A stretch of DNA of 64,000 nucleotides from Patescibacteria group bacterium (GTDB lineage Bacteria > Patescibacteriota > JAQUNI01). The notes under the pieces are model-generated. The model was not told the DNA's origin and made no database searches. It worked only from the letters and a program-made list of their open reading frames with translations. The translations under genes were made by a program, and so were the position numbers. Below, piece after piece: positions 1 through 64,000 of this stretch (the first letter of the stretch is position 1; every line of letters starts with the position of its first letter). The stretch is taken from the NCBI GenBank assembly GCA_028717685.1, contig JAQUNI010000001.1, forward strand, positions 143,451 through 207,450, in the 5' to 3' direction.

Positions 1-765
1 CTCGGTGTCTGGCGCGGAAATAATTAAGGGCGTGCGCGCCTCATCAATCAAAATAGAGTCAATTTCGTCAACAATAGCATAACTAAGTTCTCGCTGCACC
101 ATTTGAGAACGCTCCCAGACCATATTATCTCGCAAATAATCAAAGCCAAACTCATTATTCGTGCCATAAGTAACATCGCAAGCATAAGCCTTAGCGCGGG
201 TAACTTCCTCTAAATGAGAATTCACCGCGTCACCCATCTCTACTTGTTCACTAGCGCCGCGCTCCCCTCCCTTACCTTGGTATTGGAAGGCTTTTTCGTG
301 TTGAACACAACCCACCGAGAGTCCAAGTAAATGATAAATCGACCCCATCCATTCGGTATCACGGCGCGCTAAATAATCATTCACCGTAATCACATGCACG
401 CCTTTTCCAGTTAAAGCGTTCAGATAAACAGGCATTGTCGCGGATAAAGTCTTGCCTTCGCCAGTTTTTTGCTCTGCGATCCTGCCTTGATGCAAGACTA
501 TACCCGCTAAAATTTGCACGTCATAAGGCCGCTCCCCCAGACTGCGGCGGCTAGCCTCACGGCAAGCGGCAAAGGCTAAAGGGAGAAGAGTATCTAAATC
601 TTCACCCGCTTTAATTTTCTTTTTCAACTTATCTGTAAAAACGGGGAAATCTTCATCTTTAAATTTTTTGAACTGCGGCTCTAAACGACTCACCTCATCA
701 ACTAATGGCTGCATTTTTTTTAAAACCTTATCGTTAGGGTCGCCGAAAAGTTTAGTGAGAAACAT
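1..765 (-). CDS. secA: Preprotein translocase ATPase SecA, N-terminal part (truncated by window edge)
   Basis: Minus-strand translation from the ATG at 763-765 gives [31 protein letters not shown]...[33 protein letters not shown]. This matches the SecA N-terminal DEAD-like motor and Walker A region. The ORF runs off position 1. Confidence 0.9.
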
Positions 766-780
766 GGAAAAATTAATTTT

Positions 781-960
781 TAATTTCTAATTTTAAATTT
801 CTATTAAATCTTCAATTCTTTTAATCTTCAAACCTCAAATCTTCCTCAAGCTTTTAATCATACCAAATGCAACAAATCTTATTCTGTAAGAAGTTTAAAA
901 ATTGATTCATTAAAAATTTAATAGAAATTATAAATTGAAAATTAGAAATTTATTCTCTAT
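781..960. repeat. Promoter-proximal inverted-repeat element, family A copy 1 (AATTTCTAATTTTCAATTT arms of AGAAATT-type heptamers)
   Basis: The left arm is aatttttaatttctaattttaaatttctattaaat. The right arm, aaaaatttaatagaaattataaattgaaaattagaaatt, is its reverse complement. It lies between the hpf stop and the secA start. Confidence 0.6.
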
Positions 961-964
961 CTGA

Positions 965-1330
965 TTATTTACGCCAACGCCATATCTTCACCCACCTCTT
1001 CCAGCTTCTCTCCTCGCCGCGCTTTTTATCCCGCATCTTGGTTTTAAATTTGCGAATCTCTTGAATCATTTCCTCTCGGCAAATATCAATAGCGGCATAC
1101 AGATCCTGGGCTTCTTCTTTGGTATAAAAACGATTGCCCCTTATTTCCAGCATCACTTCCGCGTAAAAAACATTGCCCTTGCGGTGACGTTTATTGAGCG
1201 CCACTTCTACCCGCGCCAGCTGAATATCATTCAAGAACTTAGCGAGAGACCCGATTTTTTCTTCAATATAACTCTTCATTTTCTCATCCAGATTTAAATT
1301 TTTCGCTCTGACTTTGATTTGCATAGACAA
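965..1330 (-). CDS. hpf: Ribosome hibernation promoting factor / RaiA family protein
   Basis: 121 aa. MSMQIKVRAKNLNLDEKMKSYIEEKIGSLAKFL...VEVALNKRHRKGNVFYAEVMLEIRGNRF is typical of the HPF/YfiA sigma-54 modulation protein family. Confidence 0.8.
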   Translation of the reverse strand: MSMQIKVRAKNLNLDEKMKSYIEEKIGSLAKFLNDIQLARVEVALNKRHRKGNVFYAEVMLEIRGNRFYTKEEAQDLYAAIDICREEMIQEIRKFKTKMRDKKRGEERSWKRWVKIWRWRK

Positions 1331-1375
1331 AAGTTAAAAGTTAAAAGTGAAAAGGTAAAAGTAAATGCTTTTATT
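1331..1375 (-). promoter_or_regulatory. CUUUUAA-type heptamer leader array directly upstream of the hpf start codon
   Basis: The coding strand reads acttttaccttttcacttttaacttttaacttttgtct followed by ATG. There is no Shine-Dalgarno sequence. The same array precedes ftsW, atpB and atpA. Confidence 0.5.
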
Positions 1376-1377
1376 TC

Positions 1378-2334
1378 TTATTCAAATCCAATAAATTGAA
1401 CCTCGGTTTCTAAAATTATTCTGTATTTTTTGTACACTTCTTTTCGCACTAAATCAATTAAATCCAAAACATCTTTGGCTTTGGCTTCTCTCTCATTCAC
1501 AATGAAATTGGCGTGCTGCTCGGAAATTGCCGCTCCCCCCATCGTCTTATTCTTTAAGCCCAGTTTTTCAATCAAACAAGCCGCCTTGATTTCACCATAC
1601 TGAACGCATTCAGATGGCACATTTTTTAAAAACCGTTCTCCTTGCTTTAAAGGAATATTTTTAAAAACCGAACCCGCGCAATTCTTATAAGGATGACGCG
1701 CCCGCACTGCTTTAGTCCTTTCAATCTTTTCTAAAATTCTTTCTTTATCTGGAGCGGGCTCAAAGACAAAGAGAGCGTCTAGAATAATATTGTGATTTTT
1801 TTTAAAGGCACTTTCCCGATAGCCAAATTGACACTCCTTTTGGGTATAAATTTTGACCTGCGAATGCTTCGGATCTAAAACCCAAACGGTCTTGACTTTT
1901 TCACCGATAAAATGTCCAAAGGCGCCCGCATTGCCATAAATCGCGCCGCCCACTGTGCCGGGAATGCCAGAGAGATCCTCCAGACCCGCCAAACCTTGAT
2001 TTAATGATTCTCGGATTAACGCTCCCAAAGCCAAACCCGCGCCACAATGAATTTCTCGGCCGCGGCATTCTAGTTCTTGATTGGCAATTTGAATCACTAA
2101 ACCCCGAAAACCGCTATCAGCCACAAGAACATTGCTCCCGCCTCCCAATGTATAATAAGGCAATTTAAAATCCTGGGCTACATCTACCGCCTTTATTATA
2201 TCCTTTTTGTTTTTAGCCGTAAAAAAATAATCTGCCGGTCCCCCAATTTTAAAAGTAGTATATTTTTTTAAATCTTCACTAATCCTTAAACCAGCTAATT
2301 CTTTTCTTAAACCCTTTGAAAAAATGTCTATCAT
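1378..2334 (-). CDS. murB: UDP-N-acetylenolpyruvoylglucosamine reductase
   Basis: 318 aa. An FAD-binding domain (TLGGGSNVLVADSGFRGLVI) and a MurB C-terminal domain are present. It sits in the dcw cluster context next to murC. Confidence 0.9.
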   Translation of the reverse strand: MIDIFSKGLRKELAGLRISEDLKKYTTFKIGGPADYFFTAKNKKDIIKAVDVAQDFKLPYYTLGGGSNVLVADSGFRGLVIQIANQELECRGREIHCGAGLALGALIRESLNQGLAGLEDLSGIPGTVGGAIYGNAGAFGHFIGEKVKTVWVLDPKHSQVKIYTQKECQFGYRESAFKKNHNIILDALFVFEPAPDKERILEKIERTKAVRARHPYKNCAGSVFKNIPLKQGERFLKNVPSECVQYGEIKAACLIEKLGLKNKTMGGAAISEQHANFIVNEREAKAKDVLDLIDLVRKEVYKKYRIILETEVQFIGFE

Positions 2335-2487
2335 TGACTTTGGAATGAAAAATTGTATAATTCAATAATCCCTTTAAAATAGGGAGGTCGAAGCGCCGCT
2401 ATTTTCTAGTATGCGGAGCTGTGATTCTTAAGTCCGATCAATAATTACAAAACACTTAGCGCCTTTCTGAAACTGGAAAGGGAATAA

Positions 2488-2706
2488 ATGGAGGAAATTG
2501 AAATGGATAACATTGTGGATGCCTATGTTGTATCTACAGTTGGAGGAAAAATAGACTGGTACTATTGCCTAATCAAAGACACAGGGAAAAAAATCCTAGC
2601 CCAGGCAAAGCATCAGCAAACGGAAATCCCAAAGGAAACGAAGGTCAAGATCAAACTTGCCACTAATAATGATACCATGGGGACAATAACGGAAATAGCA
2701 CATTAA
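2488..2706 (+). CDS. Small hypothetical protein (72 aa)
   Basis: An ORF in the murB-murC gap on the opposite strand, with a weak upstream purine-rich stretch (ggaaaggg). No recognisable family. Confidence 0.25.
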   Translation: MEEIEMDNIVDAYVVSTVGGKIDWYYCLIKDTGKKILAQAKHQQTEIPKETKVKIKLATNNDTMGTITEIAH

Positions 2707-2789
2707 GAATAATATGCTCACTACAATGGAAAAAATATGAAATCATCTATCCATTGTGGTAAAATGATCTTTTTTCAAGCCAGGAGATA

Positions 2790-4124
2790 TCATAATCCCT
2801 GGTTTTTTAATACTGTTATCAATCGAGGAGTTAACTGATTGATATCCCCCGCGCCCATAATCATGACTACATCGTTACGACGTATATTCTTCAATAAATA
2901 ATGGATGATTTCTGAAAAATGTTCCGAATAAACCGCTTGGGGGCGTTTTCTGCTTATTTCCCGCGCCAGCTTTTGGCTTAAGACGGTTAAATTCGCTTTA
3001 CTGATTTCATCGCGACCCAAAACACCAAAAATTTTCGTAATCATCACACGATCCGCGTCTTGGAAAGCCTCGCTGAATCCCCGAAACAATTTCTCCGTGC
3101 GCTGAATTTGGTGAGGCTGATAAACACACCAAATTCTTCGCTTGCCATATTTCTGCCGCGCCGCCCTCAAGGTCGCCCGAATTTCCGTCGGATGATGAGC
3201 ATAATCATCTATAACTGTCACTTCTTTATCATATTTAATTTCAAACCTCCGCCAAGCGCCGGTATAGCCATCTAGAGCTTTCAAAATTATTTCTTCTTTT
3301 ATACCTAAAACCTTCCCCACTGCAAAAGCCGCTAAGGCATTTTTGACATTGTGCTCGCCGGTAATTTTTAAAGCATGCTCTATTGCCTTCCGCGGTCCTT
3401 TTTCATAATCAATGATTTTGATTCCTTTCTTAACAATGAAACAATGAAACAATGAAACAATATTACTAACGGCAATCAAAAAACCACCTTGCGGCAATAA
3501 TTTCACAAAATTCTTAAAAGCCGCTTGAATATCTTTTAGGTCTTTATAATAGTCAAGGTGGTCCTCTTCAATGTTTGTAATCACGATAATATCTGGATGA
3601 TAATTCAAAAAAGCTCTTTTGTATTCGTCCGCTTCAATCACTAAATATTTGCTTTCGCCCAAACGCGCGTTCGCATTATTTAACTCTTTTAACTTGCTGC
3701 CAATAATAATTGCGGGGTCTAATCCGGCTTTTAACAATATTAAAGAAATCATTCCGGTGGTTGTGGTTTTTCCGTGGGTGCCGGAAACGCAAAGCGTAAA
3801 ATATTTTTTGGTAAGTTCTCCCAGAGCTTCCGGATAAGTGAGACTTCTAATGCCTCGTGCTTTCGCTTCCCGCAATTCAGAATTATTTTCGGAAATGGCT
3901 AAGTTATAAACCACCAAATTAGTATTTAAAGGCAAATTTCCCTTTTGATGTTTGCCAATCTTGACTTGCGCGCCTAATTTTCTTAAATCCTTTATCGTTT
4001 CCGAATCCGCTAAATCTGAACCCGAAATCTTGTATCCTTTTTCTAAATAAATCCGCGCTAAGCCCGAAATTCCAATCCCGCCAATGCCGATAAAATGGAT
4101 TTTCACTTTTTTCTTTATTGACAT
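2790..4124 (-). CDS. murC: UDP-N-acetylmuramate--L-alanine ligase
   Basis: 444 aa. Contains the N-terminal GIGGIGISGLA motif and the Mur ligase P-loop GTHGKTTTTGMI. It also contains an in-frame 8-bp x3 tandem repeat (aacaatga) at 3431-3460. Confidence 0.92.
   Translation of the reverse strand: MSIKKKVKIHFIGIGGIGISGLARIYLEKGYKISGSDLADSETIKDLRKLGAQVKIGKHQKGNLPLNTNLVVYNLAISENNSELREAKARGIRSLTYPEALGELTKKYFTLCVSGTHGKTTTTGMISLILLKAGLDPAIIIGSKLKELNNANARLGESKYLVIEADEYKRAFLNYHPDIIVITNIEEDHLDYYKDLKDIQAAFKNFVKLLPQGGFLIAVSNIVSLFHCFIVKKGIKIIDYEKGPRKAIEHALKITGEHNVKNALAAFAVGKVLGIKEEIILKALDGYTGAWRRFEIKYDKEVTVIDDYAHHPTEIRATLRAARQKYGKRRIWCVYQPHQIQRTEKLFRGFSEAFQDADRVMITKIFGVLGRDEISKANLTVLSQKLAREISRKRPQAVYSEHFSEIIHYLLKNIRRNDVVMIMGAGDINQLTPRLITVLKNQGL
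3431..3460. repeat. Tandem 8-mer repeat (AACAATGA x3.5) inside the murC coding sequence
   Basis: aacaatgaaacaatgaaacaatgaaacaat is translated in frame as VSLFHCFIV. Related TGAAACA palindromes occur at 18318-18412 and 39801-39850. Confidence 0.7.
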
Positions 4125-4229
4125 ATAATAAAATATGTTCTATATTCAATGGATTGTTTCTATTGTTTTTGTTCTTTGTAATATATCATATATTGAGGGT
4201 ATTTAACTGCGAAGCGGGAGGTATGGATA

Positions 4230-4670
4230 ATGGCAAAAAGACGAAAAATAGAGATATTATTACTGGCGGCTGCAATAATAGGGATATGGGTGTTTAGTCT
4301 TTACCCCGATCCACCCATAAGAAAGCTATCTTACCAAGAAAAAAGATTCGGCATGATCTTAACAGGAAAGAAATATGTGGACTGCCGAAGTAAGCTACAC
4401 ATCACCTATAAAGATTGGGGGGCAGATGGCAATCTGGATGAGGCGGAAAGAAACAAAATCATCAACGGCAATCTAGTAAAGGAAAAGGTCATATTCACCG
4501 AGACGCAAAGTGAGGCTGAAAAAGGAAACGCGGATGTTGGGGAATTTAACCATTTGGGGAATTTTGTCCCTAAGGATCCTCATAAACGCTATGTCTGGAA
4601 CGAATCACCAGAAGGGCAAACATGGCAAGAAAAGTTTGAAAAATTATTAGAAGATTATAATCGACAATAG
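4230..4670 (+). CDS. Hypothetical membrane-anchored protein (146 aa)
   Basis: Has an N-terminal TM helix (IEILLLAAAIIGIWVFSLY). A GGGAGG Shine-Dalgarno sits 12 nt upstream. It is plus-strand, antisense to the surrounding dcw genes. Confidence 0.5.
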   Translation: MAKRRKIEILLLAAAIIGIWVFSLYPDPPIRKLSYQEKRFGMILTGKKYVDCRSKLHITYKDWGADGNLDEAERNKIINGNLVKEKVIFTETQSEAEKGNADVGEFNHLGNFVPKDPHKRYVWNESPEGQTWQEKFEKLLEDYNRQ

Positions 4671-4680
4671 GAGGGACAGA

Positions 4681-5283
4681 ATGCAAAAATGGTTGTTGAT
4701 TCTTTGCTTTGCAGCCGTAGTCATGTTCTGCTTTAAGTTGAACACAGCAATTCAAGAAGAGGAGTTCCGATCGCGCAATCTCCTCAATAAAATGCTGGAT
4801 TTGACAGAAGACGCATCGCGTTATGTCAAACCGACAGAGGGAGATTGGAAATATTTTTCTGATCTCGGCTGGGCATTTATGCCGACTGACGGCAAGAACT
4901 GGGCGTATTGGCGGGACAAGCAAGAAAAGGCGCAATTTTTCACCCTCCTTGACCTTGCTCTGTACAAAAATCAGAACAATTTTTATCTACGCCCTTTCCA
5001 ATATCGCAAGGCATATGCCTTCAATCCCGTAAGTATTGATCGAAAAGAGATTCAGAAAGTTGATAATATTCAAAATGAATATGGGAGAATTTGGATAGAA
5101 GTTCAAGAGCCAGGCAGACTGGTTTTCATTGGTCTCACCAAACCTTTAAAATTCCGTCAACCGCGCAAACTCCATTTGGAGATATCAAATCATTATCTTA
5201 TAGAACGCACAAAAGAATCCGGTGCTTTTTACTGGAAGCCAGTAGGTAAATTAAGTACTAAAACTGAGGCAGAAATTCAATGA
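4681..5283 (+). CDS. Hypothetical secreted protein (200 aa)
   Basis: Has a signal-peptide-like N-terminus (MQKWLLILCFAAVVMFCF). An AGGAGG Shine-Dalgarno sits 8 nt upstream. It is followed by a rho-independent terminator. Confidence 0.55.
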   Translation: MQKWLLILCFAAVVMFCFKLNTAIQEEEFRSRNLLNKMLDLTEDASRYVKPTEGDWKYFSDLGWAFMPTDGKNWAYWRDKQEKAQFFTLLDLALYKNQNNFYLRPFQYRKAYAFNPVSIDRKEIQKVDNIQNEYGRIWIEVQEPGRLVFIGLTKPLKFRQPRKLHLEISNHYLIERTKESGAFYWKPVGKLSTKTEAEIQ

Positions 5284-5290
5284 CTTACAA

Positions 5291-5318
5291 CGCGAGTGTT
5301 CCATCACTCGCTTTTTTT
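5291..5318 (+). terminator. Rho-independent terminator after the plus-strand gene pair
   Basis: A cgcgagtg-ttcca-tcactcgc hairpin followed by TTTTTTT. Confidence 0.6.
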
Positions 5319-5409
5319 ATCCTGCATCTTTTTGAATAATACCAGCCAGCCCAGGTTAAAGGACAGGGTGGATGAATCTGACTACCCTGTCTGACGAAAG
5401 GTGTGGGAT

Positions 5410-6504
5410 TTATTTTTCCAAAATCTCGGAAGCGATCTTTCGAGCCGCATCAAACTTAGCTAAACCTTTAGCTTTCTTTCTCATTGTTTCAAGCTGATTG
5501 GGATTTTTAAATAAACTTGTAATCAAACTAATCAATTTCCGCGAAGTTAAATCTTTTTGTTCTAAAATAATACTCGCCCCTCTTTTTTCAAAAATCTTAG
5601 CATTAGCGAGCTGGTGATCAGAAGCAGCAGACGGCAAAGGGATTAAAATTGACGGCTTAGCGCAAGCCGCAATCTCCGCCAAAGAATTAGCACCGGCGCG
5701 GGAGATGATAAGATCAGCAATAGAATAAGCCAAAGCTATTTTCTCCCCATCTAAATAAGAATAAGACCGATAGTCCCTCATTTTTCCCTTTGCTGGTTCA
5801 AGTCTCTGACTTGAACCGGATTGTACCCCTGTCAAATGAACAATCTGATATCCCTTTAACTTTCCCAATAATTTCCGAATTAAATCGTTAATAAACCGCG
5901 CGCCTTGGCTGCCGCCCATCGCCAAAATAGTTGGCTTGTCTTTCGACAAATGAAAAAAATCGCGCGCCTTTACAGGGTCACCCTTCAAAATTTCCTGCCG
6001 CACAGGATTGCCAGTAAAAATATATTTACCCTGTAAAGACTTGGCAGATAGCTTCTCCGCAGAATGCGCATTAAATCCCAATAAAACTTTACTCGCCAAG
6101 TGCGCCGCGATTCTATTTGCAAGCCCTGGCACCGCATCAGATTCATGGACAATAATTTTTTTATGCAAAATCCAAGCGGCGATTACGACGGGTAGACTCA
6201 CATAACCACCCTTACTAAAAATCACATTGGGCTTAAATCCCAGAATCAAGAAAAAACTTTGAAAAATCCCCGCCGGAATCTTGAAAAAATCAATCAAATT
6301 CCAAAAAGAAAAATAACGCCTGAACTTGCCACAGGCGATTTTTTGAAAAGGGATATGATTTTCTCTCGCTGCTCGCTCCTCGGGATGGTCATCTCCCAGC
6401 CAAAACAATTTCAAATCTTTCCTTTGTCTCACGAGTTCCCGAACCACAGCGACAATAGGAATTGTATGACCGCCCGTACCGCCGCCAGTAAGAAGAATAC
6501 GCAT
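5410..6504 (-). CDS. murG: Undecaprenyldiphospho-muramoylpentapeptide beta-N-acetylglucosaminyltransferase
   Basis: 364 aa. Starts MRILLTGGGTGGHTIPIVAV, with a GT28 N-terminal and C-terminal fold. Adjacent to ftsW. Confidence 0.92.
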   Translation of the reverse strand: MRILLTGGGTGGHTIPIVAVVRELVRQRKDLKLFWLGDDHPEERAARENHIPFQKIACGKFRRYFSFWNLIDFFKIPAGIFQSFFLILGFKPNVIFSKGGYVSLPVVIAAWILHKKIIVHESDAVPGLANRIAAHLASKVLLGFNAHSAEKLSAKSLQGKYIFTGNPVRQEILKGDPVKARDFFHLSKDKPTILAMGGSQGARFINDLIRKLLGKLKGYQIVHLTGVQSGSSQRLEPAKGKMRDYRSYSYLDGEKIALAYSIADLIISRAGANSLAEIAACAKPSILIPLPSAASDHQLANAKIFEKRGASIILEQKDLTSRKLISLITSLFKNPNQLETMRKKAKGLAKFDAARKIASEILEK

Positions 6505-6588
6505 TGATAACGAATTACGAATTTCGAATCACGAATTACGGAAAACCAATTTATAACCGTGATTCGTAATTCTTAATTCGTGAATCGA
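6505..6588. repeat. ATTCGTAATTCG-type heptamer and inverted repeats in the murG-ftsW spacer
   Basis: cgaattacgaatttcgaatcacgaattacg ... gtgattcgtaattcttaattcgtgaatcg. This is the same motif family as the in-frame repeats in atpB and the giant gene. Confidence 0.55.
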
Positions 6589-7680
6589 CTACACTGTCTG
6601 TTTTGAGATATTTGTCAAAATCCCTACCGCGACCAAAGAAATCACCATAGCAGATCCGCCATAACTAATCAAGGGCAAAGGAACCCCCGTTAAAGGGATT
6701 AAACCACTTAAAGCCAGAATATTCATAAAAGCCTGAAAACAAAGCCAAGAAGTGATCCCGCCAGCAAGCAACCGACCAAAGCTATCAGGACTCCCACGCG
6801 CAATCTTAAAACCTTGGTAAGTTAAAAAAGAAAAAATAAACACTAAAAAGGAAACCCTGAGGAAGCCCAGCTCCTCACAGATGACCGCAAAAATAGAATC
6901 TCCGGCGACCTCGGGTAAATAACTATATTTCTGTCTAGACTGGCCAAAACCCAAACCCCATAACCCTCCCGAACCTTCCGCAATTAGAGCTTGATTTAAA
7001 TGGTAGCCAATCCCCTGGGGATCCGTTTCGGGATTGCGGAAAACAACAAAACGATTCATCCTATAAGGCGCAATCACAATCAGAAGCCAAAAAGTTAAAG
7101 CCAAGATACCGCCAATCATCGCTAAATGAGAGAAGCGGGCGCCGGCTAGATAGAAAACAATCACAGAGGTGAGTAAAATAATAGATAAAGTGCCTAGGTC
7201 TGGTTGCAACACAATTAAAAAACTCACCACCCCCAAAATAGCTAAAAAGGGCAGAAAACCATATTGGAAATGGGGGACCTGCTCGCGTTTTTTTGAAAGC
7301 CAAGTAGCCAGATAGATGACAAAGGTGAGTTTAAGTAATTCTGTGGGTTGAAAAGAGAAATGACCGGCTCCAATCCAGCGCCGCGCTCCCTTAAAACCCA
7401 ATCCGATTCCAGGAATAAACACTAAAATTAAAAGGATCAAAGAAATAATTAAAGCGAGAAAAGCCCATTTTTGCCACTTGTGATAATCAATTTTCGCAAA
7501 GATGAGCCAAGCGATAAAACCTAAAAGCGCACCAAAAAAAAATTGGTGGCGCAGATAATAAGCATTGTTGCCGAATCTTTCATAAGACAAAACAGAGCTT
7601 GCGGAACCAATCATCACCAGTCCAAAAATCACCAAGGCGAAAACAGTAATAATCAAGGAATAATTCGGTTTGTGCATCAA
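6589..7680 (-). CDS. ftsW: SEDS-family peptidoglycan glycosyltransferase FtsW/RodA
   Basis: 363 aa, polytopic membrane protein with an FtsW/RodA C-terminal signature (GIPLPLISYGGSAMV). Located upstream of murG in the dcw order. Confidence 0.85.
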   Translation of the reverse strand: MMHKPNYSLIITVFALVIFGLVMIGSASSVLSYERFGNNAYYLRHQFFFGALLGFIAWLIFAKIDYHKWQKWAFLALIISLILLILVFIPGIGLGFKGARRWIGAGHFSFQPTELLKLTFVIYLATWLSKKREQVPHFQYGFLPFLAILGVVSFLIVLQPDLGTLSIILLTSVIVFYLAGARFSHLAMIGGILALTFWLLIVIAPYRMNRFVVFRNPETDPQGIGYHLNQALIAEGSGGLWGLGFGQSRQKYSYLPEVAGDSIFAVICEELGFLRVSFLVFIFSFLTYQGFKIARGSPDSFGRLLAGGITSWLCFQAFMNILALSGLIPLTGVPLPLISYGGSAMVISLVAVGILTNISKQTV

Positions 7681-7725
7681 ATCAAAGTTAAAAGTTAAAA
7701 GTGCAAAGTTAAAAGTTCAGTTCAA
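7681..7725 (-). promoter_or_regulatory. CUUUUAA-type heptamer leader array upstream of ftsW
   Basis: The coding strand reads gaacttttaactttgcacttttaacttttaactttgatttg followed by ATG. Confidence 0.45.
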
Positions 7726-7770
7726 AATTTTAAATTTATTCCTTAAACTTTAAACTAGTAACTGCCTGCC

Positions 7771-7822
7771 CGCTCACGCGCTTCGCCAGCAGGCTTGTGA
7801 GCAGGCGGGTAACTTTGGACTT
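7771..7822. repeat. GC-rich palindromic repeat, family D (CTGCCTGCCCGCTCAC...GTGAGCAGGCGGG)
   Basis: A second copy lies at 59655-59740. Both are in intergenic spacers of dcw genes. Confidence 0.55.
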
Positions 7823-7890
7823 TGAATTTTTAACTTGAAACTCTTCTTCTATAATAAAAATGAGCCACTTAACTATTCCGTCTATATCCC

Positions 7891-8859
7891 TCATTTCTCT
7901 ATTTCCTTCCTCGTCAACAACCCTGATTGCGCCCCGTAGTCTTTGAGCACGCTGGCGCCATTTTTCACTCCCCACAAAAGCGCTGTCCTTATGTCTTTAC
8001 CCAAAGCAATAGCTCCCAAAAAGGCGGCAGAAAAGGCATCGCCAGCGCCCGTCGTATCCGCAACCTTACTCGCTTTTATCGCCTCTTGAAAGTTTAGTTC
8101 TTTACCATCATAAGCCGATGCTCCTCTGGCCCCTTCTGTGATAACCACGATCTTGGGACCCCAAGAAAAAAGTTCGCGCGCAATATTACCAGCAAGCAAA
8201 GAAAAATTTTTATTCTTGCTTAAAACAAGCTCAATCGCCTCATCCAAAGTTAAAATTAAAATTTCCACATTACGCAAGATCTCTCGCAACCCTTCATACC
8301 CTGAAGACAATTGCGCCAACCCAGGATTAAAGTAAATTTTCATTTTCTTCTTTGCCGCCAAATCTGTTATATCCCTCAACAACTTTAACCATTCGCCAGT
8401 GAGGGAAGAAATGTAGATCCATTTGCTCGCAAATCTTTTACGTCCCAGATTTAAATTATTGCTTGCATTTTTGTCCACAAACACAACATGATCTCCGCCG
8501 CCCTTCTCATCTATAATAACCACGGAGAGATCAGTCCTCTCTTTTCTATCCCAAGAAATGAGCGTCCCGGAAACTTTCGCGGCTTTAAGATTTTTCTTAA
8601 TCTTCAGACCATCCAAGTCGCGGCCCAAGTTCACCCGGCAAGCTACGCGCAAACCTAATTTTGCTAATCCTACCGCCACATTGCAAGCTCCACCTCCAAA
8701 ATTATCATAAGTATGCAGAACCGGAATTTTGGCGCCATATTCAAAACCCAAAAGCTTATTCGCCAATGGATCATGATTGGTGGTAATTAGCTTGCCTGCT
8801 GCGGTGCGGATCACGATATCGCGGGTTGAGCCGCCAAAAGTTACCACATCGTAGTGCAT
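7891..8859 (-). CDS. PfkB-family carbohydrate or nucleoside kinase (ribokinase-like)
   Basis: 322 aa. Has an N-terminal GG motif and the C-terminal TTGAGDAFSAAFL anion-hole motif characteristic of PfkB kinases. Confidence 0.8.
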   Translation of the reverse strand: MHYDVVTFGGSTRDIVIRTAAGKLITTNHDPLANKLLGFEYGAKIPVLHTYDNFGGGACNVAVGLAKLGLRVACRVNLGRDLDGLKIKKNLKAAKVSGTLISWDRKERTDLSVVIIDEKGGGDHVVFVDKNASNNLNLGRKRFASKWIYISSLTGEWLKLLRDITDLAAKKKMKIYFNPGLAQLSSGYEGLREILRNVEILILTLDEAIELVLSKNKNFSLLAGNIARELFSWGPKIVVITEGARGASAYDGKELNFQEAIKASKVADTTGAGDAFSAAFLGAIALGKDIRTALLWGVKNGASVLKDYGAQSGLLTRKEIEK

Positions 8860-8996
8860 AAATTTAAAATTAATCCTTCAACAAATTTCAGGATTAATGC
8901 TGAGCAAAGCCGAAGCATTAACCCTTCAGCAAAGTTCAAAAATAATATTGAACAAAGCCGAGGTATTAAAGTTTCTTTAGGAGTATTCAATCGCGA

Positions 8997-9105
8997 ACCC
9001 CGTTACAGAACTTCGTTCTCTAACCCCATCTAGAAATTTATTTCTAACGGGGCTGACGGTTTTCGCTGACCCCATTAAATGTTTACTATCCAACGGGGTG
9101 AATAA
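8997..9105. repeat. Family B palindromic unit cluster (degenerate CCCCGTTAGAAAT...ATTTCTAACGGGG)
   Basis: gaaccccgttacagaacttcgttctctaaccccatctagaaatttatttctaacggggctgacgg...ccaacgggg. It lies between the gpmI stop and the PfkB kinase start. Confidence 0.5.
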
Positions 9106-9138
9106 AATTTACAAAGATGAGAGCCACGGGAGTGTGGA

Positions 9139-10725
9139 TTATTTCAGCAATACTTCCAGAAGATTGATTCCCGTCATCTCTTTAGGTTTGGGGATGTCCA
9201 GGAACGCTAAAACTGTGGGCGCGATATCGGAAATTAGCCCTAAAGGATAACTCCCGTCAATATAATCAAGTGCGCTCTCTCTCCCCTTGCCTTTTAAATC
9301 TTCAGCAATCAAAATGACAGGCACGGGGTTACTACTATGTTTTGTCTCGGTGGTACCGGTCTTAAGATCTAATAATTCTTCCGCATTTCCATGATCTGCG
9401 GTTATAATAAGAGCGCCGCGCTGCGCTAAAACCTCATTCACAATTTGCTCTAAGCATTTATCCATGAACTCAACCGCTGAAATAGTAGCGGTTAAGTTCC
9501 CCGTATGACCCACCATATCTGGATTGGCAAAATTCACTACTATAAAGTCATATTTCTTTGCTTTCAATTCTTGGATAATACGCTTCGTTACCTCCGGAGC
9601 ACTCATCTGGGGTATTTCGGCATAATTTTTATTCCTTGGGGAGGGGATCAACACATAATCCTCACCCGGCCAGGGTTTTTCATATCCGCCATCAAAAAAA
9701 TAAGTTACATGGGCATATTTCTCAGTTTCAGCAATATGCATCTGGAAAAGTCCTGCCCGGCTTAATGTTTCCGCTAAAGTCATTTTTATTTTTTCCTCCT
9801 GAAAAGCCACATGAGATGGACAATTTTTACTATAAGCTGTCATGCCTACAAAAAACAAATCACGGATTTGTTTACCGCGTTCAAACTTTTTGAAATCATC
9901 TTCTATAAAAGCGCTGGTAATTTCGCGCGCCCGATCTGCCCGATAATTAAAAAAGATTAAAGCATCATGATCTTGCACTAATCCGACCGGTTTGTCATTT
10001 TTATCCACGATAACCAAGGGCTCAATATTTTCATCAAAAATATTTTGAGCGTAATAAGATTTAATTTCCTCATAAAAATTCTGTATCTTTTTGCCTTGCC
10101 CTTGCGCCATCATCCCATAGGCCTTCTCTACCCTATCCCAATGATTATCGCGGTCCATTGCAAAAAAACGGCCGCAGAGAGTAGCCACCTTCCCAATTTT
10201 TAAAGTGTGAATTTGGGAATCCAAAATTTTTAGATAAGAAAGACCGGCCTGCGGAGCAGTATCGCGCCCATCTAAAAAAGCGTGAATAAAAACGTCTTTA
10301 ACATCTTCCCCTTTAACTAGCTCCAAGAGGGCAAAGAGATGATCCATATAACTATGCACACCGCCAGAGCTCAATAACCCCATTAAATGCAAACGGGAAT
10401 TATTCTTTTTGACATGTTCTATTGCTTCCAAAAAAGCAGGAATTTTAAAAAATGAACCGTCTTCAATAGCGTTATTAATCTTAGGCAAGTCCTGTAAAAT
10501 GAGCCGTCCCGAACCTAAATTTAAATGCCCAACTTCGGAGTTGCCCATTTCCTGCCAAGGCAAACCAACAGCCTCCCCTGACGCTTGCAATGTGGCGGCG
10601 GGGAATGTTTTAGCAAGATCATTAAAAACAGGGGTCTGCGCTTCCCTCACAGCGTTCACCCGCGTCGGCGGACCAATGCCCCAACCGTCTAAGATAATTA
10701 AAACTACGGGACGATACTTTTTCAT
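9139..10725 (-). CDS. gpmI: 2,3-bisphosphoglycerate-independent phosphoglycerate mutase
   Basis: 528 aa. Starts MKKYRPVVLIILDGWGIG and contains a metalloenzyme domain with conserved Ser/His/Asp residues. Confidence 0.92.
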   Translation of the reverse strand: MKKYRPVVLIILDGWGIGPPTRVNAVREAQTPVFNDLAKTFPAATLQASGEAVGLPWQEMGNSEVGHLNLGSGRLILQDLPKINNAIEDGSFFKIPAFLEAIEHVKKNNSRLHLMGLLSSGGVHSYMDHLFALLELVKGEDVKDVFIHAFLDGRDTAPQAGLSYLKILDSQIHTLKIGKVATLCGRFFAMDRDNHWDRVEKAYGMMAQGQGKKIQNFYEEIKSYYAQNIFDENIEPLVIVDKNDKPVGLVQDHDALIFFNYRADRAREITSAFIEDDFKKFERGKQIRDLFFVGMTAYSKNCPSHVAFQEEKIKMTLAETLSRAGLFQMHIAETEKYAHVTYFFDGGYEKPWPGEDYVLIPSPRNKNYAEIPQMSAPEVTKRIIQELKAKKYDFIVVNFANPDMVGHTGNLTATISAVEFMDKCLEQIVNEVLAQRGALIITADHGNAEELLDLKTGTTETKHSSNPVPVILIAEDLKGKGRESALDYIDGSYPLGLISDIAPTVLAFLDIPKPKEMTGINLLEVLLK

Positions 10726-10740
10726 AGATGATTAACAAAA

Positions 10741-10905
10741 AAATAATCTAAAACATCTCTGAAAATTTCTAATTTTCAATAAATCAATTTTTAAACCTCT
10801 CACAGAATAAAGTTTATTGTATTTGATTTGATTAAAGGCTTGATGGGGATTTGAGATTTGAAAATTAAAAGAATTAAAAATTTAATAAAAATTGAAAATT
10901 AGAAA
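10741..10905. repeat. Family A inverted-repeat element, copy 2, upstream of gpmI
   Basis: The left arm is tgaaaatttctaattttcaataaatcaattttt. The right arm is aaaatttaataaaaattgaaaattagaaattagaaatt. Confidence 0.6.
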
Positions 10906-12198
10906 TTAGAAATTATTTATCTGTTCCTCAATTTCCATCAGCCGATTATACTTACAAATCCTCTCACTCCGAGAAAGGGAGCCGGTCTTGATTTGTCCTG
11001 CCCGTGTCCCCACGGCTAAATCAGCGATAAAAGTATCGCAAGTTTCACCTGAACGATGAGAAATAATCGTGTCAAAATTATTTTTTTGGGCTTCTCTAAT
11101 ACAATCCAAGGTTTCCGTTAAAGTGCCGATTTGATTTAACTTGATTAAAATTGCATTTGCTGCCTTTTCTTGAATCGCTCGCTTTAATCTCTGAAGGTTG
11201 GTCACTAAAAGATCATCGCCAATAATTTGAACTTTCTCTCCTAATTTCTGCACAAGCGAAATCCAGCCTTGCCAATCATCTTCAGCTAAACCATCTTCAA
11301 TGACGGAAATCGGATACTTTTCCACCCATTCACAATAAAGACCGACCATCTGATCGCTGGAGAGAGACAAGCCTTCATTTTTAAAAAGATAGCTTCCTTG
11401 CTCAAAGAAAGAGCTTGCCGCCACATCTAAACCCAAAACAAAATCCACAGGCATTTTAAAACCGCCTCTCGCCATTGCTTCAACAACAAGCTCTACCGCC
11501 TGCTGATTAGAATCCAGATTAGGCGCCAATCCTCCCTCGTCGCCCACATTAGTATTATACCCTTTCTCTTTACACAGTTCGCGCAAACAATGAAAAACTT
11601 CGCTGCCCATTCTCACCGCTTCAGTAAAACTCCCTGCCCCTGCTGGAACCGCCCAAAACTCCTGAAAGGATAAACGATTATCCGCATGTTTCCCGCCTTC
11701 TAAAAGATTGAAACAGGGCATCGGCAAATCTTCGGAAATTGGTTTAATTATAAAACTATCTTTATTGTTGCTCGGCACAGATGAAAGTTTGCGAATCCAT
11801 TGCCAAAGTTCTAATTTTTGCATTTGAGCGGCAACACGGGCAACACCCAAAGAGACAGAAAGAATCGCATTTGCCCCCAAACGGGATTTATTCTCCGTGC
11901 CATCCAGCCCCATCATCCGCTCGTCAATCTCTTTCTGTTTTACAACATCCATACCCTTTAAGGCTTCTAAGATTTCATTATTGACATTCTTGCAAGCTGT
12001 AAGCACCCCTTTACCTAAATATCTTTTCGGGTCATTGTCCCGTAATTCCCACATCTCAAACTTACCCGTCGAAGCTCCCGAGGGTACCGCGGCTTTTGCT
12101 TTCAAACCATTATCTAAAACAATTTTTGTTTCAATTGTCGGCTCGCCGCGGGAATCTAAGATCTCCCGGGCTTTAATGGTTTTTATTTTAGAGGACAT
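10906..12198 (-). CDS. eno: Enolase (phosphopyruvate hydratase)
   Basis: 430 aa. Starts MSSKIKTIKAREILDSRGEPTIE. The full enolase N- and C-domains are present. Confidence 0.95.
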   Translation of the reverse strand: MSSKIKTIKAREILDSRGEPTIETKIVLDNGLKAKAAVPSGASTGKFEMWELRDNDPKRYLGKGVLTACKNVNNEILEALKGMDVVKQKEIDERMMGLDGTENKSRLGANAILSVSLGVARVAAQMQKLELWQWIRKLSSVPSNNKDSFIIKPISEDLPMPCFNLLEGGKHADNRLSFQEFWAVPAGAGSFTEAVRMGSEVFHCLRELCKEKGYNTNVGDEGGLAPNLDSNQQAVELVVEAMARGGFKMPVDFVLGLDVAASSFFEQGSYLFKNEGLSLSSDQMVGLYCEWVEKYPISVIEDGLAEDDWQGWISLVQKLGEKVQIIGDDLLVTNLQRLKRAIQEKAANAILIKLNQIGTLTETLDCIREAQKNNFDTIISHRSGETCDTFIADLAVGTRAGQIKTGSLSRSERICKYNRLMEIEEQINNF

Positions 12199-12235
12199 AA
12201 ATTAAATTTAAAATTCAAAACTAAAAATGAAAAAT

Positions 12236-12345
12236 TATCATCGCTTTGCGAGATCTCGCGAAGCGAGACAATGCAAAATTTTAAAAATTTTTATCATTTT
12301 TACATTTTAATTTGTCATTTTGATTTTTAATTTTTACACTTTACA
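12236..12345. repeat. Family C palindrome (TCGCTTYGCGAGATCTCGCGAAGCGA) plus TCATTTT heptamer tail
   Basis: A 26-bp perfect palindrome centred on AGATCT. A near-identical 60-bp copy lies at 59580-59650, and a partial copy at 56286-56320. Confidence 0.6.
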
Positions 12346-14145
12346 TTATAATTTAAATTCCCTATCCTCCACCAAATCGGTCTTAAATTCACGCGCGGCT
12401 CCATTCCAGTCAATTTTCACATTTAACTCGTGATCTACTGTCCCTGCCTGTTTCTGGGCATAAAGAGAATAAGCTTGCTCAGTTATTCTAATCGGCAGTT
12501 TGTATTCTAAAGTGACCGACTCGGTCGTTTTTGGTTCTGTGACTTTAAAAAAGGAAAACACAGTCTTGCCTAATTCTTCATAGGTCGCGGGTTCGCTTTC
12601 ATTGCCGGAAATATTGATTAATTCCGCTCCTTTGGGCACATAAACGCGCGCATAGGTGCGGTAGCGCGTTGACCGCCAGTTAAATTCGCCAATGTGATTG
12701 TAAGTCATTGTAAGGCGCGCGATAGGATTTCCTTTCCCATCCCAATTCACCTCATAATCAATAGTGCGCTTTACAAAGGGGTCGCTTTTAAGGCTCGCTA
12801 AATTGCAATCAACATACAAGAAATAATCGCTAGGCGTTTCCTTTATCCGCCCATCCCAATCAGATAAAGCAATTATTTTCTGCAAGGCAGGGTCATTAAG
12901 ATAAACTAACGCATGCTTTTCACTAAATCCCTGGACAACAATATTAAAGAGTTCCAATAATTTATCCTTGGGCAAAGTTAATGCCCGAGCAATGAGAATC
13001 TCGCCAAAATCGCTAATAATACCTTTACGCTGCGTTTTATCCTCAAATTTATAAAAATTCTTTTCCACGTGAAATTCCAATTGGTCAGTAAAATTTTCGC
13101 TGGTGAACTCATAAGGATAATCGGGGACCTTCACCGACCCCGTCAATTGCAAAATCTTCTCAATGAACGTAGGAGTAATAGCGATGACGCCATCCAATGC
13201 TTCCCCTCCCCCTTCTAATTTATAAAACCACTCCGCTTTTTCGGCGGCTACAGAAAAATCAGGGGACCAGTTGGAATCACGAAAATACCATTCAAATCTT
13301 TTATTATAATCTTGAAAAGGCTTCGGCGTCTCAATTTCACTAGTATACTGTTTATCTAAATTATAAGAATCATCGGTAGTGAAACTCGCAATCTCGCCAT
13401 TTTTCAATTTCAAAATACCATAGGTGCCGATAAAACCACCCGATGGCCTCAACTCCGTATTATTTTGAAACAGAAAAAGATAAGTCTTCTCTTGTGGATA
13501 TCCCAGCATATTGGGTAAAACCTCCGATGCAAGAATAAGTTTATCCACTGTCTTTTGCAATAAGGGCATTTTTCCCTTCATCAAATCAATAGTTCCACCA
13601 ATTTGCGGCAAAAGACCGATAGTGCTAATACTCTCTAAATCCCTTTTTGCTTCTTCTAGTTTATGCTTAGTCTCCTCTAATAAAGGTGTCGATTCAGAAA
13701 GCACCTTCAGACTTTCTCTCTTTTTTTCCTCCCCCGCTTTCTCTAGTGTACTATCCAGAGGATTCAGAACGGTATTGGCAACATTGGCTAGGTTAGCAAG
13801 CGCTCCGCTCAACTCGGAAGCGGAAATAAGCAGGCTGTCTATGGCAACCACCTGATTACCAAGAAGGGGAATTCCTTTATACCAAGCGAGGCGCCCCATC
13901 TTATCGCGGGCGGCAAGGAATTCTTGGTGGGCTAGAGTTAGATGTAAGGAGGCGTCTTTTAAATTGCCCGCGGACAACTCTTCTTCCGCTTTTGCCACAA
14001 AGCTTTTGCCGCGCGAAGCATGGGAGTAGACTGCCCACACCGGCTGACCAAAAACCAAACCCACAATCAAAACAAGGGCTAGAATAACAATAATGAATTT
14101 TAAATTGCGATGTTTGGGTTCTTCTTGAGTTGAAAGAGAAAACAT
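12346..14145 (-). CDS. Membrane-anchored hypothetical protein (DUF4012-like, common in CPR genomes)
   Basis: 599 aa with a single N-terminal TM helix (FIIVILALVLIVGLVF) and a large extracytoplasmic domain. The family assignment is from memory of its architecture and is not verified. Confidence 0.55.
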   Translation of the reverse strand: MFSLSTQEEPKHRNLKFIIVILALVLIVGLVFGQPVWAVYSHASRGKSFVAKAEEELSAGNLKDASLHLTLAHQEFLAARDKMGRLAWYKGIPLLGNQVVAIDSLLISASELSGALANLANVANTVLNPLDSTLEKAGEEKKRESLKVLSESTPLLEETKHKLEEAKRDLESISTIGLLPQIGGTIDLMKGKMPLLQKTVDKLILASEVLPNMLGYPQEKTYLFLFQNNTELRPSGGFIGTYGILKLKNGEIASFTTDDSYNLDKQYTSEIETPKPFQDYNKRFEWYFRDSNWSPDFSVAAEKAEWFYKLEGGGEALDGVIAITPTFIEKILQLTGSVKVPDYPYEFTSENFTDQLEFHVEKNFYKFEDKTQRKGIISDFGEILIARALTLPKDKLLELFNIVVQGFSEKHALVYLNDPALQKIIALSDWDGRIKETPSDYFLYVDCNLASLKSDPFVKRTIDYEVNWDGKGNPIARLTMTYNHIGEFNWRSTRYRTYARVYVPKGAELINISGNESEPATYEELGKTVFSFFKVTEPKTTESVTLEYKLPIRITEQAYSLYAQKQAGTVDHELNVKIDWNGAAREFKTDLVEDREFKL

Positions 14146-14149
14146 TTAT

Positions 14150-14298
14150 GAATAAATTTTTAATTTTCAATTTCTAATTCTTTTAATTTATAAACCATTT
14201 ACCCAATGGAAAATTTAAAATTGCTAATGGGTTTTGAAAATTCATTCATTAAAAATTTAATGAAAATTAAAAATTAGAAATTGAAAATTCTTTATCGT
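14150..14298. repeat. Family A inverted-repeat element, copy 3
   Basis: The left arm is aaatttttaattttcaatttctaattcttttaattt. The right arm is aaaaatttaatgaaaattaaaaattagaaattgaaaatt. The centre is acccaatggaaaat...gctaatgggtt. Confidence 0.6.
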
Positions 14299-14300
14299 CA

Positions 14301-15170
14301 CTAACGAGATACCTGTCTGCTCAATGTCCGTGCCCGCGAGAAATTATTTTCTAATCTTTCTTCCCTTGGCTTCGGCACTCCGAAGTATTTAATAAAATAT
14401 TTCACCGCACTCCTGATATGGATTCGCGCCGCGCGATTGAATAAGGCGGAAAATCCTGATTCAACCGCGCTATCTCGGCGATGGTAATGAATCATTTCGG
14501 CTTCCGGATAATAATAAACCTTCCAACCTTTTTCCCAAAAACGCCGGCACCAATCCATATCTTCAAAATATAAGAAATAACGTTCATCCATTAATCCTAC
14601 GTCTCTAATAGCCGCTAGCCGCACCATCATACAAGCGCCAAAAATCCAATCTACCTCCTGAATCTTCTTGTGATTAATATCTTCCATTAAAAACTTCTGA
14701 AGAGCTTTCTTGGCAAAACCAAAGCGACCTAAAAATGTTCTCCGATAAAGAATGAGTTTCGGGGTAATAAACCTGCGGCAAGAACTCTGCACAGACAAGT
14801 CTGGATTTAAAAGTTTAGGGCCGATTAAAGCGACCTCGGGGCGCTTCTCCATAAACTCTAACATTTTTTCTAAAGCATTGCCTCGCATGATAATGTCTGG
14901 ATTTAAAAAAACCAAATATTTTGCCGTATTGGGCGCGTTATTAATTCCCCAATTAATTGCCGTTCCAAAACCGCTATTATACTGCGAGGCTAGAACCTTA
15001 ATCTCGGGAAAATCCTTCTGCATCATCGCGAAAGATTCATCTTCCGAAAAATTGTCAATCACTAAAATTCTCCTTTCCATCCCGGGATTATTTTTTAAAA
15101 TGGAATCCAAACACTGCCGCAATAACGCAGGGGTTTTATAGTTGATAATGACGATAAAAAAATTATCCAT
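14301..15170 (-). CDS. Family 2 glycosyltransferase
   Basis: 289 aa. Contains IVIINYKTPALLRQCLDSI...VIDNFSEDES, a GT-A fold DxD-type motif. Confidence 0.8.
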   Translation of the reverse strand: MDNFFIVIINYKTPALLRQCLDSILKNNPGMERRILVIDNFSEDESFAMMQKDFPEIKVLASQYNSGFGTAINWGINNAPNTAKYLVFLNPDIIMRGNALEKMLEFMEKRPEVALIGPKLLNPDLSVQSSCRRFITPKLILYRRTFLGRFGFAKKALQKFLMEDINHKKIQEVDWIFGACMMVRLAAIRDVGLMDERYFLYFEDMDWCRRFWEKGWKVYYYPEAEMIHYHRRDSAVESGFSALFNRAARIHIRSAVKYFIKYFGVPKPREERLENNFSRARTLSRQVSR

Positions 15171-15180
15171 AAAATATAAT

Positions 15181-16569
15181 TTACTCTAGAGTTTCTCCTT
15201 TTGGCAAGCTGTCTAGATATTGAGCTGAAACGATTTTAACCCAGCTCCATTTATAACCTAAAGATTTGAATGTCTCTAAATTCTTGATGGGACGCAGATT
15301 ACCATATTCCACCGCATAAATACCAGGGCGACCTTTCGCCTGGACAATAACACCGTCATTTAAAACCATAGGTTTATCCGTGGGATAGCTTGCCATTTCT
15401 TCCTCCGAAATAATCTTAACATCCTTCCAAGAATAGCTATTGGCTTGAAAAACATTCCATTCCGCAATATGGCGGCGTTTGCCATAATCCAAGACATAAA
15501 TCGCCGGATTTTTCTTAGTGCGAATTAAAGTGCCGTCAATTTTTTTGGCTCCCGATTCCGCCGCCGGACCGCCCGCAATGCTCGCAAGTTCTATATCGCT
15601 TATCTTTTTTACATCTCCCATCTTATAACCCAAATCTTTTAAAACTTTCATACTGGCAATATGGCGGCGGCGGTTGTTTTCAATGACATAAATTGCCGGA
15701 CCGCTGCCCCGCACCAATGTTCCGTTGGGATAAGTCATTCGCAATCCTGAATTCGGGTAACCGTCAATTTCGCTTTGGTCCACCGCAATAATCTGACTGT
15801 TGCTATAACCGCGAGCCTTGAAGACAGCCAAATTAGTAATCAACATCTTTTCCACCCGCTCTTCATCTTCATTATATATGGTGAGATAGATCGCTCGCCC
15901 TCCTTGCGCGCGCAAGAGATTGCCGGCAGGATGAGAAAGCAAAAACCAATTTCGCCACCCCTGCCAAAGAAGCACAAAATTGCGGTTGGCGCCGTGATTC
16001 ACGCCATCACCCACCACCGGCGTATAGTTGTAATTCACCGCCGTGGCAATATTTTTTGGCTTAACAATTTCGCCATCTTCGGTCTTCGCCTCTTTTCCTA
16101 CTTGGAAGGTATAATTTTCTGGATATTGAAGATAACGATTGCGAATCTGCCAAGCCGCGGATTCCACTTGTTTTTGAAAACCCTTATACCGTTCATCGCA
16201 GGCTCCGCCGGAAGGACAGGCAAACCCCATGGCATAATCCAGAGCGCGAGCTGACCGCGCCGCCGCGCTTTTAATTAAAGACTGCTCTTTCTGCAGGGTG
16301 GTTAAAAGCCAACAAGTGCTAATTTCATAATCCCTATAAGCATTGGCGATTACTTTTGCCGCGCTCGCGTCTTCCACGGCATAATCAGCCAGACAGCTCC
16401 CCTGCGCTTCCAGAAAGCGCTGCACCTCTTTTTCGGTTCTTAGATTGCAAGAATAAAGCTCATTATCCGACAAAAGGTTATTTTTGTCAAAATCAAAGGC
16501 TAAAACAAGGTTGGGGATAACTAGCGATAATATTCCTAAAATTAAGAAAATCTTTGTTTTTGTAGTCAT
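15181..16569 (-). CDS. Secreted hypothetical protein with three C-terminal ~50-aa repeats
   Basis: 462 aa with a signal peptide (MTTKTKIFLILGILSLVIPNLVLA). The C-terminus carries three repeats of the form G(P)AIYV(I/L)(E/D)xGxRRHI...LGYKW. It is translationally coupled to the upstream GT2 gene through a 10-bp gap. Confidence 0.6.
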   Translation of the reverse strand: MTTKTKIFLILGILSLVIPNLVLAFDFDKNNLLSDNELYSCNLRTEKEVQRFLEAQGSCLADYAVEDASAAKVIANAYRDYEISTCWLLTTLQKEQSLIKSAAARSARALDYAMGFACPSGGACDERYKGFQKQVESAAWQIRNRYLQYPENYTFQVGKEAKTEDGEIVKPKNIATAVNYNYTPVVGDGVNHGANRNFVLLWQGWRNWFLLSHPAGNLLRAQGGRAIYLTIYNEDEERVEKMLITNLAVFKARGYSNSQIIAVDQSEIDGYPNSGLRMTYPNGTLVRGSGPAIYVIENNRRRHIASMKVLKDLGYKMGDVKKISDIELASIAGGPAAESGAKKIDGTLIRTKKNPAIYVLDYGKRRHIAEWNVFQANSYSWKDVKIISEEEMASYPTDKPMVLNDGVIVQAKGRPGIYAVEYGNLRPIKNLETFKSLGYKWSWVKIVSAQYLDSLPKGETLE

Positions 16570-16775
16570 TGTTTTTAAAAAAATGAAACTAAACTTAAGC
16601 GGATAAGCGAGAATATTCGCCTAAAGAATACTCTTGTTTGCACATTCCAATCATAACAAAAAAAAGAGGAAAGGTCAAAAATGGAATTAGGAATAATAAA
16701 AAATGGCTTAATAAAGAATAAGCCATTGAAATTCTACGCCCTTCTTAAGAGGGTGGAATGCACACCTAGCCATCT

Positions 16776-16910
16776 TTATCCTCCGTGTAATATCGCCTTT
16801 GCGAAGTCATCTCCTAAAGAACTCAACATTCCAGGAAATTTTATGCAAATATAGGCAACAGCCGCGATAAAAATTATGATAACAAATCCGATAATAATTT
16901 TCTTCCGCAT
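16776..16910 (-). CDS. Small hydrophobic peptide (44 aa), not in the ORF track
   Basis: MRKKIIIGFVIIIFIAAVAYICIKFPGMLSSLGDDFAKAILHGG, preceded by a strong Shine-Dalgarno (aaaggaggtatattATG). Confidence 0.4.
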   Translation of the reverse strand: MRKKIIIGFVIIIFIAAVAYICIKFPGMLSSLGDDFAKAILHGG

Positions 16911-16989
16911 AATATACCTCCTTTTAGGCACTCTCGCTGATTCAGGTCTCCCAAGCCCATAATATGCAAGTCAACAATCAATTCTTAAT

Positions 16990-17274
16990 CTATCGCTTTA
17001 CCTTTTTTCCGGATGAAAGCCGCGGCGATTCAATTTTTCCGCCCAATTCTTCATAAATTTTAGCAATCGGGCGACCGGGGTTAGTATCATTAAAAGTAAT
17101 ATAAATATCTTCTTCCAGTTCAAAACGAAGCTGGATACCATTATATGACATCTTTGCTTTCTTGCCATTGACAAAACAACCCTTTTCATCAATATGGACT
17201 GTGATTTCAGAGACTGGGAAACTGCCCACAGCAATTCGTTGTGCCTTAAAAGTCGCCTCAAACATCATTCGCAC
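16990..17274 (-). CDS. Hypothetical protein (94 aa)
   Basis: An ORF with good coding context between the small peptide and the GT2 gene. Its stop lies 6 bp from the following GT2 stop-proximal region. Confidence 0.4.
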   Translation of the reverse strand: MRMMFEATFKAQRIAVGSFPVSEITVHIDEKGCFVNGKKAKMSYNGIQLRFELEEDIYITFNDTNPGRPIAKIYEELGGKIESPRLSSGKKVKR

Positions 17275-17283
17275 CTCCCTTAA

Positions 17284-18279
17284 TCACTCAAAAAAACTTC
17301 TGACCTCTCTTGCTTTAACCCTGCGATTTGCCATAATCGCCCGCCGCTTTTTAAAGGCGTGCGGAAGTTGCTTCACTAATTTTAAAAAAGAACCAAACAA
17401 GCGGGGTTCGCGCAATAAAACATAACCCCAGCGCTTCAACTCATACCATAAGATAAAAGGCGAATCTAATAAATAATGCCGCAGAAAATCGTTTTTAACA
17501 AGCATCAAGCTATGATTCTTAAAAGAAAAGTATTTCGCGCGGAAAGAATGCTTTTTCTTCTCTCGCAAAAAATCTTTACCTTTTGCCTGTTCGCCTAAGC
17601 CTGTGCCGCGCTCGTGGTAGGCGATAGCGCGAGGCGCATAGACGCATTTCCAGCCGTATAGATTCATGCGCCACGAGAGATCAATGTCTTCTTTATAATT
17701 TTCAAAATCGCAGTCAAAATATTCGCCGAAGATTCGCACGTCTTGAAGCGCTTTTTTCCGAAAGACAGGCAAAGCGCCTGAAACGCCAAAAACTTGCTCT
17801 TCTTTCCTATATTGCCCCGCGTCAGCTTCACCGTGCCCGCGGTCAATCACGCGGCGGCTTTTAAAAATTTTAAAACCTGTGGAGTCAATAATGTCAGTCT
17901 TTGTTCCATCCTCTTTCATTTGCAATAGTTTACCCGCCAAAGCGCCGACGCGGTCATCCTTCTCCATCACTCCAACCGCGCGCGCAACAAAATCATCTTC
18001 CAAAATGATATCGGGATTCATACAGATCACATATTGACCAGAAGCCTGTCTGATTCCCATATTATGACCCTCGGCATAACCTAGGTTTCTCTTATTGTCA
18101 ATAATCTTAATTTCGCGGAAAATTTTCCGCACAAAATCCACCGAATGATCTTCGGAGCCGTTATCAATAAACACGATTTCCAAATTCGGATAAGTCTGTT
18201 CCAAAACCGAATCAAAAGCTTGCTTTAGATATTTCTTACTGTTCCAACCCAAGAGATTGATGGTGACTTTGGGGTTCAT
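17284..18279 (-). CDS. Family 2 glycosyltransferase
   Basis: 331 aa. Contains VTINLLGWNSKKYLKQAFDSVLEQTYPNLEIVFIDNGSED. Confidence 0.8.
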   Translation of the reverse strand: MNPKVTINLLGWNSKKYLKQAFDSVLEQTYPNLEIVFIDNGSEDHSVDFVRKIFREIKIIDNKRNLGYAEGHNMGIRQASGQYVICMNPDIILEDDFVARAVGVMEKDDRVGALAGKLLQMKEDGTKTDIIDSTGFKIFKSRRVIDRGHGEADAGQYRKEEQVFGVSGALPVFRKKALQDVRIFGEYFDCDFENYKEDIDLSWRMNLYGWKCVYAPRAIAYHERGTGLGEQAKGKDFLREKKKHSFRAKYFSFKNHSLMLVKNDFLRHYLLDSPFILWYELKRWGYVLLREPRLFGSFLKLVKQLPHAFKKRRAIMANRRVKAREVRSFFE

Positions 18280-18317
18280 AGAATTCTAATAAGAAAATGC
18301 ATTAAAGAAGTATGTAT

Positions 18318-18412
18318 AATTCAATCATTGTTTCATTGTTGTTTTATTTTAGCAATGAAACAATGGAGCGAGGGCGAAGCCCGAGCGAGAACAATGAAAC
18401 AATGATTCTGTA
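18318..18412. repeat. TGAAACA-motif inverted repeats (caatcattgtttcattgttg...caatgaaacaatg...aacaatgaaacaatgattc)
   Basis: Same motif as the murC in-frame 8-mer repeat and as 39801-39850. Confidence 0.55.
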
Positions 18413-18414
18413 AA

Positions 18415-19896
18415 TTATTCTTTAGAAATATAAGATGGCGGCTGGTCTATAACTGCCAAAAGGTAAATAGTCAATACGATATGCGCAATCCCGAAACTAG
18501 ACATTAAAAATGGCGAGGTGCCGCCTACAATTAAGAGCGCGATTAAACCCGACAAAAAACCCAGAATGAGCGCTTTTTGCTCTTTTCCTAAATCAAATTT
18601 AAACCAGAGTAGTTTCAAGCCTTTGAAAAATATGCCTAAGATCACGAGACCCCAAAAAGCAAAACCAATAACCCCCCATTTCACGAGCATATCAAGATAT
18701 CCCAATTCAAAAGAATAAGGATCCGCCACCTCGGCCTCGGTGCGATAGACGGGGAAATAGGTTCCAAAACCCGTGCCCCAAAAAGGATGGCGCAGAATAG
18801 AGCCGCCCAAAACCCGCACTTGGGAAACGCGCTCTCCTACCGAAATAGGGTCCTTTTCCACACTTACGCTCGTAGCTAAACGATTAAAGAAAAAATTGGA
18901 AAAAGAGAGATGGAAAAGACCTTGAAAAACAATCTCGGAAATTAAAAACAGAACAATAGCGCCGACTAAAAGTTTAAACCTTTGTTTCCACGATAACCAG
19001 AATAAGAGGAATAGAAGAGCGCCGATAATACCCACCCAAAAACCCCGCGTGTAACTCGCGACAATAGCTAGATACACGAATAAAATAGAAACTAAAACGA
19101 GGTTTCTAATATTCTTGCTTAAGGATGTCGCTCGCGAACGACATCCTAAATGACCGCGAATAAGAATAAAACTGACTAAGAGCAAAAGTCCGATCTGGAT
19201 AAAGACGCCATTGCCTGTAAAAAGCCTGTAAGCTCCGTCCGGCATAATCCCGATCTTCCCGCCATAAAACATCCTAGACAATAAGACCTGTTTTAAAAAC
19301 CAAATATTGATAATACCTAAAGCGGCTAAGAAATATAATAGGGTAAAAATAAAACTCACGGCGACAATAGAAACTAAATAAACTTTGATGAGCTTTTGAC
19401 CTTCAGAATATTTAGGCAAAACGGTAAGTAAAAGAAAAAATAGGATATAAAACAAAAATCCGTTAGCGTCTTTCAGAATATACTCCAAAGGAAAACCATA
19501 AATCCAGCCCAAGAGCCCCCAAAAAATTGGAAAAAAGAAAAAGAGAACTACTAAGGGCTTCGTAAATTTACTCTCTGCTAAAGGCGCCAGACTCACTTTT
19601 TTTCTGTAAATATAGAAAAGCCAAACTAAAATCAAAATTGCAAAAAAGGCGACGCGGATTGAAATTGGTCCTTTGAAATCAAGCCATCTGCCGCCGGCAC
19701 CGCCCAAAACCAATTCCGCAATAAAGACATGCAAAGCATAATCTAATCTGCGCCAAGCCAAAACGAAAAAAACCAAAGCAGTAATAATACTCAAAGGCAA
19801 AATCAAAAATTTCCAGGCGAAGACATTAGCTAAAATTGCTAATATAAAGGCGGTACCCAGAACAAAGATGAGAATTTTATTCAAATGATGAAACAT
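18415..19896 (-). CDS. Polytopic membrane protein, O-antigen ligase/polymerase (Wzy/WaaL)-like
   Basis: 493 aa with about 12 predicted TM helices and a large periplasmic loop, located within a glycosyltransferase locus. Confidence 0.5.
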   Translation of the reverse strand: MFHHLNKILIFVLGTAFILAILANVFAWKFLILPLSIITALVFFVLAWRRLDYALHVFIAELVLGGAGGRWLDFKGPISIRVAFFAILILVWLFYIYRKKVSLAPLAESKFTKPLVVLFFFFPIFWGLLGWIYGFPLEYILKDANGFLFYILFFLLLTVLPKYSEGQKLIKVYLVSIVAVSFIFTLLYFLAALGIINIWFLKQVLLSRMFYGGKIGIMPDGAYRLFTGNGVFIQIGLLLLVSFILIRGHLGCRSRATSLSKNIRNLVLVSILFVYLAIVASYTRGFWVGIIGALLFLLFWLSWKQRFKLLVGAIVLFLISEIVFQGLFHLSFSNFFFNRLATSVSVEKDPISVGERVSQVRVLGGSILRHPFWGTGFGTYFPVYRTEAEVADPYSFELGYLDMLVKWGVIGFAFWGLVILGIFFKGLKLLWFKFDLGKEQKALILGFLSGLIALLIVGGTSPFLMSSFGIAHIVLTIYLLAVIDQPPSYISKE

Positions 19897-19899
19897 AGA

Positions 19900-20028
19900 A
19901 AAATTTTCAATTTTCAGTTTCTAATTTCTATTAAATTTTTAATGAAATAATTTTTAAACAATAAAAAACTACAGCTTAGGAATTAAAAATTAGAAATTTA
20001 ATAAAAATTAATAATTGATCATTGAAAA
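19900..20028. repeat. Family A inverted-repeat element, copy 4
   Basis: The left arm is attttcaattttcagtttctaatttctattaaattttt. The right arm is aattaaaaattagaaatttaataaaaatt. Confidence 0.55.
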
Positions 20029-21360
20029 TTAATCTAAAATCTCTACCAACTTCTTGGTCAAACTTTTGCGTTCAAACTTTATCAACTCACCGTCCGTTAA
20101 TTCATACCTTAATATTCCTCCCCTCTGCCATTCGGAAAACAATTCCCAAAGTTTCTTTTTAATCCCCGCGATGTCCTGCGGTTCTATAATCTCGCCCACT
20201 CCCAGTTGAGTCAAAAAATCACGACAAGCTCCTTGCGGGATAAGAGCTAAAATGGGTTTGCGGGCGCGAAGATGCTCAAAAACCTTGCCGTGGATGTATG
20301 ATGAACGACCGCGCATTGGTCTGTCCACAAGCAAAAGAACATCTGAAATCAAACGATATTGGACAGCCTCTATATGCGGCTTTAAACCCAAAACCTTTAC
20401 CCGCGTACCCAAGCCCGTCCTATGAGCCATCTTTTTCTCTTCCAAAGTTAAATTCCCCAAGAAAAAAACTTGCGTTTTGGCTTTCATCTCGGGGTGTTCT
20501 AAAAAAAGTTCTTTTAATGCCTGCAGAAAATAACGTGGCGTGTTTCCAGGATGCGAATAATAAAAAGCCCCCGTGTGAGAAATAATAAAGTATTTCTCCA
20601 ACCTTTTGAACTTATCCAAATCTCTTTCCGCCAAGATAAAATCCTGCTCGTCATAACCATTGAAAAGGAGTGTGATTTTATCCCTATACTTCTTAAAATA
20701 CTCCCCGACATCTGGCGACGTCACTAAAATTTGATCACAATTCTTGACCACCGCGGTTTCCAAAATTTTTTCTAAGAAAAGGCGAGCAGGGGAGTGGGTT
20801 AAGACTGGTTCCAAGGAATCCAGACACCACCCGTCGCGGAAATCAGCGATCCACTTTACATAAGTGCATCTTTTTAAAAATAAACCGAGCAGGTGAGAGG
20901 TAGCGGGCGGAAAAGAGGACACTACATACTCTACCCTATATTTTTTAATAATCCAAAGGGCGTAAAAAAAAGCAAAAACTAACCAAGTAATCTTGGAATC
21001 CGGGAATAAAAACCAAGTTTTGATGAATTGTTTAATCCTGGCTTGCCAAAAATTGTTCTTAATTTCCGAATAGCCAGCAATATTTTGATTACTTCCTCCC
21101 CCTTCTTTGACTACTAAATTACGCAATTCCCCTGCCCGATACACCAAGGCCTCTTTATCCTCGCGACGTTTTTTCCTGTCCAATCTCTTTGCTAAAGTAA
21201 AGCTCTTCATCCGATCGTAGCGCCGCGAGAAATAAGAAGTAGTTAAAACAATCGGGCACACACCAAAATCCGGCAAATACTTTACGAATTTTTCAATTCT
21301 CTGCGTGCCGGCGTTATTGACTGGAGGATAGTAGTAGGCGAGAAATAAAATATTTTTCAT
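20029..21360 (-). CDS. Glycosyltransferase (GT4/GT-B-like)
   Basis: 443 aa. Starts MKNILFLAYYYPPVNNAGTQRIEKFVKYL, with a C-terminal GT-B half. Confidence 0.7.
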   Translation of the reverse strand: MKNILFLAYYYPPVNNAGTQRIEKFVKYLPDFGVCPIVLTTSYFSRRYDRMKSFTLAKRLDRKKRREDKEALVYRAGELRNLVVKEGGGSNQNIAGYSEIKNNFWQARIKQFIKTWFLFPDSKITWLVFAFFYALWIIKKYRVEYVVSSFPPATSHLLGLFLKRCTYVKWIADFRDGWCLDSLEPVLTHSPARLFLEKILETAVVKNCDQILVTSPDVGEYFKKYRDKITLLFNGYDEQDFILAERDLDKFKRLEKYFIISHTGAFYYSHPGNTPRYFLQALKELFLEHPEMKAKTQVFFLGNLTLEEKKMAHRTGLGTRVKVLGLKPHIEAVQYRLISDVLLLVDRPMRGRSSYIHGKVFEHLRARKPILALIPQGACRDFLTQLGVGEIIEPQDIAGIKKKLWELFSEWQRGGILRYELTDGELIKFERKSLTKKLVEILD

Positions 21361-21361
21361 A

Positions 21362-21517
21362 AGGTGTAAAAATAATTTCCAATTTTCAATTACTAATTTC
21401 TATTAAATTTTCAATTACTTAATTTTTAAACTATTTGCCCCGTTTGGAAATTTTTCATTTCTAACGGCGTTTGAAAATTGATTCATTAAAAATTTAATGA
21501 AAATTAAAAATTAGAAA
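21362..21517. repeat. Family A inverted-repeat element, copy 5, with a family B palindromic core
   Basis: The left arm is aatttccaattttcaattactaatttctattaaatttt. The right arm is aaaaatttaatgaaaattaaaaattagaaattaaaaatt. The core is ccccgtttggaaatttttcatttctaacggcg. Confidence 0.6.
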
Positions 21518-22675
21518 TTAAAAATTTTCACTAATACTTACTGAACTTCTTATAAAATCTTTTGTTATCTTCTCCCAATTAAACTCCGCTTTCACCCTCC
21601 GACGCCCTGCTTCTCCCATCTTCTTCCTTAAATTCTCGTCTTCCAAAAGCTGAATCACCTTGAAAGCTAAATCCTTAGGGTTTTCTGGGTCAACCAAAAA
21701 TCCTGTTTCGCCATCAATAATGGCTTCAGGTATGCCGCCTGATCTGCCGCCAATTACGGGACAACCGCAGGCATTCGCCTCCAAAAAAACCATCCCAAAA
21801 CCTTCCACGTCCTCGCGAATCTGCCTAGAAGGCATCAAAAAAATATCTGCTAAATTGTAAAGGCGGGGTAAATCCGCATCCCGCACAAAACCAATAAACT
21901 CCACCGCTTCTTGAATTCTAGGATCGGAACTTTTTTCTACCATTGCACGCAACCTTGCTTCATCCGGCCCCTTGCCTCCTATAAGATAAATGGTGTTGGG
22001 GAATTTTTCCAAAATCGCGGGCAAAGCGCGAATCACCAAATCAAAACCCTTGCGGCTGACGAGCCGCGAAACCGAAAGAAGAATTTTTTTTTCGGGAGGA
22101 ATATGATATTTTTTCTTCACCTCTGCCGTTGCCAAACCAGACCGGAAACAGCTACCGTCCACTCCCGGATAAATCACGCTAATCTTTTCCGCTGGCAAAC
22201 CCAAAAGTGACATTTCTTCTTTGGTAAAATTGCTGTTCGCGATCCCGCCGGCAGCCTCTTTGTAAATTATCTTCACTAAATAACGCAAAAAACGCGATTT
22301 CCGCATCGCTAAAATATCCAAACCATAAGCCCAGACAAAATAGGGAAGACCCAAAAGCTTTTTTAAAACCCACGCCGCAAGGTAGGAAGCAAAACCATGG
22401 GCGGCTTGCACAAATTCCACTTTCTCTTTTAAGGCAATCCAAAGGCTAAAAAAGGGGGAAACAAGCCATTTTGGTTTGGAAAAACGCGTCTCTAATCCTC
22501 TTCTATAAATCGGATAATTCTGCCATCGGTCAAAATCCCGGCCGAATTCTCTCCTTTTATTCGTTAAGACCACCACTTTCCCTTTTGGCAATCTTTTAAT
22601 GATATTATGCAAACACAACTCAATACCCCCCGTAGCCGGACAAAAAATGGTCGTGATGAATAAATTTTTCCGCAT
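21518..22675 (-). CDS. Family 4 (group 1) glycosyltransferase
   Basis: 385 aa. Contains EGFGMVFLEANACGCPVIGGRSGGIPEAI, a canonical GT4 EX7E region. Confidence 0.85.
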   Translation of the reverse strand: MRKNLFITTIFCPATGGIELCLHNIIKRLPKGKVVVLTNKRREFGRDFDRWQNYPIYRRGLETRFSKPKWLVSPFFSLWIALKEKVEFVQAAHGFASYLAAWVLKKLLGLPYFVWAYGLDILAMRKSRFLRYLVKIIYKEAAGGIANSNFTKEEMSLLGLPAEKISVIYPGVDGSCFRSGLATAEVKKKYHIPPEKKILLSVSRLVSRKGFDLVIRALPAILEKFPNTIYLIGGKGPDEARLRAMVEKSSDPRIQEAVEFIGFVRDADLPRLYNLADIFLMPSRQIREDVEGFGMVFLEANACGCPVIGGRSGGIPEAIIDGETGFLVDPENPKDLAFKVIQLLEDENLRKKMGEAGRRRVKAEFNWEKITKDFIRSSVSISENF

Positions 22676-22847
22676 AAAAAAATGGCTTCAAGATTAACGA
22701 GATAAAAAATCCATTTTTGAAAATATCTATATTTTTGCCTAATAATACAATAAATACAAAAAAATTGCAATCTATTTGACCTATTATTGCAATTAGAGAA
22801 ATGCTTCAAAAAAAATTGATCAGCAATAGGGGACTAGTTCCTCTCCC

Positions 22848-23549
22848 CTACGCCTTGCTAATTTTAATTTTTGCAAAAGTCCTTTCTTGCTCCGCAATCA
22901 CCTCTTGACGGCGCAAAAGCTCTAAAAGCGCCAAAAAACTCACAATCTGCCCTAACCTATCCCCCGTCTTGTTCAGGCTTCCCAGGGTCACTTTCATTCG
23001 GCTCTCCAAGCACATTTTAATAAAATCAATTTTTTCCCGAACGGAAATACTTTTTCTTAAAGTTCCCTCCTCTAACTTCTCCTCTTCCTCTAAAAAATGC
23101 TCGATCATATTAGCATAAATATTGGCTAAGCGGCTGGCTGAAAATTTTAATGGCGGGGAAAAACAAACCTTACGCGAAAACCAAACATTACGGATTAGGC
23201 TGTACTCTCCCCTACTCTCTAATTTTTTGAGCTCCCCTGCTAAAAATTTGTATTTTTGATAAATATTAAGCCTCTGTTTCAATTCCTCAATATCTTCCTC
23301 TTCTTCGTTCGTCAATTCCAAATCAGGCAGAATTTCTTTGGATTTTAATAAAAGCAATCTCGCCGCTACGACTAAAAACTCCGAGAGTTGCTCGGGATTC
23401 ACTTTGCGATTCTCAATGTAGGCTAAATATTGATCCGCTATCTTGGCTAAAGAAATGTCTGTAATCTTCAGCCTTTCATCTTCAATCAACTGCAGCAGCA
23501 AATCTAGCGGACCTTGAAATTTCTCCAGCTGAAAATGGTATGGGCGCAT
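22848..23549 (-). CDS. scpA: Segregation and condensation protein A
   Basis: 233 aa. Starts MRPYHFQLEKFQGPLDLLLQLIEDERLKITDISLAKIADQYL, the ScpA N-terminus. Confidence 0.85.
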   Translation of the reverse strand: MRPYHFQLEKFQGPLDLLLQLIEDERLKITDISLAKIADQYLAYIENRKVNPEQLSEFLVVAARLLLLKSKEILPDLELTNEEEEDIEELKQRLNIYQKYKFLAGELKKLESRGEYSLIRNVWFSRKVCFSPPLKFSASRLANIYANMIEHFLEEEEKLEEGTLRKSISVREKIDFIKMCLESRMKVTLGSLNKTGDRLGQIVSFLALLELLRRQEVIAEQERTFAKIKISKA

Positions 23550-23585
23550 TGATATTTATCCCCCACCAATTGGTATAGATAGAGG

Positions 23586-24077
23586 TTATCTTGCTTTTGA
23601 AAACAAACCCTCAACTGGCTTTTCAATCTTGCGGTAAACCGAAGCGGTAATTTTGATTGCTTCTTCAAAACTACCAGCGTTTAAAATAATCTTTTTATTT
23701 TTAAGCAATAATTTATCAATGTAGGTTTTCTGTTTATAAAGCGAACCGAAGGGAACAAGGGTACCGGCTTTTTTGGTGATCTTCATTTTAATCTGCGCCT
23801 CACTGGCAATTTTCAGCTTCTGGCAAGCCCGCTCGCCCATTTTCTTCCGCTCGGCATTAATAAGTTTTTTGAGCCTCATAATATCCAAACGACGGTTTCC
23901 TGGCACTACCGCGAATATAAATTCCGTATCTGCCCGTACCAGTAAAGTTTTGGCAATCTCTTTTAAATCCGCGCGCAAGGTTTGGGCAAGGTCAAATGTC
24001 GTATAAACGGTTTTATGCGGCATTAACTTATAAACCGCCTTTGATTTTTTTAGAAAATTTTCTAGACGTTTGAGCAT
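23586..24077 (-). CDS. Hypothetical protein, possibly a YbaK/ProX-type aminoacyl-tRNA deacylase fold
   Basis: 163 aa. The assignment rests on weak overall similarity from memory only. Confidence 0.35.
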   Translation of the reverse strand: MLKRLENFLKKSKAVYKLMPHKTVYTTFDLAQTLRADLKEIAKTLLVRADTEFIFAVVPGNRRLDIMRLKKLINAERKKMGERACQKLKIASEAQIKMKITKKAGTLVPFGSLYKQKTYIDKLLLKNKKIILNAGSFEEAIKITASVYRKIEKPVEGLFSKAR

Positions 24078-24084
24078 AGATGTA

Positions 24085-24245
24085 TGATTAAAATTATTCT
24101 AATTGACCTAATTATTCTAATTATTCTAAAAAATGACCAATGTCCAAGCACCAATGAATCAATTAATAACAGAATTAGGTAATTGGGATTTAGTTATTAG
24201 GATTTATTTAGGTTAATTAGAACAATTAGAATAATTAGAATAATT
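24085..24245. repeat. Family E nonamer array element (AGAATAATT / AGGTTAATT units in inverted arms)
   Basis: aattattctaattgacctaattattctaattattctaa ... ttaggttaattagaacaattagaataattagaataatt. A second copy is at 40455-40590. Confidence 0.6.
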
Positions 24246-24246
24246 T

Positions 24247-25644
24247 TTATTTCACAATCTTTAAATGTAATTCCCTCAGTTGTTTAGTGTCCACTTCATT
24301 CGGCGCGTCCATCACTGCCGTTGTCCCCTTTCCTGTGGTAGGAAACGGAATCATCTCCCGAATGTTTTTTTCAGCCATTAACACCATTAAAAGCCGATCC
24401 AGCCCAGCGGCAATCCCCCCGTGCGGCGGGACGCCATATTCAAAAGATTGCAACAGATGCCCAAACCTTTCCTCAATATCCCCGCTCTTGTAGCCTAAAA
24501 GTTCAAAAACGCGCTTCAAAATTTTGGGGTCAGTAGTGCGGATTGATCCTCCAAAAACCTCATTGCCGTTTAAAGCTAAATCATATTGCAACGCCCTAAT
24601 CCGAGCCAAATCTTTCCCCTCTTTTAATAGGTCTAAATCCGCGGTGTGAATAGCGGTAAAAGGGTGATGTTGCGGTCCCCAAGCTTTTTCCTCTTTGTGA
24701 TATTCAAACATCGGGAAGTCGTAAATCCAAGCAAAAGCCATTTTGCCGCTCTCGGGATCGCGCCGCAAATCCGGCTTGTCAGATTTATATTTCTTCATTG
24801 CCTCTTGGTAAGGAATGCGCGGAAAAGGAATTTCCTGGATTTCCTTTTTAAGAACACCCTCTGTGAAGCCAATCATTAATTCTTCAGTCAAATTCAAAAT
24901 ATCTTCTTGGTCGCAAAAAGACATCTCAATATCTAATTGCGTAAATTCCAGCAAACGATCCGCCCTTAAATCTTCATCCCTAAAACAGCGCGGAAATTGA
25001 AAATATTTTTCCACGCCTGCAACCATCAAAAGCTGCTTGTATTGCTGGGGGGACTGGGGAAGAGCGTAAAATTTCCCAGGGTGCAAACGGCTTGGCACTA
25101 AAAAATCCCGCGCGCCTTCCGGCGTAGATTTGGTCAGAATCGGAGTTTCAATCTCCAAAAATCCCTTTTTCTTTAAAAAGGCGCGGATATAATCTACGGC
25201 TTTTGCCCGCTTTTTAAGAATCTTTAGCACCCTCTCTCTGCGCATATCCAGATAACGATATTTCAGCCGCAAATCCTCTTTCACCTCTCTGCCATCATCT
25301 GTCACCTCAAAAGGCAGGGTCCGGCTTGCGGACAGAATATGAATCGCGCTCGCTTCTACTTCAATCTCGCCCGTTTTTAAATTCGGATTAACTAACTTTT
25401 CCGGCCGCCTGTTCACCTTGCCCTTTACCTGCAATACAAACTCCGGCCGCGCGCCTTCCGCAATTTTGTGCGCCTCTCTTGATACCTCCGGATTCACAAC
25501 TACCTGCACCAATCCTTCTTTATCGCGCAAATCTAAAAAAATTAATTTTCCGTGGTCTCGCCGAGCGTGCACAAAGCCAGCTAAAGTTACTTCTTTGCCT
25601 TCCTCTTTTTTAGACAATAATCCGCAATAATGATCTTTAAGCAT
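24247..25644 (-). CDS. aspS: Aspartyl-tRNA synthetase, short form lacking the bacterial GAD insertion (likely non-discriminating)
   Basis: Has an OB-fold N-terminus and class II motifs, with FTQLDIEMSF diagnostic of AspRS. The ORF extends to 25767, but MLKDHYCG at 25644 is preceded by ggtataatcatt and a purine-rich stretch. Confidence 0.85.
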   Translation of the reverse strand: MLKDHYCGLLSKKEEGKEVTLAGFVHARRDHGKLIFLDLRDKEGLVQVVVNPEVSREAHKIAEGARPEFVLQVKGKVNRRPEKLVNPNLKTGEIEVEASAIHILSASRTLPFEVTDDGREVKEDLRLKYRYLDMRRERVLKILKKRAKAVDYIRAFLKKKGFLEIETPILTKSTPEGARDFLVPSRLHPGKFYALPQSPQQYKQLLMVAGVEKYFQFPRCFRDEDLRADRLLEFTQLDIEMSFCDQEDILNLTEELMIGFTEGVLKKEIQEIPFPRIPYQEAMKKYKSDKPDLRRDPESGKMAFAWIYDFPMFEYHKEEKAWGPQHHPFTAIHTADLDLLKEGKDLARIRALQYDLALNGNEVFGGSIRTTDPKILKRVFELLGYKSGDIEERFGHLLQSFEYGVPPHGGIAAGLDRLLMVLMAEKNIREMIPFPTTGKGTTAVMDAPNEVDTKQLRELHLKIVK

Positions 25645-25763
25645 AATGATTATACCCCTCTCCTTGCCAAGGGGAGATTTAGGAGGGGTCTTTATCATTT
25701 TTATTTTACCATAAAAAAAAATCTTTGAAAATAAAAAAGAGGCAATGCAAATTGCCTCAAGTT

Positions 25764-26048
25764 TCAAGAAAATAAATCCTCAATCTTCTTTTTCACTTCA
25801 TCAATATTACCCATGCAATAGAAGCAGGATTTAAAGAGTGATTCATGTTTTTCAAAATCTGAATTTGTCTTCAATTTTTCTATAACATTATCCTTATCGG
25901 AATAAATTCGACAGAAAGCGCCGTCTGAATTACCCCATTGGAAAAGAACCATGTCATTATCTCTAAGATTTATAGCAACTTCTACCAACTGGTTGACAAC
26001 TAAAATTTTTACAGCCATTTTAATCTCCTTTATGATAAATATCTCCAA
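25764..26048 (-). CDS. Hypothetical protein (94 aa)
   Basis: ORF only. It overlaps the aspS N-terminal extension by 4 nt if the long start is used. Confidence 0.35.
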   Translation of the reverse strand: MEIFIIKEIKMAVKILVVNQLVEVAINLRDNDMVLFQWGNSDGAFCRIYSDKDNVIEKLKTNSDFEKHESLFKSCFYCMGNIDEVKKKIEDLFS

Positions 26049-26307
26049 TAACCCAGCTTCTAGTTAGACTAACGAAGATGCCTTTTGTATCATTATAGAT
26101 AAAAAATCATACTACAAAATAAAGGACAATAAACAATCCTAACAATAATTCGTAATTTTGTCAAATAAAAAATCACTACAAGATTGACTGCAAGGTTTAA
26201 TAAAGCAGGGATAATAATTATGGATCCAATAGGAGGAAATAGGCTAATCTACGAAGGGACTATATAAAAAGCAAATCTCACATTAAAATTAATGTGAGTT
26301 TTTTATC

Positions 26308-26347
26308 TTTAAAAAACTAACCCTTAAGGGCGAGGGTTAGTCTTCCA
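26308..26347 (-). terminator. Terminator hairpin downstream of the giant gene (32-bp direct repeat, copy 1)
   Basis: The minus strand reads ctaaccctcgcccttaagggttag followed by TTTTTT. The 32 bp at 26316-26347 are identical to 30582-30613. Confidence 0.6.
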
Positions 26348-26464
26348 TGCGCACTTTAAGGCGGATTTTAATTAGCGGATTTGTTGTTTTAATTAAGGAT
26401 AGACCAGTATTTTCGGACTCTAATAACTGCCAATCTGCCAGAAGAAGGTGGCATCTTAATATCT

Positions 26465-29400
26465 TTAATCTTCGCCTTTCTTTTCTCCCCCTTCTTTGAT
26501 TATCCACCAATTAAATTCCGTATCTTCTGACACTTCTTCCAGAGCAGAAACGGTAAAACTTTTCTCGCCCACTTCAGACAAATAAATAAATGTGGAAGAT
26601 AGTGGGGTTATACCAATAAATGAATCTTTGGTTACTTCCTCATTCTCAAAAACTGCGTCTTTTTTTCCTGCTTCAATAACACCTGTGCCTGTGATTATAT
26701 TGGTTATCTTACCTACAACCTCTAAATCACCTTTCACCACCACTTTCGGTTCGGGCACAGTGTCATTTGCTTCCCCGGGATTCAATTCCAGAATGCCAGT
26801 TTCCGAGAGAATCCTGCCCGAAACAAGCTTTAGCTCCCCTTTCACCTTTACATTCCCGTCCTTATCTACCGCGAAGTTCTCGCTATTAATCTCTAAGCCT
26901 GTGGCAGCATCCAGAACAAGGTATTTGTTGGGGTCGCCGATTATTACTTTGTCCTCCACAATCTTTACAATCTGCTGTAAATTCTGTGTTTCTTCTTCTA
27001 GTTCTTGAATCCTGGCGGTATTCGCTTGGTTGGATTCCATTACTGTTAAAATAGAGGCGCTTAAAGTGTTTAATTGATTGGAGACATTCTCCAGATTGCT
27101 CAAACTGTCTACTAGGGTTTGGAGGGTGCTTTGCAGTGATTCTAGATCAACTTGCTCGGAAGAAGCCCCCTCTACCATTTGTGCTGGCGCTGTGTCAGCA
27201 TCATTTTCCGTAATTTGTGATTCGTAATTCGTAATTCGGGTCTCCAGATCCTGAATCCTTGATTCTTGATCTTTGATTCTTGATTCTAAAGACAGAATTC
27301 CTGATTCCTGATTCCCTATCCCTAATTCCAAGCCAGTGAGACGCGAGGTCGTGTCGCCCGCGGAAATACCAAGTTCATTCTGCACTAATTGCATATTATC
27401 ATCTATGACCGATAGCTTTTGCTGCTGCTCCTTGAGCACCTCATTCTGATAAAGGGAGATCCGTTCATATTTGATTGCGTCAGGTCTGCCTTGCTCGTCA
27501 TATATTACAAGGTTAGAAAGGCCTAAAGCGTCAAATTCTTCGGCAATAAAGCCGACATCCCTCTTTCCTGTTGCTTTATCAATAAAGGAGGTAGGTCTTG
27601 CTTCTAGAATCTTGGTAAAGTCATCTTGCAGGGTCTGCACATCATCTTTGTATCGCAAAGAGGAAGTAGAACGGTAGACACTGCCCGTGGTCGTATCAAT
27701 AAACATATTGGCGGCGGAAGCGGAAGTGTCTATATTTGCAATGACAAACTTGGTGCCAGGGGCGCTCGTGCCGATACCGATCGCGCCCGTGGAGGTAATC
27801 ACGAAGGCGGGCGTTGCCCCACCTAAAGTAGCAGCAGTTTCAATCTTGAATTTATCGCTATCGCTGTCATCAACTCCCACGGAGAATTTAGTAGAATCAG
27901 CAATTTTAAAGTCTAAAATAGGATCACCAGAAGCTTTATTTAAAGAAAGAAGATTGTCTGGCGTGCTCGTCCCGATGCCGACGTTTCCGCTCATTATGGA
28001 CATCCCGCCTTGATAGATATGATTAGTTGACACAACATTCATTTCAGATTTGCCAGAGGTCATTACTTGGTGTGTGCCACCACTCCAATTCCAAGACACG
28101 GCGACAAACAAACCATTGCCATAGGTTACTGACATCCACCAATTTGATTCGGGCGCGGTTCTAGTTGTCCAGGTGATGCCATCGGGTGAAGTCATTACTC
28201 GGTTAGTGTCAGTTAGACCAACGGCGACAAACAAACCATTGCCATAGGTTACTGAATTCCAAGAATCTGCTACTGCGGTTCTAGCTGTCCAGGTGATACC
28301 ATCAGGCGAAGTCATTACTCGGTGTGTGCCACTGTGACCAACTGCCACAAACAAACCATTGCCATAAGTTACTGCATACCACGTATTTGCTTCGGCTGCG
28401 GTTCTAGCTGTCCAGGTAATGCCATCGGGCGAAGTCATTACCCGGTTGGTGCCATTATAAGCGACGGCGACAAACAAACCATTGCCATAGGTTACTGAAT
28501 ACCACGAATTTGCTTCGGGCGCGGTTCGGGCTGTCCAAGTGATGCCGTCAGGCGAAGTCATTACTCGGTGTGTGCCGCTGTAAGCAACTGCGACAAACAA
28601 GCCATTGCCATAAGTTACTCCTTCCCATTTATTTGCTTCGGCCGCGGTTCGGGCTGTCCAAGTGATGCCATCAGGAGAAGTCATTACTCGGTGTGTGCCA
28701 GTTTCAGCGACTGCCACGAATAAACCATTGCCATAAGTGACCCAATTCCACCCATTTGCTTCGGCTGCAGTTCGGGCTGTCCAGGTGATGCCATCGGGCG
28801 AAGTCATTACTCGGTTGGTGCCATTATAAGAGACGGCGACAAACAAGCCATTGCCATAAGCTACCCCATTCCACGTATTTGCTTCGGTCGCGGTTCGGGC
28901 TATCCAGGAAGTTCCTTTGGATATGATGTTGCCAACAACTTCTAACTTCTCGCCTGGTGTTGTCGTCCCCACCCCAAGCCTGTTATTCGTGTCATCCCAG
29001 TAAAAATTAGCGTTATCTTGAGCCAGCGCGCCTGCGGCATCAGTGAAAACCACCGAGCCTTGGGTAAAACCAGGGGTAATGGTGCCGATAACATTGCCAT
29101 AGATTGTGCCGTCAACCTCTAAAACATCCTCTACATAGAGGTCTCCGTCTCCTGTGGCATAATTCACTGTTCCGCCATTGCCAATAAAGACGTTGCGGTT
29201 AAACCAAGCGTCTTGATGGACGCGCAGAGTGCCTGCTGTTTCCACATCCCCTGTTTTGCCGTTAACAATAAATTTGTCATCGTCTATGTAGATTCCGCCA
29301 TTTGCCTCTAGAATGCCGGTGAGCTTGGTCTGACCATCTACGGTAAGATTATTGTAAAGATGGGCATCTTTAATCACAATCAGTTCTTGACCGACTTTTA

Positions 29401-30409
29401 CATTACCTGCTACATCAAGCTTATGCTGGGGGTATTTAGTGCCAATGCCTACTTGATCATTAGTAGTATCAACATAGAGAGCCTTTGTTCCGACCGTGAA
29501 GTTGCCCCCAACATCCACACTCTTTTGCAATTCAGTTGACCCTTTAACTTCAATACCACTACCAAAATATACTTTCCCAAGCAGGCTCAAGTCCTGTGAT
29601 GTGCTGGCACCGTTAGTGGTAACATTCTGTAAATTGATATTATTGGAAGAGGCATTAGAGACTATCTTGGGGATAGAGTCGCCTAAAACAATCTCTGAAG
29701 ATGGATGGGATTCCGATGTTTGTTCCGTAGGGGAAGAGGCTTGCGGTTTAATCTTGCTGTTTAAGGCTAGATCGTCTGTTTGAAGATTATGGATTATGGA
29801 TCCTGTATTTTGGTCAACATTTTTTAGTAAACTACTAAATACTTTTAATGGGAAATATCCTCTTTCCGCAGAAACACCTCTCACAAAAACCAGAGTATTG
29901 GCGAAAAGGACTATGAGGATCAAAAGAGTTAAGAAAACGGGTCTAAAACGAGGAGGCGGAACAACAAATCTGGACCAAAAGGACAACGATGGTTTTAGGT
30001 TTTTCAGGATTTTATTCTTGAAAACGGATTTGAAGCGGAGCAATGTGGAAGATGATTCAGATTGGGGGGATAACAATAATTTCAGGTCTTCAAAAACTTT
30101 GAAGCTCTTGATTGGCGCCTTTACCCTGTTAGACAGTAACCCCCTTAAAGCCTCTGGTCTCTTACGGAATAAACATCTAATGGAGCCAGGGCAGTTTGTT
30201 AGCCCCGTTAGAAATAAATTTCTAAACGGGGTTAGAGAACAAGGTTCTCTAACGGGGTTTACTGACCCTAACGGTTTACAGGTGAAACCGAGAGCAAGAC
30301 ATCGGGAGCGTATCTTAAACATAAGATGAGAATATTTTTTATGAATACAAAACCCACCCCTTGAAAACAGAGAAATAATTTTTGAAACTATAGGGCTTTT
30401 TGTTTGCAT
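26465..30409 (-). CDS. Giant cell-surface protein. Layout: N-terminal signal anchor, ~7 Asp-box-like beta-propeller repeats, GIGT tail-fibre-like motifs, Peptidase_S74-like intramolecular chaperone domain, C-terminal coiled coil
   Basis: 1314-aa ORF. It contains repeats of ~40 aa (NRVMTSPDGITWTARTAAEANxWxxVTYGNGLFVAV), GIGT motifs (VGIGTKYPQHKLDVAGNV, IGIGTSAPGTKFVIA), a chaperone-like segment (SLRYKDDVQTL...GFIAEEFDALGLSNLVIYDEQG) and heptad-rich ESRI repeats. A family B repeat at 30203-30258 lies inside the 5' end of the ORF, so the true start is probably downstream, for example TTG 29987 or TTG 29923 just before the VFLTLLILIVLFANTLVFV anchor. Confidence 0.7.
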   Translation of the reverse strand: MQTKSPIVSKIISLFSRGGFCIHKKYSHLMFKIRSRCLALGFTCKPLGSVNPVREPCSLTPFRNLFLTGLTNCPGSIRCLFRKRPEALRGLLSNRVKAPIKSFKVFEDLKLLLSPQSESSSTLLRFKSVFKNKILKNLKPSLSFWSRFVVPPPRFRPVFLTLLILIVLFANTLVFVRGVSAERGYFPLKVFSSLLKNVDQNTGSIIHNLQTDDLALNSKIKPQASSPTEQTSESHPSSEIVLGDSIPKIVSNASSNNINLQNVTTNGASTSQDLSLLGKVYFGSGIEVKGSTELQKSVDVGGNFTVGTKALYVDTTNDQVGIGTKYPQHKLDVAGNVKVGQELIVIKDAHLYNNLTVDGQTKLTGILEANGGIYIDDDKFIVNGKTGDVETAGTLRVHQDAWFNRNVFIGNGGTVNYATGDGDLYVEDVLEVDGTIYGNVIGTITPGFTQGSVVFTDAAGALAQDNANFYWDDTNNRLGVGTTTPGEKLEVVGNIISKGTSWIARTATEANTWNGVAYGNGLFVAVSYNGTNRVMTSPDGITWTARTAAEANGWNWVTYGNGLFVAVAETGTHRVMTSPDGITWTARTAAEANKWEGVTYGNGLFVAVAYSGTHRVMTSPDGITWTARTAPEANSWYSVTYGNGLFVAVAYNGTNRVMTSPDGITWTARTAAEANTWYAVTYGNGLFVAVGHSGTHRVMTSPDGITWTARTAVADSWNSVTYGNGLFVAVGLTDTNRVMTSPDGITWTTRTAPESNWWMSVTYGNGLFVAVSWNWSGGTHQVMTSGKSEMNVVSTNHIYQGGMSIMSGNVGIGTSTPDNLLSLNKASGDPILDFKIADSTKFSVGVDDSDSDKFKIETAATLGGATPAFVITSTGAIGIGTSAPGTKFVIANIDTSASAANMFIDTTTGSVYRSTSSLRYKDDVQTLQDDFTKILEARPTSFIDKATGKRDVGFIAEEFDALGLSNLVIYDEQGRPDAIKYERISLYQNEVLKEQQQKLSVIDDNMQLVQNELGISAGDTTSRLTGLELGIGNQESGILSLESRIKDQESRIQDLETRITNYESQITENDADTAPAQMVEGASSEQVDLESLQSTLQTLVDSLSNLENVSNQLNTLSASILTVMESNQANTARIQELEEETQNLQQIVKIVEDKVIIGDPNKYLVLDAATGLEINSENFAVDKDGNVKVKGELKLVSGRILSETGILELNPGEANDTVPEPKVVVKGDLEVVGKITNIITGTGVIEAGKKDAVFENEEVTKDSFIGITPLSSTFIYLSEVGEKSFTVSALEEVSEDTEFNWWIIKEGGEKKGED
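30203..30258. repeat. Family B palindromic unit (CCCCGTTAGAAAT-aaa-ATTTCTAAACGGGG + TTAGAGAAC-aa-GGTTCTCTAACGGGG)
   Basis: Two adjacent perfect hairpins. Copies or relatives lie at 48381-48427, 8997-9105, 21436-21470 and 56204-56240. Confidence 0.65.
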
Positions 30410-30581
30410 TTTGGGAGATATGAATTCCGTATCGGTTTCTAGCTTTTATACTAAAAAATTGAGAGAGTAAGTCTCTACTGAAAATCTCCTAGTAGATTTA
30501 CTGGTTTAAGTACATTACTATTATATAATACCTCCCCCCACTCGTTTTTACAAGAATGTTATCCACAAAGTAATATAAAAG

Positions 30582-30613
30582 ACTAACCCTTAAGGGCGAG
30601 GGTTAGTCTTCCA
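30582..30613 (-). terminator. 32-bp direct repeat copy 2 (same hairpin), downstream of the FG-GAP/L,D-transpeptidase gene
   Basis: actaacccttaagggcgagggttagtcttcca is identical to 26316-26347. On the minus strand the hairpin is followed by tcttttat. Confidence 0.5.
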
Positions 30614-30868
30614 CCGCGTTTTAGTTTGAATTTTTTAGGCGCGGACTGCCTCTCATTTTTAGGCAGCGACGCCTGTTAAATTTTACGGTGGCGGAGAAAC
30701 CACGTCTTTCGCGTTCCCGACGTCACCGTAAAATTATTCTATGCACTCTTTCATCTTAATAAATACATCAAATTTTTGTTTCTTAATTTTTAATTTTTAA
30801 CTAATTTTTATTTACTTAATTTTTATTGTTATTATAAATAAAACAATAATTCAATAACTAAATAAAAA

Positions 30869-32455
30869 TTAGTCTTGAACAATTACCGGCGTTCCTATTG
30901 CCGCCCAATCGTAAAGCTGTTTAGCCGGTCCCACACCGAGGCGCACGCAGCCATGAGAAACGCGCACACCTAAATGATTAGCCCCTTCCTTATAACCGCC
31001 CGGCCATTCGGGCAATTCATGAATGCCATGACCTTTAGTAGTAAAAGCCATCCAATAGGGCATATATAACCCATATTTAGAAGACCAGGCGCGCGGATTT
31101 TTACTTAAAATGTGAAAATTACCCAAGGGAGTGCCCATACCAGGCCGACCTGTAGATACCTTAGTGTCTAAAAATATTTTCTCTCCTTCATAAGCCTTCA
31201 AATTTTGCTCTGAAATGTCAATCACAATCTTCTTTAAACCATTGAAATTGTAGTTCAAAGCAGGCAAGATAATAATTTCCGCAATATGATCGCCATCTAA
31301 ATCTGCCGCCGCCAGGTTCACCCCGCCATTAAAATTCTTTTCAAAAGGATAATAACTGTAACCAGTCTGGTTCATCGCTTGGGAGCTAACGCCACTCACC
31401 AGACTTGGTTCCTTAAGATTACCTCCCACCCCCTCCTTTCTCCCCGCTCCGGGCAAGGGGAGAGCCGCTCCCATTCTCTCTTTTTCAGAATCAGTATCTT
31501 CTTGCGCGATTTTCACCCCGCCGATATTATAAGGGGAACTCTTCTGAATCTCGCCCAAGTGATTGAACGCCCGCACATGCGGCGCGCCGCCCGGACCAGC
31601 GCCAGCCAAAATCTCACTCTTGCCGTCAAAATTCAAATCCGCCGCGGCGATATCCACGCCGCCCTTGAAACCTTGATCAAAGGCGATGAAGCTGGATTCT
31701 AAAAGGCCATTACTCTTATATACTTTAATCTGGGCTTTATCCTGACGCGCGGCAGAAACGATAATCTCCGGAAGTTTATCTCCGTCCACATCCGCCGCGG
31801 CGATATCCACGCCACCCTTGAAGTCGCGCGGAAAAGGATAAAGGACAAAATCAGTCCGCGTACCATTTCCTTTAAAAACACGCACCTCGGAGCGCGTACC
31901 CTGCCCTCGCGAAACCAAAATTTCCGCATTATGATCGCCGTCTAAATCCGCAAGGGCAATGTGCACGCCGCCCCGAAACGCCGCTGGTTCTCCAAAAAAA
32001 TCCGCTAAAACAGTTTTGTTTAGGTCTGCCTTGTAAACCTTGATATGGGCGCTCTCGCGGGAAGCAACCGCCACCGCAATTTCATCCTTTTGGTCGCCAT
32101 TAACATCCCCACAAGCCACATCAACGCCTCCCAAAAATTCTGCGTCAAAAGGATAGATTACATAATTGGTCTTTTTGCCTCGATAGTCATAAACGCGCAC
32201 TTCGCTTCTCCGACCCGGTCCTGAACCAATCACAATTTCCTTATGACCATCACCATTTAGATCCCCCACGCAAACCGAAACCCCGCCGCGGAAATCATTT
32301 TCAAATAAATTAAAATCCTGGCCTTGTTTAAGGTCCACAGCTTTGAAAATACGACCGAGACCAAAATAATCGCGAGCCTCTACACTTTTTAATGGCCCAA
32401 AAATCATTCCTGACATTAAAACTGCCGTAAAAATTATTGTTTTTGTTTTTGTCAT
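30869..32455 (-). CDS. Secreted FG-GAP repeat beta-propeller protein fused to a C-terminal L,D-transpeptidase (YkuD) catalytic domain
   Basis: 528 aa with a signal peptide. Six or more FG-GAP-like repeats are present (GDLNGDGHKEIVIGSG, ADLDGDHNAEILVS, ADVDGDKLPEIIVSA, ADLNFDGKSEILAGAG, ADLDGDHIAEIIIL). The C-terminal HGIHELP...GVRVSHGCVRL contains the LDT active-site His and Cys motif. Confidence 0.8.
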   Translation of the reverse strand: MTKTKTIIFTAVLMSGMIFGPLKSVEARDYFGLGRIFKAVDLKQGQDFNLFENDFRGGVSVCVGDLNGDGHKEIVIGSGPGRRSEVRVYDYRGKKTNYVIYPFDAEFLGGVDVACGDVNGDQKDEIAVAVASRESAHIKVYKADLNKTVLADFFGEPAAFRGGVHIALADLDGDHNAEILVSRGQGTRSEVRVFKGNGTRTDFVLYPFPRDFKGGVDIAAADVDGDKLPEIIVSAARQDKAQIKVYKSNGLLESSFIAFDQGFKGGVDIAAADLNFDGKSEILAGAGPGGAPHVRAFNHLGEIQKSSPYNIGGVKIAQEDTDSEKERMGAALPLPGAGRKEGVGGNLKEPSLVSGVSSQAMNQTGYSYYPFEKNFNGGVNLAAADLDGDHIAEIIILPALNYNFNGLKKIVIDISEQNLKAYEGEKIFLDTKVSTGRPGMGTPLGNFHILSKNPRAWSSKYGLYMPYWMAFTTKGHGIHELPEWPGGYKEGANHLGVRVSHGCVRLGVGPAKQLYDWAAIGTPVIVQD

Positions 32456-32624
32456 TTTTATTTTTATTTGCCTCGCCGTAGTCAGCCAGAGGCGGACGAA
32501 GCTCGCCTTCGCTTAAAGCTTTAGGCGGAGCAAGGCGGGTTTTACCTCGCCGAAGCACACAAAGTGCGTAGACGGGTTTAGTCCTCTTTTAGAAAGCTAT
32601 TTTGGCTTTCTTTGAGTAAGACTT

Positions 32625-32663
32625 TAAAAAGCTCGCCGGGGATAAAACCCCTTAAGCGAGCTC
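32625..32663 (-). terminator. Hairpin plus T-tract on the minus strand (agctcgcc-GGGGataaaaCCCC-ttaa-gcgagct)
   Basis: The minus strand reads agagctcgcttaaggggttttatccccggcgagct followed by ttttt. There is no protein gene immediately upstream on the minus strand. Confidence 0.4.
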
Positions 32664-32879
32664 TTTGTACTTGACTGCTTTTATTATATCATATTATGGA
32701 TTTTGAGTCAATAGTTTTCTTGCTAAAATTCAAAAAATGTATTTTAATTAGATTATCACATCAATCATAAATTCCACCTTAAAGTACGAATCGCGCTTCA
32801 AAAGAAAATTTTGGGATATCTTTTAGCTTTGAATCATCGTTCTTTACCCAAACTTTATATATAGTAATCAGGAGCTAAT

Positions 32880-33344
32880 TTGATGGAAATTGGATATGAA
32901 GGAGGAAGGATAAATATGTTAAATTCTGAAGTCGCTGAAAGGTTATTGTTTATTGGTATGAATGAAGAATTAAAAAAGAAGGTGTTTTTACTAAAAAACC
33001 TTCTGGAGGAAATTGCTCAAAAGCTGGGAGGAGAGGTATTTCCAGCAATCCAAATAGTGGAAGAGAAAAAGTTTCTTGATTACGAAATTAGGATTAAAGC
33101 GAGAACAGCGCTTTTTTCACGGCTCATTACTATTGCCAGGGCATATTTTCTGCATGGTTTTAGCGGTGACGATGGAAAATGGACCGACCTTAGAGTCGCT
33201 TTCAGAAAAGATAGGTGCCCTCAATCCATCTTTTCACAGCTAGAGCTAGAAATGAATAAAGAAACTGTGGATCGGCACCCCATCAAGGTAGAATATGTTG
33301 ACTACAAAAAAGACCAAAAGGAAGGCTTTTTTAGAAAACTTTAA
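32880..33344 (+). CDS. Hypothetical protein (154 aa)
   Basis: A plus-strand ORF with a Shine-Dalgarno (aggagctaatttgATG), followed by a bidirectional terminator. Confidence 0.5.
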   Translation: MMEIGYEGGRINMLNSEVAERLLFIGMNEELKKKVFLLKNLLEEIAQKLGGEVFPAIQIVEEKKFLDYEIRIKARTALFSRLITIARAYFLHGFSGDDGKWTDLRVAFRKDRCPQSIFSQLELEMNKETVDRHPIKVEYVDYKKDQKEGFFRKL

Positions 33345-33432
33345 ATTATATTTATTCTACCTCTGCGGCGCGAAGCTCATTTTACCCATAAGGGAAGAAC
33401 TTTACTTCCCTTACCTATCCTTACTATAAATA

Positions 33433-33466
33433 AAAAGCCCCTCTTGATTTCCAGGGCTTTTTTTAT
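33433..33466. terminator. Bidirectional rho-independent terminator
   Basis: An aagccc-ctcttgatttcc-agggctt hairpin is flanked by aaaaa on one side and ttttttt on the other. It serves the plus-strand gene ending at 33344 and the minus-strand ATPase operon ending at 33478. Confidence 0.6.
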
Positions 33467-33477
33467 TTTCCAGAACA

Positions 33478-33780
33478 TTAATAACCTAACAATAATTGAA
33501 TCCTCTCCCCCTCTCCTTCCAAAACCTGCCCCTCTCTTTCCACGCGCGTCGTTCCTCGCATATGCATTGGCTTCATATTTTCAAAATGCAAATCAATAAA
33601 TAAATTTCCATCCTGATCTAATGAAGGATGGGCGTGGAAGCGCGGGTAAAAACCAGCGCCAAGCCGGCGCACATATCCTAATTCTCTGCTTCTTGGATCA
33701 CGCAGGGGCTGATAGCCCAAACGGCGCATAAGGTTAGGAATGTTTTCTCTAATTTTTTCTTTAGATATTTCAATACGCAT
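33478..33780 (-). CDS. Hypothetical 100-aa protein encoded at the distal end of the V/A-ATPase operon
   Basis: ORF 10 nt downstream of the atpD stop. No recognisable family. Confidence 0.4.
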   Translation of the reverse strand: MRIEISKEKIRENIPNLMRRLGYQPLRDPRSRELGYVRRLGAGFYPRFHAHPSLDQDGNLFIDLHFENMKPMHMRGTTRVEREGQVLEGEGERIQLLLGY

Positions 33781-33790
33781 AATTTTAAGA

Positions 33791-34414
33791 TTAGGCTTGC
33801 GCCGCGATCATAGCTTTTACTTTCATCAGCCGCGTCAAATTCCCTCTCTCTTGTTCATCTAATTTCATTGTAATCTCGCGGATCGCGGACTGCAAATTTG
33901 GCACTAAAACATATTCCAAAGAATTTACTCTCCGCCGCGTTTTCTCAATCTCGCGGCTAAGCATTAAAATCGCTTTTTCAGTCTGCGCCAAGCGGACCAT
34001 TTTTTCTAAAGAAGTCTCAAATCCTTTCAAACTTGTATCCAATTCCGCGACAGTATCCAAATAACCATAGCAAATCGGTTCTCCTTCCTTTTGAACCTCA
34101 AAAAGCGGCACTTTGATATTCATTATATTCTTCTCGCTTGTTTGCAGGGAAAGCTTCATCTTGGACAACATCAAAGCCGCCTCTAGGCTTTGGGCTGGCA
34201 TTTCCGCGGCGGCGAAAGCAAAAGACAAAAAAGCTTCGCTCAATGATTTTTCTACCGCTTCGCGAACATCCTTGGCTTCGCGGACTACCTGCATAAAATC
34301 TTTCATTAGTCCGTCCCGTTTCTCTTTTAATAATTTATGCCCTCTTTGCGCGACTTTGAGCCGCTTTTTCAATTTAAGCAGCTCCACGCGCGTGGGGTTG
34401 ATTTTGACTTGCAT
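33791..34414 (-). CDS. atpD: V/A-type ATP synthase subunit D
   Basis: 207 aa. Starts MQVKINPTRVELLKLKKRLKVAQRGHKLLKEKRDGLMKDF, the canonical V-type D subunit N-terminus. Confidence 0.85.
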   Translation of the reverse strand: MQVKINPTRVELLKLKKRLKVAQRGHKLLKEKRDGLMKDFMQVVREAKDVREAVEKSLSEAFLSFAFAAAEMPAQSLEAALMLSKMKLSLQTSEKNIMNIKVPLFEVQKEGEPICYGYLDTVAELDTSLKGFETSLEKMVRLAQTEKAILMLSREIEKTRRRVNSLEYVLVPNLQSAIREITMKLDEQERGNLTRLMKVKAMIAAQA

Positions 34415-34507
34415 TATTTTAGAACCCCTCCCCGCCCGCAGGTCTTGAGAGGGAGAAATTATTATCCCCTTCTGGTCTCAAGGGAGTTAGGAGGAGAAAA
34501 GAGGGAG

Positions 34508-35935
34508 TTATCTCTTAAAATACTTCTCAATCATTTCCGGCTTCACTCTCTTTAACTCGGACTGCGGTAAAATAGACAAAAGTTCCCAGCCCAAACTCAA
34601 TGTTTGAATAATGTCACGATCCTCATATTCACCTTGGCGGACGAATTTGTCTTCAAAGAGAGAGGCAAACTTTAAATATTTTTTATCGGTTTCATCCAAA
34701 CTCTCTTCGCCCAAAATCACGGCTAATTCTTCCACTTCCTTACCGCGGGCATAAGAAGCGAATAACTGATTTAAAACACCGGAATGATCCTCGCGGGTTT
34801 TACCTTCGCCGATTCCTTTGTCTTTAAGCCGGGAAAGGGAAGGTAAAACATCCACGGGCGGAAAAATCCCCTTGCGGTGCAATTCGCGGCTAAACATAAT
34901 TTGGCCTTCGGTAATGTAACCGGTTAAATCGGGCACGGGATGGGTTTTGTCGTCCTCGGGCATGGAAAGGATCGGAATCTGCGTGATGGAACCGGGCTTG
35001 CCTTTAATGCGCCCCGCGCGTTCATAAATTGTAGAAAGGTCGGTATAAAGATAACCCGGATAACCACGCCGACCCGGAATTTCTTTGCGCGCCGCCGAAA
35101 CTTCGCGCAAGGCTTCACAATAATTAGTCAGATCAGACATAATGACTAGTACATCCATTCCCTTTTCAAAAGCCAAATATTCAGCGCAGGTTAAAGCCAT
35201 TCTGGGCGTTGCAATCCGCTCCACCACGGGATCATTAGCAAGGTTAATAAACAGCACCGAACGCTCAATCGCTCCGGTTTTCTTAAAATCATTTTGAAAA
35301 AAATTCGCCTCATCAAAAGTGATACCCATCGCCACAAACACCACCGCAAACTTCGTCTCTTTTCGGTCTTTATTCCGTGATTCGTGATTCGTGATTCGTG
35401 ATTCGGTATGCCGTAAATCCCAGCGCATCTTTGCCTGCCTCGCGATTTGAGCCGCAAGGCGCGCGTGCGGCAGACCAGCGCCCGAAAAAATAGGCAGTTT
35501 CTGACCACGCACCAGCGTGTTCATGCCGTCAATCGTGGAAACGCCGGTTTGAATAAATTCATCGGGATAAGAACGGGCATAAGGATTTAAAGGCAAACCA
35601 TTGATATCTAATTCTTGGTCTGGAATAATTCTAGGTCCGCCATCAATCGGCTTGCCCGCGCCAGAAAACACCCGACCTAGAATATCCTCGGATACCGGCA
35701 GTCTCAAACCTCGTCCCAAGAATTTGACCTTGGTGCCAGCACGCGGCACGCCTTGCGGCGCTTCAAAGAGCTGGATTAAGGTGAGCTCGCGTCCGGCTTC
35801 CAGAACCTTGCCTAGTATTTTGCGACCTTCTTTTGTTTCCACTTCCACTAATTCTTCATACTTTGCGCCTTCAATCTTTTCCAAAATTATTAAAGGTCCC
35901 GCAATTTCTTTCACTGTTTTATAAGCTTTGGACAT
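34508..35935 (-). CDS. atpB: V/A-type ATP synthase subunit B (regulatory), with an in-frame heptamer-repeat insertion
   Basis: 475 aa with a V-type B fold. At 35374-35401 the sequence (gattcgt)x4 is translated as [12 protein letters not shown] inside an approximately 25-aa loop insertion. Confidence 0.92.
35374..35401. repeat. Heptanucleotide tandem repeat (GATTCGT x4) inside the atpB coding sequence
   Basis: gtgattcgtgattcgtgattcgtgattcg. The unit length of 7 means any copy-number change would shift the frame. Confidence 0.8.
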
Positions 35936-35937
35936 AA

Positions 35938-35985
35938 AAATAAAGTTAAAAGTTAAAAGTGAAAAGGTAAAAGCTATTGCACATC
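35938..35985 (-). promoter_or_regulatory. CUUUUAA-type heptamer leader array upstream of atpB
   Basis: The coding strand reads gcaatagcttttaccttttcacttttaacttttaactttatttttATG. Confidence 0.45.
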
Positions 35986-35987
35986 AA

Positions 35988-37739
35988 TTACACCACTTTC
36001 TCTATCTTCTCCCAAACCTTTTTATACTCTGCCTCTATTTTATCTTCGGGAATAAATTTGAGTCGGGCAATATCTTCAATAATTTCCTGCTTAAATAATG
36101 CCTTCAAGTCCAACTCGTTAACTTTGGAAAGCGCTAAATCGTAGAAATCAATAATAATCTTTAACATACCGTATTGTTTAGATAAGGAGGTATAGGTATC
36201 AATTTCATCAAAGGCATTCTGATGCAAAAAGTCTTCCCGAATCATCCGGGCAACGCGCAAGATTAATTGGTCCCGCGAACCTAAAGCGTCAAAACCGACC
36301 AAACGCACAATCTCTTCCAGATTGGCTTCTTCCTGCAAAATTTCCATTGCTCTTTGACGATACTGGTTAAAATCCGCGGCGACATTATTTTTAAAATACT
36401 CCTCTAAATTTTCAGTGTATAAAGAATAGCTGGTCAGCCAATTAATCGCTGGGAAATGGCGCTTGTAGGCGAGCGCTGAATCCAAAGCCCAAAAAACCTT
36501 GGTAACCCGCAAAGTGTTTTGCGTCACCGGTTCAGAAAAATCGCCGCCCGGCGGCGAGACCGCGCCAATCACGGACAAAGAGCCAACGCGCTTCTCCGAT
36601 CCTAAACACTCCACGCGGCCAGCGCGTTCATAAAACGCCGCCGTCCGCGTGCCGAGATACGCAGGATAACCTTCTTCACCGGGCATCTCCTCCAGCCGTC
36701 CTGACATTTCCCGCAAAGCCTCGGCCCAGCGCGAAGTGGAATCCGCGGTAAGCGCGACTTTGTAACCCATATCACGATAATATTCAGCGATGGTAATCCC
36801 GGTGTAAATAGACGCTTCGCGCGCCGCCACAGGCATATTAGAAGTATTGGCAATCAAAATCGTGCGCTCCATTAATTGTCTTCCCGATTTCGGATCTTTC
36901 AATTCCGGAAATTCAATCAAAACATCGGTCATCTCATTCCCCCGCTCCCCGCAGCCGATAAAAACGATAATCTCCGCATCTGCCCATTTAGCTAACTGAT
37001 GCTGAACCACAGTCTTCCCGGACCCAAAAGGACCCGGCACGCAAGCTGTGCCGCCTTGGGCAAGCGGGAAAAAGGTATCAATCACTCTCTGTCCTGAAGC
37101 CATTAAAGTATCAATGGGTAAATTTTGTTTCACCGGCCGCGGAATCCGAATCGGCCAACGCTGCAACATTGTAATCTCTTGTTCGCCTTGCGCTGTTTTA
37201 ATCTTCGCGACAATATCTTCCACTTTGGATTGACCAGCCTTTATTGCCGTGATTTTCCCCCGCGCACCCTGAGGCACCATAATTTTATGCATAATCAAGG
37301 AGGTTTCTTGAACCGTACCTAGAATATCGCCTTCCTTCACAACATCCCCTTCCTTTTTTACAGGCTTAAAATCCCATTCCTTTTCGCGGTCAATCCCCGG
37401 TACTTCCATACCCCTCGCAATAAAAGCGCCAGACTTGGCAAAAATCAAATCTAATGGTCTTTGAATGCCGTCATAGATGGCTTTAATCATTCCCGGTCCC
37501 AGTTCCACAGACAAAGGTCTGCCAGTTGTCTCCACTAACTCTCCCGGTCCAACACCGGCGGTGTCCTCATATACTTGAATGGAGGCTTGGTCTTGGTTTA
37601 AGCCAATAATCTCGCCGATTAATTTTTTCTCCCCCACTTTGACCACATCAAACATCCGCGCATTAGGGATGCCTTCGGCGATCACAAGCGGACCGGAAAC
37701 TTTAACAATGATTCCCTGTTTATTTTCTAAATTAGACAT
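35988..37739 (-). CDS. atpA: V/A-type ATP synthase subunit A (catalytic)
   Basis: 583 aa. Contains the Walker A motif GPFGSGKT and the non-homologous region typical of V/A-type A subunits. Confidence 0.92.
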
Positions 37740-37740
37740 A

Positions 37741-37790
37741 GTTTAAAAAAGCTAAAAATTAAAAGCGAAAAGCTAAAAGTTAAAATTCTT
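37741..37790 (-). promoter_or_regulatory. Heptamer leader array (AGCTTTT/AACTTTT) upstream of atpA
   Basis: The coding strand reads gaattttaacttttagcttttcgcttttaatttttagcttttttaaactATG. Confidence 0.4.
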
Positions 37791-37794
37791 CTAA

Positions 37795-38124
37795 TTACCT
37801 TTTGGTTACATCAGTCCCGACCGCGCGCAACATCGCATCGTGAATAATTTTAGAAGCAAAACCTTTCGCTCCGGAAGGATCAGGAATAATGGTAATCGCT
37901 GGAAAGGTTTGCTCATTTAATTGTTGAATCATCCCATAAATCTCTTCAGCCAAAGATTCAGGAATAAAAAGAACACCTAAATCATCTTGCGCGATTTGAT
38001 TGAGTCTCGCGCGCGCTTCGGCGCTATCCCTCACCGCGTATGTCTCCATTCCTAAAGCGTGGAAGCCTGCAATAGTTTCTTTTTTACCTATAATGCCAAT
38101 TTTCATATTCCGTGGTGAAATCAC
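37795..38124 (-). CDS. atpF: V/A-type ATP synthase subunit F
   Basis: 109 aa. MKIGIIGKKETIAGFHALGMETYAV matches the F-subunit fold. Confidence 0.7.
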   Translation of the reverse strand: MISPRNMKIGIIGKKETIAGFHALGMETYAVRDSAEARARLNQIAQDDLGVLFIPESLAEEIYGMIQQLNEQTFPAITIIPDPSGAKGFASKIIHDAMLRAVGTDVTKR

Positions 38125-38157
38125 CCGTAGAGACGTTGCACTGCAACGTCTCTACTT

Positions 38158-39129
38158 TTAGTATCCCACCAGCCTGTGAATTTCTGCGGACCCAATCCCA
38201 GCACTCTTCATCACCATAATTTTGTGAATCAGCTTTGTCTCCTCTACCTTTACCTGCCAAAAAGCGAAGACCGGCTCAATGCCCAGAATTTTATTCTGCG
38301 CTTTTTCTAAAATTTCAAATAAAATTCGGCGCGCCGCGAGCTCCAAAGAAAGCAGCCCTTCTTTTTCCACCTGCTCTTCAAGATGTTTAAATTCTGCCTG
38401 CTCTGCGAAATCGTCAATGGACTTAACAAATTTATCTTCATTAGAAATTTTAAACCGCCGCAAGGGAATCAAACCGCCGGGAATAAAATCCGCTTCCTTC
38501 CCTCCCTCACCCCGAATACGAAAATAAATTTTCACATTAAACAAATCAATCTCTCGCCGCAGAAAATCCTTCAAAATCTTAGATTTAATTCGCGCAAGTT
38601 CCCTTATTAAAATCTCAATATATTTACGATCTAAAATCAAATCAATTTCTTGAGGATCTTGATTTTTTTCATAATTTTCAAAAACTTCACGAATCACCCC
38701 ATTCAGATTGTCAGGCAATTCTTTTTTTGTCCCTTCTAAAATCACCTCCCGTAATGTATCCAATTCAATCGTTCCCAAGTTGTTTAATTGCACATTTTCC
38801 CCCTGAAATTTGAGTTTTATTAATGATTTGAGATTAAGAAAATCATACTTGAGCCATAAAAACCGCAAATCCTTATCTCGTGAAAAAAGTTTTAAAATCA
38901 AATCTTTAACCCCCTCTAAACCCTCATTTAAAACAACATCAAAATCTTTAGGGCCTTTAATGTCTCCTAAATACTGACCATAGTGAGTCTCATTGAAAAC
39001 ATGCAAAGCCTCCTCGGCGTTCTTCGCTTCAATCATTCTCTCAAAATCATTTTGATCCAAAAATTCCGACTCCAAAGTCTTCAAATAAGAAACGAGGTAA
39101 GCATTGTGGGTATGGTTTTGAGGAAACAT
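38158..39129 (-). CDS. atpC: V/A-type ATP synthase subunit C (d-subunit homolog)
   Basis: 323 aa, helical. Assigned from its position between E and F in the canonical operon. Confidence 0.65.
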   Translation of the reverse strand: MFPQNHTHNAYLVSYLKTLESEFLDQNDFERMIEAKNAEEALHVFNETHYGQYLGDIKGPKDFDVVLNEGLEGVKDLILKLFSRDKDLRFLWLKYDFLNLKSLIKLKFQGENVQLNNLGTIELDTLREVILEGTKKELPDNLNGVIREVFENYEKNQDPQEIDLILDRKYIEILIRELARIKSKILKDFLRREIDLFNVKIYFRIRGEGGKEADFIPGGLIPLRRFKISNEDKFVKSIDDFAEQAEFKHLEEQVEKEGLLSLELAARRILFEILEKAQNKILGIEPVFAFWQVKVEETKLIHKIMVMKSAGIGSAEIHRLVGY

Positions 39130-39210
39130 CTTCCTATAACGTGTAACCTCTAAACTTGTAACGCAAGAGTCCTTCTTGAATTACAAGTTTCTGGTTTCAG
39201 ATTACACGCG

Positions 39211-39801
39211 TTACTGAAATAAAATCTTCGCTACTTCACTTTCTAATTCCTGCCGCTTTTCTGCCATCAGATGGTCAAAAATATAATCTTCTTCCATAAA
39301 ATCGCTGGCCGCGATAAAACCGCCTTGACCATTCACTATCTTACTGGATAGCTTAAAACTGGAATGCTTTGGCACTAATTTTGCCAAAACCGATTGACTA
39401 TTCGCAGTCGGGATAATTTTCACTTTTTCCCCGCCCAAATGCTTGCGGACGTTTTTCAAAAACATTTCTAAAAGCTTCTGTCGCGCCACAGGCTCTTGTT
39501 TAGTTAAAGATTCTAAAGCACGGCTAAAAACTTCATCAATTAATGCTTGCTTTTTGCGTAAAAGATTATTCTTTGCTTCCCAGATGGCTTGGATCCTCAT
39601 CTGCTCTCTCAAAGCCTCCTGTAAATGCTTCATCTCTGCGGTAAAAACGCGATATCGCTCTTGGATTCTCTGCTTCACCTCATCCCTCATCTTTTGCGCC
39701 TCTTCTTTGGCTCCGGCTAAAATTTGCTCGGCTTCTTTCGCGCCTTCCGCTAAAATTTTCTCTTTGATGATTTCTAAAGACATCAAAATCCATTGCTTCA
39801 T
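39211..39801 (-). CDS. atpE: V/A-type ATP synthase subunit E
   Basis: 196 aa with an N-terminal long coiled coil (IIKEKILAEGAKEAEQILAGAKEEAQKMRDEVKQRIQE). Confidence 0.7.
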   Translation of the reverse strand: MKQWILMSLEIIKEKILAEGAKEAEQILAGAKEEAQKMRDEVKQRIQERYRVFTAEMKHLQEALREQMRIQAIWEAKNNLLRKKQALIDEVFSRALESLTKQEPVARQKLLEMFLKNVRKHLGGEKVKIIPTANSQSVLAKLVPKHSSFKLSSKIVNGQGGFIAASDFMEEDYIFDHLMAEKRQELESEVAKILFQ

Positions 39802-39900
39802 TGTTTCACCGTTTCATTGTTGAAAATCCGACAATGAAACAACCTCTCGCCTTTAACTAAAGATAAAAGAGTGAAAACAATGTAACAATAGCCTGTTACT

Positions 39901-40371
39901 TTATCCAATCTTAATCCCGTTTATCAGTAAGATTGTAGCCAGTAGTCCTAGAACCGCATAGGTTTCCACCATCGCCGCCATAATCACGCCCTTGCCTGCC
40001 GTAGATTCATCCTTCGTAATCATATGCAATCCGGCAACAGAAACGCGCGCCTGATAAATCGCCGAAATCAGACCACCTATGGCAACAGGAAGGCAGGACA
40101 AAAGTATTTGCCAGCCAATGGCAGTAGGAACTTCAAGGGGATTGCCAGCCAAAAGACCGACTTTTAAAAGCACCCAAAAACAACCCAAAAAACCATAAAT
40201 CCCCTGCGTAGCTGGCAATGCCTGAAGGAGTAAAACCTTACCAAAGATTTCACTCTTTTGACCGGTAACGCCTGCCCCGGCCTCTCCAGCCATACCTACC
40301 CCCAAAATAGAACCGATCCCTGCTAAAATAACCGAGGCTGCTGCTCCGATAATCGCAAGAACAAGACCCAT
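39901..40371 (-). CDS. atpK: V/A-type ATP synthase proteolipid subunit K (c-ring), with a candidate Na+-binding signature
   Basis: 156 aa with four TM helices. It has PATQGIY (T-Q-x-x-Y) in helix 2, Q in ISAIYQ in helix 3, and MVETYAV (E) in helix 4. Confidence 0.8.
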   Translation of the reverse strand: MGLVLAIIGAAASVILAGIGSILGVGMAGEAGAGVTGQKSEIFGKVLLLQALPATQGIYGFLGCFWVLLKVGLLAGNPLEVPTAIGWQILLSCLPVAIGGLISAIYQARVSVAGLHMITKDESTAGKGVIMAAMVETYAVLGLLATILLINGIKIG

Positions 40372-40454
40372 AAATTTAGGACGAATTTATGTCGGGGAAA
40401 TTTATTTGTATTTAACTAATCTTCCCACATAAATCCGCTATTAAACTTTATAAA

Positions 40455-40590
40455 TTTCTAATTCCTAATTGACCTAATTAACCTAAACAATAACTAATGA
40501 TTAATGCCAAAATGTCTAAATATTTGGTCATTCTGAAATTGGTCATTGGACATTATTTAGAATAATTAGAATAATTAGAACAATTAGGTT
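40455..40590. repeat. Family E nonamer array element, copy 2 (between atpI and atpK)
   Basis: ctaattgacctaattaacctaaac ... ttagaataattagaataattagaacaattaggttaatt. It uses the same 9-mer units as 24085-24245, in reversed order. Confidence 0.6.
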
Positions 40591-42541
40591 AATTCCCCTT
40601 TATCTTCGTAAACCTATATTCCCTCTTGAGCGGCTTAAACATCCTCCCTCCGCCTTCCATAAACTTCGGAAAAAATTCCACGAACTGCAGACGCGCGGAA
40701 TGAATAAAGCCGCCTAAAATGTTAATCCCCATATTGAAAAGATGCCCGCCAATCAAAATCGGAATCATCACCAGCACGCCTACATAAGGAACCATATCGC
40801 GAAAAAGCAAAGCGATCACATTAATCACTAACCCGATAATACTGGTGGTTAAACCTAAAGCCAGAAGCCGTGAATATGACAAGATATCCGAAAGCATCCC
40901 TACGACTTTATAAAGCGACAAAAGACCGCTAGTAAACTTCAAAAAGATATTCTTTTTCTGATACCCTTGGGTCAAAACTAAAATTGCAGCGAAACCAATC
41001 ACGGTATAGCCCCCGATTTTAGCCAAAGATGGAAAAAATAATTTCGTGATTCCAAAAAAAATAATCGCCAAGATCGCCCACACCCAAATAAAATCCCCTA
41101 ATAGGGCTTCCTTAATCCTTTTTTTTGATAAAAGATATTTCACATTCACCATCCGCGCAAACCAAGATTGCAACAACCCAAATAACAAAGAAATAATCAT
41201 AATTTGCAAAGGACTTTTAATCGGATCAATAACCTGCAGGGAAAGAAGAAAATCGCGCAAGCTTGATGCTGGGAGATCTATTAAGCTGATGCTGAAATAG
41301 GCTCCGTAAAGCACCCCAACGATGATTGTGGTAATACTGCAATAAATCATTAATTTAAAAAGGCGCTTCACCCCCTCTGACAACTTCAAATATTTCACCG
41401 CTGCCACACTGGCAATCAAAAGGACAATGCCATAACCAGCATCGGAAAGGCACATCCCAAAAAATATCGCGAAAAAGAAGGATAAATAAGGGGTGGGGTC
41501 TAATTCATTATATTCTGGAAGGCCGTAGATTCGGGTTACGGATTCAAAGGGCTCCATAAGGTTTCTATTAGCCACAATCACTGGCACCCGTTCACCCTTT
41601 TCTTTCTCTGTCTTTTCTAAATAAACACCAGGAAATTTTGGAGGCAAAATTCGCTGTAATCTTTTAAAACCAAAGCTGGAAGTCCAGCCAGAAATAAAAC
41701 TCATATAGCGCGTATCTTCTATCCAACCTGTTGTATCTTTCACTTTCTTCTTATTCTGCCAGTAATCATAAACCATTTTGACCTTTCTTTCCTCGCGGCT
41801 TGCCCGCTTGATTTGCTTTAAGACATCTCTTTTTAATTTATGAATTTCTTCCAGCCTTTCTTCTATTTTTTGAATCTCCGCGGCGGGCGTATTCTCGCAA
41901 GGCAAAACAACAATGCTAAAACCCGTGCTTTGTAAATCGCGCAAAAAGGTCTCTTCATTTTTCTTGAGGTATGTGATCACCAGATAATAATCCTTGACCT
42001 CCTCTTTGACTTTGCGAATATTCACCTCGCCATCCACCACCTTTTTTAAATTGGATAAAGCTTGCGCCGGAAGAACACCCAAGATTGATTTGGTTCTTCC
42101 AGTTTCCAAATCCGCCCGCATCAAACCTAAAGTCTGCCACGGCCTTAAGATCTCCATTTTTTCTATCTGTTCTTTTTCCTCTATTTGCAACCTGACCAAA
42201 TCATTATCCCATTTTTTAAGATCATTCACTAACTTTGAATAATCAAAACTTCGGCAAATTTTTTCAAAATCCTGGTGGGAAAATTCTAGCGGACCAGCCA
42301 AAAATTTTTTGATTCCCGTTAGCGCCCCTTCTTTTTCTTTCACCACGCGCTCCTTAAAAAGATCCAAGACAAAATCCAATTCCGCAAGCAATAAATCAAT
42401 TTCGTGCTCACTAGATGGTTCTTCTTTTTTTGTCCGCACATCCACAACTTCCACATCTCCCCTTTCCTGCAAATAAGAAAGGAGCGCGCTCTTCTGGTGT
42501 TTACGAACCACGATATTAAATTTTTGCATCGGAATGATCAT
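40589..42541 (-). CDS. atpI: V/A-type ATP synthase subunit I (a-subunit)
   Basis: 650 aa with an N-terminal soluble coiled-coil domain and a C-terminal region of about 7 TM helices. Confidence 0.8.
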   Translation of the reverse strand: MIIPMQKFNIVVRKHQKSALLSYLQERGDVEVVDVRTKKEEPSSEHEIDLLLAELDFVLDLFKERVVKEKEGALTGIKKFLAGPLEFSHQDFEKICRSFDYSKLVNDLKKWDNDLVRLQIEEKEQIEKMEILRPWQTLGLMRADLETGRTKSILGVLPAQALSNLKKVVDGEVNIRKVKEEVKDYYLVITYLKKNEETFLRDLQSTGFSIVVLPCENTPAAEIQKIEERLEEIHKLKRDVLKQIKRASREERKVKMVYDYWQNKKKVKDTTGWIEDTRYMSFISGWTSSFGFKRLQRILPPKFPGVYLEKTEKEKGERVPVIVANRNLMEPFESVTRIYGLPEYNELDPTPYLSFFFAIFFGMCLSDAGYGIVLLIASVAAVKYLKLSEGVKRLFKLMIYCSITTIIVGVLYGAYFSISLIDLPASSLRDFLLSLQVIDPIKSPLQIMIISLLFGLLQSWFARMVNVKYLLSKKRIKEALLGDFIWVWAILAIIFFGITKLFFPSLAKIGGYTVIGFAAILVLTQGYQKKNIFLKFTSGLLSLYKVVGMLSDILSYSRLLALGLTTSIIGLVINVIALLFRDMVPYVGVLVMIPILIGGHLFNMGINILGGFIHSARLQFVEFFPKFMEGGGRMFKPLKREYRFTKIKGN

Positions 42542-42593
42542 AAAATCTGATTAATTTAGGCCACGAAGATAGTTAAGCAAGAATTAAAATTCT

Positions 42594-42923
42594 CTAAATT
42601 TCGTTTAAAATTTTCTCTACTACAAAATCCGCCGCTGTTTCAGTTTTACCCTGCGCCTTCGCGGCGATACTTCCGACCTCCTTCTCATTATCTTCTAAAA
42701 TTTCTTTTTCTATCTTCTTTGCTTCTTCAGCCGCGGTTTTTAAAACCTGCTCTTTTTGTTTTAAAAAGTTTTCTTCTTCTCTCTTTATTGCTACTTCTGA
42801 CTCTAAGCGCCCCCTCTCTAAAATCTTTTCTTTTTCTTTGTGCGCCCTTTCTACTATTCTCTGCGCTTCGGCTTCTACTTTTTTAATTTCTTTCAAGGTT
42901 TGTGTTGACGACATTGGTTTCAA
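42594..42923 (-). CDS. atpH: V/A-type ATP synthase subunit H/G-like small coiled-coil subunit
   Basis: 109 aa, all alpha-helical and charged. It is the first gene of the operon, as in ahaH. Confidence 0.5.
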   Translation of the reverse strand: MKPMSSTQTLKEIKKVEAEAQRIVERAHKEKEKILERGRLESEVAIKREEENFLKQKEQVLKTAAEEAKKIEKEILEDNEKEVGSIAAKAQGKTETAADFVVEKILNEI

Positions 42924-43054
42924 AAATTAGCCAAAATAAAAAAATTCTTAAGAAAAAGACATTCAATGCCTAGTTTACTCTAAATTGCAGAAAAAGCAAG
43001 AGATAAATTGTGGATAATCTAAATAAAAAAACCGCCTTCTTATAAAAGGCGGGG

Positions 43055-43555
43055 TTAATCTCTGTATCGTGCCCGATCTGGGACTAATTGAACTAGGCAT
43101 CCTGGAATTTCCCAAAAATTCCTTTTGCTAGCATATCCCGCGTCAAAAGCATCAATTAAGATATGGAAGCAATAAGCAATAATTGGCCAGAAGCTATGGG
43201 TCAAGAACCATGCGCCCAGTATGATAAGCGTAGCCATTGGCCAAGTGTGAAAGAGATTCGCTTTTTTACCCTCGCTCTTAATCCAAGCTTGCCTAAAAGG
43301 AATTTTATCTTGCTTGCGAATCCTTAATGCTATTTTCACTCGTTTCCAGTGGAAAAGATGATCCACGTCCACCAGAACGCCTAGGCAAAAAATAATTGTC
43401 ACAACCCGTGCAGAGTGCCATCCGAAACTTAAAGTCGTTGCCAAATTGTTTAACCAATAAGCCACAAAAACGAAAGTAGTACCTACTATATGTGTTCTCG
43501 AGCTAGCCATTTCATAACCTCCTTCACTATTCTGAACAACAAGAAAACGCGCCAT
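43055..43555 (-). CDS. Hypothetical integral membrane protein (possibly DUF457/YdjM-like metal-dependent membrane hydrolase)
   Basis: 166-aa ORF with 4 TM helices and His/Asp-rich loops. The likely start is MASS.. at the internal Met. Confidence 0.35.
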   Translation of the reverse strand: MARFLVVQNSEGGYEMASSRTHIVGTTFVFVAYWLNNLATTLSFGWHSARVVTIIFCLGVLVDVDHLFHWKRVKIALRIRKQDKIPFRQAWIKSEGKKANLFHTWPMATLIILGAWFLTHSFWPIIAYCFHILIDAFDAGYASKRNFWEIPGCLVQLVPDRARYRD

Positions 43556-43743
43556 ACCATACCATGATTAAAGTACTATTATCTAAAGAGCAATATTTTA
43601 TTTAACCATAAAATCAAAAATAAATCAAGAGTTTGCAACTAATAATTTACTTGCTATCCTAAACATTACAATCTAATATAGAATTGGAGGGAAACGATCT
43701 TTTCAAAATTACGCTACCCCTTACAAGGGATGGGAGGAAATCT

Positions 43744-44979
43744 ATGCCAGACAAGTATAGAACAGAAATTATTGATCCGGGCGACCAAGCTTCACATCTT
43801 GCCCACGAAGTCTGCGTCCAAAGCTACTCTAATTGTCCAGCGGTCATTATTATTCCGCACCAACCGGGGAATTTTCGCGGACCAGTCGGTTTTCTTTGGA
43901 AGCCGCACATCCTGGAAGCGATGGCGAGAAACAGGGTTGATCCCCAAAGCGAGGCATTAACCCATTGGGAAATGCTCCAAGAGGTGGAAAATGACGGCGC
44001 TGGCGGCAAACCCCAATTTTTCACGCTGCTGGGAATACCTGAATTCTTTCAACGTCTGGGCTTCGAGATTATCACAATGACTGCCGATGATTTCGCCCGC
44101 TCTGGAAGATTTCCCGCAGTGATGGTGAATGAAATAAACGCGAAAAGGATTACCGCGGAAAACTTCCCTCTCTTTAAAGCCACAATGGAAGGATACGGCG
44201 AGGCGCTGAAACAATCTGGACTTGTGAATATCACCGGCGAAATTGCTATAATGAAACACAGCATCACTGCTTTCTGCGACACGAGATCTTCAGCAGAATT
44301 TATTCTCACTTGGGGAGGCACTTGTATCGGCTTAGCCCACCGTGATCTCTTGACTGATGGGTCGGAAATCAAGCCCGGAATGCCGATTGTCGGATTCTGG
44401 GAGCCGGGCTACCGTTGCAACGGCGGCACATTCTTCACCAACTTAATCCTAAAAAAATTCGGACCGGAGATACAAAGAATCAAAGATAATCCGCGAGCTC
44501 TGGACTTTATCGCCAATTTAACCATACCTTCCAGAAGTTACGCCCGCACTATTACACGTATCGCGGGCTGGTATCCGGACGGAAGTATCGGCAAGCCGCT
44601 AGCTAAGATTTACGGCATTGCCCATATCACCGGCGGCGGGGTCTGGAAAAAATTTGGCGAGTTGCTGCCCGAAGGCGTTGGAGCGAATCTTGACTCTATG
44701 CCCGAACCTGCCGAGGTTTTAAGACAAGGTCAGGAACTTTCTTGGGATCTTCCGGATTTAAGACTCACGGACAGACAAGCCTATGGCACGCTCCACGGCG
44801 GTTGCGGTATGCTTATTATATGCGCAAAAAATGACGCGGAAAAAATTATCGCGGAGGCAAAAAAAGATATAATCCGCGCAGAAGTGGTTGGCGAAACAAC
44901 AATATCGCCGGACAGAGAGGTAATTATTCACTCACGTTTCAAGGAAGGCGGAATCCTTTCTTCAAAAGATCGGGAATAA
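43744..44979 (+). CDS. AIR-synthase-related (PurM-like) family protein
   Basis: ITGEIAIM and GIAHITGGGV resemble PurM-superfamily motifs. The start is assigned to the ATG at 43744 with a GGGAGG Shine-Dalgarno 6 nt upstream. The ORF track begins at TTG 43684. Confidence 0.5.
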   Translation: MPDKYRTEIIDPGDQASHLAHEVCVQSYSNCPAVIIIPHQPGNFRGPVGFLWKPHILEAMARNRVDPQSEALTHWEMLQEVENDGAGGKPQFFTLLGIPEFFQRLGFEIITMTADDFARSGRFPAVMVNEINAKRITAENFPLFKATMEGYGEALKQSGLVNITGEIAIMKHSITAFCDTRSSAEFILTWGGTCIGLAHRDLLTDGSEIKPGMPIVGFWEPGYRCNGGTFFTNLILKKFGPEIQRIKDNPRALDFIANLTIPSRSYARTITRIAGWYPDGSIGKPLAKIYGIAHITGGGVWKKFGELLPEGVGANLDSMPEPAEVLRQGQELSWDLPDLRLTDRQAYGTLHGGCGMLIICAKNDAEKIIAEAKKDIIRAEVVGETTISPDREVIIHSRFKEGGILSSKDRE

Positions 44980-44992
44980 AAAACACTATATA

Positions 44993-45020
44993 GGAAGAGT
45001 TTAATTCTCTTCCTTTTTTT
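44993..45020 (+). terminator. Rho-independent terminator after the PurM-like gene
   Basis: A ggaagagtttaattctcttcc hairpin followed by ttttttt. Confidence 0.6.
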
Positions 45021-45294
45021 GTAGAAATATAAATGGCATTACAAAAAATTGTCTTTAACATAAAAGGCTTGCTCGAAATAGCAAGCCAGCTAAAAAAATA
45101 CTATCTCCTAATATCTAGGTTATGTCTTTTTTACAGGTTCTCTTTTTATTTCAGGACAGGGCCATTTCCCGCAATACAAACCGCCAATTAAATCTTGATC
45201 TTCAGTATGAATAAAACTCAAAACTACAATTTAAAAAATTTTCATTTTAAATCATAGTTTTGAATTTGCAATTTGAGTTTTGAATTTTCAATAG

Positions 45295-45368
45295 TGCGCG
45301 CGGAGGGAATCGAACCCCCGACCGTCTCCTTAAAAGGGAGCTGCTCTACCTAACTGAGCTACGCGCGC
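45295..45368 (-). tRNA. tRNA-Lys (anticodon UUU)
   Basis: The minus strand reads gcgcgcgTAgctcagttaggtagagcAgctccCTTTTAAggagacggtcgggggttcgattccctccgcgcgcA. It folds as a cloverleaf with a T-loop TTCGATT. CCA is not encoded. Confidence 0.85.
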
Positions 45369-45469
45369 TCGCAACGAAAAAACAAATATAAAAAATGATT
45401 TTGACTTCCCGATTATATACAAAAAATCCCCCCTTGTCAAAACTTTTGCATTTAAAAAGGAAGGAGGAC

Positions 45470-45979
45470 TTAGTCTTTTTCTCTACGCCAAAGGATAAAA
45501 CCCGAAATCAACATCAAGACTGCCGGCGCTAAAAACCACCACATCCGATAGTCAATAATATAAGATGAGAGACGAGAAAAAGTTAAAATTTGAATCTCTA
45601 ATTCTGAATTTAAGAATAAACTTAAAATGGATAAAAGCATCGCGGCAAGCAAAAAACCGTAAATGCCAGACATCACTAAATTGACCATTCCCTTTTTGCC
45701 GGAACTTGCGGCTAAATATTCCGCCCAAAGTGCCAACAGAACCATTATTACTAAAAACAAGCCTATTTTGAGTGCGGGAGATGCCCAAATCCCGTAACTT
45801 TCAATATTCAAAACATTATTCAAACAGCTGACAACTTTATTCCCGACCTCATTCACTACCACGAAACTAATGTAACTGGAAACAAAAAGCACCACGATTT
45901 GCCCTTTCCGGAAAATAAAACCATAACCAGCGCCGATCGCTAAAAATAAAATTAGTCCAAAATCCCAAGTAGAAAACAT
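45470..45979 (-). CDS. Small 4-TM membrane protein (CvpA-like)
   Basis: 169 aa. The hydrophobic profile and length resemble the CvpA family. This is a weak call. Confidence 0.35.
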   Translation of the reverse strand: MFSTWDFGLILFLAIGAGYGFIFRKGQIVVLFVSSYISFVVVNEVGNKVVSCLNNVLNIESYGIWASPALKIGLFLVIMVLLALWAEYLAASSGKKGMVNLVMSGIYGFLLAAMLLSILSLFLNSELEIQILTFSRLSSYIIDYRMWWFLAPAVLMLISGFILWRREKD

Positions 45980-46098
45980 AAGTTTTTTTGCCCGCAGAAT
46001 AATAGAAGGCGGACCTGCCCACCGAAGCTGAATAGTAGCACCGGTGGGTTTTTGTTTTTATTTGAATTTAATCAACCTTTTAGTATTATACCACTTTT

Positions 46099-47247
46099 TT
46101 AGAAAAAATTCCAAAATCCCTTATCTTTATCCACATTCGCCGTTTCGCCTCCCTCGTTCTCCAGTTCTCTAAGGAGCGCTCTTTCCCGCCGCGAAAGATG
46201 CCTCGGCACAATTACGTTAACCTTAACCAATTGATCGCCGCGGCCACGACCGCCAAGATGAGGAATGCCTTTTTCGGAAAGCTTAAAGATCTTGCCCGAT
46301 TGGGTTCCCGCTGGAATTTTTAATTTCACCGCGCCATCATAGGTCTTAACCCTCACTTCCCCGCCTAAAGCGGCTTGAGTAAAAGAAATATTTAAGGCGG
46401 TTAAAACATCGTCTCTTTGACGCTCAAAATAACTAGAAGGTTTAATATGAATATTTAAATAAAGATCGCCGGAAGCCGCGCCGCGCACCCCCGCCTCGCC
46501 TTTGCCTTCCACCTTAATTGTTTCGCTGTCGCGCACTCCCGCTGGTATCTCCACAACAATCCTCTCCTCATCCACCACCCGACCCGTGCCCGAGCAGCGC
46601 GCGCAGGGATGATTCACTTTTTTTCCTTCCCCTCCACATTCAGGGCAGGGAGACACTTGGGAAAAATTCCCCAAGAAAGTCTGCCGCGTAATCCTCACCT
46701 GCCCCGTTCCTTTACAACGGGGACATTCTGTAACCTTGCTCCCCGGCTCTGCGCCGCGACCGTGGCAACGGCTGCATACTACCTCTTTGCGCAAGCGCAT
46801 TGTCTCCCGCGAGCCCGTAAAGACTTTTCCAAAATCTAATTCCAAATCCGCTTGAATGTCCGCGCCGCGCCCTCCCTGCCTCTCGCGCCGGCGGCTCCCG
46901 CCAAAACCGAACATATCCGAAAAGATATCGCCTAAATCAAAATCTGCAAAATTCGCGTTAGAACCTTGGCTACGAAAATTATTAAAATCAAAGCCTGAAA
47001 AACCAGAAAAGCCAGCGCCTCCGCCCGAGGCTCCGGCTTCGCCAAAAGTAGTGCCGAATTGGTCATACTGGGCGCGCTTCTTCGGATTTCCCAAAACCTG
47101 ATAGGCTTCATTTAGTTCCTTAAACTTAGCCTCATTGCCTCCATCTTTATCCGGATGATGCTGGTGCGCCAATTTTCGAAAGGCTTTTTTAATTTCTTCT
47201 TGGGTGGCGCTTTTAGAAACGCCGAGAGTAGAATAGTAGTCTTTCAT
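46099..47247 (-). CDS. dnaJ: Molecular chaperone DnaJ
   Basis: 382 aa. Has a J-domain (DYYSTLGVSKSATQEEIKKAFRKLAHQHHPDK), a G/F region and four CxxCxGxG zinc-finger repeats. Confidence 0.93.
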   Translation of the reverse strand: MKDYYSTLGVSKSATQEEIKKAFRKLAHQHHPDKDGGNEAKFKELNEAYQVLGNPKKRAQYDQFGTTFGEAGASGGGAGFSGFSGFDFNNFRSQGSNANFADFDLGDIFSDMFGFGGSRRRERQGGRGADIQADLELDFGKVFTGSRETMRLRKEVVCSRCHGRGAEPGSKVTECPRCKGTGQVRITRQTFLGNFSQVSPCPECGGEGKKVNHPCARCSGTGRVVDEERIVVEIPAGVRDSETIKVEGKGEAGVRGAASGDLYLNIHIKPSSYFERQRDDVLTALNISFTQAALGGEVRVKTYDGAVKLKIPAGTQSGKIFKLSEKGIPHLGGRGRGDQLVKVNVIVPRHLSRRERALLRELENEGGETANVDKDKGFWNFF

Positions 47248-47250
47248 AGT

Positions 47251-47350
47251 TTGTAATCAGTAATTGGTAATTAGTAACTAGTAATTCCGCAGACCAAATG
47301 TAGTTATCCCCAATTACTGATTACTGATTACTAGTTACTAATTACTAATT
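47251..47350. repeat. 100-bp near-palindrome built from TTACTRA heptamers, in the DUF296-dnaJ spacer
   Basis: The left arm is gtaatcagtaattggtaattagtaactagtaatt. The right arm is aattactgattactgattactagttactaattactaatt. Confidence 0.7.
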
Positions 47351-47760
47351 CAAATCTCCAACAATTTCAATCCAATCTCCTCCGAATATTTTCTAGAAAT
47401 TTCAGCGTCCCATTTGCGCACGACGATTTCGCAAGTGGCGGCGACGCGGGCTTCTTTCAAATGTCCGCCGAAAACTTGCATCACGGCGTTCCCTAAAGCA
47501 ATATGGGCATGCAAACCCCCAGCCGTGATAGTCGCCACTAAATTAACAATCTCTAATGGTTCATTAAATTCTTTTTCACTATATTCTTTTTTATCCACAC
47601 GGTAATGGGCAAGCTTAGCATAATCCACCGCCCCTAAACCCCAAAGAATGCCGCTTGCTATTTTTTCTTTTTTTAAAAAATCTTCTACGGTCTTCACAAT
47701 TTCTTCTCCCCGCTCTAATCTCAAAAGATATTCATTTTTAAAAACCTTTTTAATCCTCAT
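47350..47760 (-). CDS. PPC/DUF296-domain protein
   Basis: 136 aa. GLGAVDYAKLAHY ... HAHIALGN matches the DUF296 pattern from memory. Confidence 0.45.
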   Translation of the reverse strand: MRIKKVFKNEYLLRLERGEEIVKTVEDFLKKEKIASGILWGLGAVDYAKLAHYRVDKKEYSEKEFNEPLEIVNLVATITAGGLHAHIALGNAVMQVFGGHLKEARVAATCEIVVRKWDAEISRKYSEEIGLKLLEI

Positions 47761-47809
47761 AAATATATATAAAGACAGAAACAGTTAAAATAAGAGGTGA
47801 AGCCCAAGT

Positions 47810-48094
47810 TCACCTCTCCTCCTCCTTCTTTTGGACCTCAAAAGAGCGCAAAATACCTACAGGGGCTAATCCAGATATTGCACCATTGACCTTTAGCTTG
47901 CCGTCTACTTCAGTCATTTCAAAACTAAATTCCTGGCCATTCTCTAAAGCTTTGAGGTCAAATTTGAGCTTCAAGTCCCTGGGGTCAACGATTTCCATAG
48001 TTCCGGTCAACCTTTGATTATCACGATCAATGGTGACCTCAAAAACCGTTCCTGCCTTTTCTTTCCTCACATTGATCTTTTCTCCACCAAACAT
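47810..48094 (-). CDS. Hypothetical protein (94 aa)
   Basis: An ORF between dnaK and the DUF296 gene in the heat-shock operon. Confidence 0.35.
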   Translation of the reverse strand: MFGGEKINVRKEKAGTVFEVTIDRDNQRLTGTMEIVDPRDLKLKFDLKALENGQEFSFEMTEVDGKLKVNGAISGLAPVGILRSFEVQKKEEER

Positions 48095-48380
48095 TCAAAT
48101 CACCTCTATTTTCTTTAATGGCCAGATTGTAGGATAAATAATTTTAAAATTAAAAATAGCCAATACCTCTCCATAACCAAAACCGCCCCACTAATCCCAT
48201 AACTTAATGGTTTTGGTTTTGGCAAGTACACCCCGCAAGATATTTTGTCCGCGGGGGCGAGGCCCATTTTCAAGAAGATTTTTTCATCTTCTCATTCCTT
48301 CTCGCTAATCTCTAGAGAATTAGCGAGAAGGTATACGAAAAGATAATCTTCCACTAAGTAAGGCAATAAAGAACGATTTA

Positions 48381-48427
48381 CCCCATTAGAAATAAACCGG
48401 GATTAGGAACAAAGTTCTCTAACGGGG
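48381..48427. repeat. Family B palindromic unit abutting the dnaK stop codon
   Basis: ccccattagaaataaaccgggattaggaacaaagttctctaacgggg. Confidence 0.55.
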
Positions 48428-48428
48428 T

Positions 48429-50393
<1,965 letters not shown>

Positions 50394-50415
50394 CTAATTT
50401 TATGTTATCAATTGA

Positions 50416-50460
50416 TCTAGAACGTGTTCTAGAAGATTCACCTTTTAGAACACCTTCTAG
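50416..50460 (-). promoter_or_regulatory. Candidate operator upstream of dnaK: inverted repeat TCTAGAAC-GT-GTTCTAGA plus a second TAGAACACCTTCTAG copy
   Basis: An imperfect 18-bp palindrome at 50416-50433 with a related half-site repeat at 50445-50460. It is not CIRCE. Confidence 0.45.
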
Positions 50461-50499
50461 CCCCGCATCCTCCGAAAAATGAAGATTCGGGGCTTTTAT

Positions 50500-50946
50500 T
50501 TAGTTTTCATTCTCTTTCACCTTGATGGCGATTTTCTTTGCTTCTGGCTTCTCCACCTTTGGCAAAGTAATCTTCAAGATGCCGTTCTCATAATCCGCCT
50601 CTGCTGTCTCACTCTCCACTGAAGTGGGAAGAGCGACAGCGCGGTAGAAGCTTCCGTAGCGCACCTCTTTACGATAATAATCCTTCTTCTTTTCCTCCTC
50701 TTTACTATCGATTTTGCCTTTAATTATAAGCGTGTCATCCTCTACAGAGATATCTACTTTTTCCGGCTCAATGCCTGGCAGAGCTGTTTCCACGACTACC
50801 TCCTTATCAGTCTGATAAACATCCACAGCAGGAATAAACTCTTTCACTTCTGAAAAACGCGGGCAGCAATCCTCACTCCAAGCATCTTCCATCATATCCC
50901 GCATACTGAATAGATCGCGCATCGGTGATAATTTCATGATTGTCAT
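50500..50946 (-). CDS. Hsp20/alpha-crystallin family small heat-shock protein
   Basis: Has an ACD domain (VDVYQTDKEVVVETALPGIEPEKVDISVEDDTLIIKG...GSFYRAVALP). Start MTIMKLSP with a strong Shine-Dalgarno (aaggaggtgattaatATG). Confidence 0.85.
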   Translation of the reverse strand: MTIMKLSPMRDLFSMRDMMEDAWSEDCCPRFSEVKEFIPAVDVYQTDKEVVVETALPGIEPEKVDISVEDDTLIIKGKIDSKEEEKKKDYYRKEVRYGSFYRAVALPTSVESETAEADYENGILKITLPKVEKPEAKKIAIKVKENEN

Positions 50947-51020
50947 ATTAATCACCTCCTTTCTTATTGAATTATGAATTAGGAATAAAATAATTTCCAA
51001 TATTCCTAATTCATAATTCC

Positions 51021-51608
51021 CTATTCAACCTTAACCCTCGCTGGCCGAATAACTTTACCATTCAAGTTATACCCTTTTTGCAAAACCCCCACAATCCGGC
51101 ATTCCTTATTCCCTTCTTGCTTTCCTGCTTCATCAGTTTCTTTCTTTTCCACGGCTTCGCAAGTATAGGGATCAAATTTATCCCCTGCCTTGAGCTCAAT
51201 TTCCCGCAAACCTTCAGATTCTAAAATATTTTGGAAATGATTCTTAATATGTTTAATCCCCTCTACCCAGCTTGTTTTTTCCCAACCCTTGGGCGTATGC
51301 TTTAATGCCTCTTCCATGTGATCCAGAATCGACAGTATCTTTAATAATAATTCTTCATTGGCAAACTTGATTAAATCTAAATTCCTTTTTTCCATTCTTT
51401 TCCGATAATTTTCAAAATCCGCTCTTTCCCTCTGCCAACCCGCCAGATTTTCCTCTGCCATTTTTTTGCATTTCTCCAGCTCTTTGTTGGGGTCCTTTGA
51501 TTGTTGTGTTTTATCCTTCAGGTCTGAAGACCCTTCGGGCCGTTCAGGCTCTGAAGAGCCCTCAGGCTCAAAGAGATCTGAACGATCTTTGTGCTTTGAT
51601 TCTTTCAT
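51021..51608 (-). CDS. grpE: Nucleotide exchange factor GrpE
   Basis: 195 aa with the GrpE coiled coil and C-terminal beta domain (RERADFENYRKRMEK ... GVLQKGYNLNGKVIRPARVKV). Confidence 0.9.
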   Translation of the reverse strand: MKESKHKDRSDLFEPEGSSEPERPEGSSDLKDKTQQSKDPNKELEKCKKMAEENLAGWQRERADFENYRKRMEKRNLDLIKFANEELLLKILSILDHMEEALKHTPKGWEKTSWVEGIKHIKNHFQNILESEGLREIELKAGDKFDPYTCEAVEKKETDEAGKQEGNKECRIVGVLQKGYNLNGKVIRPARVKVE

Positions 51609-51771
51609 TATTAATTTATGAATTGTGAATTGTGAATCCCACCTACGCCCTTCGGGCTTCCACCTTCGCTGAAGCTTCGGCGGACAGGTCGGTGGGCAGG
51701 CATGAATTAGGGATTGAATTTTATAATTTATTATTCCTGATTCCTTATTCCTACTTCCTGATTCCTAACTA

Positions 51772-52551
51772 TTAACTAAATAATTCTAAAATCTGATCTC
51801 CAAATCCCACCATCAACATTCCGCTTATGGTCGCGCCGCCCAAAAATTTAGTAACATAGTCTAAAATAGAAATATTGCGCGCGTAATGCATTCTTTTCGG
51901 ACCAATCAGAGCGATAATCCCTTTTTCACCCGAGGGCAGCTCAAAATGAGACACCATTAAAGCACATTCTTGAGCCTCGCAAAAAGGATTTTCCCCTCCG
52001 ATATATACCTCCAAATCTTGATCCTCGGATCTCGCTAAAACTTTAATATTCTCGTCTAAAAGATCAACCATTTGCGCCATTTCAGAAACTGATTCGGGGC
52101 GCGCGAATTCCGGCTCATTTAAAAGGCGTGAAAGTCCCGAATCAAAAACTAAATCTTCGCCCAGAATGCTTGTGAGAGCGACATTCCCCGTGAGTTTGGC
52201 TAAAAGCTTTGTCAAGTGGTGAAAGAGTTTCGCGTTTGCCGCCCTGGTCTTTAATAGTTCTAGAGCCAATTTCTTCTGCTCTTTACGGGACAAATTTCTA
52301 TCCTGCATTAAATAGTCAATAAAATAGCGATAACCCTTGTCGGTCGGAATGCGTCCCGCGGATGTGTGCGGCTGGAGAATCAAGCCCTTTTTTTCTAGTG
52401 CAACCATTTCATTGCGCATCGTCGCGGTTGAAATATCAAAATGAAATTTTTTGACAATCCTTTCTGAAGAAACAGGCAAAGCGGTCTCCACGTATTCGCG
52501 AATAATCGCTTTTAAGATTTTATTTTGTCTGTCTGAAATTTTAATCTTCAT
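51772..52551 (-). CDS. hrcA: Heat-inducible transcription repressor HrcA (short form)
   Basis: 259 aa with a winged-helix N-terminus (MKIKISDRQNKILKAIIREYVETALPVSSERIVKK), upstream of grpE-dnaK. Confidence 0.85.
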   Translation of the reverse strand: MKIKISDRQNKILKAIIREYVETALPVSSERIVKKFHFDISTATMRNEMVALEKKGLILQPHTSAGRIPTDKGYRYFIDYLMQDRNLSRKEQKKLALELLKTRAANAKLFHHLTKLLAKLTGNVALTSILGEDLVFDSGLSRLLNEPEFARPESVSEMAQMVDLLDENIKVLARSEDQDLEVYIGGENPFCEAQECALMVSHFELPSGEKGIIALIGPKRMHYARNISILDYVTKFLGGATISGMLMVGFGDQILELFS

Positions 52552-52609
52552 AGGATAATATTCTTATTATTTATTTTCCTTTTCTTTAGTTCAAGACTTA
52601 TCCACAGGA

Positions 52610-52636
52610 TTAGCACTCACACTTCCTAACTGCTAA
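52610..52636. promoter_or_regulatory. Degenerate CIRCE-like half element
   Basis: TTAGCACTC-acacttcct-AACTGCTAA. The left arm is perfect and the right arm matches 6 of 9. Confidence 0.4.
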
Positions 52637-52654
52637 TTCCATTATATACCCCTA

Positions 52655-52681
52655 TTAGCACTTGTCAAGTAGGAGTGCTAA
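52655..52681. promoter_or_regulatory. CIRCE operator (HrcA binding site) upstream of hrcA
   Basis: TTAGCACTT-gtcaagtag-GAGTGCTAA matches the CIRCE consensus TTAGCACTC-N9-GAGTGCTAA at 17 of 18 positions. Confidence 0.85.
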
Positions 52682-52782
52682 TGTAGTTTCAAAAGTTAAA
52701 AAAACAAAAGGCAAAAATGGGAAAAATTCTATTAAAAAATCCCATTGGAATAACCAGTGGGTTTGGTTTTTATCTATATCTA

Positions 52783-53763
52783 TTATTTCAAAAGCGCATT
52801 TAATTCGTCGTCAGTGAGTTGTGTCGGCGGCACATTCTGGGGATTGACGCCACCATTTTGCAAGGTGGTCGCGGCCGTATCATAAAACCACTCGGGGACA
52901 CCAGCTAAAAATCCGGGTTTTTGCCATTCCTCTTCGCTGAAGTCTAAGGTGATGCCTTTCTTGGCTGCCTCTGCTTTACGAATTTTTTCGATTAACCCCC
53001 GAAGATCAAAAGTCTTCGCTTGATTGGTAATAATATTGACATGGTCCGAAGACAAGCGCACGATCACGAGATCAACGTGGACATATGCGCGCAAGAATCC
53101 AGGCAAACTCGTGTTATCCGTGTGCACCAAAATCACGCGCACCTTATATTTGCCGCGGCTGCAGACCCACTCACGCGTGGTTTTTTCTTTCTTTAATATC
53201 TTCCATTCTTCAGGCATTAGTTTTGTGCGCTTTTCCTCCTCGCGGTAATAGGCCTCAAAAATTTGTAAAACAATCCGCGCGGCGGCTTTTAAATCCTCTT
53301 GATAGCACTTATTTAAATTCATAATGATCCCTGAAAGACCAAAGGCGCGATCTAAAGGGTCTTCGGAAAGTGTACCCTTGCCCTCTAAATCATCGCGCTT
53401 AGCATAAGCTAAAATTTTCTTGAGAGCTGGATCATCCTGCACGCCCAGGTAAGAAGCCACGATTTCGCTCACACATTGCACCACCTTTTCCCCTTTGCGC
53501 TCCCTGTGATGATCAAAAATTCCTTCCCCGACGTCAATTAAAATATAGCCCTCTTTTCCCAGATCTTCTGCTTTTTTATCTTCCGGAAGATTAGTCCAAA
53601 ATTCCACTTGCGCCTCTTTGACTCCTGGGAATTTCTCCTCCCCAAATCTTTTTAATAAAAACAAAGCCAGCAGGGTATCCGGCTGGAGTTTAGGATAGAG
53701 GATAATTGTATGATATTTTTTATTCATATCTGATCCAATGTTATTGTGAAGAAAAGTAAACAT
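52783..53763 (-). CDS. Hypothetical protein (326 aa) with a D-x-H ... DHH-like motif
   Basis: ILIDVGEGIFDHHRE hints at a DHH phosphoesterase-like metal site. No confident family. Confidence 0.4.
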   Translation of the reverse strand: MFTFLHNNIGSDMNKKYHTIILYPKLQPDTLLALFLLKRFGEEKFPGVKEAQVEFWTNLPEDKKAEDLGKEGYILIDVGEGIFDHHRERKGEKVVQCVSEIVASYLGVQDDPALKKILAYAKRDDLEGKGTLSEDPLDRAFGLSGIIMNLNKCYQEDLKAAARIVLQIFEAYYREEEKRTKLMPEEWKILKKEKTTREWVCSRGKYKVRVILVHTDNTSLPGFLRAYVHVDLVIVRLSSDHVNIITNQAKTFDLRGLIEKIRKAEAAKKGITLDFSEEEWQKPGFLAGVPEWFYDTAATTLQNGGVNPQNVPPTQLTDDELNALLK

Positions 53764-53816
53764 TTCTCTTTACGCTCCTTCATAATCACATTGTACCACA
53801 TTTAGGAAAAAATGTT

Positions 53817-53880
53817 TTGGGGTCTGACATAAATGGTTACAATTACAGATAATTCTCATCAATTATGTATGTCAGACCCC
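53817..53880. repeat. Long-loop hairpin (13-bp arms, ggggtctgacata / tatgtcagacccc) downstream of the 285-aa gene
   Basis: Perfect 13-bp inverted repeat separated by 38 bp, followed on the minus strand by aaaacatttttt. Confidence 0.55.
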
Positions 53881-53886
53881 GGGAAG

Positions 53887-54744
53887 CTAAATTAGTTCCA
53901 CTCCTTTCACTTCCCATCCTTCCTTGCCATCTTCTATGATCTCCTTAAAGATAAAGGAGTCAGTCGACTTGGTGGTACGAAATCCACCATTTGGAGGCAG
54001 AGAAGAATAATGTATTTTACAGCACCATAACTCTCCGCCTTGACGCACTACTGCGCAGCCGACACCTTTACTTTCAGTGAAATAGTCAACTATTCCAAAA
54101 CCATCGTTGGTTAACTTTTCACTATAGTTATAGTGGGGAATGTGACGATCGTCATTTACGCTACCCTTGTGGTCAACCACTTCGTCCCACGTAAGGTGAG
54201 TATATTCAGGAGCCTCATCAAGAACCTGATATTTGAACCTGTCAATTATAACTTGATCAAGACCAACCCAAGGCGCAAAGTAAGGGTTAACTATTGCCGG
54301 TTTTCCATTTTGTTTTACGACCTCCCCACTATAGAGAAGTTGATAACGGAGATAAATACGATAGTCCTGGGACGCAAGGGATACTTGAAAAAATTGGAAT
54401 CCTCCCTTGCCAAGTTTTGCAACCACATATATCTGATTCTTGGGCCACTTGGTAAAGCCTTTGGGAGGCTTACCAATAGTAGACACTGGAAAACGATATG
54501 TGATAGAGTTACCTTCCTGTAATCCTTGGAGAAGTCCAAATGTTGGCGCTTCCTCCTCTTCATCCCTATGTGCGCAGAAGCTTTCCAGGTGATATTTATG
54601 TGGCACTCTGATAACCAGGTCAAGTTTTGTATTAGGCGGTAAAGTACCTATAAGACCTTGCCTGCCAATACTCATATCTTGACCATTTCTCTCTACCGCG
54701 ATCTCCGCATCAGCAACACCGATTCTGAAATTCAACATATTCAT
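53887..54744 (-). CDS. Hypothetical protein (285 aa) with a near-consensus sigma-70 promoter and strong Shine-Dalgarno
   Basis: ataggaggtttctaATG. A promoter TTGACT-17-TATAAT lies about 95 nt upstream. Confidence 0.5.
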   Translation of the reverse strand: MNMLNFRIGVADAEIAVERNGQDMSIGRQGLIGTLPPNTKLDLVIRVPHKYHLESFCAHRDEEEEAPTFGLLQGLQEGNSITYRFPVSTIGKPPKGFTKWPKNQIYVVAKLGKGGFQFFQVSLASQDYRIYLRYQLLYSGEVVKQNGKPAIVNPYFAPWVGLDQVIIDRFKYQVLDEAPEYTHLTWDEVVDHKGSVNDDRHIPHYNYSEKLTNDGFGIVDYFTESKGVGCAVVRQGGELWCCKIHYSSLPPNGGFRTTKSTDSFIFKEIIEDGKEGWEVKGVELI

Positions 54745-54839
54745 TAGAAACCTCCTATGCGAAACTTATAGTTGACACCCAACTAGACACGACTGAGAAT
54801 AATAAACAAAAAAAGAACCATCTAAATCTATGAAACTGG

Positions 54840-54868
54840 ATTATATCATATCTGTCGTAAAAAGTCAA
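54840..54868 (-). promoter_or_regulatory. Sigma-70-type promoter (TTGACT -17 bp- TATAAT) for the 285-aa gene
   Basis: The minus strand reads ttgactttttacgacagatatgatataat. Confidence 0.5.
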
Positions 54869-55001
54869 TAGTTTTAGCATCCCCAATACGTTATTTTTGC
54901 TGAAATAAGCCAAAAATGGCTATTTTTAACCCTGAATTCCGCCCTCTTCCTGACAAGTGGGGTTATTTGTATAGACGCAAAATTTCGTGCCCCCTCCTCA
55001 A

Positions 55002-55031
55002 GAAAAAAGAGACCGCTTTTAAAAGGTCTCT
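55002..55031 (-). terminator. Rho-independent terminator after the ECF sigma factor gene
   Basis: The minus strand reads agagaccttttaaaagcggtctct followed by tttttt. Confidence 0.6.
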
Positions 55032-55037
55032 TATAGA

Positions 55038-55577
55038 TTAGACATAGCCACAACTTCTGGCATACCCTACCAGCAGATCTCGCAGGAGTTGACGTCCTCT
55101 GTGCAATCTGGACATCACTGTGCCTACGGGACATTTAAGAATCTCTGCAGTCTCTTTATATGTATGTCCATATAGAGAAAGGATAATCGCTTCACGACAA
55201 TATTCCGGAAGCGCTTTGATGACTGATGAAACTTCATCATAAAACATATCATACAAAACTTCATCTTCCGGCGTCTTTTCATTAATCAGCTCACCCTCTC
55301 TTTCCGCTTTGTCTATATCCACCTTTTCGGGTTCTCTTCCTTGTTCACGATAACTATTGATAAATAAATTCTGCAAAATTTTTGACAGCCACGCCTTCAT
55401 ATTCGTCCCTTTCTTAAATTTATCAAAGAACTGCCAAGCCCTAAGAAGGGTCTCCTGCGTCAAATCCTCGGCGTCCATCTCGTTTCTCGCCATTCGCAGA
55501 GCATTCTGATAGATATAATTCATCCAAGGCAGGATGAGCTCTGCAGACTTATCTGGCGTTAAAGTGTTATCAGCCAT
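55038..55577 (-). CDS. ECF-type RNA polymerase sigma factor (sigma-70 family, regions 2 and 4)
   Basis: 179 aa. Region 2 is DAEDLTQETLLRAWQFFDKFKKGTNMKAWLSKILQNLFINSYR. Region 4 (HTH) is HTYKETAEILKCPVGTVMSRLHRGRQLL. Confidence 0.85.
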   Translation of the reverse strand: MADNTLTPDKSAELILPWMNYIYQNALRMARNEMDAEDLTQETLLRAWQFFDKFKKGTNMKAWLSKILQNLFINSYREQGREPEKVDIDKAEREGELINEKTPEDEVLYDMFYDEVSSVIKALPEYCREAIILSLYGHTYKETAEILKCPVGTVMSRLHRGRQLLRDLLVGYARSCGYV

Positions 55578-55678
55578 CTTTTCCCCTCCCTTACTCCAGA
55601 AAAATTAATAGCTTCAGTATGTTCTGATGGTCATATATTTTCGCTCACTTCCGGAGCAACTAAGAATACCAAGCTCTT

Positions 55679-55954
55679 TTAAAAAATCCATTTCCTCAAG
55701 AAATAGATCACTGGCGAATAAAGCACTAGCGCGACCATAAGCACAATAAAGGTTTGATAGAGGCGATGATGCGCCGCTCTATCCGAATAAAGGCGCAAGG
55801 TGTTGCGAATAGTATGCTTTATCCACCAACTGCCCACATATAAAGAGAGAATCAACCCAGCGTATTTTACGCTGGATAGGATTAACCGCGCGCATATTGC
55901 CGGCAGTTCATTGAAAAAAAGAACGAATGAGAATAGAAATATTTTCTTTTTCAA
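55679..55954 (-). CDS. Small 2-TM membrane protein (91 aa) upstream of the ECF sigma gene
   Basis: ORF with two hydrophobic helices. An anti-sigma role cannot be established. Confidence 0.3.
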   Translation of the reverse strand: MKKKIFLFSFVLFFNELPAICARLILSSVKYAGLILSLYVGSWWIKHTIRNTLRLYSDRAAHHRLYQTFIVLMVALVLYSPVIYFLRKWIF

Positions 55955-56007
55955 AACAAAAGACCCTCCTTAATATTAGAATCTGAAATCTGGAATTTAT
56001 AATCTCG

Positions 56008-56079
56008 TACCGCCACGGGGATTTGAACCCCGGTTACTGGGCTGAGAACCCAGTGTCCTAACCACTAGACGATAGCGGC
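56008..56079 (-). tRNA. tRNA-Glu (anticodon CUC)
   Basis: The minus strand reads gccgctaTCgtctagtggttaggacActgggTTCTCAGcccagtaaccggggttcaaatccccgtggcggtA. It folds as a cloverleaf with two G-U pairs in the acceptor stem. CCA is not encoded. Confidence 0.8.
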
Positions 56080-56140
56080 AAAAATAGAAATCATTATAAA
56101 TTAAGATAATTTTATCAAATTCAGTTTGAGCACATTTACA

Positions 56141-56334
56141 AATTTTGTTCTCAAATTTTCAATTCTCAATTTTTAATTTTCATTAAATTTTTAATGAATA
56201 AATTTTCAAACCCCGTTAGAAATGATAAATTTCTAAACAGGGCAAACAGTTTAAAAATTAAGTAATTGGAAATTTAATAGAAATTGTCTCGCTATGCGAG
56301 ATCTGGCGAAGCCAGAAAAATTAGAAATTAAAAA
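56141..56334. repeat. Family A inverted-repeat element, copy 6, with family B and C cores
   Basis: The left arm is aaattttcaattctcaatttttaattttcattaaattttt. The cores are ccccgttagaaatgataaatttctaaacaggg and tgtctcgctatgcgagatctggcgaagcca. The right arm is aaaattagaaattaaaaatt. Confidence 0.55.
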
Positions 56335-57621
56335 TTATTTTCTAGACCATTCTTCGTTCTGCCTCACGAGCAGTTCCCGCGCGCGCAAGGGTTCAAACAT
56401 TATGTCTTTAACAATCTTTTCCATCCGCATTGCCTGCGAACCCTTTACGAGAATAATATCATTAGGTTTTAAAATATTCTCAATATCCTCCAAAACCTCG
56501 TCAGTGTAATTATATTCAACGATTCTCTCTTCCGTCATTCCAGCCCGCCGCGCTTCATCCGAAGCAAAATTCGCTCGGTCGCCGACCGTGATTAAAAGGT
56601 CAGCCATTGAACGGGCAACCCGCCCCACCTCTCTGTGACCTCTTTCTGTTTCTGTCCCCAGCTCCAGCATATCGCCCAAAATTGCCACTCTTCTCCTTCC
56701 GGCGGGCGCAACTTCCGCTAACGCGCGCAAAGCGGCGATCATAGAGACAGGCGCGGCATTATAAGTATCGTCAATAATTAAACTATTTTTGATCCCGGGG
56801 AGCATGCGCATTCTGCCTGCTGGCGCTTGAAAATGTTTCAGGCTTTCCGAAATCTTAATCAAATTCATTTTAAAATAAATCCCAACGGCGGCGGCGGCGA
56901 GCGCGGCATAAATCTGATGCCGACCCAAAACTTTTGGCAAATGCACCGGCACACTATTGCCTTTGTAGTTTAATTTGAAGCCTAACCCCCCTTGATTGGA
57001 GATGACACGAATATCTGAAGCCACTATTTCTTCTCGCAAAGGACTTTCCTCATCCTTTAACAGGCCATATTTTAGAATCGGCGACCGACCCTTCATTTCC
57101 GCCACGCGGGGATCATCTCGGTTCAAAACAACAAGACCATCAGCCGCGACTCCCTTGACTAACTTTTCCTTCTCGTCCCGAATCGCTTCTTGCGACGCGA
57201 AAAATTCCAGATGTGAAGGACCAACGGCAGTAACTACGGCGACGTCAGGCCGCGCGATATTCACCAAATAACCAATATCTCCAGGTCGATCCGCGGCCAT
57301 TTCTAAAACTAAAATTTCCGGATATTTTTTGGTCTTGATTAAAACGAGCCGCAAAGCCTGCCCCAAAACATTAAGCCAAGCGCCGATGTTCCTCGCGGGC
57401 GCTTTCACGCCGATAATGGCGAATGGCACTCCCAATTCATTATTATAATTCTCCGCGCTTTTGCGTACCCGTCCAGGAAAGGCGGCGGCAAGGACTGTAT
57501 AGATAGCGTCTTTGGTGGATGTTTTTCCCACGCTGCCAGTCACCGCCACGATCTTGGGGCGGTGTTTTTTCAAGATTTTCCGAGCAGATAAAGCGAGAAT
57601 TTTTTGAAGGAAAGTTTTCAT
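56335..57621 (-). CDS. murF: UDP-N-acetylmuramoyl-tripeptide--D-alanyl-D-alanine ligase
   Basis: 428 aa with a Mur ligase P-loop (VTGSVGKTSTKD) and C-terminal domain. Confidence 0.9.
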   Translation of the reverse strand: MKTFLQKILALSARKILKKHRPKIVAVTGSVGKTSTKDAIYTVLAAAFPGRVRKSAENYNNELGVPFAIIGVKAPARNIGAWLNVLGQALRLVLIKTKKYPEILVLEMAADRPGDIGYLVNIARPDVAVVTAVGPSHLEFFASQEAIRDEKEKLVKGVAADGLVVLNRDDPRVAEMKGRSPILKYGLLKDEESPLREEIVASDIRVISNQGGLGFKLNYKGNSVPVHLPKVLGRHQIYAALAAAAVGIYFKMNLIKISESLKHFQAPAGRMRMLPGIKNSLIIDDTYNAAPVSMIAALRALAEVAPAGRRRVAILGDMLELGTETERGHREVGRVARSMADLLITVGDRANFASDEARRAGMTEERIVEYNYTDEVLEDIENILKPNDIILVKGSQAMRMEKIVKDIMFEPLRARELLVRQNEEWSRK

Positions 57622-57782
57622 AACTCTAAATTTTTATTTCTTAATTTTTAATTTTTAATTTTTAACTAATATTTATTTGCTTATTGATTTATTGCATTGC
57701 CAGGGTCAAATAATTCAATAAGACATTAAAACAATAAAAATCAGCTAAAAATTAAGAAATAAAAATCAAAAATTAAGCATTC
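57622..57782. repeat. Family A inverted-repeat element, copy 7
   Basis: The left arm is aaatttttatttcttaatttttaatttttaatttttaac. The right arm is gctaaaaattaagaaataaaaatcaaaaattaag. Confidence 0.55.
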
Positions 57783-59543
57783 CTACTCCGAAGGAGGAAT
57801 TTGATAGTAGTTTACCAAAAACTGCGCCAGCTCTTTGAAAACCGGCGCCGCGGTATTCACGCCGTCCGCCCGAAAATTCGGTCCCGATTTTGGATTATCA
57901 AATTTCACTAAAATTAAAAATTTAGGATCTTCAATCGGACCATAACCGATAAAAGAAGTAATCACTTTTTCAGAATCATAACCCCTTTCACTTTTCAACG
58001 GCACCTGCGCTGTTCCCGTTTTGCCTGCCAAATAATATCCAGGCACTCTTCCGGTCTTAGCATAACCGTTATCCACGGAACTGACAAGCATTGCTGAAAT
58101 AGTGGCGGCGGTCCCTGGTTTTAACGCTTGCCGCACAATTTTAGCGGGAATCTTTTCCCGCGTTTCGGTGCCATCAGGATTATGATGAATAATCTCTTTA
58201 ACAATATGAGGGGTAACCAAATTCCCGTTCCCCGCCATTGCCGCTGTCGCGTTGGCAAGTTCAATAGGCGTAACGGCAATCCCTTGGCCATAGCCGATTG
58301 TTGCCAAATTAGATTCCCGCCAAAGCTGGGGGTTGCTTAGTTCTGTGTTCGCCTCGCTGTCCAAATCAATGCCGCTCAATTCATTAAAGCCAAGTTTAAG
58401 AAGACCATTATACAGCCTCTCCGCTCCTAAATGTTCGTTCACAAACACCATCCCCGTGTTAATGGATTTCTCCAAAACATTAGTCATTGTTTGAACGCCG
58501 TAACTTTTATTGTCATAGTTATGAATGGTGTAGCCGCCTATATTGGCCGCGCCCGTATCAGTATAGGTTGTGTCCGGAGCGACAACGCCTTCATCCAGCG
58601 CGACGGCCATACAAATTGGTTTAAAGGCCGAGCCTGGCTCATAATGTTCAAAAATTGCCGCGTTGTTAAAAACATTGATGTCTTTAACCTCCGCGTATTT
58701 ATTATTATCGTATGTCGGATAATTAGTCATTGCCAAGATCTCCCCGTCTTGAGGATTCATCACGATAATAGAAGCGGAATCCGCGCCCCATTTCTCTGTC
58801 GCACTTTTTAACTCGGCTTCCGCCTTATACTGGATGGCGCGATCCAAAGTGAGAATTAAATCATCACCATTTACCGCGGGTTTAATTTCCTTTTTCCCAA
58901 TAGAAATCCACCGCCCAGCCACATCCCTCTCGGCTTCTAAATGACCAGATTTTCCCGCTAACCTCTGCTCATAATAGCCTTCTACGCCATAACGGCCTTT
59001 TTTTTGGTCGCCATCATACCCGACGAATCCCAAAATATGAGCCGCGAGTCCACCTTCTGGATAGATGCGCCAAGACTCTCTGGTGAAGCCAATGCCCTTT
59101 AAATCTAACTTCTTGATCTCTTCTACCTTTTCATCTGTAACTTTATTTTTTAAAGGTTCATATAAATCGTCTTCTTTAGAGACACGCTCCAGAATAACCT
59201 TTTCATCCATTTCTAAAATAGGAGCGAGCTTTTTGGCAAAATCATCAGGATTTTTGATTTGTTTAGGAATAGTGTAAACCAAATTTAATTTTTGATTGGA
59301 AGCAAGAGGATAGAGGGCGTCTGAATATTTGTCTTGAACAAAAATCTGGCCCCGTTCCGGAGTAAGACTGGCCACGACTTGATGTTGATCTTGCGCTAAA
59401 GCCGCGTAAAAGCTGTGATTTACCACTTGCACCACAAAAAGACGGAAGATGATTAAACCCGTAATTAAAAAAACGACCGCAAGCAGAATATCTATGCGAA
59501 TGTCATGTCTTTTGTGATGCTTTTTGTTTCTATGCTTATACAA
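57783..59543 (-). CDS. ftsI: Penicillin-binding protein 2 / FtsI (peptidoglycan D,D-transpeptidase)
   Basis: 586 aa with an N-terminal TM, a dimerisation domain, and a transpeptidase domain carrying the SAFKP (SxxK), SxN and KTGT motifs. Confidence 0.9.
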   Translation of the reverse strand: MYKHRNKKHHKRHDIRIDILLAVVFLITGLIIFRLFVVQVVNHSFYAALAQDQHQVVASLTPERGQIFVQDKYSDALYPLASNQKLNLVYTIPKQIKNPDDFAKKLAPILEMDEKVILERVSKEDDLYEPLKNKVTDEKVEEIKKLDLKGIGFTRESWRIYPEGGLAAHILGFVGYDGDQKKGRYGVEGYYEQRLAGKSGHLEAERDVAGRWISIGKKEIKPAVNGDDLILTLDRAIQYKAEAELKSATEKWGADSASIIVMNPQDGEILAMTNYPTYDNNKYAEVKDINVFNNAAIFEHYEPGSAFKPICMAVALDEGVVAPDTTYTDTGAANIGGYTIHNYDNKSYGVQTMTNVLEKSINTGMVFVNEHLGAERLYNGLLKLGFNELSGIDLDSEANTELSNPQLWRESNLATIGYGQGIAVTPIELANATAAMAGNGNLVTPHIVKEIIHHNPDGTETREKIPAKIVRQALKPGTAATISAMLVSSVDNGYAKTGRVPGYYLAGKTGTAQVPLKSERGYDSEKVITSFIGYGPIEDPKFLILVKFDNPKSGPNFRADGVNTAAPVFKELAQFLVNYYQIPPSE

Positions 59544-59579
59544 GATAAAATCAAAATTTAAAAATCAAAATGTAAAATG

Positions 59580-59740
59580 ATCATCGCTTCGCGAGATCTC
59601 GCGAAGCGAGACAATGTAAAATTTTAAAAATTCTTTTCATTTTAACATTTTAAACTGCCTGCCCGCTCACAAGCTTCGCGGGAGTGCGAGGCGGGCGGGT
59701 CATTTTGATTTTTGCCTGCCTGGCGGCAGACAGGATTTTT
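59580..59740. repeat. Family C palindrome copy 2 immediately followed by family D palindrome copy 2
   Basis: atcatcgcttcgcgagatctcgcgaagcgagacaatgtaaaattttaaaaatt ... ctgcctgcccgctcacaagcttcgcgggagtgcgaggcgggcggg ... gcctgcctggcggcagacagg. Confidence 0.6.
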
Positions 59741-59745
59741 GCATT

Positions 59746-60114
59746 TTAATTTTTTATTAAAGCTACAACCGTGCCTTCGGAAGAGATATAAACAACCTTC
59801 TGAAGCGGCACCATATTTAATTTTTTAACCCCCTCTTCCACATTCCGCACGGATTGCAACTCTGCCGCGCGTAATTCTAATTCACGATTCTCTTCTTTCA
59901 AATTATCAAGTCTATCTTCTAAATCTTTAATCTCATAGCCCTTCGTAGCTATTTGATTGGCTTGAGTGAGATAGAAAAGACTGATTAGACACAAAAGAAT
60001 AATCGTCACAAAACACAAAGTAACCGGCCCAATTTTGATCTTCCCCCTAATTGCTTTTTTTCTTTTTCCTCTTTGAATATCACCGCTCTTGGAAAGTGTA
60101 AGAAAACGCGCCAT
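59746..60114 (-). CDS. ftsL: Cell division protein FtsL-like (septum formation initiator family)
   Basis: 122 aa with a single TM helix (IGPVTLCFVTIILLCLISLFYL) followed by a coiled coil. Located between rsmH and ftsI. Confidence 0.6.
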   Translation of the reverse strand: MARFLTLSKSGDIQRGKRKKAIRGKIKIGPVTLCFVTIILLCLISLFYLTQANQIATKGYEIKDLEDRLDNLKEENRELELRAAELQSVRNVEEGVKKLNMVPLQKVVYISSEGTVVALIKN

Positions 60115-60149
60115 TTTTCAAATCTTGACTAATCCCCCTTTTTCTTTGA

Positions 60150-61085
60150 TTAGCCAACAATTTTTTCCGCGACGCGCAAAAGTGCGCTTCGCGATCGTGG
60201 ATTTTGTTTAATCTCTCTAATTTCTGGCTTAGTTGGTTTTTTATTTAAAATTTTGATTTGCGACAAATGGCCACAAATGCATTGCGGCACTTCTGGCGGA
60301 CAAAGACAGCCGCGGCTCTCGGTGCGGAAAAAATTTTTCACTATTCTATCCTCCAAAGAATGAAAAGAGATAATCACGAACCTTCCTCCCCGCTCTAAAA
60401 TCTCTAAAGACTGCGGCAGCACTATGCGCAGATTTTCTAATTCATTATTCACGGCGATTCTCAAGGCTTGAAAAATCTTGGTTGCCGGATGAATCCTGCC
60501 TTTTTGAAAAGATGCCACTTTCAAAATAATCTTAACTAAATCTTGTGTTGTTCCTATCTTCTGCGCTTTGCGTGCTTCTACAATCAGACGGGCAATTTCG
60601 CGCGCTTTCCGCTCTTCTCCATATACGCGCAAAATCCGCGCCAAATCTTCTTCATTATAATGATTCACGATATAAGCGGCGGTAATCCCCGTCTCTTCGC
60701 CATGCCGCATATCTAATGGCTCATCTTTCAAAAACGAAAAGCCACGGTCTGAAGACTCAAGTTCAAGAGAAGATAGACCCAAATCCAGCAACACACCTTG
60801 CGCATTTTTAAAATGATGCTCCTCTACAACTTTTTTTAAATCGGCAAAGTTACCCTGGACCAAAACGGCGCGCCCGCCAAATTCTTTTAGATTCTCGCGC
60901 GCGATTTTGATACTCGCCGCGCTCCAATCAATACCAAGTAATTTTCCCTCCGGGCCAGTGCGCTCTAAAATAGCTCGCGCGTGGCCCGCTCCCCCTATGG
61001 TGCAGTCAATGAAGTTTTGATTGGATTTTGGATTTAAATATTTAATTACTTCCTCTAATAAAACTGGTGTATGAACTATATTCAT
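60150..61085 (-). CDS. rsmH: 16S rRNA (cytosine1402-N4)-methyltransferase
   Basis: 311 aa. Contains the MraW signature (IDCTIGGAGHARAIL ... GVLLDLGLSSLELE). Confidence 0.92.
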   Translation of the reverse strand: MNIVHTPVLLEEVIKYLNPKSNQNFIDCTIGGAGHARAILERTGPEGKLLGIDWSAASIKIARENLKEFGGRAVLVQGNFADLKKVVEEHHFKNAQGVLLDLGLSSLELESSDRGFSFLKDEPLDMRHGEETGITAAYIVNHYNEEDLARILRVYGEERKAREIARLIVEARKAQKIGTTQDLVKIILKVASFQKGRIHPATKIFQALRIAVNNELENLRIVLPQSLEILERGGRFVIISFHSLEDRIVKNFFRTESRGCLCPPEVPQCICGHLSQIKILNKKPTKPEIREIKQNPRSRSALLRVAEKIVG

Positions 61086-61255
61086 CTTGAGGACAATTTT
61101 TAATTTCTAATTTTCAATTTTCATTAAATTTCTATTTACTTAATTTTTAAACAAATAAAGATCAAACTCTCATAATCTGCTTACCGTAAAATCTAAGGGT
61201 TTAGAAATTATTTCATTAAAAAATTTAATAGAAATTAGAAATTGAAAATTAGAAA
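61086..61255. repeat. Family A inverted-repeat element, copy 8
   Basis: The left arm is aatttttaatttctaattttcaattttcattaaattt. The right arm, aaatttaatagaaattagaaattgaaaattagaaatt, is its reverse complement. Confidence 0.65.
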
Positions 61256-61687
61256 TTATACTCCTAATTCTCCCATCGCCTCCGCGATCTCGGTTGAGTC
61301 TTTCTCTGTCACTGCCTTGTATTTATTCCAAAGCTCTGCGTCCCAAATTTCCAAACGGTTATACAGACCGGCGATGACGGCTTGTTTCCCAAGCCGCGCG
61401 TAGCGGCGCAAATAATCCGGGATCAGAACCCGCCCCTGCTTATCCATTTTGACGTCCATCGCGCCGGCAAGCATCAGGCGGCTGAACGCGCGCGACTTTG
61501 CTTGGCTTATAGGGAGGCTCGCCAACTTCTCGGCAAGTTTCGTCCATTCTTCTTGACCGTACAAAAAGAGACAATTATCAAGACCTCGCGTCACCACGGC
61601 TCCGCTTGCTAACTTTTTCCGAAATTTTGCTGGGACAGCCAAACGACCCTTAGTATCTAAACTATGACTGTATTCGCCGATAAACAT
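61256..61687 (-). CDS. mraZ: Transcriptional regulator MraZ
   Basis: Start MFIGEYSHSLDTKGRLAVPAKFRK with two SpoVT/AbrB-like repeats. The ORF track extends 41 codons upstream, but the canonical MraZ start is used. Confidence 0.85.
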   Translation of the reverse strand: MFIGEYSHSLDTKGRLAVPAKFRKKLASGAVVTRGLDNCLFLYGQEEWTKLAEKLASLPISQAKSRAFSRLMLAGAMDVKMDKQGRVLIPDYLRRYARLGKQAVIAGLYNRLEIWDAELWNKYKAVTEKDSTEIAEAMGELGV

Positions 61688-62039
61688 TATAAAACAACTG
61701 ACCCCAAATATTTTGGCTTTCCTTTTTTGGCGAGCGCAAAATACTTCGGATCTCCCCCTATATACTCTCGTCATTGCGAGGAATCCGCCCTCAAGCGGAC
61801 GACGAAGCAATCTCCTCGCATGAAAGTCTATTTAGTTAAATTTTTATATTTTTATTCTTAAGTGGGTTTATCCACCTTTGACCTGACTTTTCCCCACTTT
61901 TGTCCACAGTTCCCCACAACAAAGTTATTATACACCATTTTAATGTTCCCGCCAACCATTGCAAACCACTCTTCCTTTTGGCTTATTTAAAAGAAAAAAT
62001 AAGATAATCTCAAAATTTATCCACAGTTTTTTAAAACCC

Positions 62040-62345
62040 TCCCCCTGCCCGAGGGGGAGATGGAGGGGGTGGGAGCTTCAGAACCCCACCTTACCTCCCC
62101 TTTGAAAGGGGAGGGTTCAATCTTATAATTGTTGGCTCCATAGTCCTGAGTGTGAACGAAGGCTGTGGAGCCAACGAACAAAAAATTTTTCCAAATAAAA
62201 AATCCTCACCAATCTGCGAAAGGACTATTCCCCCACCTTTTAATAAAAAGGCGAAGGGGAGGAGAGAGATTTTTTCTGCGTCCAAAAAGGACACAGAAAG
62301 TCCATTCGCAGGTTGGTGAGGACAAGATGTTAGCTCCGGCAAGAG
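62040..62345. other. Hairpin-dense noncoding region (candidate structured RNA or composite palindromic element)
   Basis: ccccc-tgcccga-ggggg; ggtggg..cccacc; cctcccc-tttgaaa-ggggagg; gttggctcca...tggagccaac; and 17-bp arms cctcaccaatctgcgaa / ttcgcaggttggtgagg separated by about 90 bp. ORFs overlap in all frames. Confidence 0.45.
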
Positions 62346-62798
62346 AGGTGGTGTTTCCGTATAATTTACGTTTTTGAAACCATAAATGGTAAATTCCAGG
62401 ATTTTTTAAACACACCTTCAAACCGTTAAATGAGCTTGCTTGGAAATCTTGATTTGATTCTCAAACAAGCTTGCTCAAAAAAAATTGAAGGAATGGATAA
62501 ACAGACGAATTATACAGATCATTTCGTTTATCCATTCCTCCTGCAGATAGATTTTGGTTTACCACCAAAAATTTATCTGCCTTGTTTTCTCTATCACTCC
62601 GCCTTTATAGGCGAAATATAGAGTAAATAAAAATGCCAAACATGCCACCACAATAATCACCTCCTCTTACAGTTAGTTTTACTACTCAACAACCGAAACT
62701 TTATTGACAGACCTCAACTAAATCTTGGAAATTTTTCCAAAGCTTGGTTGAAGGACTGACGCGAAGAAAAAAATGTGCATCAGTCCGGGTACTTTATC

Positions 62799-63347
62799 CT
62801 ACGCTTGGGCAAAAATGATGGCAGGTCTCCGCTCATAGACCCAACCGCTTCTTACCCTAGAAAGATCGTCCGGGTTTACCTCATGGACATATTGCCCGTC
62901 TGAAGTTGAAACCATATATATCTTCAGCTCTTTGAGCTTTTCGATGTCTCCATCCTCAAGCTTGTAGTATTTTTCCCTATACGCCATGGAAGAATAATCC
63001 GATTCCTTGTCTAAGAATTCGGCAATCTTCTCTTTTTGTACATCAGGCGTGGAATAAACTTCTATCCTGTTGTTATCATGCCTATCTCTCCAATACGGAG
63101 TTGATATACTATAGAGATACACCCTATATCTAAGCACTAGCTTGCCCTTGTCGGGCGAATACCACAATTTCCCCATATCAGTAGCATGTGGGGCGGCATG
63201 GAATGCATTGAACTCATACGAATCCTTGTCGACAGTCTGCTCAATAAGATAACTTTTACATTCCTCCCAGCTATGATCAGAATGTATAGTTTTTGATGAC
63301 GGGTTAAGAGCGTCCTCGACATAATGTGAATAAATCCCAACAATCAT
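62799..63347 (-). CDS. Hypothetical protein (182 aa)
   Basis: An ORF of reasonable length with no recognisable family. Confidence 0.4.
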   Translation of the reverse strand: MIVGIYSHYVEDALNPSSKTIHSDHSWEECKSYLIEQTVDKDSYEFNAFHAAPHATDMGKLWYSPDKGKLVLRYRVYLYSISTPYWRDRHDNNRIEVYSTPDVQKEKIAEFLDKESDYSSMAYREKYYKLEDGDIEKLKELKIYMVSTSDGQYVHEVNPDDLSRVRSGWVYERRPAIIFAQA

Positions 63348-63571
63348 TTCTTTTCTCCTCGGTCATTTCTGACCTTTCAAAAACCTTAAACCTTTTCTTT
63401 CTTCCACCCCGTGAAAAGCCATACCTTCAAATCAGGCCATTACCCTCTTTCTGGCAGGGACGGAAAGATAAAATTAAGGGCAAATATTAATCGCTCCAAG
63501 CGACCAAGGTGGGGCAAAGACTTTCCCCCTGACAAGGGGGAATAAGAAGGGGGTTATAACCCCTCCTGCAC

Positions 63572-63601
63572 CTCCCCTTGTCAGGGGAGGAATCTTTTTT
63601 C
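63572..63601 (+). terminator. Plus-strand hairpin plus T-tract (cctcccc-ttgtca-ggggagg then aatctttttt)
   Basis: Preceded by the complementary hairpin ccccc-tgacaa-ggggg and by gggggttataacccc. No plus-strand CDS lies upstream. Confidence 0.4.
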
Positions 63602-64000
63602 GCCGCACTTTGGTTGCTTGGAAATAATATTTGGTTTTAAAGAACACACAACCCCTCTTTTATCTCCCCTTATCAGGGGAGAAACTCTTAACTAGGACGA
63701 TGTAGACGAGAAACAGGCGTAATAAATATTTTGGCCCTCTCCTCTACATCGTTCTATTTACTATGAACCCAATGTGGTTCATAACTAAACTGCACCCAAC
63801 GTAGCATAGATCGTCTTCTTATTAACGAGAAAGAATTCATACTTCTAAGTCTCTTTCTCCCTTCCTTGCAATAACATTTGGAAAGAAACTTGGAAGTGAG
63901 GACCAGTATTTCTCTGGTCCGAAAGTTTAGCTTAGCGCAAGCCTGCCTGATGCCACACGGCATCTCTCCCAAAGTTACCGGGGTCTAGTATTTGACCCCC

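Follow-up and report, generated by a model that had tools for sequence, protein, structure and literature searches.

The closest known analogue of the gene product described here is the MAT family, the mosaic adhesive trimer fibres of Bdellovibrio bacteriovorus, and in particular its S74 subgroup (Caulton et al. 2024, PMC10769870). An S74 domain ends 13 of the 21 MAT surface fibres; in the members tested, self-cleavage and surface location were shown, with glycan binding in one, and in Bd3182 the mature fibre loses its C-terminal part by cleavage (PMC10769870). In the finding and holding of hosts by the ultrasmall CPR/Patescibacteria, published abstracts implicate type IV pili. Our search of the literature for a link between Patescibacteria and S74, endosialidase, tailspike or intramolecular chaperone found none, a few CPR papers mentioning 'tail fiber' being left aside.

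The locus reported here is a concrete and testable candidate for such a host-binding function, and its architecture would carry the MAT precedent to a second, unrelated lineage living on bacteria. We think it reasonably probable that the product is a homotrimeric fibre, exported to the cell surface and probably anchored in the membrane, constructed from the modules of phage receptor-binding proteins, in a CPR cell related to Doudnabacteria. Most likely it serves as a trimeric surface adhesin which, once assembled, is cut by its own S74 domain; trimerisation, cleavage, surface display and adhesion are all properties that we infer. By analogy, a role for the adhesin in episymbiosis is plausible, as is its candidacy for host-cell recognition by CPR episymbionts. 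The features of the gene, in the coordinates of the window (the whole 64-kb stretch that was analysed), are as follows.

26465..30409, minus strand: full ORF of the fibre protein, 1314 aa, equal to NCBI PHW01_00890 with a longer N-terminus
29942..30409, minus strand: residues 1-156, very basic region (29 Lys and Arg against 5 Asp and Glu)
29882..29938, minus strand: residues 158-176, the sole strongly hydrophobic segment (mean Kyte-Doolittle value 2.84)
29176..29854, minus strand: residues 186-412, proximal fibre with the first GIGT motif, a 5' module conserved in nucleotide comparison with the relative L001
28052..28912, minus strand: residues 500-786, seven-bladed Asp-box beta-propeller, from the repeats and an AlphaFold2 model
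27665..28051, minus strand: residues 787-915, stalk joining propeller and S74, with two GIGT motifs
27380..27664, minus strand: residues 916-1010, Peptidase_S74 intramolecular chaperone/autoprotease domain, from Pfam and profile searches
26975..27352, minus strand: residues 1020-1145, two heptad coiled-coil segments of ESRI type
26708..26974, minus strand: residues 1146-1234, beta-rich region conserved in the C-terminal family, low-confidence monomer model
26489..26707, minus strand: residues 1235-1307, terminal beta-sandwich ending FNWWI, with a fold match to phage tailspike C-terminal domains (K1-lyase_C type)
GIGT motif 1, residues 320-331: VGIGTKYPQHKL
GIGT motif 2, residues 478-489: LGVGTTTPGEKL
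GIGT motif 3, residues 810-821: VGIGTSTPDNLL
GIGT motif 4, residues 877-888: IGIGTSAPGTKF

From N- to C-terminus the order is thus basic region, hydrophobic segment, GIGT fibre, propeller, stalk, S74, coiled coils and beta-sandwich; the identities of these domains and the pattern of hydrophobicity and charge are matters of observation. The deposited twin of the ORF ('MAG: hypothetical protein PHW01_00890 [Patescibacteria group bacterium]') takes a later start and has 1152 aa. The original prediction gave the size of the ORF correctly; its strand is corrected here to minus, and its start is one of four candidate codons, M1, M30, TTG142 or TTG163. That prediction had read about seven Asp-box-like repeats of about 40 aa, which prove to be a propeller, and three or four GIGT motifs, of which the translation has four (V/I/L-G-I/V-G-T-x-x-P-x-x-x-L). 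The long heptad coiled coil that it placed at the C-terminus consists of real heptads, but about 170 further residues follow them. Its list of domains was incomplete, missing both the terminal tailspike-like sandwich and an internal swap of modules.

Identification of the segment GFIAEEF...LVIYDEQG (residues 953-973) as part of a Peptidase_S74 domain was correct. PF13884 matches the isolated domain marginally (22.8 bits, the cutoff being 22; E = 1.1e-4; alignment to positions 1-56 of the 58 in the profile), scores 18.1 bits, below the cutoff, on the whole protein, and matches all 21 aligned homologues. A profile of these 21 sequences retrieves from the PDB 6f45 (E = 8e-16), 8jov (7e-13), MYRF 7dc3 (1.3e-8) and T5 pb1 8hqz (1.6e-4); a full-length phmmer search of the PDB gave chance hits only. 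Ser916, Lys921, Gly953, Ala956 and Tyr981 are invariant in the 21 sequences, and the predicted Ser916/Lys921 dyad (S-x4-K) aligns with SDRRIK, SDERLK and SGIEYK of solved S74 proteins. Ser916 is thus predicted to be the scissile or nucleophilic residue, and Lys921 the base. The residue that follows the predicted catalytic serine is another serine, in place of the usual aspartate; it is glycine in T5 pb1, which reportedly self-cleaves.

Both MATs and the fibre protein are chromosomal, resemble phage tail fibres and come from bacteria that live on bacteria, the surface location being known for MATs and predicted here. Both have an S74 domain with an S-x4-K dyad, and both are mosaics with exchangeable distal parts. 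The repeated capping-loop motif of MATs, V-G-G/N-pi-x-x-P-x-x-x-L, which they carry on trimeric beta-helix or prism units, is similar to the repeated V-G-I-G-T-x-x-P-x-x-x-L seen here, which is one residue longer between VG and P. By its published description, the MAT N-terminus comprises a signal peptide and a beta-rich, conserved domain about 130 aa long (PMC10769870), whereas that of the fibre protein is a basic region and a hydrophobic segment. Unlike MATs as described there, the fibre protein has a seven-bladed propeller. Finally, S74 is terminal in MATs and usually at the extreme C-terminus in phages, whereas here it is internal, with about 300 residues of coiled coil and sandwich after it. 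The internal placement recurs in 28 of 84 long representatives of the C-terminal family, where the median distance from S74 to the end is 371 aa.

Phage fibres that bear the chaperone, such as the K1F endosialidase, T5 pb1 and the S16 long tail fibre, have S74 domains homologous by profile to the one found here, and in them as in the fibre protein the N-terminus attaches while the C-terminus is distal. They differ in that the fibre protein is predicted to be anchored to a cell rather than a virion, has a seven-bladed, non-sialidase propeller, and does not end with S74. The ICA domain of MYRF, homologous by profile (7dc3), is also internal and followed by a long C-terminal extension. When MYRF is cleaved, the transcription factor at its N-terminus comes free of the membrane anchor at its C-terminus. 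Since the predicted anchor of the fibre protein is N-terminal and its S74 domain is predicted to be extracellular, cleavage would release the C-terminal part.

The N-terminus admits two interpretations. The reading frame of residues 1-156 is open in the relative L001 as well, yet the substitutions show no codon-position bias; the region may be a weakly constrained cytoplasmic tail or, in part, 5' leader. The hydrophobic segment, followed by VSA/ER, could serve either as a signal anchor (N-in, C-out) or as the core of a cleavable signal peptide. Because the first 156 codons lack a coding-type pattern of substitution, the protein may be secreted by way of a cleavable signal peptide, and not anchored. 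By charge count, the ectodomain is acidic.

Past this segment, the proximal fibre is 73-81% identical in nucleotides to P0005, the beta-helix-type gene of L001, and the differences by codon position (48/25/94) show a pattern of purifying selection. The same 5' module is common to other CPR cellular proteins, many of them with cytoplasmic HTH domains. Farther along, residues 808-1006 are 30% identical to a tail fibre of Synechococcus phage S-B28. For the stalk we presume a beta-helix or prism of three chains, with a tip that would be exposed once the chain is cleaved.

The propeller is made up of seven repeats of 41 aa. YGNG occurs at residues 518, 559, 600, 641, 682, 722 and 763, and six of the seven blades have the Asp-box SPDGITW. 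Its AlphaFold2 model has 28 strands in seven blades (pLDDT 89.5, pTM 0.88), and with the S-x-D-x-G-x-T-W motif in the blades and a closed propeller it is an Asp-box (BNR) propeller. Pfam reports neither BNR nor PSII_BNR in the fibre protein; EPTP alone is hit, and weakly. Among PDB structures Ycf48 matches best (E 2e-12, TM about 0.7, sequence identity 15%); other leading structural matches are designed symmetric propellers, Kelch and WD40. Like Ycf48-type and phage 'BNR/ycf48-like' propellers, this one is seven-bladed and carries its Asp-box in the hairpin between strands 3 and 4. Similar modules occur in proteins of phages annotated as tail fibre or baseplate (up to 47.7% identity), those of jumbo-phage and cyanophage structural proteins being 35-48% identical. 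The blades are far more uniform than those of Ycf48-type propellers, which suggests recent amplification, and the DNA that encodes them is a tandem family with a unit of 123 nt and 84-87% identity. Differences among blades are confined to EANxWxx and AVxxxGTx, which by the usual propeller convention would be the D-A and B-C loops of the top face.

A likeness to endosialidases, part of the original prediction, stands for the chaperone domain and fails for the propeller. We considered and rejected a K1F-type endosialidase: the blades number seven rather than six and are nearly identical, and no sialidase is among the best 50 structural matches.

The coiled coil runs in heptads at about residues 1020-1062 and 1080-1145, with an acidic linker rich in Pro and Gly (1063-1079) between them. 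The region beyond it is presumed to be trimeric; the AlphaFold2 monomer model of residues 1140-1234 is uninformative (pLDDT below 50). The terminal sandwich, in contrast, is modelled with pLDDT 82-95, and its BFVD matches are pectate-lyase tailspikes and K1-lyase_C proteins. The Pfam K1-lyase_C family gives no hit in the fibre protein itself, and members of the C-terminal family pass. In K1-lyase_C (PF24146) tailspikes, such as those of Pam1, K1 lyase and LKA1 gp49, the domain follows a beta-helix, whereas here it follows S74 and a coiled coil.

When the last 175 aa were used as query, a word-indexed search for homologues returned one protein only, and an exhaustive HMMER search was used instead. 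It uncovered a large family, 4172 clusters at 50% identity, defined by a C-terminal module of intramolecular chaperone, coiled coil and tailspike-type sandwich. The members seen with a named source are all Patescibacteria; the family has no annotation in the libraries searched, and no description of it was found in the literature. The same terminal module also ends paralogues of beta-helix type, which are without S74.

The gene is an accessory element. The features that bound and compose it are as follows.

30576..30613, minus strand: upstream hairpin copy at the left boundary of the indel, terminator-like, forming the 3' end of a conserved structured non-coding element (30583-30772)
30525..30553, minus strand: sigma-70-like promoter match TTGTAA-17-TATTAT, by consensus match only
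26442..29175, minus strand: swapped-in distal module (residues 413-1314, the stop and 23 nt beyond), from comparison with L001
26420..26452, minus strand: relic of the displaced 3' end, ATFFWQIGSY* after the real stop (10 codons), where P0005 and P0016 end ATFSWQIGSY*
26358..26419, minus strand: 3' UTR conserved with the P0005-type gene, by blastn
26310..26347, minus strand: downstream hairpin copy, right boundary of the 4266-bp indel, a stem-loop then TTTTTT on the coding strand, terminator-like

The hairpin copies are direct repeats, and the window holds two against none expected by chance. Their predicted identity over 32 bp holds for 32 contiguous bases, although the full repeat is 38 nt with one mismatch. 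In a closely related, syntenic Doudnabacteria contig (85-95% amino acid identity over 10 kb) the flanks meet at a single hairpin without the fibre gene. The hairpins thus bound a real presence/absence cassette, as had been proposed: the relative has the empty site, and the inserted unit, 4266 bp, holds the fibre gene only, with the promoter match inside it about 115 nt upstream of M1. Elsewhere the hairpin core was found in one genome among GTDB representatives, JGI metagenomes giving the same 40,877-bp contig. Near the upstream copy there is a weak Rfam match to sot0042 (21.9 bits, where the gathering score is 88); at gathering thresholds Rfam finds two tRNAs in the whole window and nothing else. 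The hairpin ends, GACTAAC and GTTAGTC, are each one base off RYYYAAC/GTTRRRY, the attC consensus. An integron attC cassette was nevertheless rejected, because the hairpin is too short (38 nt with a simple 9-16-bp stem, against at least 55 nt and R''/L''/L'/R' boxes in attC) and no integrase or recombinase is found in 39 ORFs.

Within the cassette the gene is itself a mosaic. Codons 1-412 and the 3' UTR recur in a related gene, while the 2.7-kb distal module between has no nucleotide similarity to the L001 gene, though both of its flanks do; over 26358-26441, which includes most of the relic, blastn finds 81% identity to the P0005-type gene. From these comparisons, the distal receptor-binding part has been exchanged by recombination with retention of the anchor and proximal fibre, as in phage tail-fibre tip swapping. 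At P0015 and P0016 we looked for the insertion site as well; their genomic surroundings are different and have no hairpin. Rhs/CDI polymorphic toxin loci carry displaced 'orphan' C-terminal modules, and they and swapped phage tips resemble the present case in that the 5' part is kept, the 3' part replaced and remnants left just downstream, 10 codons in the present gene and an 84-aa orphan ORF in L003. Toxin and immunity genes are absent here, unlike Rhs/CDI, and the likeness is one of recombination pattern only.

Pfam was run on 39 ORFs across the 64-kb window; each is a housekeeping or envelope gene or gives no hit, which bears out the housekeeping surroundings of the original prediction; other phage structural genes, which it had thought worth seeking among the neighbours, are lacking from these ORFs, and no lysis, integrase or recombinase family is matched. 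Envelope genes are abundant nearby, among them an FG-GAP/YkuD transpeptidase, glycosyltransferases and a Wzy-like ligase.

The phage-receptor-binding character first noticed from the sequence is upheld, since fibre, propeller, S74 and terminal sandwich all have relatives in phage tail fibres or tailspikes; Pfam and profile searches found S74, and the fold relatives include a phage tailspike C-terminal domain. Phage homologues for every distal module, and an indel bounded by direct repeats, might suggest a tail-fibre gene that remained in the chromosome from a prophage, a tailocin or some other particle of phage origin. We regard this as highly improbable: no phage or recombinase family occurs in the 39 ORFs, and the suggestion of a domesticated tail fibre loses ground, in the sense of recent prophage capture, because other CPR cellular proteins also have the hydrophobic export/anchor segment and the proximal fibre, and because a single gene makes up the insert. 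Equally hard to credit is a surface enzyme that degrades glycans in the manner of an endosialidase or depolymerase and has the propeller for its catalytic domain. The order of propeller, stalk and S74 parallels that of the phage K1F endosialidase, Asp-boxes are typical of sialidases, and pectate-lyase-type beta-helices occur in the relatives P0005, P0015 and P0016 at the same kind of locus. However, seven nearly identical blades leave no blade-specific catalytic residues, the best 50 structural matches lack a sialidase as noted above, and no glycoside-hydrolase family is hit in Pfam or NCBIfam. A non-adhesive extracellular fibre (a spacer in the envelope, a scaffold of the glycocalyx, or a decoy to which phages of the CPR cell would bind) would suit a neighbourhood rich in envelope genes, and rapid turnover of modules is also expected under phage pressure. 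It too is quite unlikely, for the modules are those of receptor-binding proteins, variation in the predicted ligand-face loops fits recognition better than scaffolding, and the tested bacterial precedent is adhesive (PMC10769870).

The fate of the C-terminal part leaves more room for disagreement. In the characterised S74 proteins K1F, T5 and MYRF, cleavage parts the C-terminal piece from the mature fibre, and strict conservation of the Ser-Lys dyad and the S74 core argues that cleavage has been kept. Both points count against the idea that S74 is a trimerisation chaperone without release, or that a released trimer of S74, coiled coil and sandwich is the functional piece, with the sandwich as a distal receptor-binding or capping element and the propellers as accessories. 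This idea is unlikely, and yet several observations speak for it. The terminal module stands at the extreme C-terminus in all 150 representatives listed, of 4172 clusters; the distance from S74 to the end is conserved at about 370 aa; and the sandwich is the terminal domain of real tailspikes, as well as of the paralogues that lack S74. Phage fibres with transient chaperone 'caps' are described in the literature (PMC10579305). It would seem a waste to throw away 30% of the protein together with an end domain of tailspike type that is conserved, so that the C-terminal fragment may be of use in itself.

For the trimeric adhesin that we prefer, assembly might proceed as follows. The hydrophobic segment would place all sequence C-terminal to it outside the cell. 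The coiled coil and S74 would then bring three chains into register and template the folding of the stalk just upstream, after which Ser916, activated by Lys921, would cut the chain, and S74 would leave together with the coiled coil and the tailspike-type sandwich, as one piece about 400 residues long. The mature fibre would show three seven-bladed propellers and a beta-helical tip, and the variation in the top-face loops would fit multivalent binding of ligands, probably glycans on the surface of the host (basibiont). The gene itself is an accessory cassette that has its own promoter-like sequence and, at either end, a direct copy of a terminator hairpin.

Strain-variable cassettes with swapped binding ends are the genomic signature expected of host-range determinants. 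A bolder and doubtful proposal is that CPR episymbionts change host specificity as phages do. A single-gene adhesin cassette would move in and out at the terminator hairpin of a small structured RNA, and its binding end would recombine and leave orphan tips behind. The internal S74 cut would free a conserved trimeric coiled-coil/lectin-like fragment with its own role, as a transient cap or secreted factor. If this were true, the C-terminal module family would be the host-recognition repertoire of Patescibacteria.

The fibre protein has a public entry, 'MAG: hypothetical protein PHW01_00890 [Patescibacteria group bacterium]'. The entry comes from a 722-kb contig and places the start codon 162 codons further in than that of the 1314-codon ORF considered here. 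All of the elements named in the original prediction, namely the repeats, GIGT motifs, GFIAEEF segment, heptads and hairpin repeats, are found in the window:

26465-30409, minus strand: fibre ORF, 1314 codons
Residues 320-331, 478-489, 810-821 and 877-888: GIGT-type motifs (four)
Residues 953-973: GFIAEEF...LVIYDEQG
Residues ~1020-1062 and ~1080-1145: heptad segments
26310-26347 and 30576-30613: 38-nt repeat, two copies with one mismatch (0 expected by chance)
30869-32455, minus strand: upstream neighbour, FG-GAP/VCBS-type repeats fused to a YkuD L,D-transpeptidase domain

The predicted resemblance to Peptidase_S74 is confirmed. The whole protein scores 18.1 bits against the Pfam family, under the cutoff of 22, whereas the isolated domain reaches 22.8 bits, and the family is matched by all 21 aligned homologues. 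A profile built from these 21 sequences finds solved S74 domains in the phage S16 long tail fibre (6f45, E 8e-16), 8jov (E 7e-13), MYRF (7dc3, E 1.3e-8) and T5 pb1 (8hqz, E 1.6e-4). In all 21 sequences Ser916 and Lys921 are invariant, spaced S-x4-K like the catalytic dyad.

The C-terminal coiled coil of the original prediction is present as heptads but does not end the chain, which continues for ~170 residues. The monomer model of this C-terminal module is confident only at residues 1235-1307, which form a small beta-sandwich (pLDDT 82-95). An exhaustive HMMER search with the module alignment returned 4172 clusters (50% identity level), of which 1680 reach E<=1e-10; the size of this undescribed family is new. 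All 150 listed representatives, which range in length from 150 to 5587 residues, carry the module at their very C-terminal end. S74 occurs in 28 of 84 long representatives, at a median of 371 residues from the end. Among ten representatives scanned, S74 was found in four, a Peptidase_G2 chaperone domain in two and K1-lyase_C in six, two of these above the curated cut-off. The few source-named members all belong to Patescibacteria lineages. Given the C-terminal position in the listed representatives and the S74 spacing, the order S74, coiled coil, tailspike-type sandwich is a recurrent architecture rather than a single-gene accident, and this combination around an internal S74 is likewise new. 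Conservation of the ~400-residue C-terminal fragment suggests a role beyond that of a folding chaperone. Two fibre relatives, P0036 and P0038, carry an intein (precomputed Pfam PF14890; sequence C...VAHN) directly after a GIGT/GVGT-type motif of the presumed extracellular fibre, which seems an atypical host for such an element.

The repeats comprise seven 41-residue units, with YGNGLFVAV in 7/7 and the Asp-box SPDGITW in 6/7; the corresponding 123-nt DNA units are tandem repeats with 84-87% identity. The AlphaFold2 model of residues 486-800, from an 8-row alignment, has 28 strands arranged as seven four-stranded blades (pLDDT 89.5, pTM 0.88). Its best matches among solved structures are Ycf48 (E 2e-12), designed symmetric propellers, Kelch and WD40, and no sialidase is among the top 50. 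Thus the endosialidase-like reading holds for the chaperone domain but not for the rest of the protein. The blades differ only in EANxWxx and AVxxxGTx, which by the usual propeller convention should be the D-A and B-C loops of the top, ligand-binding face. A tblastn search of phage genomes recovered the module, with identities reaching 47.7%, from jumbo phages and cyanophages; the genes concerned carry the annotations tail fibre, baseplate wedge, ycf48-like or BNR protein. A propeller within a fibre on a cell is new. G+C is 46.6% at 28001-30000, a stretch of propeller repeats and fibre, compared with ~40% in the flanks; amino-acid composition or foreign origin could be the cause.

The fibre is proposed to be exported, probably anchored N-terminally, and, by analogy with known S74 proteins, trimeric and displayed on the surface. 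The coiled coil and S74 chaperone would bring the three chains into register and serve as template for the stalk, after which Ser916/Lys921 would cleave the chain. The mature fibre would then display three propellers together with a beta-helical tip, allowing multivalent, adhesive binding to a host-surface ligand. Such behaviour, proposed by analogy, would resemble that of phage tail fibres and of the MAT surface fibres of Bdellovibrio, both of which have the S74 module in common with the window fibre. The MAT family is the closest precedent: an S782A control established S74 self-cleavage there, and prey glycans are bound by one member (PMC10769870). Given a different N-terminus and a comparison that covered the S74 module, the fibre counts as MAT-like rather than as a demonstrated member of the family. 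The original prediction of a phage-receptor-binding-like surface protein is, overall, supported in part. Some relatives already bear the name 'tail fiber domain-containing protein' at NCBI; the literature searches made here found no paper linking Patescibacteria with S74, tailspike or endosialidase domains.

The protein carries an export signal. Residues 1-155 are strongly basic (29 K+R, 5 D+E) and are followed by the sole strongly hydrophobic segment, residues 158-176, and an acidic remainder. The segment could serve as a signal anchor or else supply the core of a signal peptide cut at VSA|ER; either reading predicts that most of the protein is extracellular. In the gene of P0005, a beta-helix-type relative on locus L001, the frame is likewise open from M1, and the relative P0015 also begins MKTK...HKK. 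Substitutions between the window and L001 follow a coding pattern by codon position at residues 186-412 (48/25/94) but are even at residues 30-156 (15/17/16). Because this bias is absent despite the open frame in L001, M1 is only a candidate start codon. Two adjacent hairpins lie at 30180-30262 on the minus strand, codons 50-77 of the long ORF: GTTAGAGAAC-CTT-GTTCTCTAAC, kept in L001 with a different loop, followed by CCCCGTTTAGAAAT...TTTCTAACGGGG. With the lack of codon-position bias in residues 30-156, they raise the possibility that part of the ORF's "N-terminus" is a structured 5' leader. Many relatives (P0002, P0014, P0023, P0030, P0033, P0036, P0044, P0056), some named 'MerR family transcriptional regulator', have an HTH_17/MerR-type domain N-terminal to the membrane segment, so that a DNA-binding domain in the cytoplasm is linked through a single membrane segment to a huge ectodomain. 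This layout resembles that of ToxR-like one-component membrane sensors. In contrast, the window fibre has only its basic, poorly constrained region.

The gene itself is a mosaic. Codons 1-412 match the P0005 gene at 81% and 73% nucleotide identity, codons 413-1314 have no nucleotide match in it, and 81% identity returns over 84 nt starting 24 nt past the window stop codon. There the window reads ATFFWQIGSY*, and P0005 and the relative P0016 end in ATFSWQIGSY*. The matching flanks, the unmatched codons between them and the ten-codon relic indicate that the distal 2.7 kb recombined in and displaced a beta-helix (depolymerase-like) end, of which ten codons are left. The pattern recurs in L003, where P0015 is directly followed by an 84-aa orphan ORF (7487-7741) that matches the final 79 residues of P0016 at 87% identity. 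This ORF is a tailspike-type end domain that has been displaced, a longer counterpart of the window's relic.

The setting is, as predicted, chromosomal and housekeeping. The 39 ORFs scanned against Pfam across the 64-kb window are housekeeping, envelope or without a Pfam match, and include no phage genes or recombinases. They encode cell wall and division proteins (MurB, MurC, MurG, FtsW, a penicillin-binding protein, MraW), the central metabolic enzymes enolase and iPGM, envelope functions (glycosyltransferases, a Wzy-like ligase), other core functions (ScpA, a YbaK-like editing protein, AspRS), and the chaperones HrcA, GrpE, DnaK and DnaJ. Upstream of the fibre gene lie a V/A-type ATPase operon and the FG-GAP/YkuD transpeptidase, which is probably a further envelope protein and has an adhesion-type repeat region.

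The repeat-bounded cassette is borne out by an empty site. One other public genome contains the hairpin core. It is a Doudnabacteria MAG contig syntenic with window 15943-26035 (85-95% amino-acid identity), on which a single hairpin joins the sequence left of the window's upstream hairpin to that right of its downstream hairpin, with no fibre gene between. A promoter-like site, the gene, its 3' relic and a single hairpin copy together make up the 4266-bp unit, which this comparison shows to be an indel polymorphism bounded by a direct repeat. Integration of a circle bearing one hairpin, Campbell-type or site-specific, fits this arrangement, as does a deletion in the relative by looping-out between two hairpins. 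By either route, direct evidence of cassette gain or loss, together with tip replacement, is new for a CPR genome.

On the coding strand both hairpins resemble intrinsic terminators. Between the L,D-transpeptidase gene and the cassette, a conserved, structured non-coding element at 30583-30772 on the minus strand is a candidate small RNA, with three strong stem-loops and the upstream hairpin as terminator (MFE -71.2 kcal/mol, z = -6.1) and only a weak Rfam match, to sot0042 (21.9 vs 88 bits). It is 85% identical in the relative, where the upstream gene differs and two substitutions preserve pairs as G-U, on the minus strand only. The gene beside the element in the relative (L002 / L005 12789-12946) ends ...HLWARGYFVSTIGITDNIIRAYIQRQ, which we take to resemble the C-terminus of IS200/IS605 TnpA transposase. 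At the other end, window 26181-26267 (+) preserves as a relic the final 28 codons (RLTARFNKAGIIIMDPIGGNRLIYEGTI*) of a gene that is intact in L005 (420 aa, 11260-12522), presumably a Gfo/Idh/MocA-like oxidoreductase. The terminator hairpin that follows (26277-26298) has one compensatory base-pair change between the two genomes. Relative to L005, ~2.3 kb, two small ORFs included, has been lost near 26181-26298; with the relic, this loss marks the gap between AspRS and the hairpin as a zone of repeated rearrangement.

Follow-up and report, generated by a model that had tools for sequence, protein, structure and literature searches.

A fusion of an FG-GAP propeller and an L,D-transpeptidase domain that recurs in CPR bacteria

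A gene in the window, i.e. the whole 64-kb stretch of DNA that was analysed, encodes an FG-GAP propeller joined to a YkuD L,D-transpeptidase (LDT) domain. The fusion is confirmed as real and common in CPR bacteria, and it is unusual only against model organisms. The protein is rather probably a peptidoglycan L,D-transpeptidase with a housekeeping role, through which a CPR bacterium related to Doudnabacteria acts on its own wall, with the propeller as a positioning or retention module. The fusion is a domain-architecture variant that is already in the databases and automatically annotated, and it provides context more than surprise.

In many bacteria, L,D-transpeptidases determine how the wall is built and how susceptible the cell is to β-lactams, and their non-catalytic modules decide the site of action. 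CPR/Patescibacteria represent a large share of bacterial diversity. Several CPR lineages have an LDT with a predicted six-bladed FG-GAP propeller at the position where Ig-like or PG_binding_4 modules are usual.

Gene, signal peptide and insert

The 528-aa protein is made up of a Sec signal peptide, six FG-GAP repeats, a disordered insert of ∼60 aa and a C-terminal YkuD domain. The features of the gene and protein are as follows.

30869..32455, (-) strand: propeller-L,D-transpeptidase fusion gene, 528 aa and a TAA stop codon; an intact single ORF in the ORF list
32375..32455, (-) strand: signal peptide, residues 1-27 (MTKTKTIIFTAVLMSGMIFGPLKSVEA then RD); from the hydrophobic core, conservation in homologues and a model helix at residues 2-18
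32297..32374, (-) strand: N-terminal closing strands, residues 28-53, which are strands 3 and 4 of blade 6 (the 'velcro'); from DSSP
31544..32296, (-) strand: FG-GAP repeats 1-5, residues 54-304; from Pfam stretches, a motif scan, conserved D/D/E columns and DSSP
31361..31543, (-) strand: disordered insert, residues 305-365, in the loop between strands 3 and 4 of blade 5; pLDDT <50 and clade-limited
31241..31360, (-) strand: strand 4 of blade 5 and FG-GAP repeat 6, residues 366-405, with the short linker LPALNYNFN at the end; from Pfam, DSSP and a motif scan
30872..31240, (-) strand: YkuD L,D-transpeptidase domain, residues 406-528; from Pfam, phmmer, Foldseek and the alignment
31019-31021, (-) strand: codon of His479
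30947-30958, (-) strand: codons of S500-H501-G502-C503

A Candidatus Doudnabacteria MAG (L001) carries a 90% identical gene in a matching context, and no artefact is apparent in the fusion ORF. No paralogues of the fusion gene were found in the 64-kb window.

The signal peptide has a K-rich n-region, a hydrophobic core of 16 residues and V-E-A at the cleavage site. In the family alignment, Ala is found at -1 in 66 of 76 homologues and small residues at -3; a lipobox-like motif is present in just one of the 76. These residues suggest that signal peptidase I probably cuts after Ala27.

The insert is of low complexity, and its residues 309-362 have a pLDDT <50 in the AlphaFold model. Among the homologues only the closest relatives, P0002-P0004, have an insert, and its length is variable. 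Compared with L001, the insert is 67% identical with indels, and the remainder of the protein is 92-95% identical. An earlier reading of this DNA, made from the sequence alone, did not mention the low-complexity insert in blade 5.

The FG-GAP propeller

The sequence-only reading had described a signal peptide, an FG-GAP propeller and a YkuD domain with a His and the Cys of SHGCVRL. All of these are borne out by Pfam, by sequence and fold matches in the PDB, by invariant residues and by two confident AlphaFold models. Both Pfam families that it named for checking, PF01839 and PF03734, score above their cut-offs. FG-GAP (PF01839) is found at 81.9 bits (cut-off 22.1) and FG-GAP_3 (PF13517) at 89.5 bits (cut-off 26.9), each in six stretches. 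It had also proposed at least six integrin-alpha-like calcium-binding repeats. The calcium-loop motif is indeed present in all repeats; the query and the family consensus both have exactly six repeats, and the blades are not the seven of integrin. The possibility it raised that the repeats are VCBS and not a propeller falls away, as they fold as a propeller and the former 'VCBS' family PF13517 is now FG-GAP_3 in Pfam, which makes the distinction void.

The calcium loop D-x-[D/N]-x-D-x-x-x-E is intact in six of six repeats (residues 65-73, 117-125, 170-178, 222-230, 273-281 and 385-393), and its D and E residues are among the best-conserved columns of the family. On this sequence pattern, Ca2+ probably stabilises the propeller.

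AlphaFold models were obtained for the query (pLDDT 88.2, pTM 0.77) and for the insert-free homologue P0007 (pLDDT 93.2, pTM 0.81). Both have 24 propeller strands in the arrangement 2 + 5x4 + 2, with four strands assigned by DSSP in each of repeats 1-5. The N-terminal closing strands of the query lie at residues 33-38 and 44-49 (pLDDT 89-94), and the pattern is repeated in P0007. The count of 24 strands thus implies six blades of four strands each, and we infer a predicted ring that is closed by a 'velcro' blade formed from the N- and C-terminal ends. In Foldseek searches the propeller matches those of integrin alpha-V and of PVL/AAL-2.

Between the last propeller strand (residues 393-398) and the first YkuD strand (residues 408-413) there is a linker of ∼9 residues. 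Together with the pTM values of the two models, this short linker hints at a fixed orientation of the propeller relative to YkuD.

In the 76-sequence alignment, no propeller surface residues are conserved family-wide besides the structural F/GG/D/D/E/G positions, and a ligand pocket can therefore not be named. Short variants of the protein have just two recognisable repeats left, and thus the closed ring is dispensable for the enzyme subfamily.

The YkuD catalytic domain

The YkuD family (PF03734) is matched at 74.6 bits (cut-off 23.4), with residues 409-526 aligned to positions 3-146 of the 146-position profile. The His and Cys that the sequence-only reading had pointed to are conserved: all 76 family sequences have H479, S500, H501, G502 and C503. 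A phmmer search of the PDB matches the domain to 5bmq, 3zg4 and 1zat. In the alignment with Ldtfm of Enterococcus faecium, H479 falls on the His of GIHD, and S500-H501-G502-C503-V-R505 falls on SHGCIN. The predicted structure, with a pLDDT of 94-97 across most of the domain, matches 4k73, 5bmq, 1y7m and 3zg4 in Foldseek, each at a probability of 1.00; the match to 5bmq has an rmsd of 1.9 A over 124 columns.

The YkuD fold is found in enzymes other than transpeptidases. An example is the L,D-carboxypeptidase Csd6, in which loops close the acceptor path, and which shows that active-site loop geometry is what distinguishes a transpeptidase from an L,D-carboxypeptidase (PMC4599014). The query might accordingly trim tetrapeptides to tripeptides as an L,D-carboxypeptidase, or replace the terminal D-amino acid as an exchange enzyme; the propeller would in either case be a wall tether. 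The two activities are inseparable by sequence alone, and access to the active site might be influenced by the long segment from His479 to Ser500 (LPEWPGGYKEGANHLGVRV). However, the best characterised sequence relatives are true transpeptidases (Ldtfm; 3zg4, 6fj1 and 1zat, E 9e-10 to 5e-9), and the Ldtfm alignment covers the same His-to-Cys segment at a similar length. In addition, the NCBIfam profile of the L,D-carboxypeptidase ElsL (NF040925) reaches only 12.2 bits, where the cut-off is 270. An L,D-carboxypeptidase or exchange function thus appears unlikely, although it is the alternative that survives best.

Distribution and module swapping

The sequence-only reading called the fusion unusual and suggested a search for it in public CPR genomes. 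The description holds in comparison with model organisms; in CPR/Patescibacteria, the fusion forms a large recurrent family, and tblastn finds it in several CPR lineages. Full-length matches are present in Doudna-, Kerfeld-, Kuenen-, Falkow- and Buchananbacteria and in Parcubacteria MAGs. A 16-sequence alignment was the query of this genome scan, and the family conservation counts are from the 76-sequence alignment. Of the 120 top-ranking database clusters at 90% identity, 85 have both domains. Among the 150 top-ranking representatives at 50% identity, ∼56 are aligned without a break to the profile over all of its 472 positions. Family members are ∼470 aa in length, with a signal peptide, six repeats and YkuD, and show collinear full-length homology. 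The databases label the family automatically as 'L,D-transpeptidase family protein'. The literature library that was searched contains no paper that pairs FG-GAP with an L,D-transpeptidase, or YkuD with a β-propeller, in the relevant sense, and no paper that reports CPR muropeptides.

The propeller is also found fused to other enzymes, namely M23 peptidase (P0031), M14 peptidase (P0080), polysaccharide deacetylase (P0095) and subtilase. In the Kerfeldbacteria locus L004, an M23 peptidase gene (1774-3294) adjoins the LDT gene, and the propellers of the two proteins are 42% identical over 301 aa. The protein P0049 has the inverse order, with YkuD followed by FG-GAP.

The exchange of partners bears on a reading in which the propeller is regulatory or protective and docks the LDT on PBPs or the divisome, or protects the wall against foreign hydrolases, much like the FG-GAP-like inhibitors PliI and XAC2610. 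There are sub-threshold matches to PliI (PF16743, 22.8 bits against 27) and to the XAC2610 family (NF047539, 25.5 against 35), and five of the family's loci are at the head of the dcw cluster. The two matches, however, are under the curated cut-offs, extend over one repeat-length stretch and probably reflect just an FG-GAP-like calcium motif. The propeller is also carried by hydrolases (M23, M14 and the deacetylase), which a targeting module fits better than an inhibitor. A regulatory or protective propeller is therefore considered improbable.

Gene neighbourhoods and transcription signals

In the window the LDT gene is its own transcription unit, located downstream of a V/A-ATPase operon. The order V/A-ATPase operon, an ORF of ∼100 aa, LDT is kept in relatives down to 64% protein identity. 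Three putative transcription signals flank the coding sequence.

32683..32711, (-) strand: promoter-like site, TTGACT-17-TATAAT with an extended -10 TG (TATGATATAAT); putative, from 11 of 12 consensus matches and conservation
32626..32666, (-) strand: leader hairpin, AAAGAGCUCGC-loop-GCGAGCUUUUU, ∼12 nt past the predicted transcription start; from sequence
30575..30614, (-) strand: terminator-like hairpin with a 16-pair stem and a T-rich tail, ∼255 nt past the stop codon; pattern match only

L001 and L082 have both promoter-like hexamers and the TG unchanged. The leader hairpin belongs to a structured 5′ leader of ∼220 nt, with an MFE z-score of -5.17 for the leader. It is conserved in L082 and L085, where apical changes are compensatory; distant leaders were compared by a direct scan for motifs and pairing. 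Rfam has no match for the 5′ leader.

Contexts of the propeller-LDT genes are housekeeping in nature. Among 17 loci surveyed, four adjoin a Peptidase_S11 DD-carboxypeptidase gene (L010, L013, L016 and L018), with a gap of 4 bp in L010. In five of the 17, tsaB-mraZ-mraW lies directly downstream of the LDT, and a secA/secDF neighbourhood is found in five of the 17.

Cell-wall genes are present in two blocks of the window, ftsW, murG, murC and murB at 1.4-7.7 kb, and mraW, an FtsI-type PBP and a Mur ligase at 56-61 kb. These genes indicate that the organism makes peptidoglycan. None of the cell-wall genes in this window adjoins the LDT. The sequence-only reading had regarded an incomplete local dcw cluster as relevant to the fusion; the cluster has no bearing on it, as both blocks are more than 20 kb from the LDT. 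A functional link between the LDT and dcw genes was accordingly rejected for this window, and it is present only in other lineages.

The downstream neighbour in the window encodes a surface protein of 1314 aa, part of which resembles a phage protein; the matches of this stretch are only weak ones to the PHROG 'minor head protein'. A Peptidase_S74 chaperone domain, considered as a candidate for the C-terminus of the surface protein, has no Pfam support and was rejected. A functional tie between this gene and the LDT was rejected as well, because the gene is missing from all relatives examined.

Gene contexts are also pertinent to the question of whether the enzyme anchors a surface, pilus or S-layer protein to peptidoglycan, as ErfK/YbiS/YcfS of Escherichia coli do with Lpp, with the propeller recruiting the substrate. 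A type II/IV secretion ATPase gene adjoins family members in L010, L013 and L016, but no candidate substrate gene is kept beside the LDT across lineages. Some homologues are annotated 'lipoprotein-anchoring transpeptidase ErfK/SrfK', but these names are automatic, and the NCBIfam equivalogs of the E. coli Lpp-anchoring enzymes give 13.7 bits (NF007612, cut-off 583) and 12.6 bits (NF007563, cut-off 517). Propellers are classic platforms for protein-protein interaction; that of the query, however, has no conserved surface to suit one fixed partner. Protein anchoring, like the regulatory or protective propeller, is given little probability.

CPR bacteria are widely regarded as episymbionts. A role at the symbiont-host interface, in which the propeller binds a host surface structure and the LDT cross-links or remodels host peptidoglycan, would suit this lifestyle, a protein predicted to be secreted, the fast evolution of the propeller surface and disordered insert, and the surface-protein gene downstream, but it is very improbable in view of the stable housekeeping synteny (V/A-ATPase operon, aaRS, secA/secDF, mraZ/mraW or DD-carboxypeptidase), the absence of that surface-protein gene in relatives and the pairing of the same catalytic subfamily with ordinary PG_binding_4 in other CPR lineages. 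Just as improbable is the bolder proposal that the FG-GAP propeller is an unrecognised CPR surface-targeting module, which would direct L,D-transpeptidation to the zone of contact between symbiont and host and stitch the symbiont wall or a symbiont protein covalently to host peptidoglycan, with host specificity set by the fast-evolving propeller surface and insert.

Proposed function

The preferred reading is that of a housekeeping L,D-transpeptidase of the organism's own wall, and a sequence of steps can be proposed for it. Sec would export the protein, and signal peptidase I would probably release it at the site noted above. Cys503, activated by His479, would then attack the L-centre of a tetrapeptide stem, with departure of the terminal D-Ala and formation of a thioester. 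The side-chain amine of an adjacent stem would next accept the acyl group to yield a 3-3 cross-link. The reaction is proposed by analogy with the family, the nearest characterised relative being Ldtfm of E. faecium. Tetrapeptide donors would come from a DD-carboxypeptidase.

The propeller would take the place of the Big_5 or PG_binding_4 modules of sister enzymes, and most likely retains this soluble enzyme at or within the wall of an organism that lacks an outer membrane. By way of the linker of ∼9 residues, the propeller probably also holds the active site at a fixed distance. The 60-residue disordered loop is probably a decoration that evolves fast, is limited to the clade and is dispensable for the fold. 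If the propeller binds the wall, it would represent a new class of cell-wall targeting module, and a recombinant propeller could be a probe for CPR envelopes.

Comparison with known systems

The integrin alpha heads (alpha-V, 4UM9, 8TCF) resemble the query in their FG-GAP repeats, four-stranded blades and loops of the type D-x-D/N-x-D-G-x-x-D/E, which bind Ca2+ in integrins. Query residues 51-129 match these heads in sequence (E ∼1e-6), and there is also a fold match. Integrins differ in having seven blades and Ca2+ in only some of them; the query has a predicted six blades and the motif in all. Furthermore, the query is bacterial and is without a beta-subunit partner, thigh or calf domain.

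The best non-integrin fold matches of the propeller are the fungal GlcNAc lectins PVL (2BWR), AAL-2 (4TQJ) and PAL (5MB5-type, 5MB4), with E values of 2e-7 to 7e-7 and TM scores of 0.32-0.42 in Foldseek. Lectins of the PVL/AAL-2 type consist of an FG-GAP-type propeller alone, which has Ca2+ sites and is closed end to end, and their GlcNAc pocket in each blade consists of Asn/Asp, G-G-Trp and His in the segment that connects strand 4 to strand 1 (PMC4483166). These lectins have seven blades, in contrast to the six predicted for the query. A GlcNAc lectin like PVL/AAL-2 was rejected as an assignment, as GGWxxxxH is found in none of the 76 family members and the query propeller is without Trp. 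The residue after GG in the family is mostly Val, Gly or Ala.

Proteins of the M23-FG-GAP, FG-GAP-M14 and FG-GAP-deacetylase types have the same propeller module as the query, and all are predicted envelope enzymes. They differ in the catalytic domain, and the M23 proteins also have the opposite domain order. Among these carriers only L004 (Kerfeldbacteria) has a CPR label; P0031, P0080 and P0095 are metagenomic.

Closer relatives in catalysis are the Big_5/PG_binding_4 LDTs of CPR bacteria (L015, L021, L023, L048, L052 and L058), which are from MAGs labelled Moranbacteria, Parcubacteria and Saccharibacteria. They belong to the same catalytic subfamily, with 46-68% identity to query residues ∼396-527 and catalytic domains that are 50-68% identical to that of the query, and share with the query the YGLYMPYWM and RVSHGCVRL blocks and the junction motif GKYIDI.LS.Q.L. 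Their accessory slot has two or three Ig-like Big_5 domains or PG_binding_4, where the query has the FG-GAP propeller. LdtMt2 of Mycobacterium tuberculosis, which consists of Ig-like domains and YkuD, resembles the Big_5-type CPR enzymes.

The 3-3 cross-linking enzyme Ldtfm of E. faecium (1ZAT, 3ZG4, 6FJ1) has a YkuD domain with the same His...SHGC layout as the query, and is both the best characterised sequence match and a fold match. Identity is only 26-29% over ∼125 residues. The accessory modules differ also, that of Ldtfm being a small mixed alpha/beta domain and that of the query a 380-residue propeller with six predicted blades. Ldtfm is likewise exported in a cell without an outer membrane and has a non-catalytic N-terminal module before the catalytic domain. 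Ldtfm relies on tetrapeptide donors from a DD-carboxypeptidase, and this dependence is paralleled by the pairing of Peptidase_S11 and LDT genes in the four propeller-LDT loci L010, L013, L016 and L018.

Architecture of the protein

The L,D-transpeptidase (LDT) gene at window positions 30869–32455 (−) is one unbroken open reading frame of 528 amino acids, as the sequence-only reading had placed it. At the domain level, Pfam assigns FG-GAP (PF01839, six stretches, 81.9 bits), FG-GAP_3 (PF13517, 89.5 bits) and YkuD (PF03734, residues 409–526, 74.6 bits), each far over its gathering threshold; PF01839 and PF03734 are the families that had been expected. In a PDB sequence search, residues 51–129 match integrin alpha-V propellers, and residues ∼408–527 match L,D-transpeptidases, namely 5bmq and chains 3zg4, 6fj1 and 1zat of Ldtfm, the E. 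faecium enzyme.

Features of the 528-residue protein
Residues 1–27: predicted signal peptide of Sec type; the n-region is rich in K, the hydrophobic core spans 16 residues and the cleavage site reads V-E-A
Residues 65, 117, 170, 222, 273 and 385: starts of the D-x-[D/N]-x-D-x-x-x-E loops of six FG-GAP repeats
Residues ∼305–365: loop insert in blade 5, Gly/Ser/Lys/Glu-rich

The calcium-type loop is intact in each repeat, which bears out the proposed repeat motif, and in family alignments its D and E rank with the most strongly conserved columns. In the 76-sequence family alignment, H479 and S500-H501-G502-C503 are invariant (76/76), and the SHGCVRL motif reported earlier is therefore sound. Ala is present at position −1 of the signal peptide in 66 of 76 homologues, and a lipobox-like motif in only one of 76.

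An AlphaFold model of the query, computed from the 76-sequence alignment, is confident (pLDDT 88.2, pTM 0.77). Its strand order is two N-terminal strands (33–38 and 44–49), four strands in each of five repeats, and two from repeat 6. These 24 strands make up six four-stranded blades, the last built from both termini, and the propeller is thus predicted to be six-bladed. The model of P0007, an insert-free database homologue 64% identical to the query, has a matching strand pattern (pLDDT 93.2, pTM 0.81). The blade 5 insert, disordered in the query model, is confined to the immediate clade of the query and varies in length there; it is 67% identical, with indels, to that of the orthologue at L001, a Candidatus Doudnabacteria MAG locus, as opposed to 92–95% for the remaining protein. 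Between the final strand of the propeller and the YkuD domain there is a linker of ∼9 residues.

Distribution

The sequence-only reading considered the fusion of FG-GAP and YkuD unusual, but it is abundant and automatically annotated in sequence databases. Both domains are present in 85 of the best 120 clusters (90% identity), which are typically 460–480 aa long and, where named, are called 'L,D-transpeptidase family protein [Patescibacteria group bacterium]'. In a profile search, exhaustive over 1.84 billion representatives at 50% identity, ∼56 of the best 150 matches are single-stretch and full-length (∼425–500 aa). Full-length matches come from Doudna-, Kerfeld-, Kuenen-, Falkow- and Buchananbacteria, Parcubacteria and unclassified Patescibacteria (CPR) MAGs. 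Some TPA MAG titles read Gammaproteobacteria; these labels are to be taken cautiously, since at least one such locus (L009) shares its secDF-sigma-factor synteny with the CPR loci L002 and L012. At L002, from a Patescibacteria MAG, SecD (8966–10648 (+)) has a PPIC-type peptidyl-prolyl isomerase domain (Rotamase_3, residues 146–236) inserted between its first-periplasmic and P1-head domains.

Genomic setting

The window encodes MurB, MurC, MurG, FtsW, an FtsI-type PBP, a Mur ligase and MraW, and therefore the organism builds peptidoglycan. These genes, at 1.4–7.7 kb and 56–61 kb, are distant from the LDT gene. The dcw genes form two blocks, all on the (−) strand, one with mraW, the FtsI-type PBP and the Mur ligase (56335–61085) and the other with ftsW, murG, murC and murB (1378–7680); ∼48 kb of unrelated genes (glycolysis, glycosyltransferases, V/A-ATPase, dnaK/dnaJ/hrcA) lie between.

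Among genomes, a Candidatus Doudnabacteria MAG matches most closely (protein 90% identical, flanking DNA 89–95%). Upstream of the LDT gene are a V/A-type ATPase operon and then a conserved open reading frame of ∼100 aa, and a terminator-like hairpin lies downstream. The same order is kept on a 707-kb contig from a relative (LDT 64% identical), with aaRS, tRNA-editing protein, ScpA, GT4 glycosyltransferase and Wzy genes further along, also in conserved order. The 100-aa frame (33478–33780 (−)), with the LDT gene on one side and that of V/A-ATPase subunit D on the other, matches no family and is conserved at the related loci L082 and L085 (58–68% identical). In this clade it may belong to the ATPase operon as an accessory gene not yet characterised. 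A ∼700-bp segment (32737–33443) is missing from L001. It holds a 154-aa frame (32880–33344 (+)), antisense to the surrounding genes, which has no match in Pfam or PHROG and is 60% identical to a 142-aa frame at the equivalent position in L082–L084. The V/A-ATPase A subunit of the window (35988–37739 (−)) has 583 aa and is without an intein, whereas that of L085/L086 (1470–4784) has 1104 aa with one (Intein_splicing and LAGLIDADG_3).

What lies downstream of the LDT gene differs between relatives, and the site is one of variable insertion. In the window, the next gene is a 1314-aa open reading frame (26465–30409 (−)) that was not found in any relative examined. Its sequence includes about seven 'TSPDGITWTARTA.EAN.W..VTYGNGLFVAV' repeats and, towards the C-terminus, a coiled-coil region, with weak matches to PHROG 'minor head protein' families (residues 836–1004) and to Pfam EPTP; GC at 28–30 kb is 0.466 versus ∼0.40 nearby. 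The same spot is taken by a putative IS200/IS605 transposase frame (by its N-terminal sequence) in L001, by a GFO_IDH_MocA gene in L082 and by a pair of small frames in L085.

Leader sequences

The LDT gene has a ∼220-nt 5′ leader that is unusually structured (MFE z-score −5.17). A predicted promoter, near consensus (TTGACT-17-TATAAT with TG) and conserved as TTGACT-17-TATGATATAAT, is directly followed by a hairpin (AAAGAGCUCGC...GCGAGCUUUUU, with a U-run behind it) ∼12 nt past the predicted transcription start.

Leaders and leader copies
Window 32456–32711 (−): LDT leader
L001 ∼5775–6000, L082 ∼990–1222, L085 ∼7880–8000: LDT leader in relatives
L087, L094, L100, L101: leader and promoter before propeller-LDT genes
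L090 4591–4628 (−), L093 2555–2590 (+), L097 3955–3992 (−): leader and promoter before secreted CAP and Ig-like genes
L091 2098–2133 (+): second copy on the L001 contig, same promoter; locus stops before any open reading frame
L002 5877–5939 (+), L003 5875–5945 (+), L007 4277–4336 (+), L004 ∼165–215 (+): long-hairpin leader of distant propeller-LDT genes

L001 and L082 have the same promoter hexamers and TG as the window, and the hairpin is retained in both and in L085, its apical part altered by compensatory changes. Ahead of the LDT ATG are four GGCGAG motifs, and the window leader has an extra 39-nt segment relative to L001 and L082. A metagenome motif scan showed that the leader, with a TATGATATAAT or TATGCTATAAT promoter, precedes two gene families; proteins of the second have CAP (PF00188) and Ig-like (Big_13/Big_6) domains and a C-terminal TM segment. 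The sequence upstream of the L091 copy is similar to that of L093. This suggests that envelope proteins share the promoter-hairpin as an expression or regulatory cassette. In L092 a match without the promoter lies 115 nt ahead of the gene for a protein with VanW, PG_binding_4 and G5, and may be due to chance. The extended −10 TATGATATAAT recurs as an exact copy at window 54850 (−), upstream of an unannotated 285-aa frame (53887–54744) with no Pfam match; perhaps promoters of this form are favoured in this genome.

The distant propeller-LDT genes have another leader in common: promoter, small hairpin, CAAAAACAAAAAC and long hairpin. The base of the long hairpin is conserved (GRCYRGAG...CTCTGGYC) and the distal stem covaries; G-U wobbles in the hairpin can pair solely in the sense strand. 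A motif scan located it 33–56 nt before the LDT ATG in L002, L003 and L007, with no further occurrence in 934 kb of sequence at a one-mismatch filter; the L004 equivalent, missed by that filter, was recognised by eye. Neither leader has an Rfam match. Possible functions of these leaders are those of a 5′ stabiliser, an attenuator or a small RNA.

Role of the propeller

In other CPR lineages, catalytic domains 46–68% identical to that of the query, with the same YGLYMPYWM and RVSHGCVRL blocks and the same junction, carry other N-terminal modules: two or three Big_5 Ig-like domains, or PG_binding_4 domains. M. tuberculosis LdtMt2 has Ig-like domains ahead of its catalytic domain. PG_binding_4 ('PG4') also accompanies VanW-type LDTs (PMC10980060). 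Thus, the propeller sits in the slot of classical LDT accessory modules.

The propeller is also found on other envelope enzymes. At L004 (Kerfeldbacteria) an M23 peptidase gene adjoins the LDT gene, and the two propellers are 42% identical over 301 aa. Database relatives join the propeller to M23, M14 carboxypeptidase, polysaccharide deacetylase or subtilase domains, and YkuD ahead of the propeller also occurs.

Gene contexts in other lineages are those of cell-envelope housekeeping. Five propeller-LDT loci are just upstream of tsaB-mraZ-mraW and five are within the secA/secDF neighbourhood. Four short variants (L010, L013, L016, L018) lie directly behind a Peptidase_S11 D-Ala-D-Ala carboxypeptidase gene, the gap being 4 bp at L010 (2884–7569); this carboxypeptidase supplies the tetrapeptide donors needed by LDTs. 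The short variants (∼333–369 aa) have only two recognisable FG-GAP repeats left. A T2SSE-type ATPase gene follows the LDT in L010, L013 and L016, with a cNMP-binding/GAF protein gene too in L010 and L013.

The module swap, the propeller on other envelope enzymes and the gene contexts together favour a wall-directed accessory role, in which the propeller would retain and position a soluble exported enzyme. The claim is limited because a sugar pocket is missing, the surface is unconserved and the short variants have so few repeats. The GlcNAc pocket by which the structurally similar fungal lectins are defined has, per blade, Asn/Asp, then G-G-Trp, then His (PMC4483166); it is missing in 76/76 family members, the query propeller has zero Trp, and the 76-sequence alignment has no family-wide conserved propeller surface residues besides structural positions.

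Accounting best for these data, and probably correct, is a housekeeping peptidoglycan L,D-transpeptidase with the propeller as tether and spacer for the catalytic domain. Cys503 and His479 would form a thioester with a tetrapeptide donor, and the acyl group would then be transferred to a neighbouring stem. An L,D-carboxypeptidase or exchange enzyme is an unlikely but conceivable alternative, as the distinction between carboxypeptidase and transpeptidase rests on loop geometry. Anchoring of protein to peptidoglycan is less probable still: equivalogs of the E. coli anchoring LDTs score ∼13 bits against cut-offs above 500. Similarly doubtful is a regulatory or protective propeller, whose sole support is sub-threshold PliI and XAC2610 matches. 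A host-directed role at an episymbiotic interface is very improbable given the stable housekeeping synteny.

Comparison with known systems

Ldtfm is the closest characterised relative, and H479 is the counterpart of its GIHD His. The best fold matches of the propeller, those of integrin and of the fungal GlcNAc lectins PVL and AAL-2, are seven-bladed, in contrast to the six blades modelled here. No mention of the FG-GAP and YkuD architecture was found in the literature searched, and the propeller as an LDT accessory module and its six-blade form appear to be undescribed. Each of the two domains belongs to a textbook family, and accessory modules on LDTs are familiar. The observation is sound but will not surprise the specialist, and is a useful pointer to the organisation of wall enzymes in CPR bacteria.

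Follow-up and report, generated by a model that had tools for sequence, protein, structure and literature searches.

A complete V/A-type ATPase operon with predicted Na+ coupling in a Doudnabacteria relative, and the conserved 100-residue gene behind atpD

Introduction

Ten co-directional reading frames in the genome of a small-genome bacterium raise the questions of whether a complete V/A-type rotary ATPase is encoded, which ion the enzyme would move and in which direction, and whether the short gene at the 3′ end belongs to it. These questions were addressed by computational analysis of the window, i.e. the whole 64-kb stretch of DNA in which the genes lie. The locus probably encodes a complete rotary ATPase of the Enterococcus hirae Ntp type which is Na+-coupled and works, most likely, as an extrusion pump, with the 100-residue gene (ORF100) as a neighbour.

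Published surveys count about 4,900 A-type ATPases predicted to use Na+ and 682 bacterial genera whose only rotary ATPase is of the Na+ A-type (PMC11738941), and an A/V-type complex without an F-type enzyme was already noted in bacteria of the Candidate Phyla Radiation (CPR; Mahendrarajah et al. 2023, PMC10656485). A Na+-type V/A operon such as this one is ordinary, the Na+-type A/V ATPase being common in bacteria as the single rotary enzyme. Doudnabacteria were not named in PMC10656485 or PMC11974145 (text search of the supplements), and no paper was found that names Doudnabacteria as having a predicted Na+-coupled V/A-ATPase. The locus leaves existing knowledge of Na+ A/V-ATPases unchanged; it provides a clean, complete predicted example of the Na+-coupled enzyme in Doudnabacteria, on which metabolic reconstruction of these episymbionts can draw. 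The ORF100 family is the more open subject: it is widespread, found mostly in CPR MAGs, unannotated and usually linked to dnaG-rpoD.

Host and genomic context

The host was identified as a relative of Candidatus Doudnabacteria (CPR), in agreement with the small-genome bacterium of the original prediction. Its proteins share 86-98% identity with those encoded on MAG contig JBAZQX010000006.1. The ATPase operon is syntenic in three related loci (L004-L006). The core chromosomal region around it also contains the dcw cluster, the dnaK operon and glycolysis genes. As the operon lies in a syntenic core region common to several related MAGs, any acquisition would predate the divergence of the clade. 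Neither F-type ATPase genes nor other primary ion pumps were found within the 64-kb window; the original prediction was that the enzyme could be the sole ion-motive system of its host.

Operon structure and boundaries

Nine V/A-ATPase genes are arranged in the order H-I-K-E-C-F-A-B-D on the minus strand (33791-42923), all co-directional, and are followed by the co-oriented 100-aa ORF100 (33478-33780), which begins 10 nt past atpD. A complete V/A-type operon had been predicted, and the ten reading frames were recovered at these coordinates with nine families assigned. Families were assigned with Pfam and NCBIfam; coverage was full-length and no frameshift was seen. From the prokaryotic V/A-type set of A, B, D, F, C/d, E, G/H, I/a and K/c, eight subunits were clear and H was weak. 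The gene order, originally described as archaeal-type, is found equally in a bacterium, in the E. hirae operon ntpFIKECGABD.

At its 5′ side the transcription unit is bounded by the intrinsic terminator that belongs to the gene upstream (43055-43555), located at 43032-43052 on the minus strand (9-bp stem followed by a T-run; −12.4 kcal/mol, z = −4.6). A promoter-like pair, TTGCTT/TAAACT, was chosen by eye between this terminator and H. Within the unit, no strong terminator was found between genes by a terminator scan, and a weak promoter-like site (9/12 matches) was found inside the 3′ end of D. A perfect 13-bp mRNA hairpin lies between the stop codon of C and the start codon of F (38127-38155, minus strand; −21.7 kcal/mol, z = −6.5), and none of 200 shuffles folded equally well. 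The C-F spacers of L004 and L005 have different sequences and are rich in inverted repeats at the same place. The transcription unit probably ends at a weaker terminator-like hairpin with a U-run, 16 nt past the ORF100 stop (33432-33462, minus strand; −12.6 kcal/mol, z = −1.7). This hairpin was read from the sequence and had been missed by the consensus terminator scan, probably through its 11-nt loop.

Soluble subunits

All subunit genes described here and below are on the minus strand. Catalytic subunit A (35988-37739) was assigned by TIGR01043 (2e-278). It contains the Walker A motif GPFGSGKT at residue 236, the catalytic motif GERGNEM at residue 264 and the non-homologous insert ATP-synt_ab_Xtn (PF16886, 1.5e-31), and no intein was found in it. 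Among solved structures, A scored 795 bits against archaeal P. horikoshii, 745 bits against E. hirae and 700 bits against T. thermophilus, and so points slightly away from an E. hirae label. Non-catalytic subunit B (34508-35935) was assigned by NF003235 (5e-229), and its best PDB match was E. hirae NtpB (663 bits). A 19-residue loop is inserted after QIARQAK in B, and its length differs among L004-L006. The archaeal equivalog cut-offs were missed for both TIGR01043 (924.6 vs 972) and TIGR01041 (756.5 vs 844.65).

Subunit D of the central stalk (33791-34414) was assigned by PF01813 (5.5e-57) and NF001543 (8.7e-72), and subunit C, the d/AC39 rotor socket (38158-39129), by PF01992 (8.6e-47) and NF002266 (2.8e-52). 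Subunit F (37795-38124) was assigned by PF01990 (1.5e-17) and NF002384 (4.4e-25). The family-model alignment of F begins at residue 7, a Met, and M7 (about 38106) appears the more likely start.

Peripheral-stalk subunit E (39211-39801) scored 24.5 bits against PF01991 (gathering score 24.2) and matched NF002629 over its full length (3.9e-14) and P. horikoshii E (2dm9) over residues 9-195 (3e-4). Both the family-model alignment and the match in L004 begin at residue 7, again a Met, and a start at M7 (about 39783) is judged more likely from these alignments. Subunit H (42594-42923), a G/H-like peripheral-stalk coiled coil and the first gene of the operon, covered model positions 1-84 of 85 of TIGR02926 (AhaH) at 4.5e-7, with a score of 30 bits that lies under the cut-off of 48.5. 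H matched PF16999 at 0.009, and its PDB similarity was confined to a weak one to F-type b-subunits. The assignment of H appears the weakest of the nine and leans partly on position and coiled-coil character. An in-frame ATG lies three codons in, at 42914. H is presumably equivalent to E. hirae NtpF.

Membrane subunits and coupling ion

Subunit I, the a-subunit or membrane stator (40589-42541), was assigned by PF01496 and, over its full length, by NF004428 (6e-101). Its best PDB match was E. hirae NtpI (8wci_P, 9e-60), with T. thermophilus at 2e-15. The alignment with NtpI begins at residue 71 and has a posterior accuracy of 0.79. R558 (SYSRLLALG) and R617 (HSARLQFVEFF) of I correspond to R573 and R629 of NtpI, so both stator arginines are kept; in NtpI they are essential and face the ring (PMC10382590).

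Subunit K (39901-40371) is a 156-aa double-hairpin proteolipid which matched PF00137 twice and scored 159.7 bits against NF005124 (cut-off 127). K matched E. hirae NtpK (2BL2) with E = 3.1e-29 and the T. thermophilus proteolipid with E of about 7e-4. Its 156 residues hold two ATP-synt_C stretches, and helix 2 (LLLQALPATQGIYGF) is without an acidic residue, giving a single ion site. The list of Na+ ligands was taken from PMC10382590 and PMC2359735. Residues L52, T55, Q56, Y59, Q107 and E136 of K are in register with L61, T64, Q65, Y68, Q110 and E139 of NtpK. The four in helix 2 (L52, T55, Q56 and Y59) fall within an ungapped stretch of the alignment, where Leu61 of NtpK is the carbonyl position and Tyr68 is stabilising; Q107 is the helix 3 Gln and E136 the helix 4 carboxylate, followed by T137-Y138. 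The Na+-ligand pattern that had been recognised in the sequence of K thus falls on the ion-binding register of NtpK. L004, L005 and L006 all keep the motif, down to 76% K identity.

With the Na+ ligands in register, both stator arginines present, and I, K and B closest to E. hirae, Na+ coupling of the operon's ATPase is a well-supported prediction from sequence. The enzyme could instead be physiologically H+-coupled, or promiscuous for Na+ and H+, and use protons where Na+ is scarce, as it may be in the habitats of such CPR bacteria. Na+-dependent ATPases, those with the full motif included, translocate H+ when Na+ is absent (PMC2359735), and the 64-kb window showed neither a Na+-coupled transporter nor a Na+/H+ antiporter. 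Against this, the complete motif is treated as Na+-specific by ProAD (PMC11738941) and by Mulkidjanian et al. 2008 (PMC2359735). All five ligands and the Tyr that stabilises the site persist in the relatives compared above, which argues for selection on a complete Na+ site. Proton or mixed coupling is accordingly regarded as quite unlikely, and Na+ is taken as the predicted coupling ion.

Proposed mechanism and direction of pumping

By homology, the catalytic head is A3B3, and the central shaft consists of D and F and is linked through C (d) to a ring of K subunits. E and H are the peripheral stalks, and I is the membrane stator with its two gating arginines. By alignment, each four-helix K subunit carries one ion site, made from the six residues that hold Na+ in NtpK; the ion coupled to rotation would be Na+.

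With one ion site in each four-helix K subunit, as in the double hairpin found here, the ion/ATP ratio would be low, and a low ratio tips such an enzyme towards pumping driven by hydrolysis, as it does in E. hirae. A fermentative lifestyle is usual in CPR bacteria and probable for this host; together with the single site this suggests that the enzyme is most likely an ATP-driven Na+ extrusion pump, which would set up a sodium-motive force and maintain Na+ homeostasis rather than synthesise ATP. The A-ATP synthase of Pyrococcus furiosus, however, also has a single-site double hairpin and yet synthesises ATP. Prokaryotic A/V-type enzymes are reversible, and those of T. thermophilus and the archaeal A-ATP synthases make ATP.

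The complex could on such grounds be mainly a Na+-driven ATP synthase, using a sodium gradient from another system or from the host interface. V-type ATPases of CPR bacteria have been interpreted as ATP-generating (PMC11974145), and some soil Doudnabacteria carry a terminal oxidase, cyo (PMC8407418). Electron transport chains are nevertheless generally absent from CPR genomes (PMC8407418), and the 64-kb window contains no primary Na+ pump or respiratory gene, so that a synthase is considered a conceivable but rather doubtful alternative. The ATP-driven extrusion pump is retained as the preferred reading.

ORF100

ORF100 (33478-33780, minus strand) is a conserved 100-aa gene with 8 close homologues, 48-94% identical in alignment, and 26 invariant columns. 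His, Asp and Glu residues are invariant or nearly invariant in the family. ORF100 is probably co-transcribed with the operon: it is separated from D by 10 nt, and a terminator-like hairpin was seen only past ORF100. D is followed by ORF100 in every related locus with atpD (L001, L003-L006, L018 and L019), down to 59% ORF100 identity, and in L003 the two are adjacent reading frames.

The gene had been proposed as a lineage-specific accessory subunit. An accessory, assembly or regulatory subunit of the Doudnabacteria V-ATPase would fit the shared orientation and tight spacing, which is compatible with a functional link, the lack of a strong terminator in the scan between D and ORF100, the adjacency to D in all related loci with atpD, and the purifying selection on the gene evident from its invariant columns. 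In E. hirae a small gene of unknown role, ntpH, also follows ntpD. The adjacency can, however, be plain conserved gene order, since the genes downstream of ORF100 (FG-GAP/YkuD and Asx-tRNA synthetase) are also syntenic in the close clade. The promoter-like site within the 3′ end of D also speaks against a subunit.

No similarity of ORF100 to any V/A subunit was found in Pfam, NCBIfam, PDB sequences or PDB folds, and no family match of any kind was returned by Pfam or NCBIfam. The predicted model is confident, with the topology beta-alpha-beta4-alpha. It gave no significant structural match, the best being the AMPK alpha C-terminal domain and KA1 domains (E at least 0.018, TM about 0.4). The family comprises 432 clusters at 50% identity, mostly from CPR MAGs, and its range is much wider than the V-ATPase-bearing clade; ORF100 follows atpD only in the close clade. 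When the flanks of 11 distant members were fetched (up to 10 kb on each side), V-ATPase genes were found near none of them. dnaG lay directly downstream in 7/11, with rpoD next in the 6 that had enough flank.

The proposal of an accessory subunit was consequently not supported, and such a role is judged very improbable. It is equally improbable that ORF100 was recruited in Doudnabacteria into the V-ATPase unit as a regulator or assembly factor coupling Na+ pumping to another process. On the sequence comparisons, ORF100 would be a neighbour from a separate, uncharacterised family that is usually encoded upstream of dnaG-rpoD, and not a tenth subunit.

Comparison with known systems

Published A/V-type ATPases of CPR bacteria (PMC10656485; MAGs of Paceibacterales and UBA6257, PMC11974145) likewise form a complete complex in a CPR genome. 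Those cases are without F-type genes and were attributed to horizontal acquisition, and the Na+ motif is not discussed there (PMC10656485, PMC11974145).

The H+ V/A-ATPase of Thermus thermophilus is, like the present enzyme, a bacterial V/A type with homologous subunits. It differs in having a single-hairpin proteolipid without the T/Q/Q ligands, and its proteins gave weaker matches to K and I.

Archaeal A1AO ATP synthases (ahaHIKECFABD; Methanosarcina mazei, Pyrococcus) have subunits homologous to those described here, and the archaeal operons have the same gene order. Further likeness is seen in A, with P. horikoshii as best solved match, in E, which matches P. horikoshii E, and in H, which weakly matches AhaH. 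In contrast, I and K are much closer to E. hirae than to the other solved V/A enzymes, and the TIGR01043 and TIGR01041 matches do not reach their archaeal equivalog cut-offs.

The E. hirae Na+ V-ATPase (ntpFIKECGABD; 2BL2 K-ring, 8WCI holoenzyme, 3VR2 V1) differs in its Firmicute host, as opposed to a CPR bacterium, and sequence identity to it is moderate; the present enzyme is known from its sequence. The B subunit described here has the variable 19-aa loop insertion, A is slightly closer to P. horikoshii A, and the 3′ end of the operon carries an unrelated 100-aa gene in place of ntpH or ntpJ (KtrB) homologues. The two systems share the same nine subunit types in the same order, a K subunit built as a double hairpin (156 aa here) with an identical set of Na+ ligands, and both stator arginines of I. 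The label of E. hirae type is given because of this gene order and because I, K and B have their best matches among solved structures in the E. hirae proteins.

Operon composition and boundaries

Ten co-oriented ORFs were called on the minus strand between positions 42923 and 33478. Nine of these were assigned to V/A-ATPase subunits using Pfam and NCBIfam, in the order H, I, K, E, C, F, A, B, D (42923-33791), and all nine covered their models over the full length with no frameshifts, bearing out the original prediction of a nine-subunit operon on one strand. Eight assignments were unambiguous, including A (35988-37739; TIGR01043, 2e-278), B (NF003235, 5e-229), C (PF01992, 8.6e-47), D (PF01813, 5.5e-57) and K (NF005124, 159.7 bits against a cut-off of 127). 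The assignment of H was weak: its match to the AhaH model TIGR02926 (4.5e-7, 30 bits) was below the cut-off of 48.5, although it spanned the model and the gene comes first in the operon, where H is expected. Direct residue checks of A placed GPFGSGKT, the Walker A motif, at residue 236; GERGNEM follows at residue 264. The gene order had been described as archaeal-type, which is true but not distinctive, as it is shared by both the archaeal aha operons and ntpFIKECGABD of Enterococcus hirae.

The transcription unit is bounded upstream by a good intrinsic terminator (43032-43052, z = -4.6) in the interval separating H from the preceding gene. At the other end, a weaker terminator-like hairpin with a U-run (33432-33462, z = -1.7) lies 16 nt past the stop codon of the tenth ORF (ORF100; 33478-33780, minus strand). 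Rfam identified no RNA elements within the operon; two tRNAs were found elsewhere in the window.

A profile search with ORF100 retrieved contig JBAZQX010000006.1 of a Candidatus Doudnabacteria MAG (L004), on which all ten genes are present with 86-98% amino-acid identity to those of the window. Two further MAGs (L005 and L006) contain the same operon and downstream genes at lower identity.

Ion-binding site and stator

K was aligned with E. hirae NtpK (2BL2), its match among PDB sequences (phmmer, 3.1e-29). Helix 2 aligned ungapped with an offset of 9, so that L52, T55, Q56 and Y59 correspond to NtpK L61, T64, Q65 and Y68; in the second hairpin, with an offset of 3, Q107 and E136 correspond to Q110 and E139. 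Residue identities were confirmed by direct check. The T/Q/Y residues are therefore on the ion-binding register, as predicted, this alignment having been the check proposed for them. The residues listed for the Na+ pocket of NtpK are exactly those matched in K (PMC10382590), and the same residues form the defining Na+ ligand set (PMC2359735). The motif is unchanged in L004, L005 and L006, whose K subunits are as little as 76% identical. Helix 2 of K has no carboxylate, which indicates that each double hairpin has a single ion site; NtpK has the same arrangement.

The top solved match of I was E. hirae NtpI (8wci_P, 9e-60, versus 2e-15 for T. thermophilus), and NtpI R573 and R629 are retained as R558 and R617. 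B was matched best by E. hirae NtpB (663 bits). For A, the score of the P. horikoshii subunit (795 bits) was slightly above that of E. hirae (745 bits). The predicted proteins thus make up a full rotary V/A-ATPase whose K subunit has an NtpK-type Na+ site and whose stator is intact.

Coupling ion and direction of operation

From its ligand set, the enzyme would be coupled to Na+. It may however be H+-coupled or of mixed coupling, as Na+-type enzymes can translocate H+ in the absence of Na+ (PMC2359735). With Na+ as the putative coupling ion, a single site per four-helix K subunit would give a low ion/ATP ratio. Electron transport chains are generally missing in CPR bacteria (PMC8407418). The enzyme may operate as a Na+-driven ATP synthase, the interpretation given to CPR V-type enzymes in PMC11974145; the combination of Na+ coupling, low ion/ATP ratio and general lack of electron transport chains in CPR makes it likeliest that the enzyme extrudes Na+ at the expense of ATP, like that of E. 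hirae. Neither F-type atp genes nor a recognisable Na+ transporter were found within the 64-kb window.

Variable segments within the operon

A perfect 13-bp hairpin is present between the C stop and F start codons (38127-38155; -21.7 kcal/mol, z = -6.5) and may be an intra-operon mRNA stability or processing element. The corresponding spacers of L004 and L005 are unrelated to this hairpin yet rich in inverted repeats. The 217-nt spacer between I and K (40372-40588) is AT-rich and of unusual length. TTCTAATTA recurs in it as short tandem units, alongside an inverted pair CCTAATTG...CAATTAGG, and the spacer gave no match to Rfam.

Relative to E. hirae NtpB, B contains a 19-residue charged insertion in the loop after QIARQAK (window 35340-35420; B residues about 169-195). 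This insertion differs in length and sequence among L004, L005 and L006, between flanks that do not vary. On the L006 contig (CAZKRD010000001.1, 4013-7297) the P-loop of A is split, GPFGSGK/C ... HN/T, by an insertion of ~470 residues containing two LAGLIDADG-like motifs (FIGYLLADGN and FIGAYIACDGS). From these sequence features it looks like a VMA-type intein. The insertion site is empty in the A gene of the window (35988-37739).

Chromosomal setting

The host was correctly described as a small-genome bacterium, since its lineage is one of the CPR/Patescibacteria. Elsewhere the window carries ordinary core-chromosome genes, with the dcw cluster (mraZ to murB), hrcA-grpE-hsp20-dnaK-dnaJ, enolase, iPGM, glycosyltransferases and Asx-tRNA synthetase. 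The Hsp20 gene (50500-51000, minus strand) lies between grpE and dnaK in a heat-shock cluster that is otherwise canonical. Recent horizontal transfer of the operon was considered and rejected: dnaK and other conserved genes match the elevated G+C content of A and B (0.455 versus about 0.40), and the locus is syntenic among relatives, so nothing points to a recently acquired island.

Directly downstream of the operon, 30869-32455 (minus strand) encodes a secreted protein in which FG-GAP repeats are joined to a YkuD L,D-transpeptidase domain; the gene is syntenic in all relatives. The gene beside it (26465-30409, minus strand) encodes a 1,314-aa protein with at most a faint EPTP repeat match. 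A 154-aa ORF (32880-33344, plus strand) is convergent with the operon and has no Pfam match but shows conservation in some relatives: it is 60% identical in L005, and an opposite-strand gene occupies the equivalent place in the related loci L001 and L018. L002, L003 and L006 lack it there.

ORF100

ORF100 is a real gene. Its eight close homologues are 48-94% identical and share 26 invariant columns, and wherever atpD is part of a related locus (L001, L003-L006, L018 and L019), ORF100 comes after it. The gap after D is 10 nt in the window, and in L003 the two reading frames are adjacent; co-transcription with the V-ATPase operon is plausible.

No match to ORF100 was found in Pfam, NCBIfam, PHROG or PDB sequences. 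An AlphaFold model (pLDDT 85.5) predicted a beta-alpha-beta4-alpha fold. A search of this model against PDB folds gave nothing significant, the best matches being AMPK alpha C-terminal and KA1 domains (E >= 0.018, TM about 0.4). When 1.84 billion representatives were searched with a profile, 432 family clusters were retrieved, 213 of them at E <= 1e-10. The family has invariant or nearly invariant His, Asp and Glu residues and no annotation anywhere. A HicA-like or toxin-like assignment was rejected, being unsupported by Pfam, PHROG or PDB.

Eleven distant loci with homologues outside the close Doudnabacteria clade were inspected. Their record titles were Parcubacteria, Uhrbacteria, Magasanikbacteria, one Patescibacteria-group MAG and one unclassified bacterial MAG, with five further MAGs titled 'uncultured Gammaproteobacteria'. 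The homologue is followed immediately by dnaG in seven loci, and then by rpoD in the six with enough flank; four loci have a ZIP-family (metal) transporter gene shortly before the homologue. These neighbourhoods were seen among L007-L013 and L016, with the homologue around position 10001 in most. The slot before dnaG-rpoD is that of rpsU in the classical macromolecular-synthesis operon, and ribosomal protein bS21 was therefore considered. A divergent bS21 was rejected, as Ribosomal_S21 gave no match at E <= 1 in ten family members and the confidently modelled fold is a beta-sheet, whereas S21 is helical.

The proposal that ORF100 is a lineage-specific accessory subunit did not survive. None of the 11 distant loci showed a V-ATPase gene in the flanking sequence retrieved, which reached at most 10 kb on either side, and this distribution, together with the 432-cluster breadth of the family and the lack of a database or fold match, led to rejection of a tenth subunit. 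Genes beyond ORF100 are likewise syntenic in the Doudnabacteria clade, so its adjacency to atpD can be explained by gene order kept among relatives. A role as a V-ATPase accessory subunit is considered very improbable. The earlier interpretation of the locus is partly supported: the operon and Na+ signature hold, the accessory subunit does not, and the role as sole ion-motive system is a candidate one.

Comparison with known systems

ProAD contains 9,167 A-type ATPases, 4,927 of them predicted to be Na+-specific, and 682 bacterial genera in which a Na+ A-type ATPase is the only rotary enzyme (PMC11738941). An A/V-type complex without F-type was reported in 3 of 33 CPR genomes and attributed to horizontal transfer, possibly from Synergistetes (Mahendrarajah et al., PMC10656485). 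V-type ATPases were reported in two CPR orders (PMC11974145). No literature naming Doudnabacteria for an A/V-type ATPase was found, and a text search of the PMC10656485 supplements for Doudnabacteria was empty. The enzyme is of a textbook type that has already been documented in CPR; the Doudnabacteria operon is, as judged from its genes, probably a further instance of the known Na+-type V/A-ATPases. It resembles the E. hirae ntp operon in gene order, and the best solved matches of I, K and B are the E. hirae subunits.

Follow-up and report, generated by a model that had tools for sequence, protein, structure and literature searches.

Tandem repeats of 7 or 8 bp that are read in frame inside atpB, murC and a large surface-type gene of this Patescibacteria genome are probably representatives of a dispersed repeat DNA of the lineage that has settled at permissive protein sites, where it is homogenised or replaced and is kept in frame by purifying selection. 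The analysis covered one stretch of 64,000 nucleotides, called the window throughout, which has a GC content of 41% and carries nearly every gene on the minus strand. Its housekeeping genes, as assigned with Pfam, include murB, murC, murG, ftsW, enolase and glycosyltransferases as well as hrcA, grpE, dnaK, dnaJ, mraW, ftsI and another Mur ligase, and the V/A-type ATPase operon is complete. The closest relatives of its AtpB are annotated as Candidatus Doudnabacteria or Parcubacteria group. The arrays in atpB, murC and the large gene, reported in an initial annotation, are real, and their translations match the frame of homologues on both sides (Table 1). The coordinates first given for the atpB and murC arrays (35374-35401 and 3431-3460) were right within 1-4 nt, whereas the three copies ascribed to murC are in fact 3.75.

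Table 1. Repeat arrays, their host genes and related intergenic elements, in window coordinates.
Feature	Position	Strand	Description
murC, UDP-N-acetylmuramate--L-alanine ligase	2790..4124	minus	444 aa, intact; Pfam
Perfect octamer array (ATTGTTTC)x3.75, 30 bp	3432..3461	minus	Read as IVSLFHCFIV within murC
Intergenic hairpin element	6505..6588	minus	Both arms of tandem GAATCAC/GAATTAC heptamers, the unit family of the atpB array
Intergenic element	18290..18414	minus	ATTGTTTC octamer arms, direct and inverted, with a GC-rich core between them
1314-aa ORF, the earlier 'giant gene'	26465..30409	minus	41-aa protein repeats and an array-encoded segment
Three adjacent imperfect heptamer arrays	27209..27329	minus	(GGAATCA)~5, (GAATCAA)~5, (GAATTAC)~4
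V/A-type ATPase subunit B gene (atpB)	34508..35935	minus	475 aa, intact; Pfam
atpB hypervariable loop-coding segment, aa 176-192	35360..35410	minus	Helix ..AAQIARQAK before, strand FAVVF after
Perfect heptamer array (GAATCAC)x4.3, 30 bp	35376..35405	minus	In frame within atpB; sequence reading and TRF
Second ATTGTTTC-type octamer-arm element, inverted pair	39802..39900	minus	Intergenic; fold z -3.7
Intergenic element	51609..51771	minus	(CAGGAAT)n and (AATTCAC)n arrays

Repeats of this kind are a general property of the window. A strict scan, in which at least 18 of 21 lag matches were required and block shuffles served as control, returned 15 arrays, namely 11 of period 7, one of period 8 and three of period 9, against none in block-shuffled sequence, and it found no arrays of periods 5, 6, 10 or 11 in the window. 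A chance origin of the arrays is excluded. Twelve of the 15 strict arrays of periods 7-9 are intergenic, and non-coding DNA, which makes up 16% of the window, holds 9 of the 11 strict heptamer arrays. In the same way, identity at lag 7 reaches 0.337 in intergenic DNA for a background of about 0.29, and peaks at lags 7 and 14 are seen in intergenic DNA only, coding DNA showing the codon period alone. Several heptamer units coexist, among them AATCACG, AATTACG, AATCAGG, AATCAGT and AACTTTT, and a pattern beginning with AAT or AAC is common to all perfect heptamer units. The longest perfect short-period arrays of the window are those in atpB and murC, perfect intergenic heptamer tracts reaching at most 2.9 copies. 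Such perfection would be odd for neutral passengers, and selection for perfect repeats is possible. An 8-mer TRF hit at the 3' end of dnaK (48433-48461) was judged to be a purine-rich coding coincidence.

The coding arrays share their unit families with the repeats that fill the spacers. The GAATCAC-type 21-mer has 8 matches in the window where 0.01 were expected, and these lie in atpB, in both arms of the element at 6505-6588 and in the large gene, nowhere else. The ATTGTTTC dimer likewise has 8 matches for 0.2 expected, and they are confined to murC and the intergenic elements at 18327-18403 and 39792-39889. The murC leader holds a related pair, spaced by 9 bp, at 4153-4167. Since the matches of both the atpB and the murC unit include intergenic copies, the family identity proposed in the initial annotation holds.

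In the spacers, the typical layout is a left arm, a core and a right arm, the arms being inverted tandem 7-9-mers, and RNA folding predicts that these elements form long hairpins (z -3.7 to -5.5). For instance, both arms of the element at 6505-6588 terminate in ..GAATCACGG, and its RNA fold has an energy of -29.5 kcal/mol (z -5.2). The element at 18290-18414 is built on an octamer unit identical to that of the murC array and folds with z -5.5, and the one at 51609-51771 is akin to the first large-gene array as well as to the atpB loops of two relatives, L001 and L004. One-armed arrays are also found directly 5' of several start codons. Arrays were considered as a replacement for the Shine-Dalgarno sequence and this was set aside, an SD-like motif being found in 1 of 12 array-preceded genes versus 14 of 45 others, counts that are too small. 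The intragenic arrays, by contrast with the spacer elements, consist of one arm only and show no RNA structure (z +0.5 and -0.6).

The atpB product is identical to the NCBI protein MDD5626567.1. Its array is read as CGTGATT x4.3 on the plus strand and as GAATCAC on the coding strand, and can also be written (AATCACG)x4.3. Aligned to PDB sequences, the loop containing it exceeds that of E. hirae V1-B by 19 aa, so that the 'loop insertion' of the earlier description fits AtpB, and judged from this alignment the loop would have the P-loop helix on one side and the following strand on the other; an AlphaFold model built from 26 sequences (pLDDT 59) is too poor for placing the loop or for showing it at the surface. 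Among orthologues at 88-96% amino acid identity, this loop alone is hypervariable. Orthologue DNA is 94-96% identical outside the loop and 38-51% within it, and between the window and L001 the figures are 95.7% for the rest of the gene and 37.8% for the loop. The loop DNA of relatives is heptamer-periodic too and in the same register, with other units: GAATTAG, GAAGTAG and GAGGGAG in L001 and L004, GAATCAA and GAGGTAA together with a GC-rich core in L003. The more distant L006 and L008 have short loops without clear repeat, and the loops of P0256 and P0003 differ in length by an in-frame 10 aa. By back-translation, a perfect heptamer-compatible window of 10 aa was found in 1 of 122 AtpB homologues, the window's own. 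As relatives share the register and the perfect array occurs here only, the ancestor shared by the lineages of the window, L001, L003 and L004 probably carried a heptamer array already, which would since have been remodelled by processes other than point mutation and recently homogenised in the window genome.

The MurC product is 100% identical to NCBI MDD5626539.1, and its translation contains the peptide VSLFHCFIV first read there. Sequence reading and TRF give the array as AACAATGA x3.75 on the plus strand and ATTGTTTC on the coding strand. Here, the term 'loop insertion' does not apply. Aligned to H. influenzae MurC, the array peptide NIVSLFHCFIVKKG pairs with DDPVLME-LVPKVG and adds no net insertion, and in an AlphaFold model from 120 sequences (mean pLDDT 92) array residues 222-231 fall within helical segments H220-224 and H227-233, at pLDDT 88-93. 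The refuting case set out in the initial annotation, distant orthologues with the same residues, was not seen among 120 Patescibacteria MurC proteins: an octamer template fits 5 of them, each at 66% identity or more, and the array is therefore lineage-specific yet old within its lineage.

The DNA of close relatives shows how this site changes. The window reads (ATTGTTTC)x3 + ATTGTT, L090 (88% amino acid identity) reads (ATTGTTCA)x3 + ATTGTT and L091 (66%) reads (ATTGTTAA)x2 (ATTGTTAT) + ATTGTT, so that the array measures exactly 30 bp in three lineages at 66-88% identity. In L092 (67%), the array is split by a 33-bp GC-rich insert and followed by a second palindromic insert, and in L093 (85%) a palindromic element of about 110 bp (TCATTGCGAGG...CCTCGCAATGA) replaces the array. 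All five are in frame, and the site accommodates inserts of 11-37 aa in relatives. Among the relatives examined, no out-of-frame allele of atpB or murC was found, and the length variants of both genes are all multiples of three. The two variable positions of the murC unit shift jointly in all units (TC, CA or AA) and are read in three different codon phases, which places their covariation beyond protein-level selection; on this comparison, what is seen at murC is concerted evolution at the DNA level and not protein selection. The turnover and homogenisation of repeats at the level of the lineage, which had been raised as a possibility, thus exists according to the DNA of the atpB and murC relatives. 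In addition, both in the window and in L091 the octamer arms of the spacers have the unit variant of the murC array carried by that contig. This sharing, seen on two contigs, is suggestive of ectopic conversion.

The large gene was called giant in the initial annotation; its arrays are indeed in frame, although the product is only 1314 aa. A region of this ORF resembles tail-fibre intramolecular chaperone domains. The arrays encode ..GNQESGILSLESRIKDQESRIQDLETRITNYESQI.., and the translation of the ORF includes ESRIKDQESRIQDLETRITNYESQ. In alignments, the counterpart of the array stretch is LESRVKNQELRIQDLESKISNIESGI in P0241 (68% identity) and a coiled-coil-like stretch in P0243 (51% identity), so the segment taken for a loop insertion sits within a stretch that is conserved at the protein level in homologues. 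Degenerate heptamers are present as well in L095, the DNA that encodes P0241.

Taken with the repeats of the spacers, the intragenic arrays would be coding-region copies of a pervasive 7-9 bp tandem-repeat DNA of the lineage, which elsewhere forms the arms of intergenic hairpin elements. The host sites would be those where the protein tolerates nearly any sequence provided that the length is right, that is, the AtpB loop, a short helical segment in the central domain of MurC and a coiled-coil-like linker of the large protein. Evolution of the arrays would then proceed otherwise than by point mutation, through joint homogenisation of units, swaps for other arrays or GC-rich palindromic elements, and in-frame changes of length. 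Out-of-frame products would be purged by purifying selection, and only in-frame variants are therefore visible. The copying itself could proceed by ectopic gene conversion, with intergenic arrays as donors, or by slipped-strand mispairing followed by repair. When 47 ORFs of the window were compared with Pfam, no transposase, RAYT-type gene or other copying enzyme was found. The array peptides themselves may be functionally neutral passengers.

A stronger form of the same proposal can be put forward tentatively, and we consider it possible: CPR/Patescibacteria genomes with a hitherto undescribed, actively copying system of 7-9 bp tandem-repeat hairpins, its unit variants homogenised across dispersed loci within a genome, that recurrently colonises permissive sites of core enzymes, the atpB and murC arrays being kept perfect by gene conversion or a trans-acting factor and not by chance survival. 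A hot spot in MurC around residues 220-240 would be part of it. The back-translations of the 120 MurC proteins from Patescibacteria, which count in favour of the main reading as well, place in the 20-residue bin 220-239 15 of the 23 windows compatible with near-perfect heptamers and all 8 octamer-compatible windows, and a minor second cluster of compatible windows is found near residues 280-300. Heptamer-compatible peptides from other Patescibacteria lineages in the 220-239 bin include IQNSKFKIQN and RIKNKELRIK, and ITNYELGIKNK is a further candidate from the same site. This points to a repeat hot spot at MurC 220-240 across the sampled Patescibacteria, as judged for the other lineages from their peptides.

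The arrays could also be embedded cis-elements, either protein binding sites or RNA-pairing partners of the intergenic arms, with selection keeping them perfect and unit variants co-evolving across the genome. We regard this as unlikely. It would agree with the fact that the most perfect arrays of the window are the coding ones, with the unit variant that murC has in common with the intergenic arms of its own contig in two lineages, with the constant length of the murC array across deep divergence and with the one-armed arrays just before several start codons, which recall TAACTGA repeats (PMC4679880). However, the many units within one genome do not suit one dedicated binder, a perfect atpB array is confined to this genome among the homologues compared, and close relatives swap or split the array with palindromic elements or inserts while the gene stays intact. 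Moreover, the coding arrays take part in no RNA structure, and an Rfam search of the window returned two tRNAs only and no match for the arrays. Pairing of the murC array with the complementary motif AACAATAGAAACAAT of the murC leader (4153-4167) was considered and rejected: L090 retains the TTTC-type motif although its ORF array is of the TTCA type, and L093 has the same motif although its array is gone.

Much less probable is phase variation, in which slippage by one unit would reversibly switch atpB, murC or the large gene. The idea has an obvious basis, as 7- and 8-bp units are not multiples of three, a one-unit slip therefore shifts the frame, and these units lie inside intact ORFs. The large gene is moreover of the surface or tail-fibre type, the usual phase-variable class, and it provides the one case of a broken frame. 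In L095 (68% amino acid identity), a 16-bp indel in the first heptamer array splits the reading frame, the upstream frame hits a stop and the called ORF restarts inside the array. This is the sole out-of-frame allele among all loci examined, it concerns a non-core surface-type gene, and as it comes from a single 1.1-kb metagenome contig it may reflect misassembly or a pseudogene. On the other hand, tracts of 3.75-4.3 units are short for the high-frequency slippage of phase-variable simple sequence repeats. The contingency mechanism suggested in the initial annotation likewise finds no support in the murC array, which keeps exactly 30 bp in three lineages and lies in a single-copy core cell-wall gene, or in the relatives of atpB and murC examined, all in frame; the V-ATPase is assumed to be essential.

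Finally, it is hardly credible that the DNA period is a coincidence or a by-product of selection on the peptide (for instance for an amphipathic helix or a coiled coil of heptads), the genome being AT-rich, even if three 7-bp units make one 7-aa heptad, the large-gene segment has a conserved coiled-coil-like counterpart in homologues, the most distant at 51% identity, the constant ATTGTT of the murC unit encodes hydrophobic I, V, L, F/L, C, I and V, and the helical segment so encoded has DDPVLMELVPKV as its aligned counterpart in H. influenzae MurC, since the DNA repeats are perfect including synonymous positions and out of codon phase, their variable positions covary across three codon phases, identical units stand in non-coding spacers, shuffles yield no arrays and a compatible window occurs in just 1 of 122 AtpB homologues. 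For atpB and murC, the DNA comparisons largely refute it.

Homogenised repeat DNA at permissive sites has partial parallels in known systems. Rickettsia palindromic elements (RPE) form a dispersed family that is found in intergenic DNA and in frame in housekeeping genes, where they are translated into additional peptide at positions that the fold allows, and they are lineage-specific relative to orthologues; they were reportedly described by Ogata et al. in 2000. They are the closest concept to the present arrays. Like RPE, the arrays of the window belong to a dispersed family that is also present in the intergenic DNA of the same genome, and at these very sites complete palindromic elements are read in frame in the relatives L093, L092 and L003. 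An in-frame insertion of the RPE type is seen in AtpB, which is 19 aa longer, while MurC shows no net insertion but a lineage-specific sequence. Unlike RPE, which measure about 100-150 bp, the intragenic copies of the window are 30-bp single-armed arrays without hairpin potential, the MurC peptide is structured, the arrays show concerted evolution of their units, and the host is a CPR bacterium and not an alphaproteobacterium. RPE are also mentioned in a review of MITEs (PMC10969869).

In sequence class, the closest relatives are heptamer long simple sequence repeats such as TAACTGA. Long SSRs with units of 5-11 nt, including TAACTGA, are known from Beggiatoaceae, cyanobacteria and Bacteroidetes (MacGregor 2015, PMC4679880, which summarises Mrazek et al. 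2007), and a translational role has been proposed for the TAACTGA repeats (PMC4679880). The arrays of the window resemble these and the cyanobacterial STRR heptamers in that they have 2-6 copies, are enriched in intergenic DNA, often lie 5' of starts and are few in ORFs. They differ in that many unit variants coexist, usually in inverted pairs forming hairpins, and that the intragenic copies lie in the middle of core enzymes, whereas those of TAACTGA are reported from protein termini. Dimers of TAACTGA, CCCCAGT, CCCCAAT, TTGGTCA and CAACAGT are absent from the window.

Contingency loci are simple sequence repeats known from Neisseria, Haemophilus and Campylobacter. The window shares with them a tandem repeat inside an ORF whose unit is not a multiple of three, but copy number is low, the hosts are core housekeeping genes, the array keeps its length across lineages, and the atpB and murC alleles of the relatives examined are all in frame; only the large surface-type ORF belongs to the gene class concerned. 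In Borgs, the intragenic repeat units are reportedly multiples of three, whereas here they are of 7 or 8 bp, it is only as a whole that a tract stays in frame, and a fold is predicted for the MurC segment. Borg tandem repeats are reported to yield new intrinsically disordered protein regions (PMC9879509), and both cases involve fast-evolving tandem DNA, inter- and intragenic, that adds lineage-specific peptide segments. Phase-variable contingency loci are treated further in PMC12721329. TIGR arrays were considered too and set aside, their abstracts giving no link to 7-9-bp hairpin arrays, and a literature search found no description of arrays of this kind in CPR or Doudnabacteria.

In a reduced CPR genome, repeats from the intergenic pool with units that are not triplets are thus found inside core enzymes, even encoding what is modelled as a folded helix in MurC, and they evolve through concerted processes at the DNA level and not by point mutation. 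This makes the system a tractable case of how selfish or slippage-prone DNA makes and reshapes protein segments, of how great a risk of frameshift a minimal genome tolerates, and of whether gene conversion homogenises dispersed arrays. On a practical level, the array sites will mislead marker-gene alignments and phylogenies. They may also seed assembly chimeras, of which P0242 is perhaps one example.

Hairpin elements were found to occupy most intergenic spacers of the window, filling the whole span from stop codon to start codon. Their arms are formed by an inverted pair of tandem 7-, 8- or 9-mers, and some contain a GC-rich core. An AT-rich family of these elements, with the pattern TTTCTAATTTTCAATTT..ATTAAATTTTTAATGAAT.., is present in at least seven window spacers. 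The intergenic hairpin elements of the window had no match in Rfam, and no transposase was found within the window. Near-identical GC-rich palindromic cores (..CATTGTCTCGCTTCGCGAGATCTCGCGAAGCGATGA..), flanked by AT-rich heptamer arms, were also observed in three spacers. Two tRNAs, tRNA-Lys(TTT) and tRNA-Glu(CTC), each lie in a long spacer that also holds heptamer arrays.

Repeat features outside the coding sequences, and associated tRNAs
Feature	Window positions
Intergenic hairpin elements	6505-6588, 47248-47349, 24078-24246, 40372-40588, 18280-18414, 39802-39900, 51609-51771
Family copies	~770-960, 10726-10905, 14146-14300, 19897-20028, 21361-21517, 55955-56334, 57622-57782, 61086-61255
Spacers with GC-rich palindromic cores	12199-12345, 55955-56334, 59544-59745
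One-armed (ACTTTTA)n arrays upstream of S30AE gene, ftsW, atpB, atpA	1331-1377, 7681-7717, 35936-35987, 37740-37794
tRNA-Lys(TTT)	45294-45368
tRNA-Glu(CTC)	56007-56079

The S30AE gene, ftsW, atpB and atpA each have a one-armed and unstructured (ACTTTTA)n array immediately 5' of the start codon, a placement that resembles the start-codon-proximal TAACTGA repeats of Beggiatoaceae, cyanobacteria and Bacteroidetes. In relatives (L001, L003, L004, L006 and L008), the atpF-atpA and atpA-atpB spacers carry arrays in the matching spacers but built from different units, namely CTTGATT, AAATTCA and TTTTCAC. Shine-Dalgarno motifs were seen in one of 12 array-preceded genes as against 14 of 45 others, a weak anticorrelation resting on small counts.

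Repeat DNA also enters the coding sequences of relatives. Comparison of P0010, P0264 and P0267 with P0266, and also of P0003, P0004, P0006 and P0007, showed that AtpB C-termini are lengthened by translation running on into repeat DNA (..KTSLRGATPKERRSNLINIDNFK). The SLRG..RRSNL pattern at these C-termini is a translated TCATTGCGAGG-type palindromic element, which also occurs in frame within MurC of two relatives (L092 and L093). In an alignment of Patescibacteria MurC proteins (A5), heptamer-compatible peptides from other Patescibacteria (KFQVSGFRFQ, YKIQDTKYKI, QSTINNQQLT) form another, minor cluster at residues ~280-300 (window numbering), and this clustering suggests a further permissive insertion site.

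In an 88%-identical relative, atpA contains an intein (Intein_splicing and LAGLIDADG; L008:1-2407, L009:1-2407); the window atpA (35988-37739, 583 aa) has none. MurC and MurB are fused in a single 746-aa ORF of a 66%-identical relative (L091:1010-3250), and in the window they are separate genes with a 455-bp spacer (2335-2789).

In a metagenome contig homologous to window 27209-27329 (L095:100-200), the large-gene homologue has its reading frame broken by a 16-bp indel within the first heptamer array. The break may be a genuine frameshift caused by slippage or the mark of a pseudogene, or it may be an assembly error. The 1314-aa ORF itself holds a tandem DNA repeat of 123 bp (and 369 bp) at 28093-28908, which is translated into a 41-aa repeat unit (..GITWTARTAAEANxWxxVTYGNGLFVAV..) present in about 6.6 copies; the 123-bp repeat is triplet-compatible and other in kind than the heptamer arrays. 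Finally, P0242, from a Logan contig of 1986 bp, begins with the N-terminus of a class-I aminoacyl-tRNA synthetase (Pfam PF09334, PF00133) and continues into a large-protein-like C-terminus. The junction falls exactly on a heptamer-type peptide (..LRIKNQESR..), and P0242 is probably a chimeric assembly or the product of recombination via a shared heptamer array.
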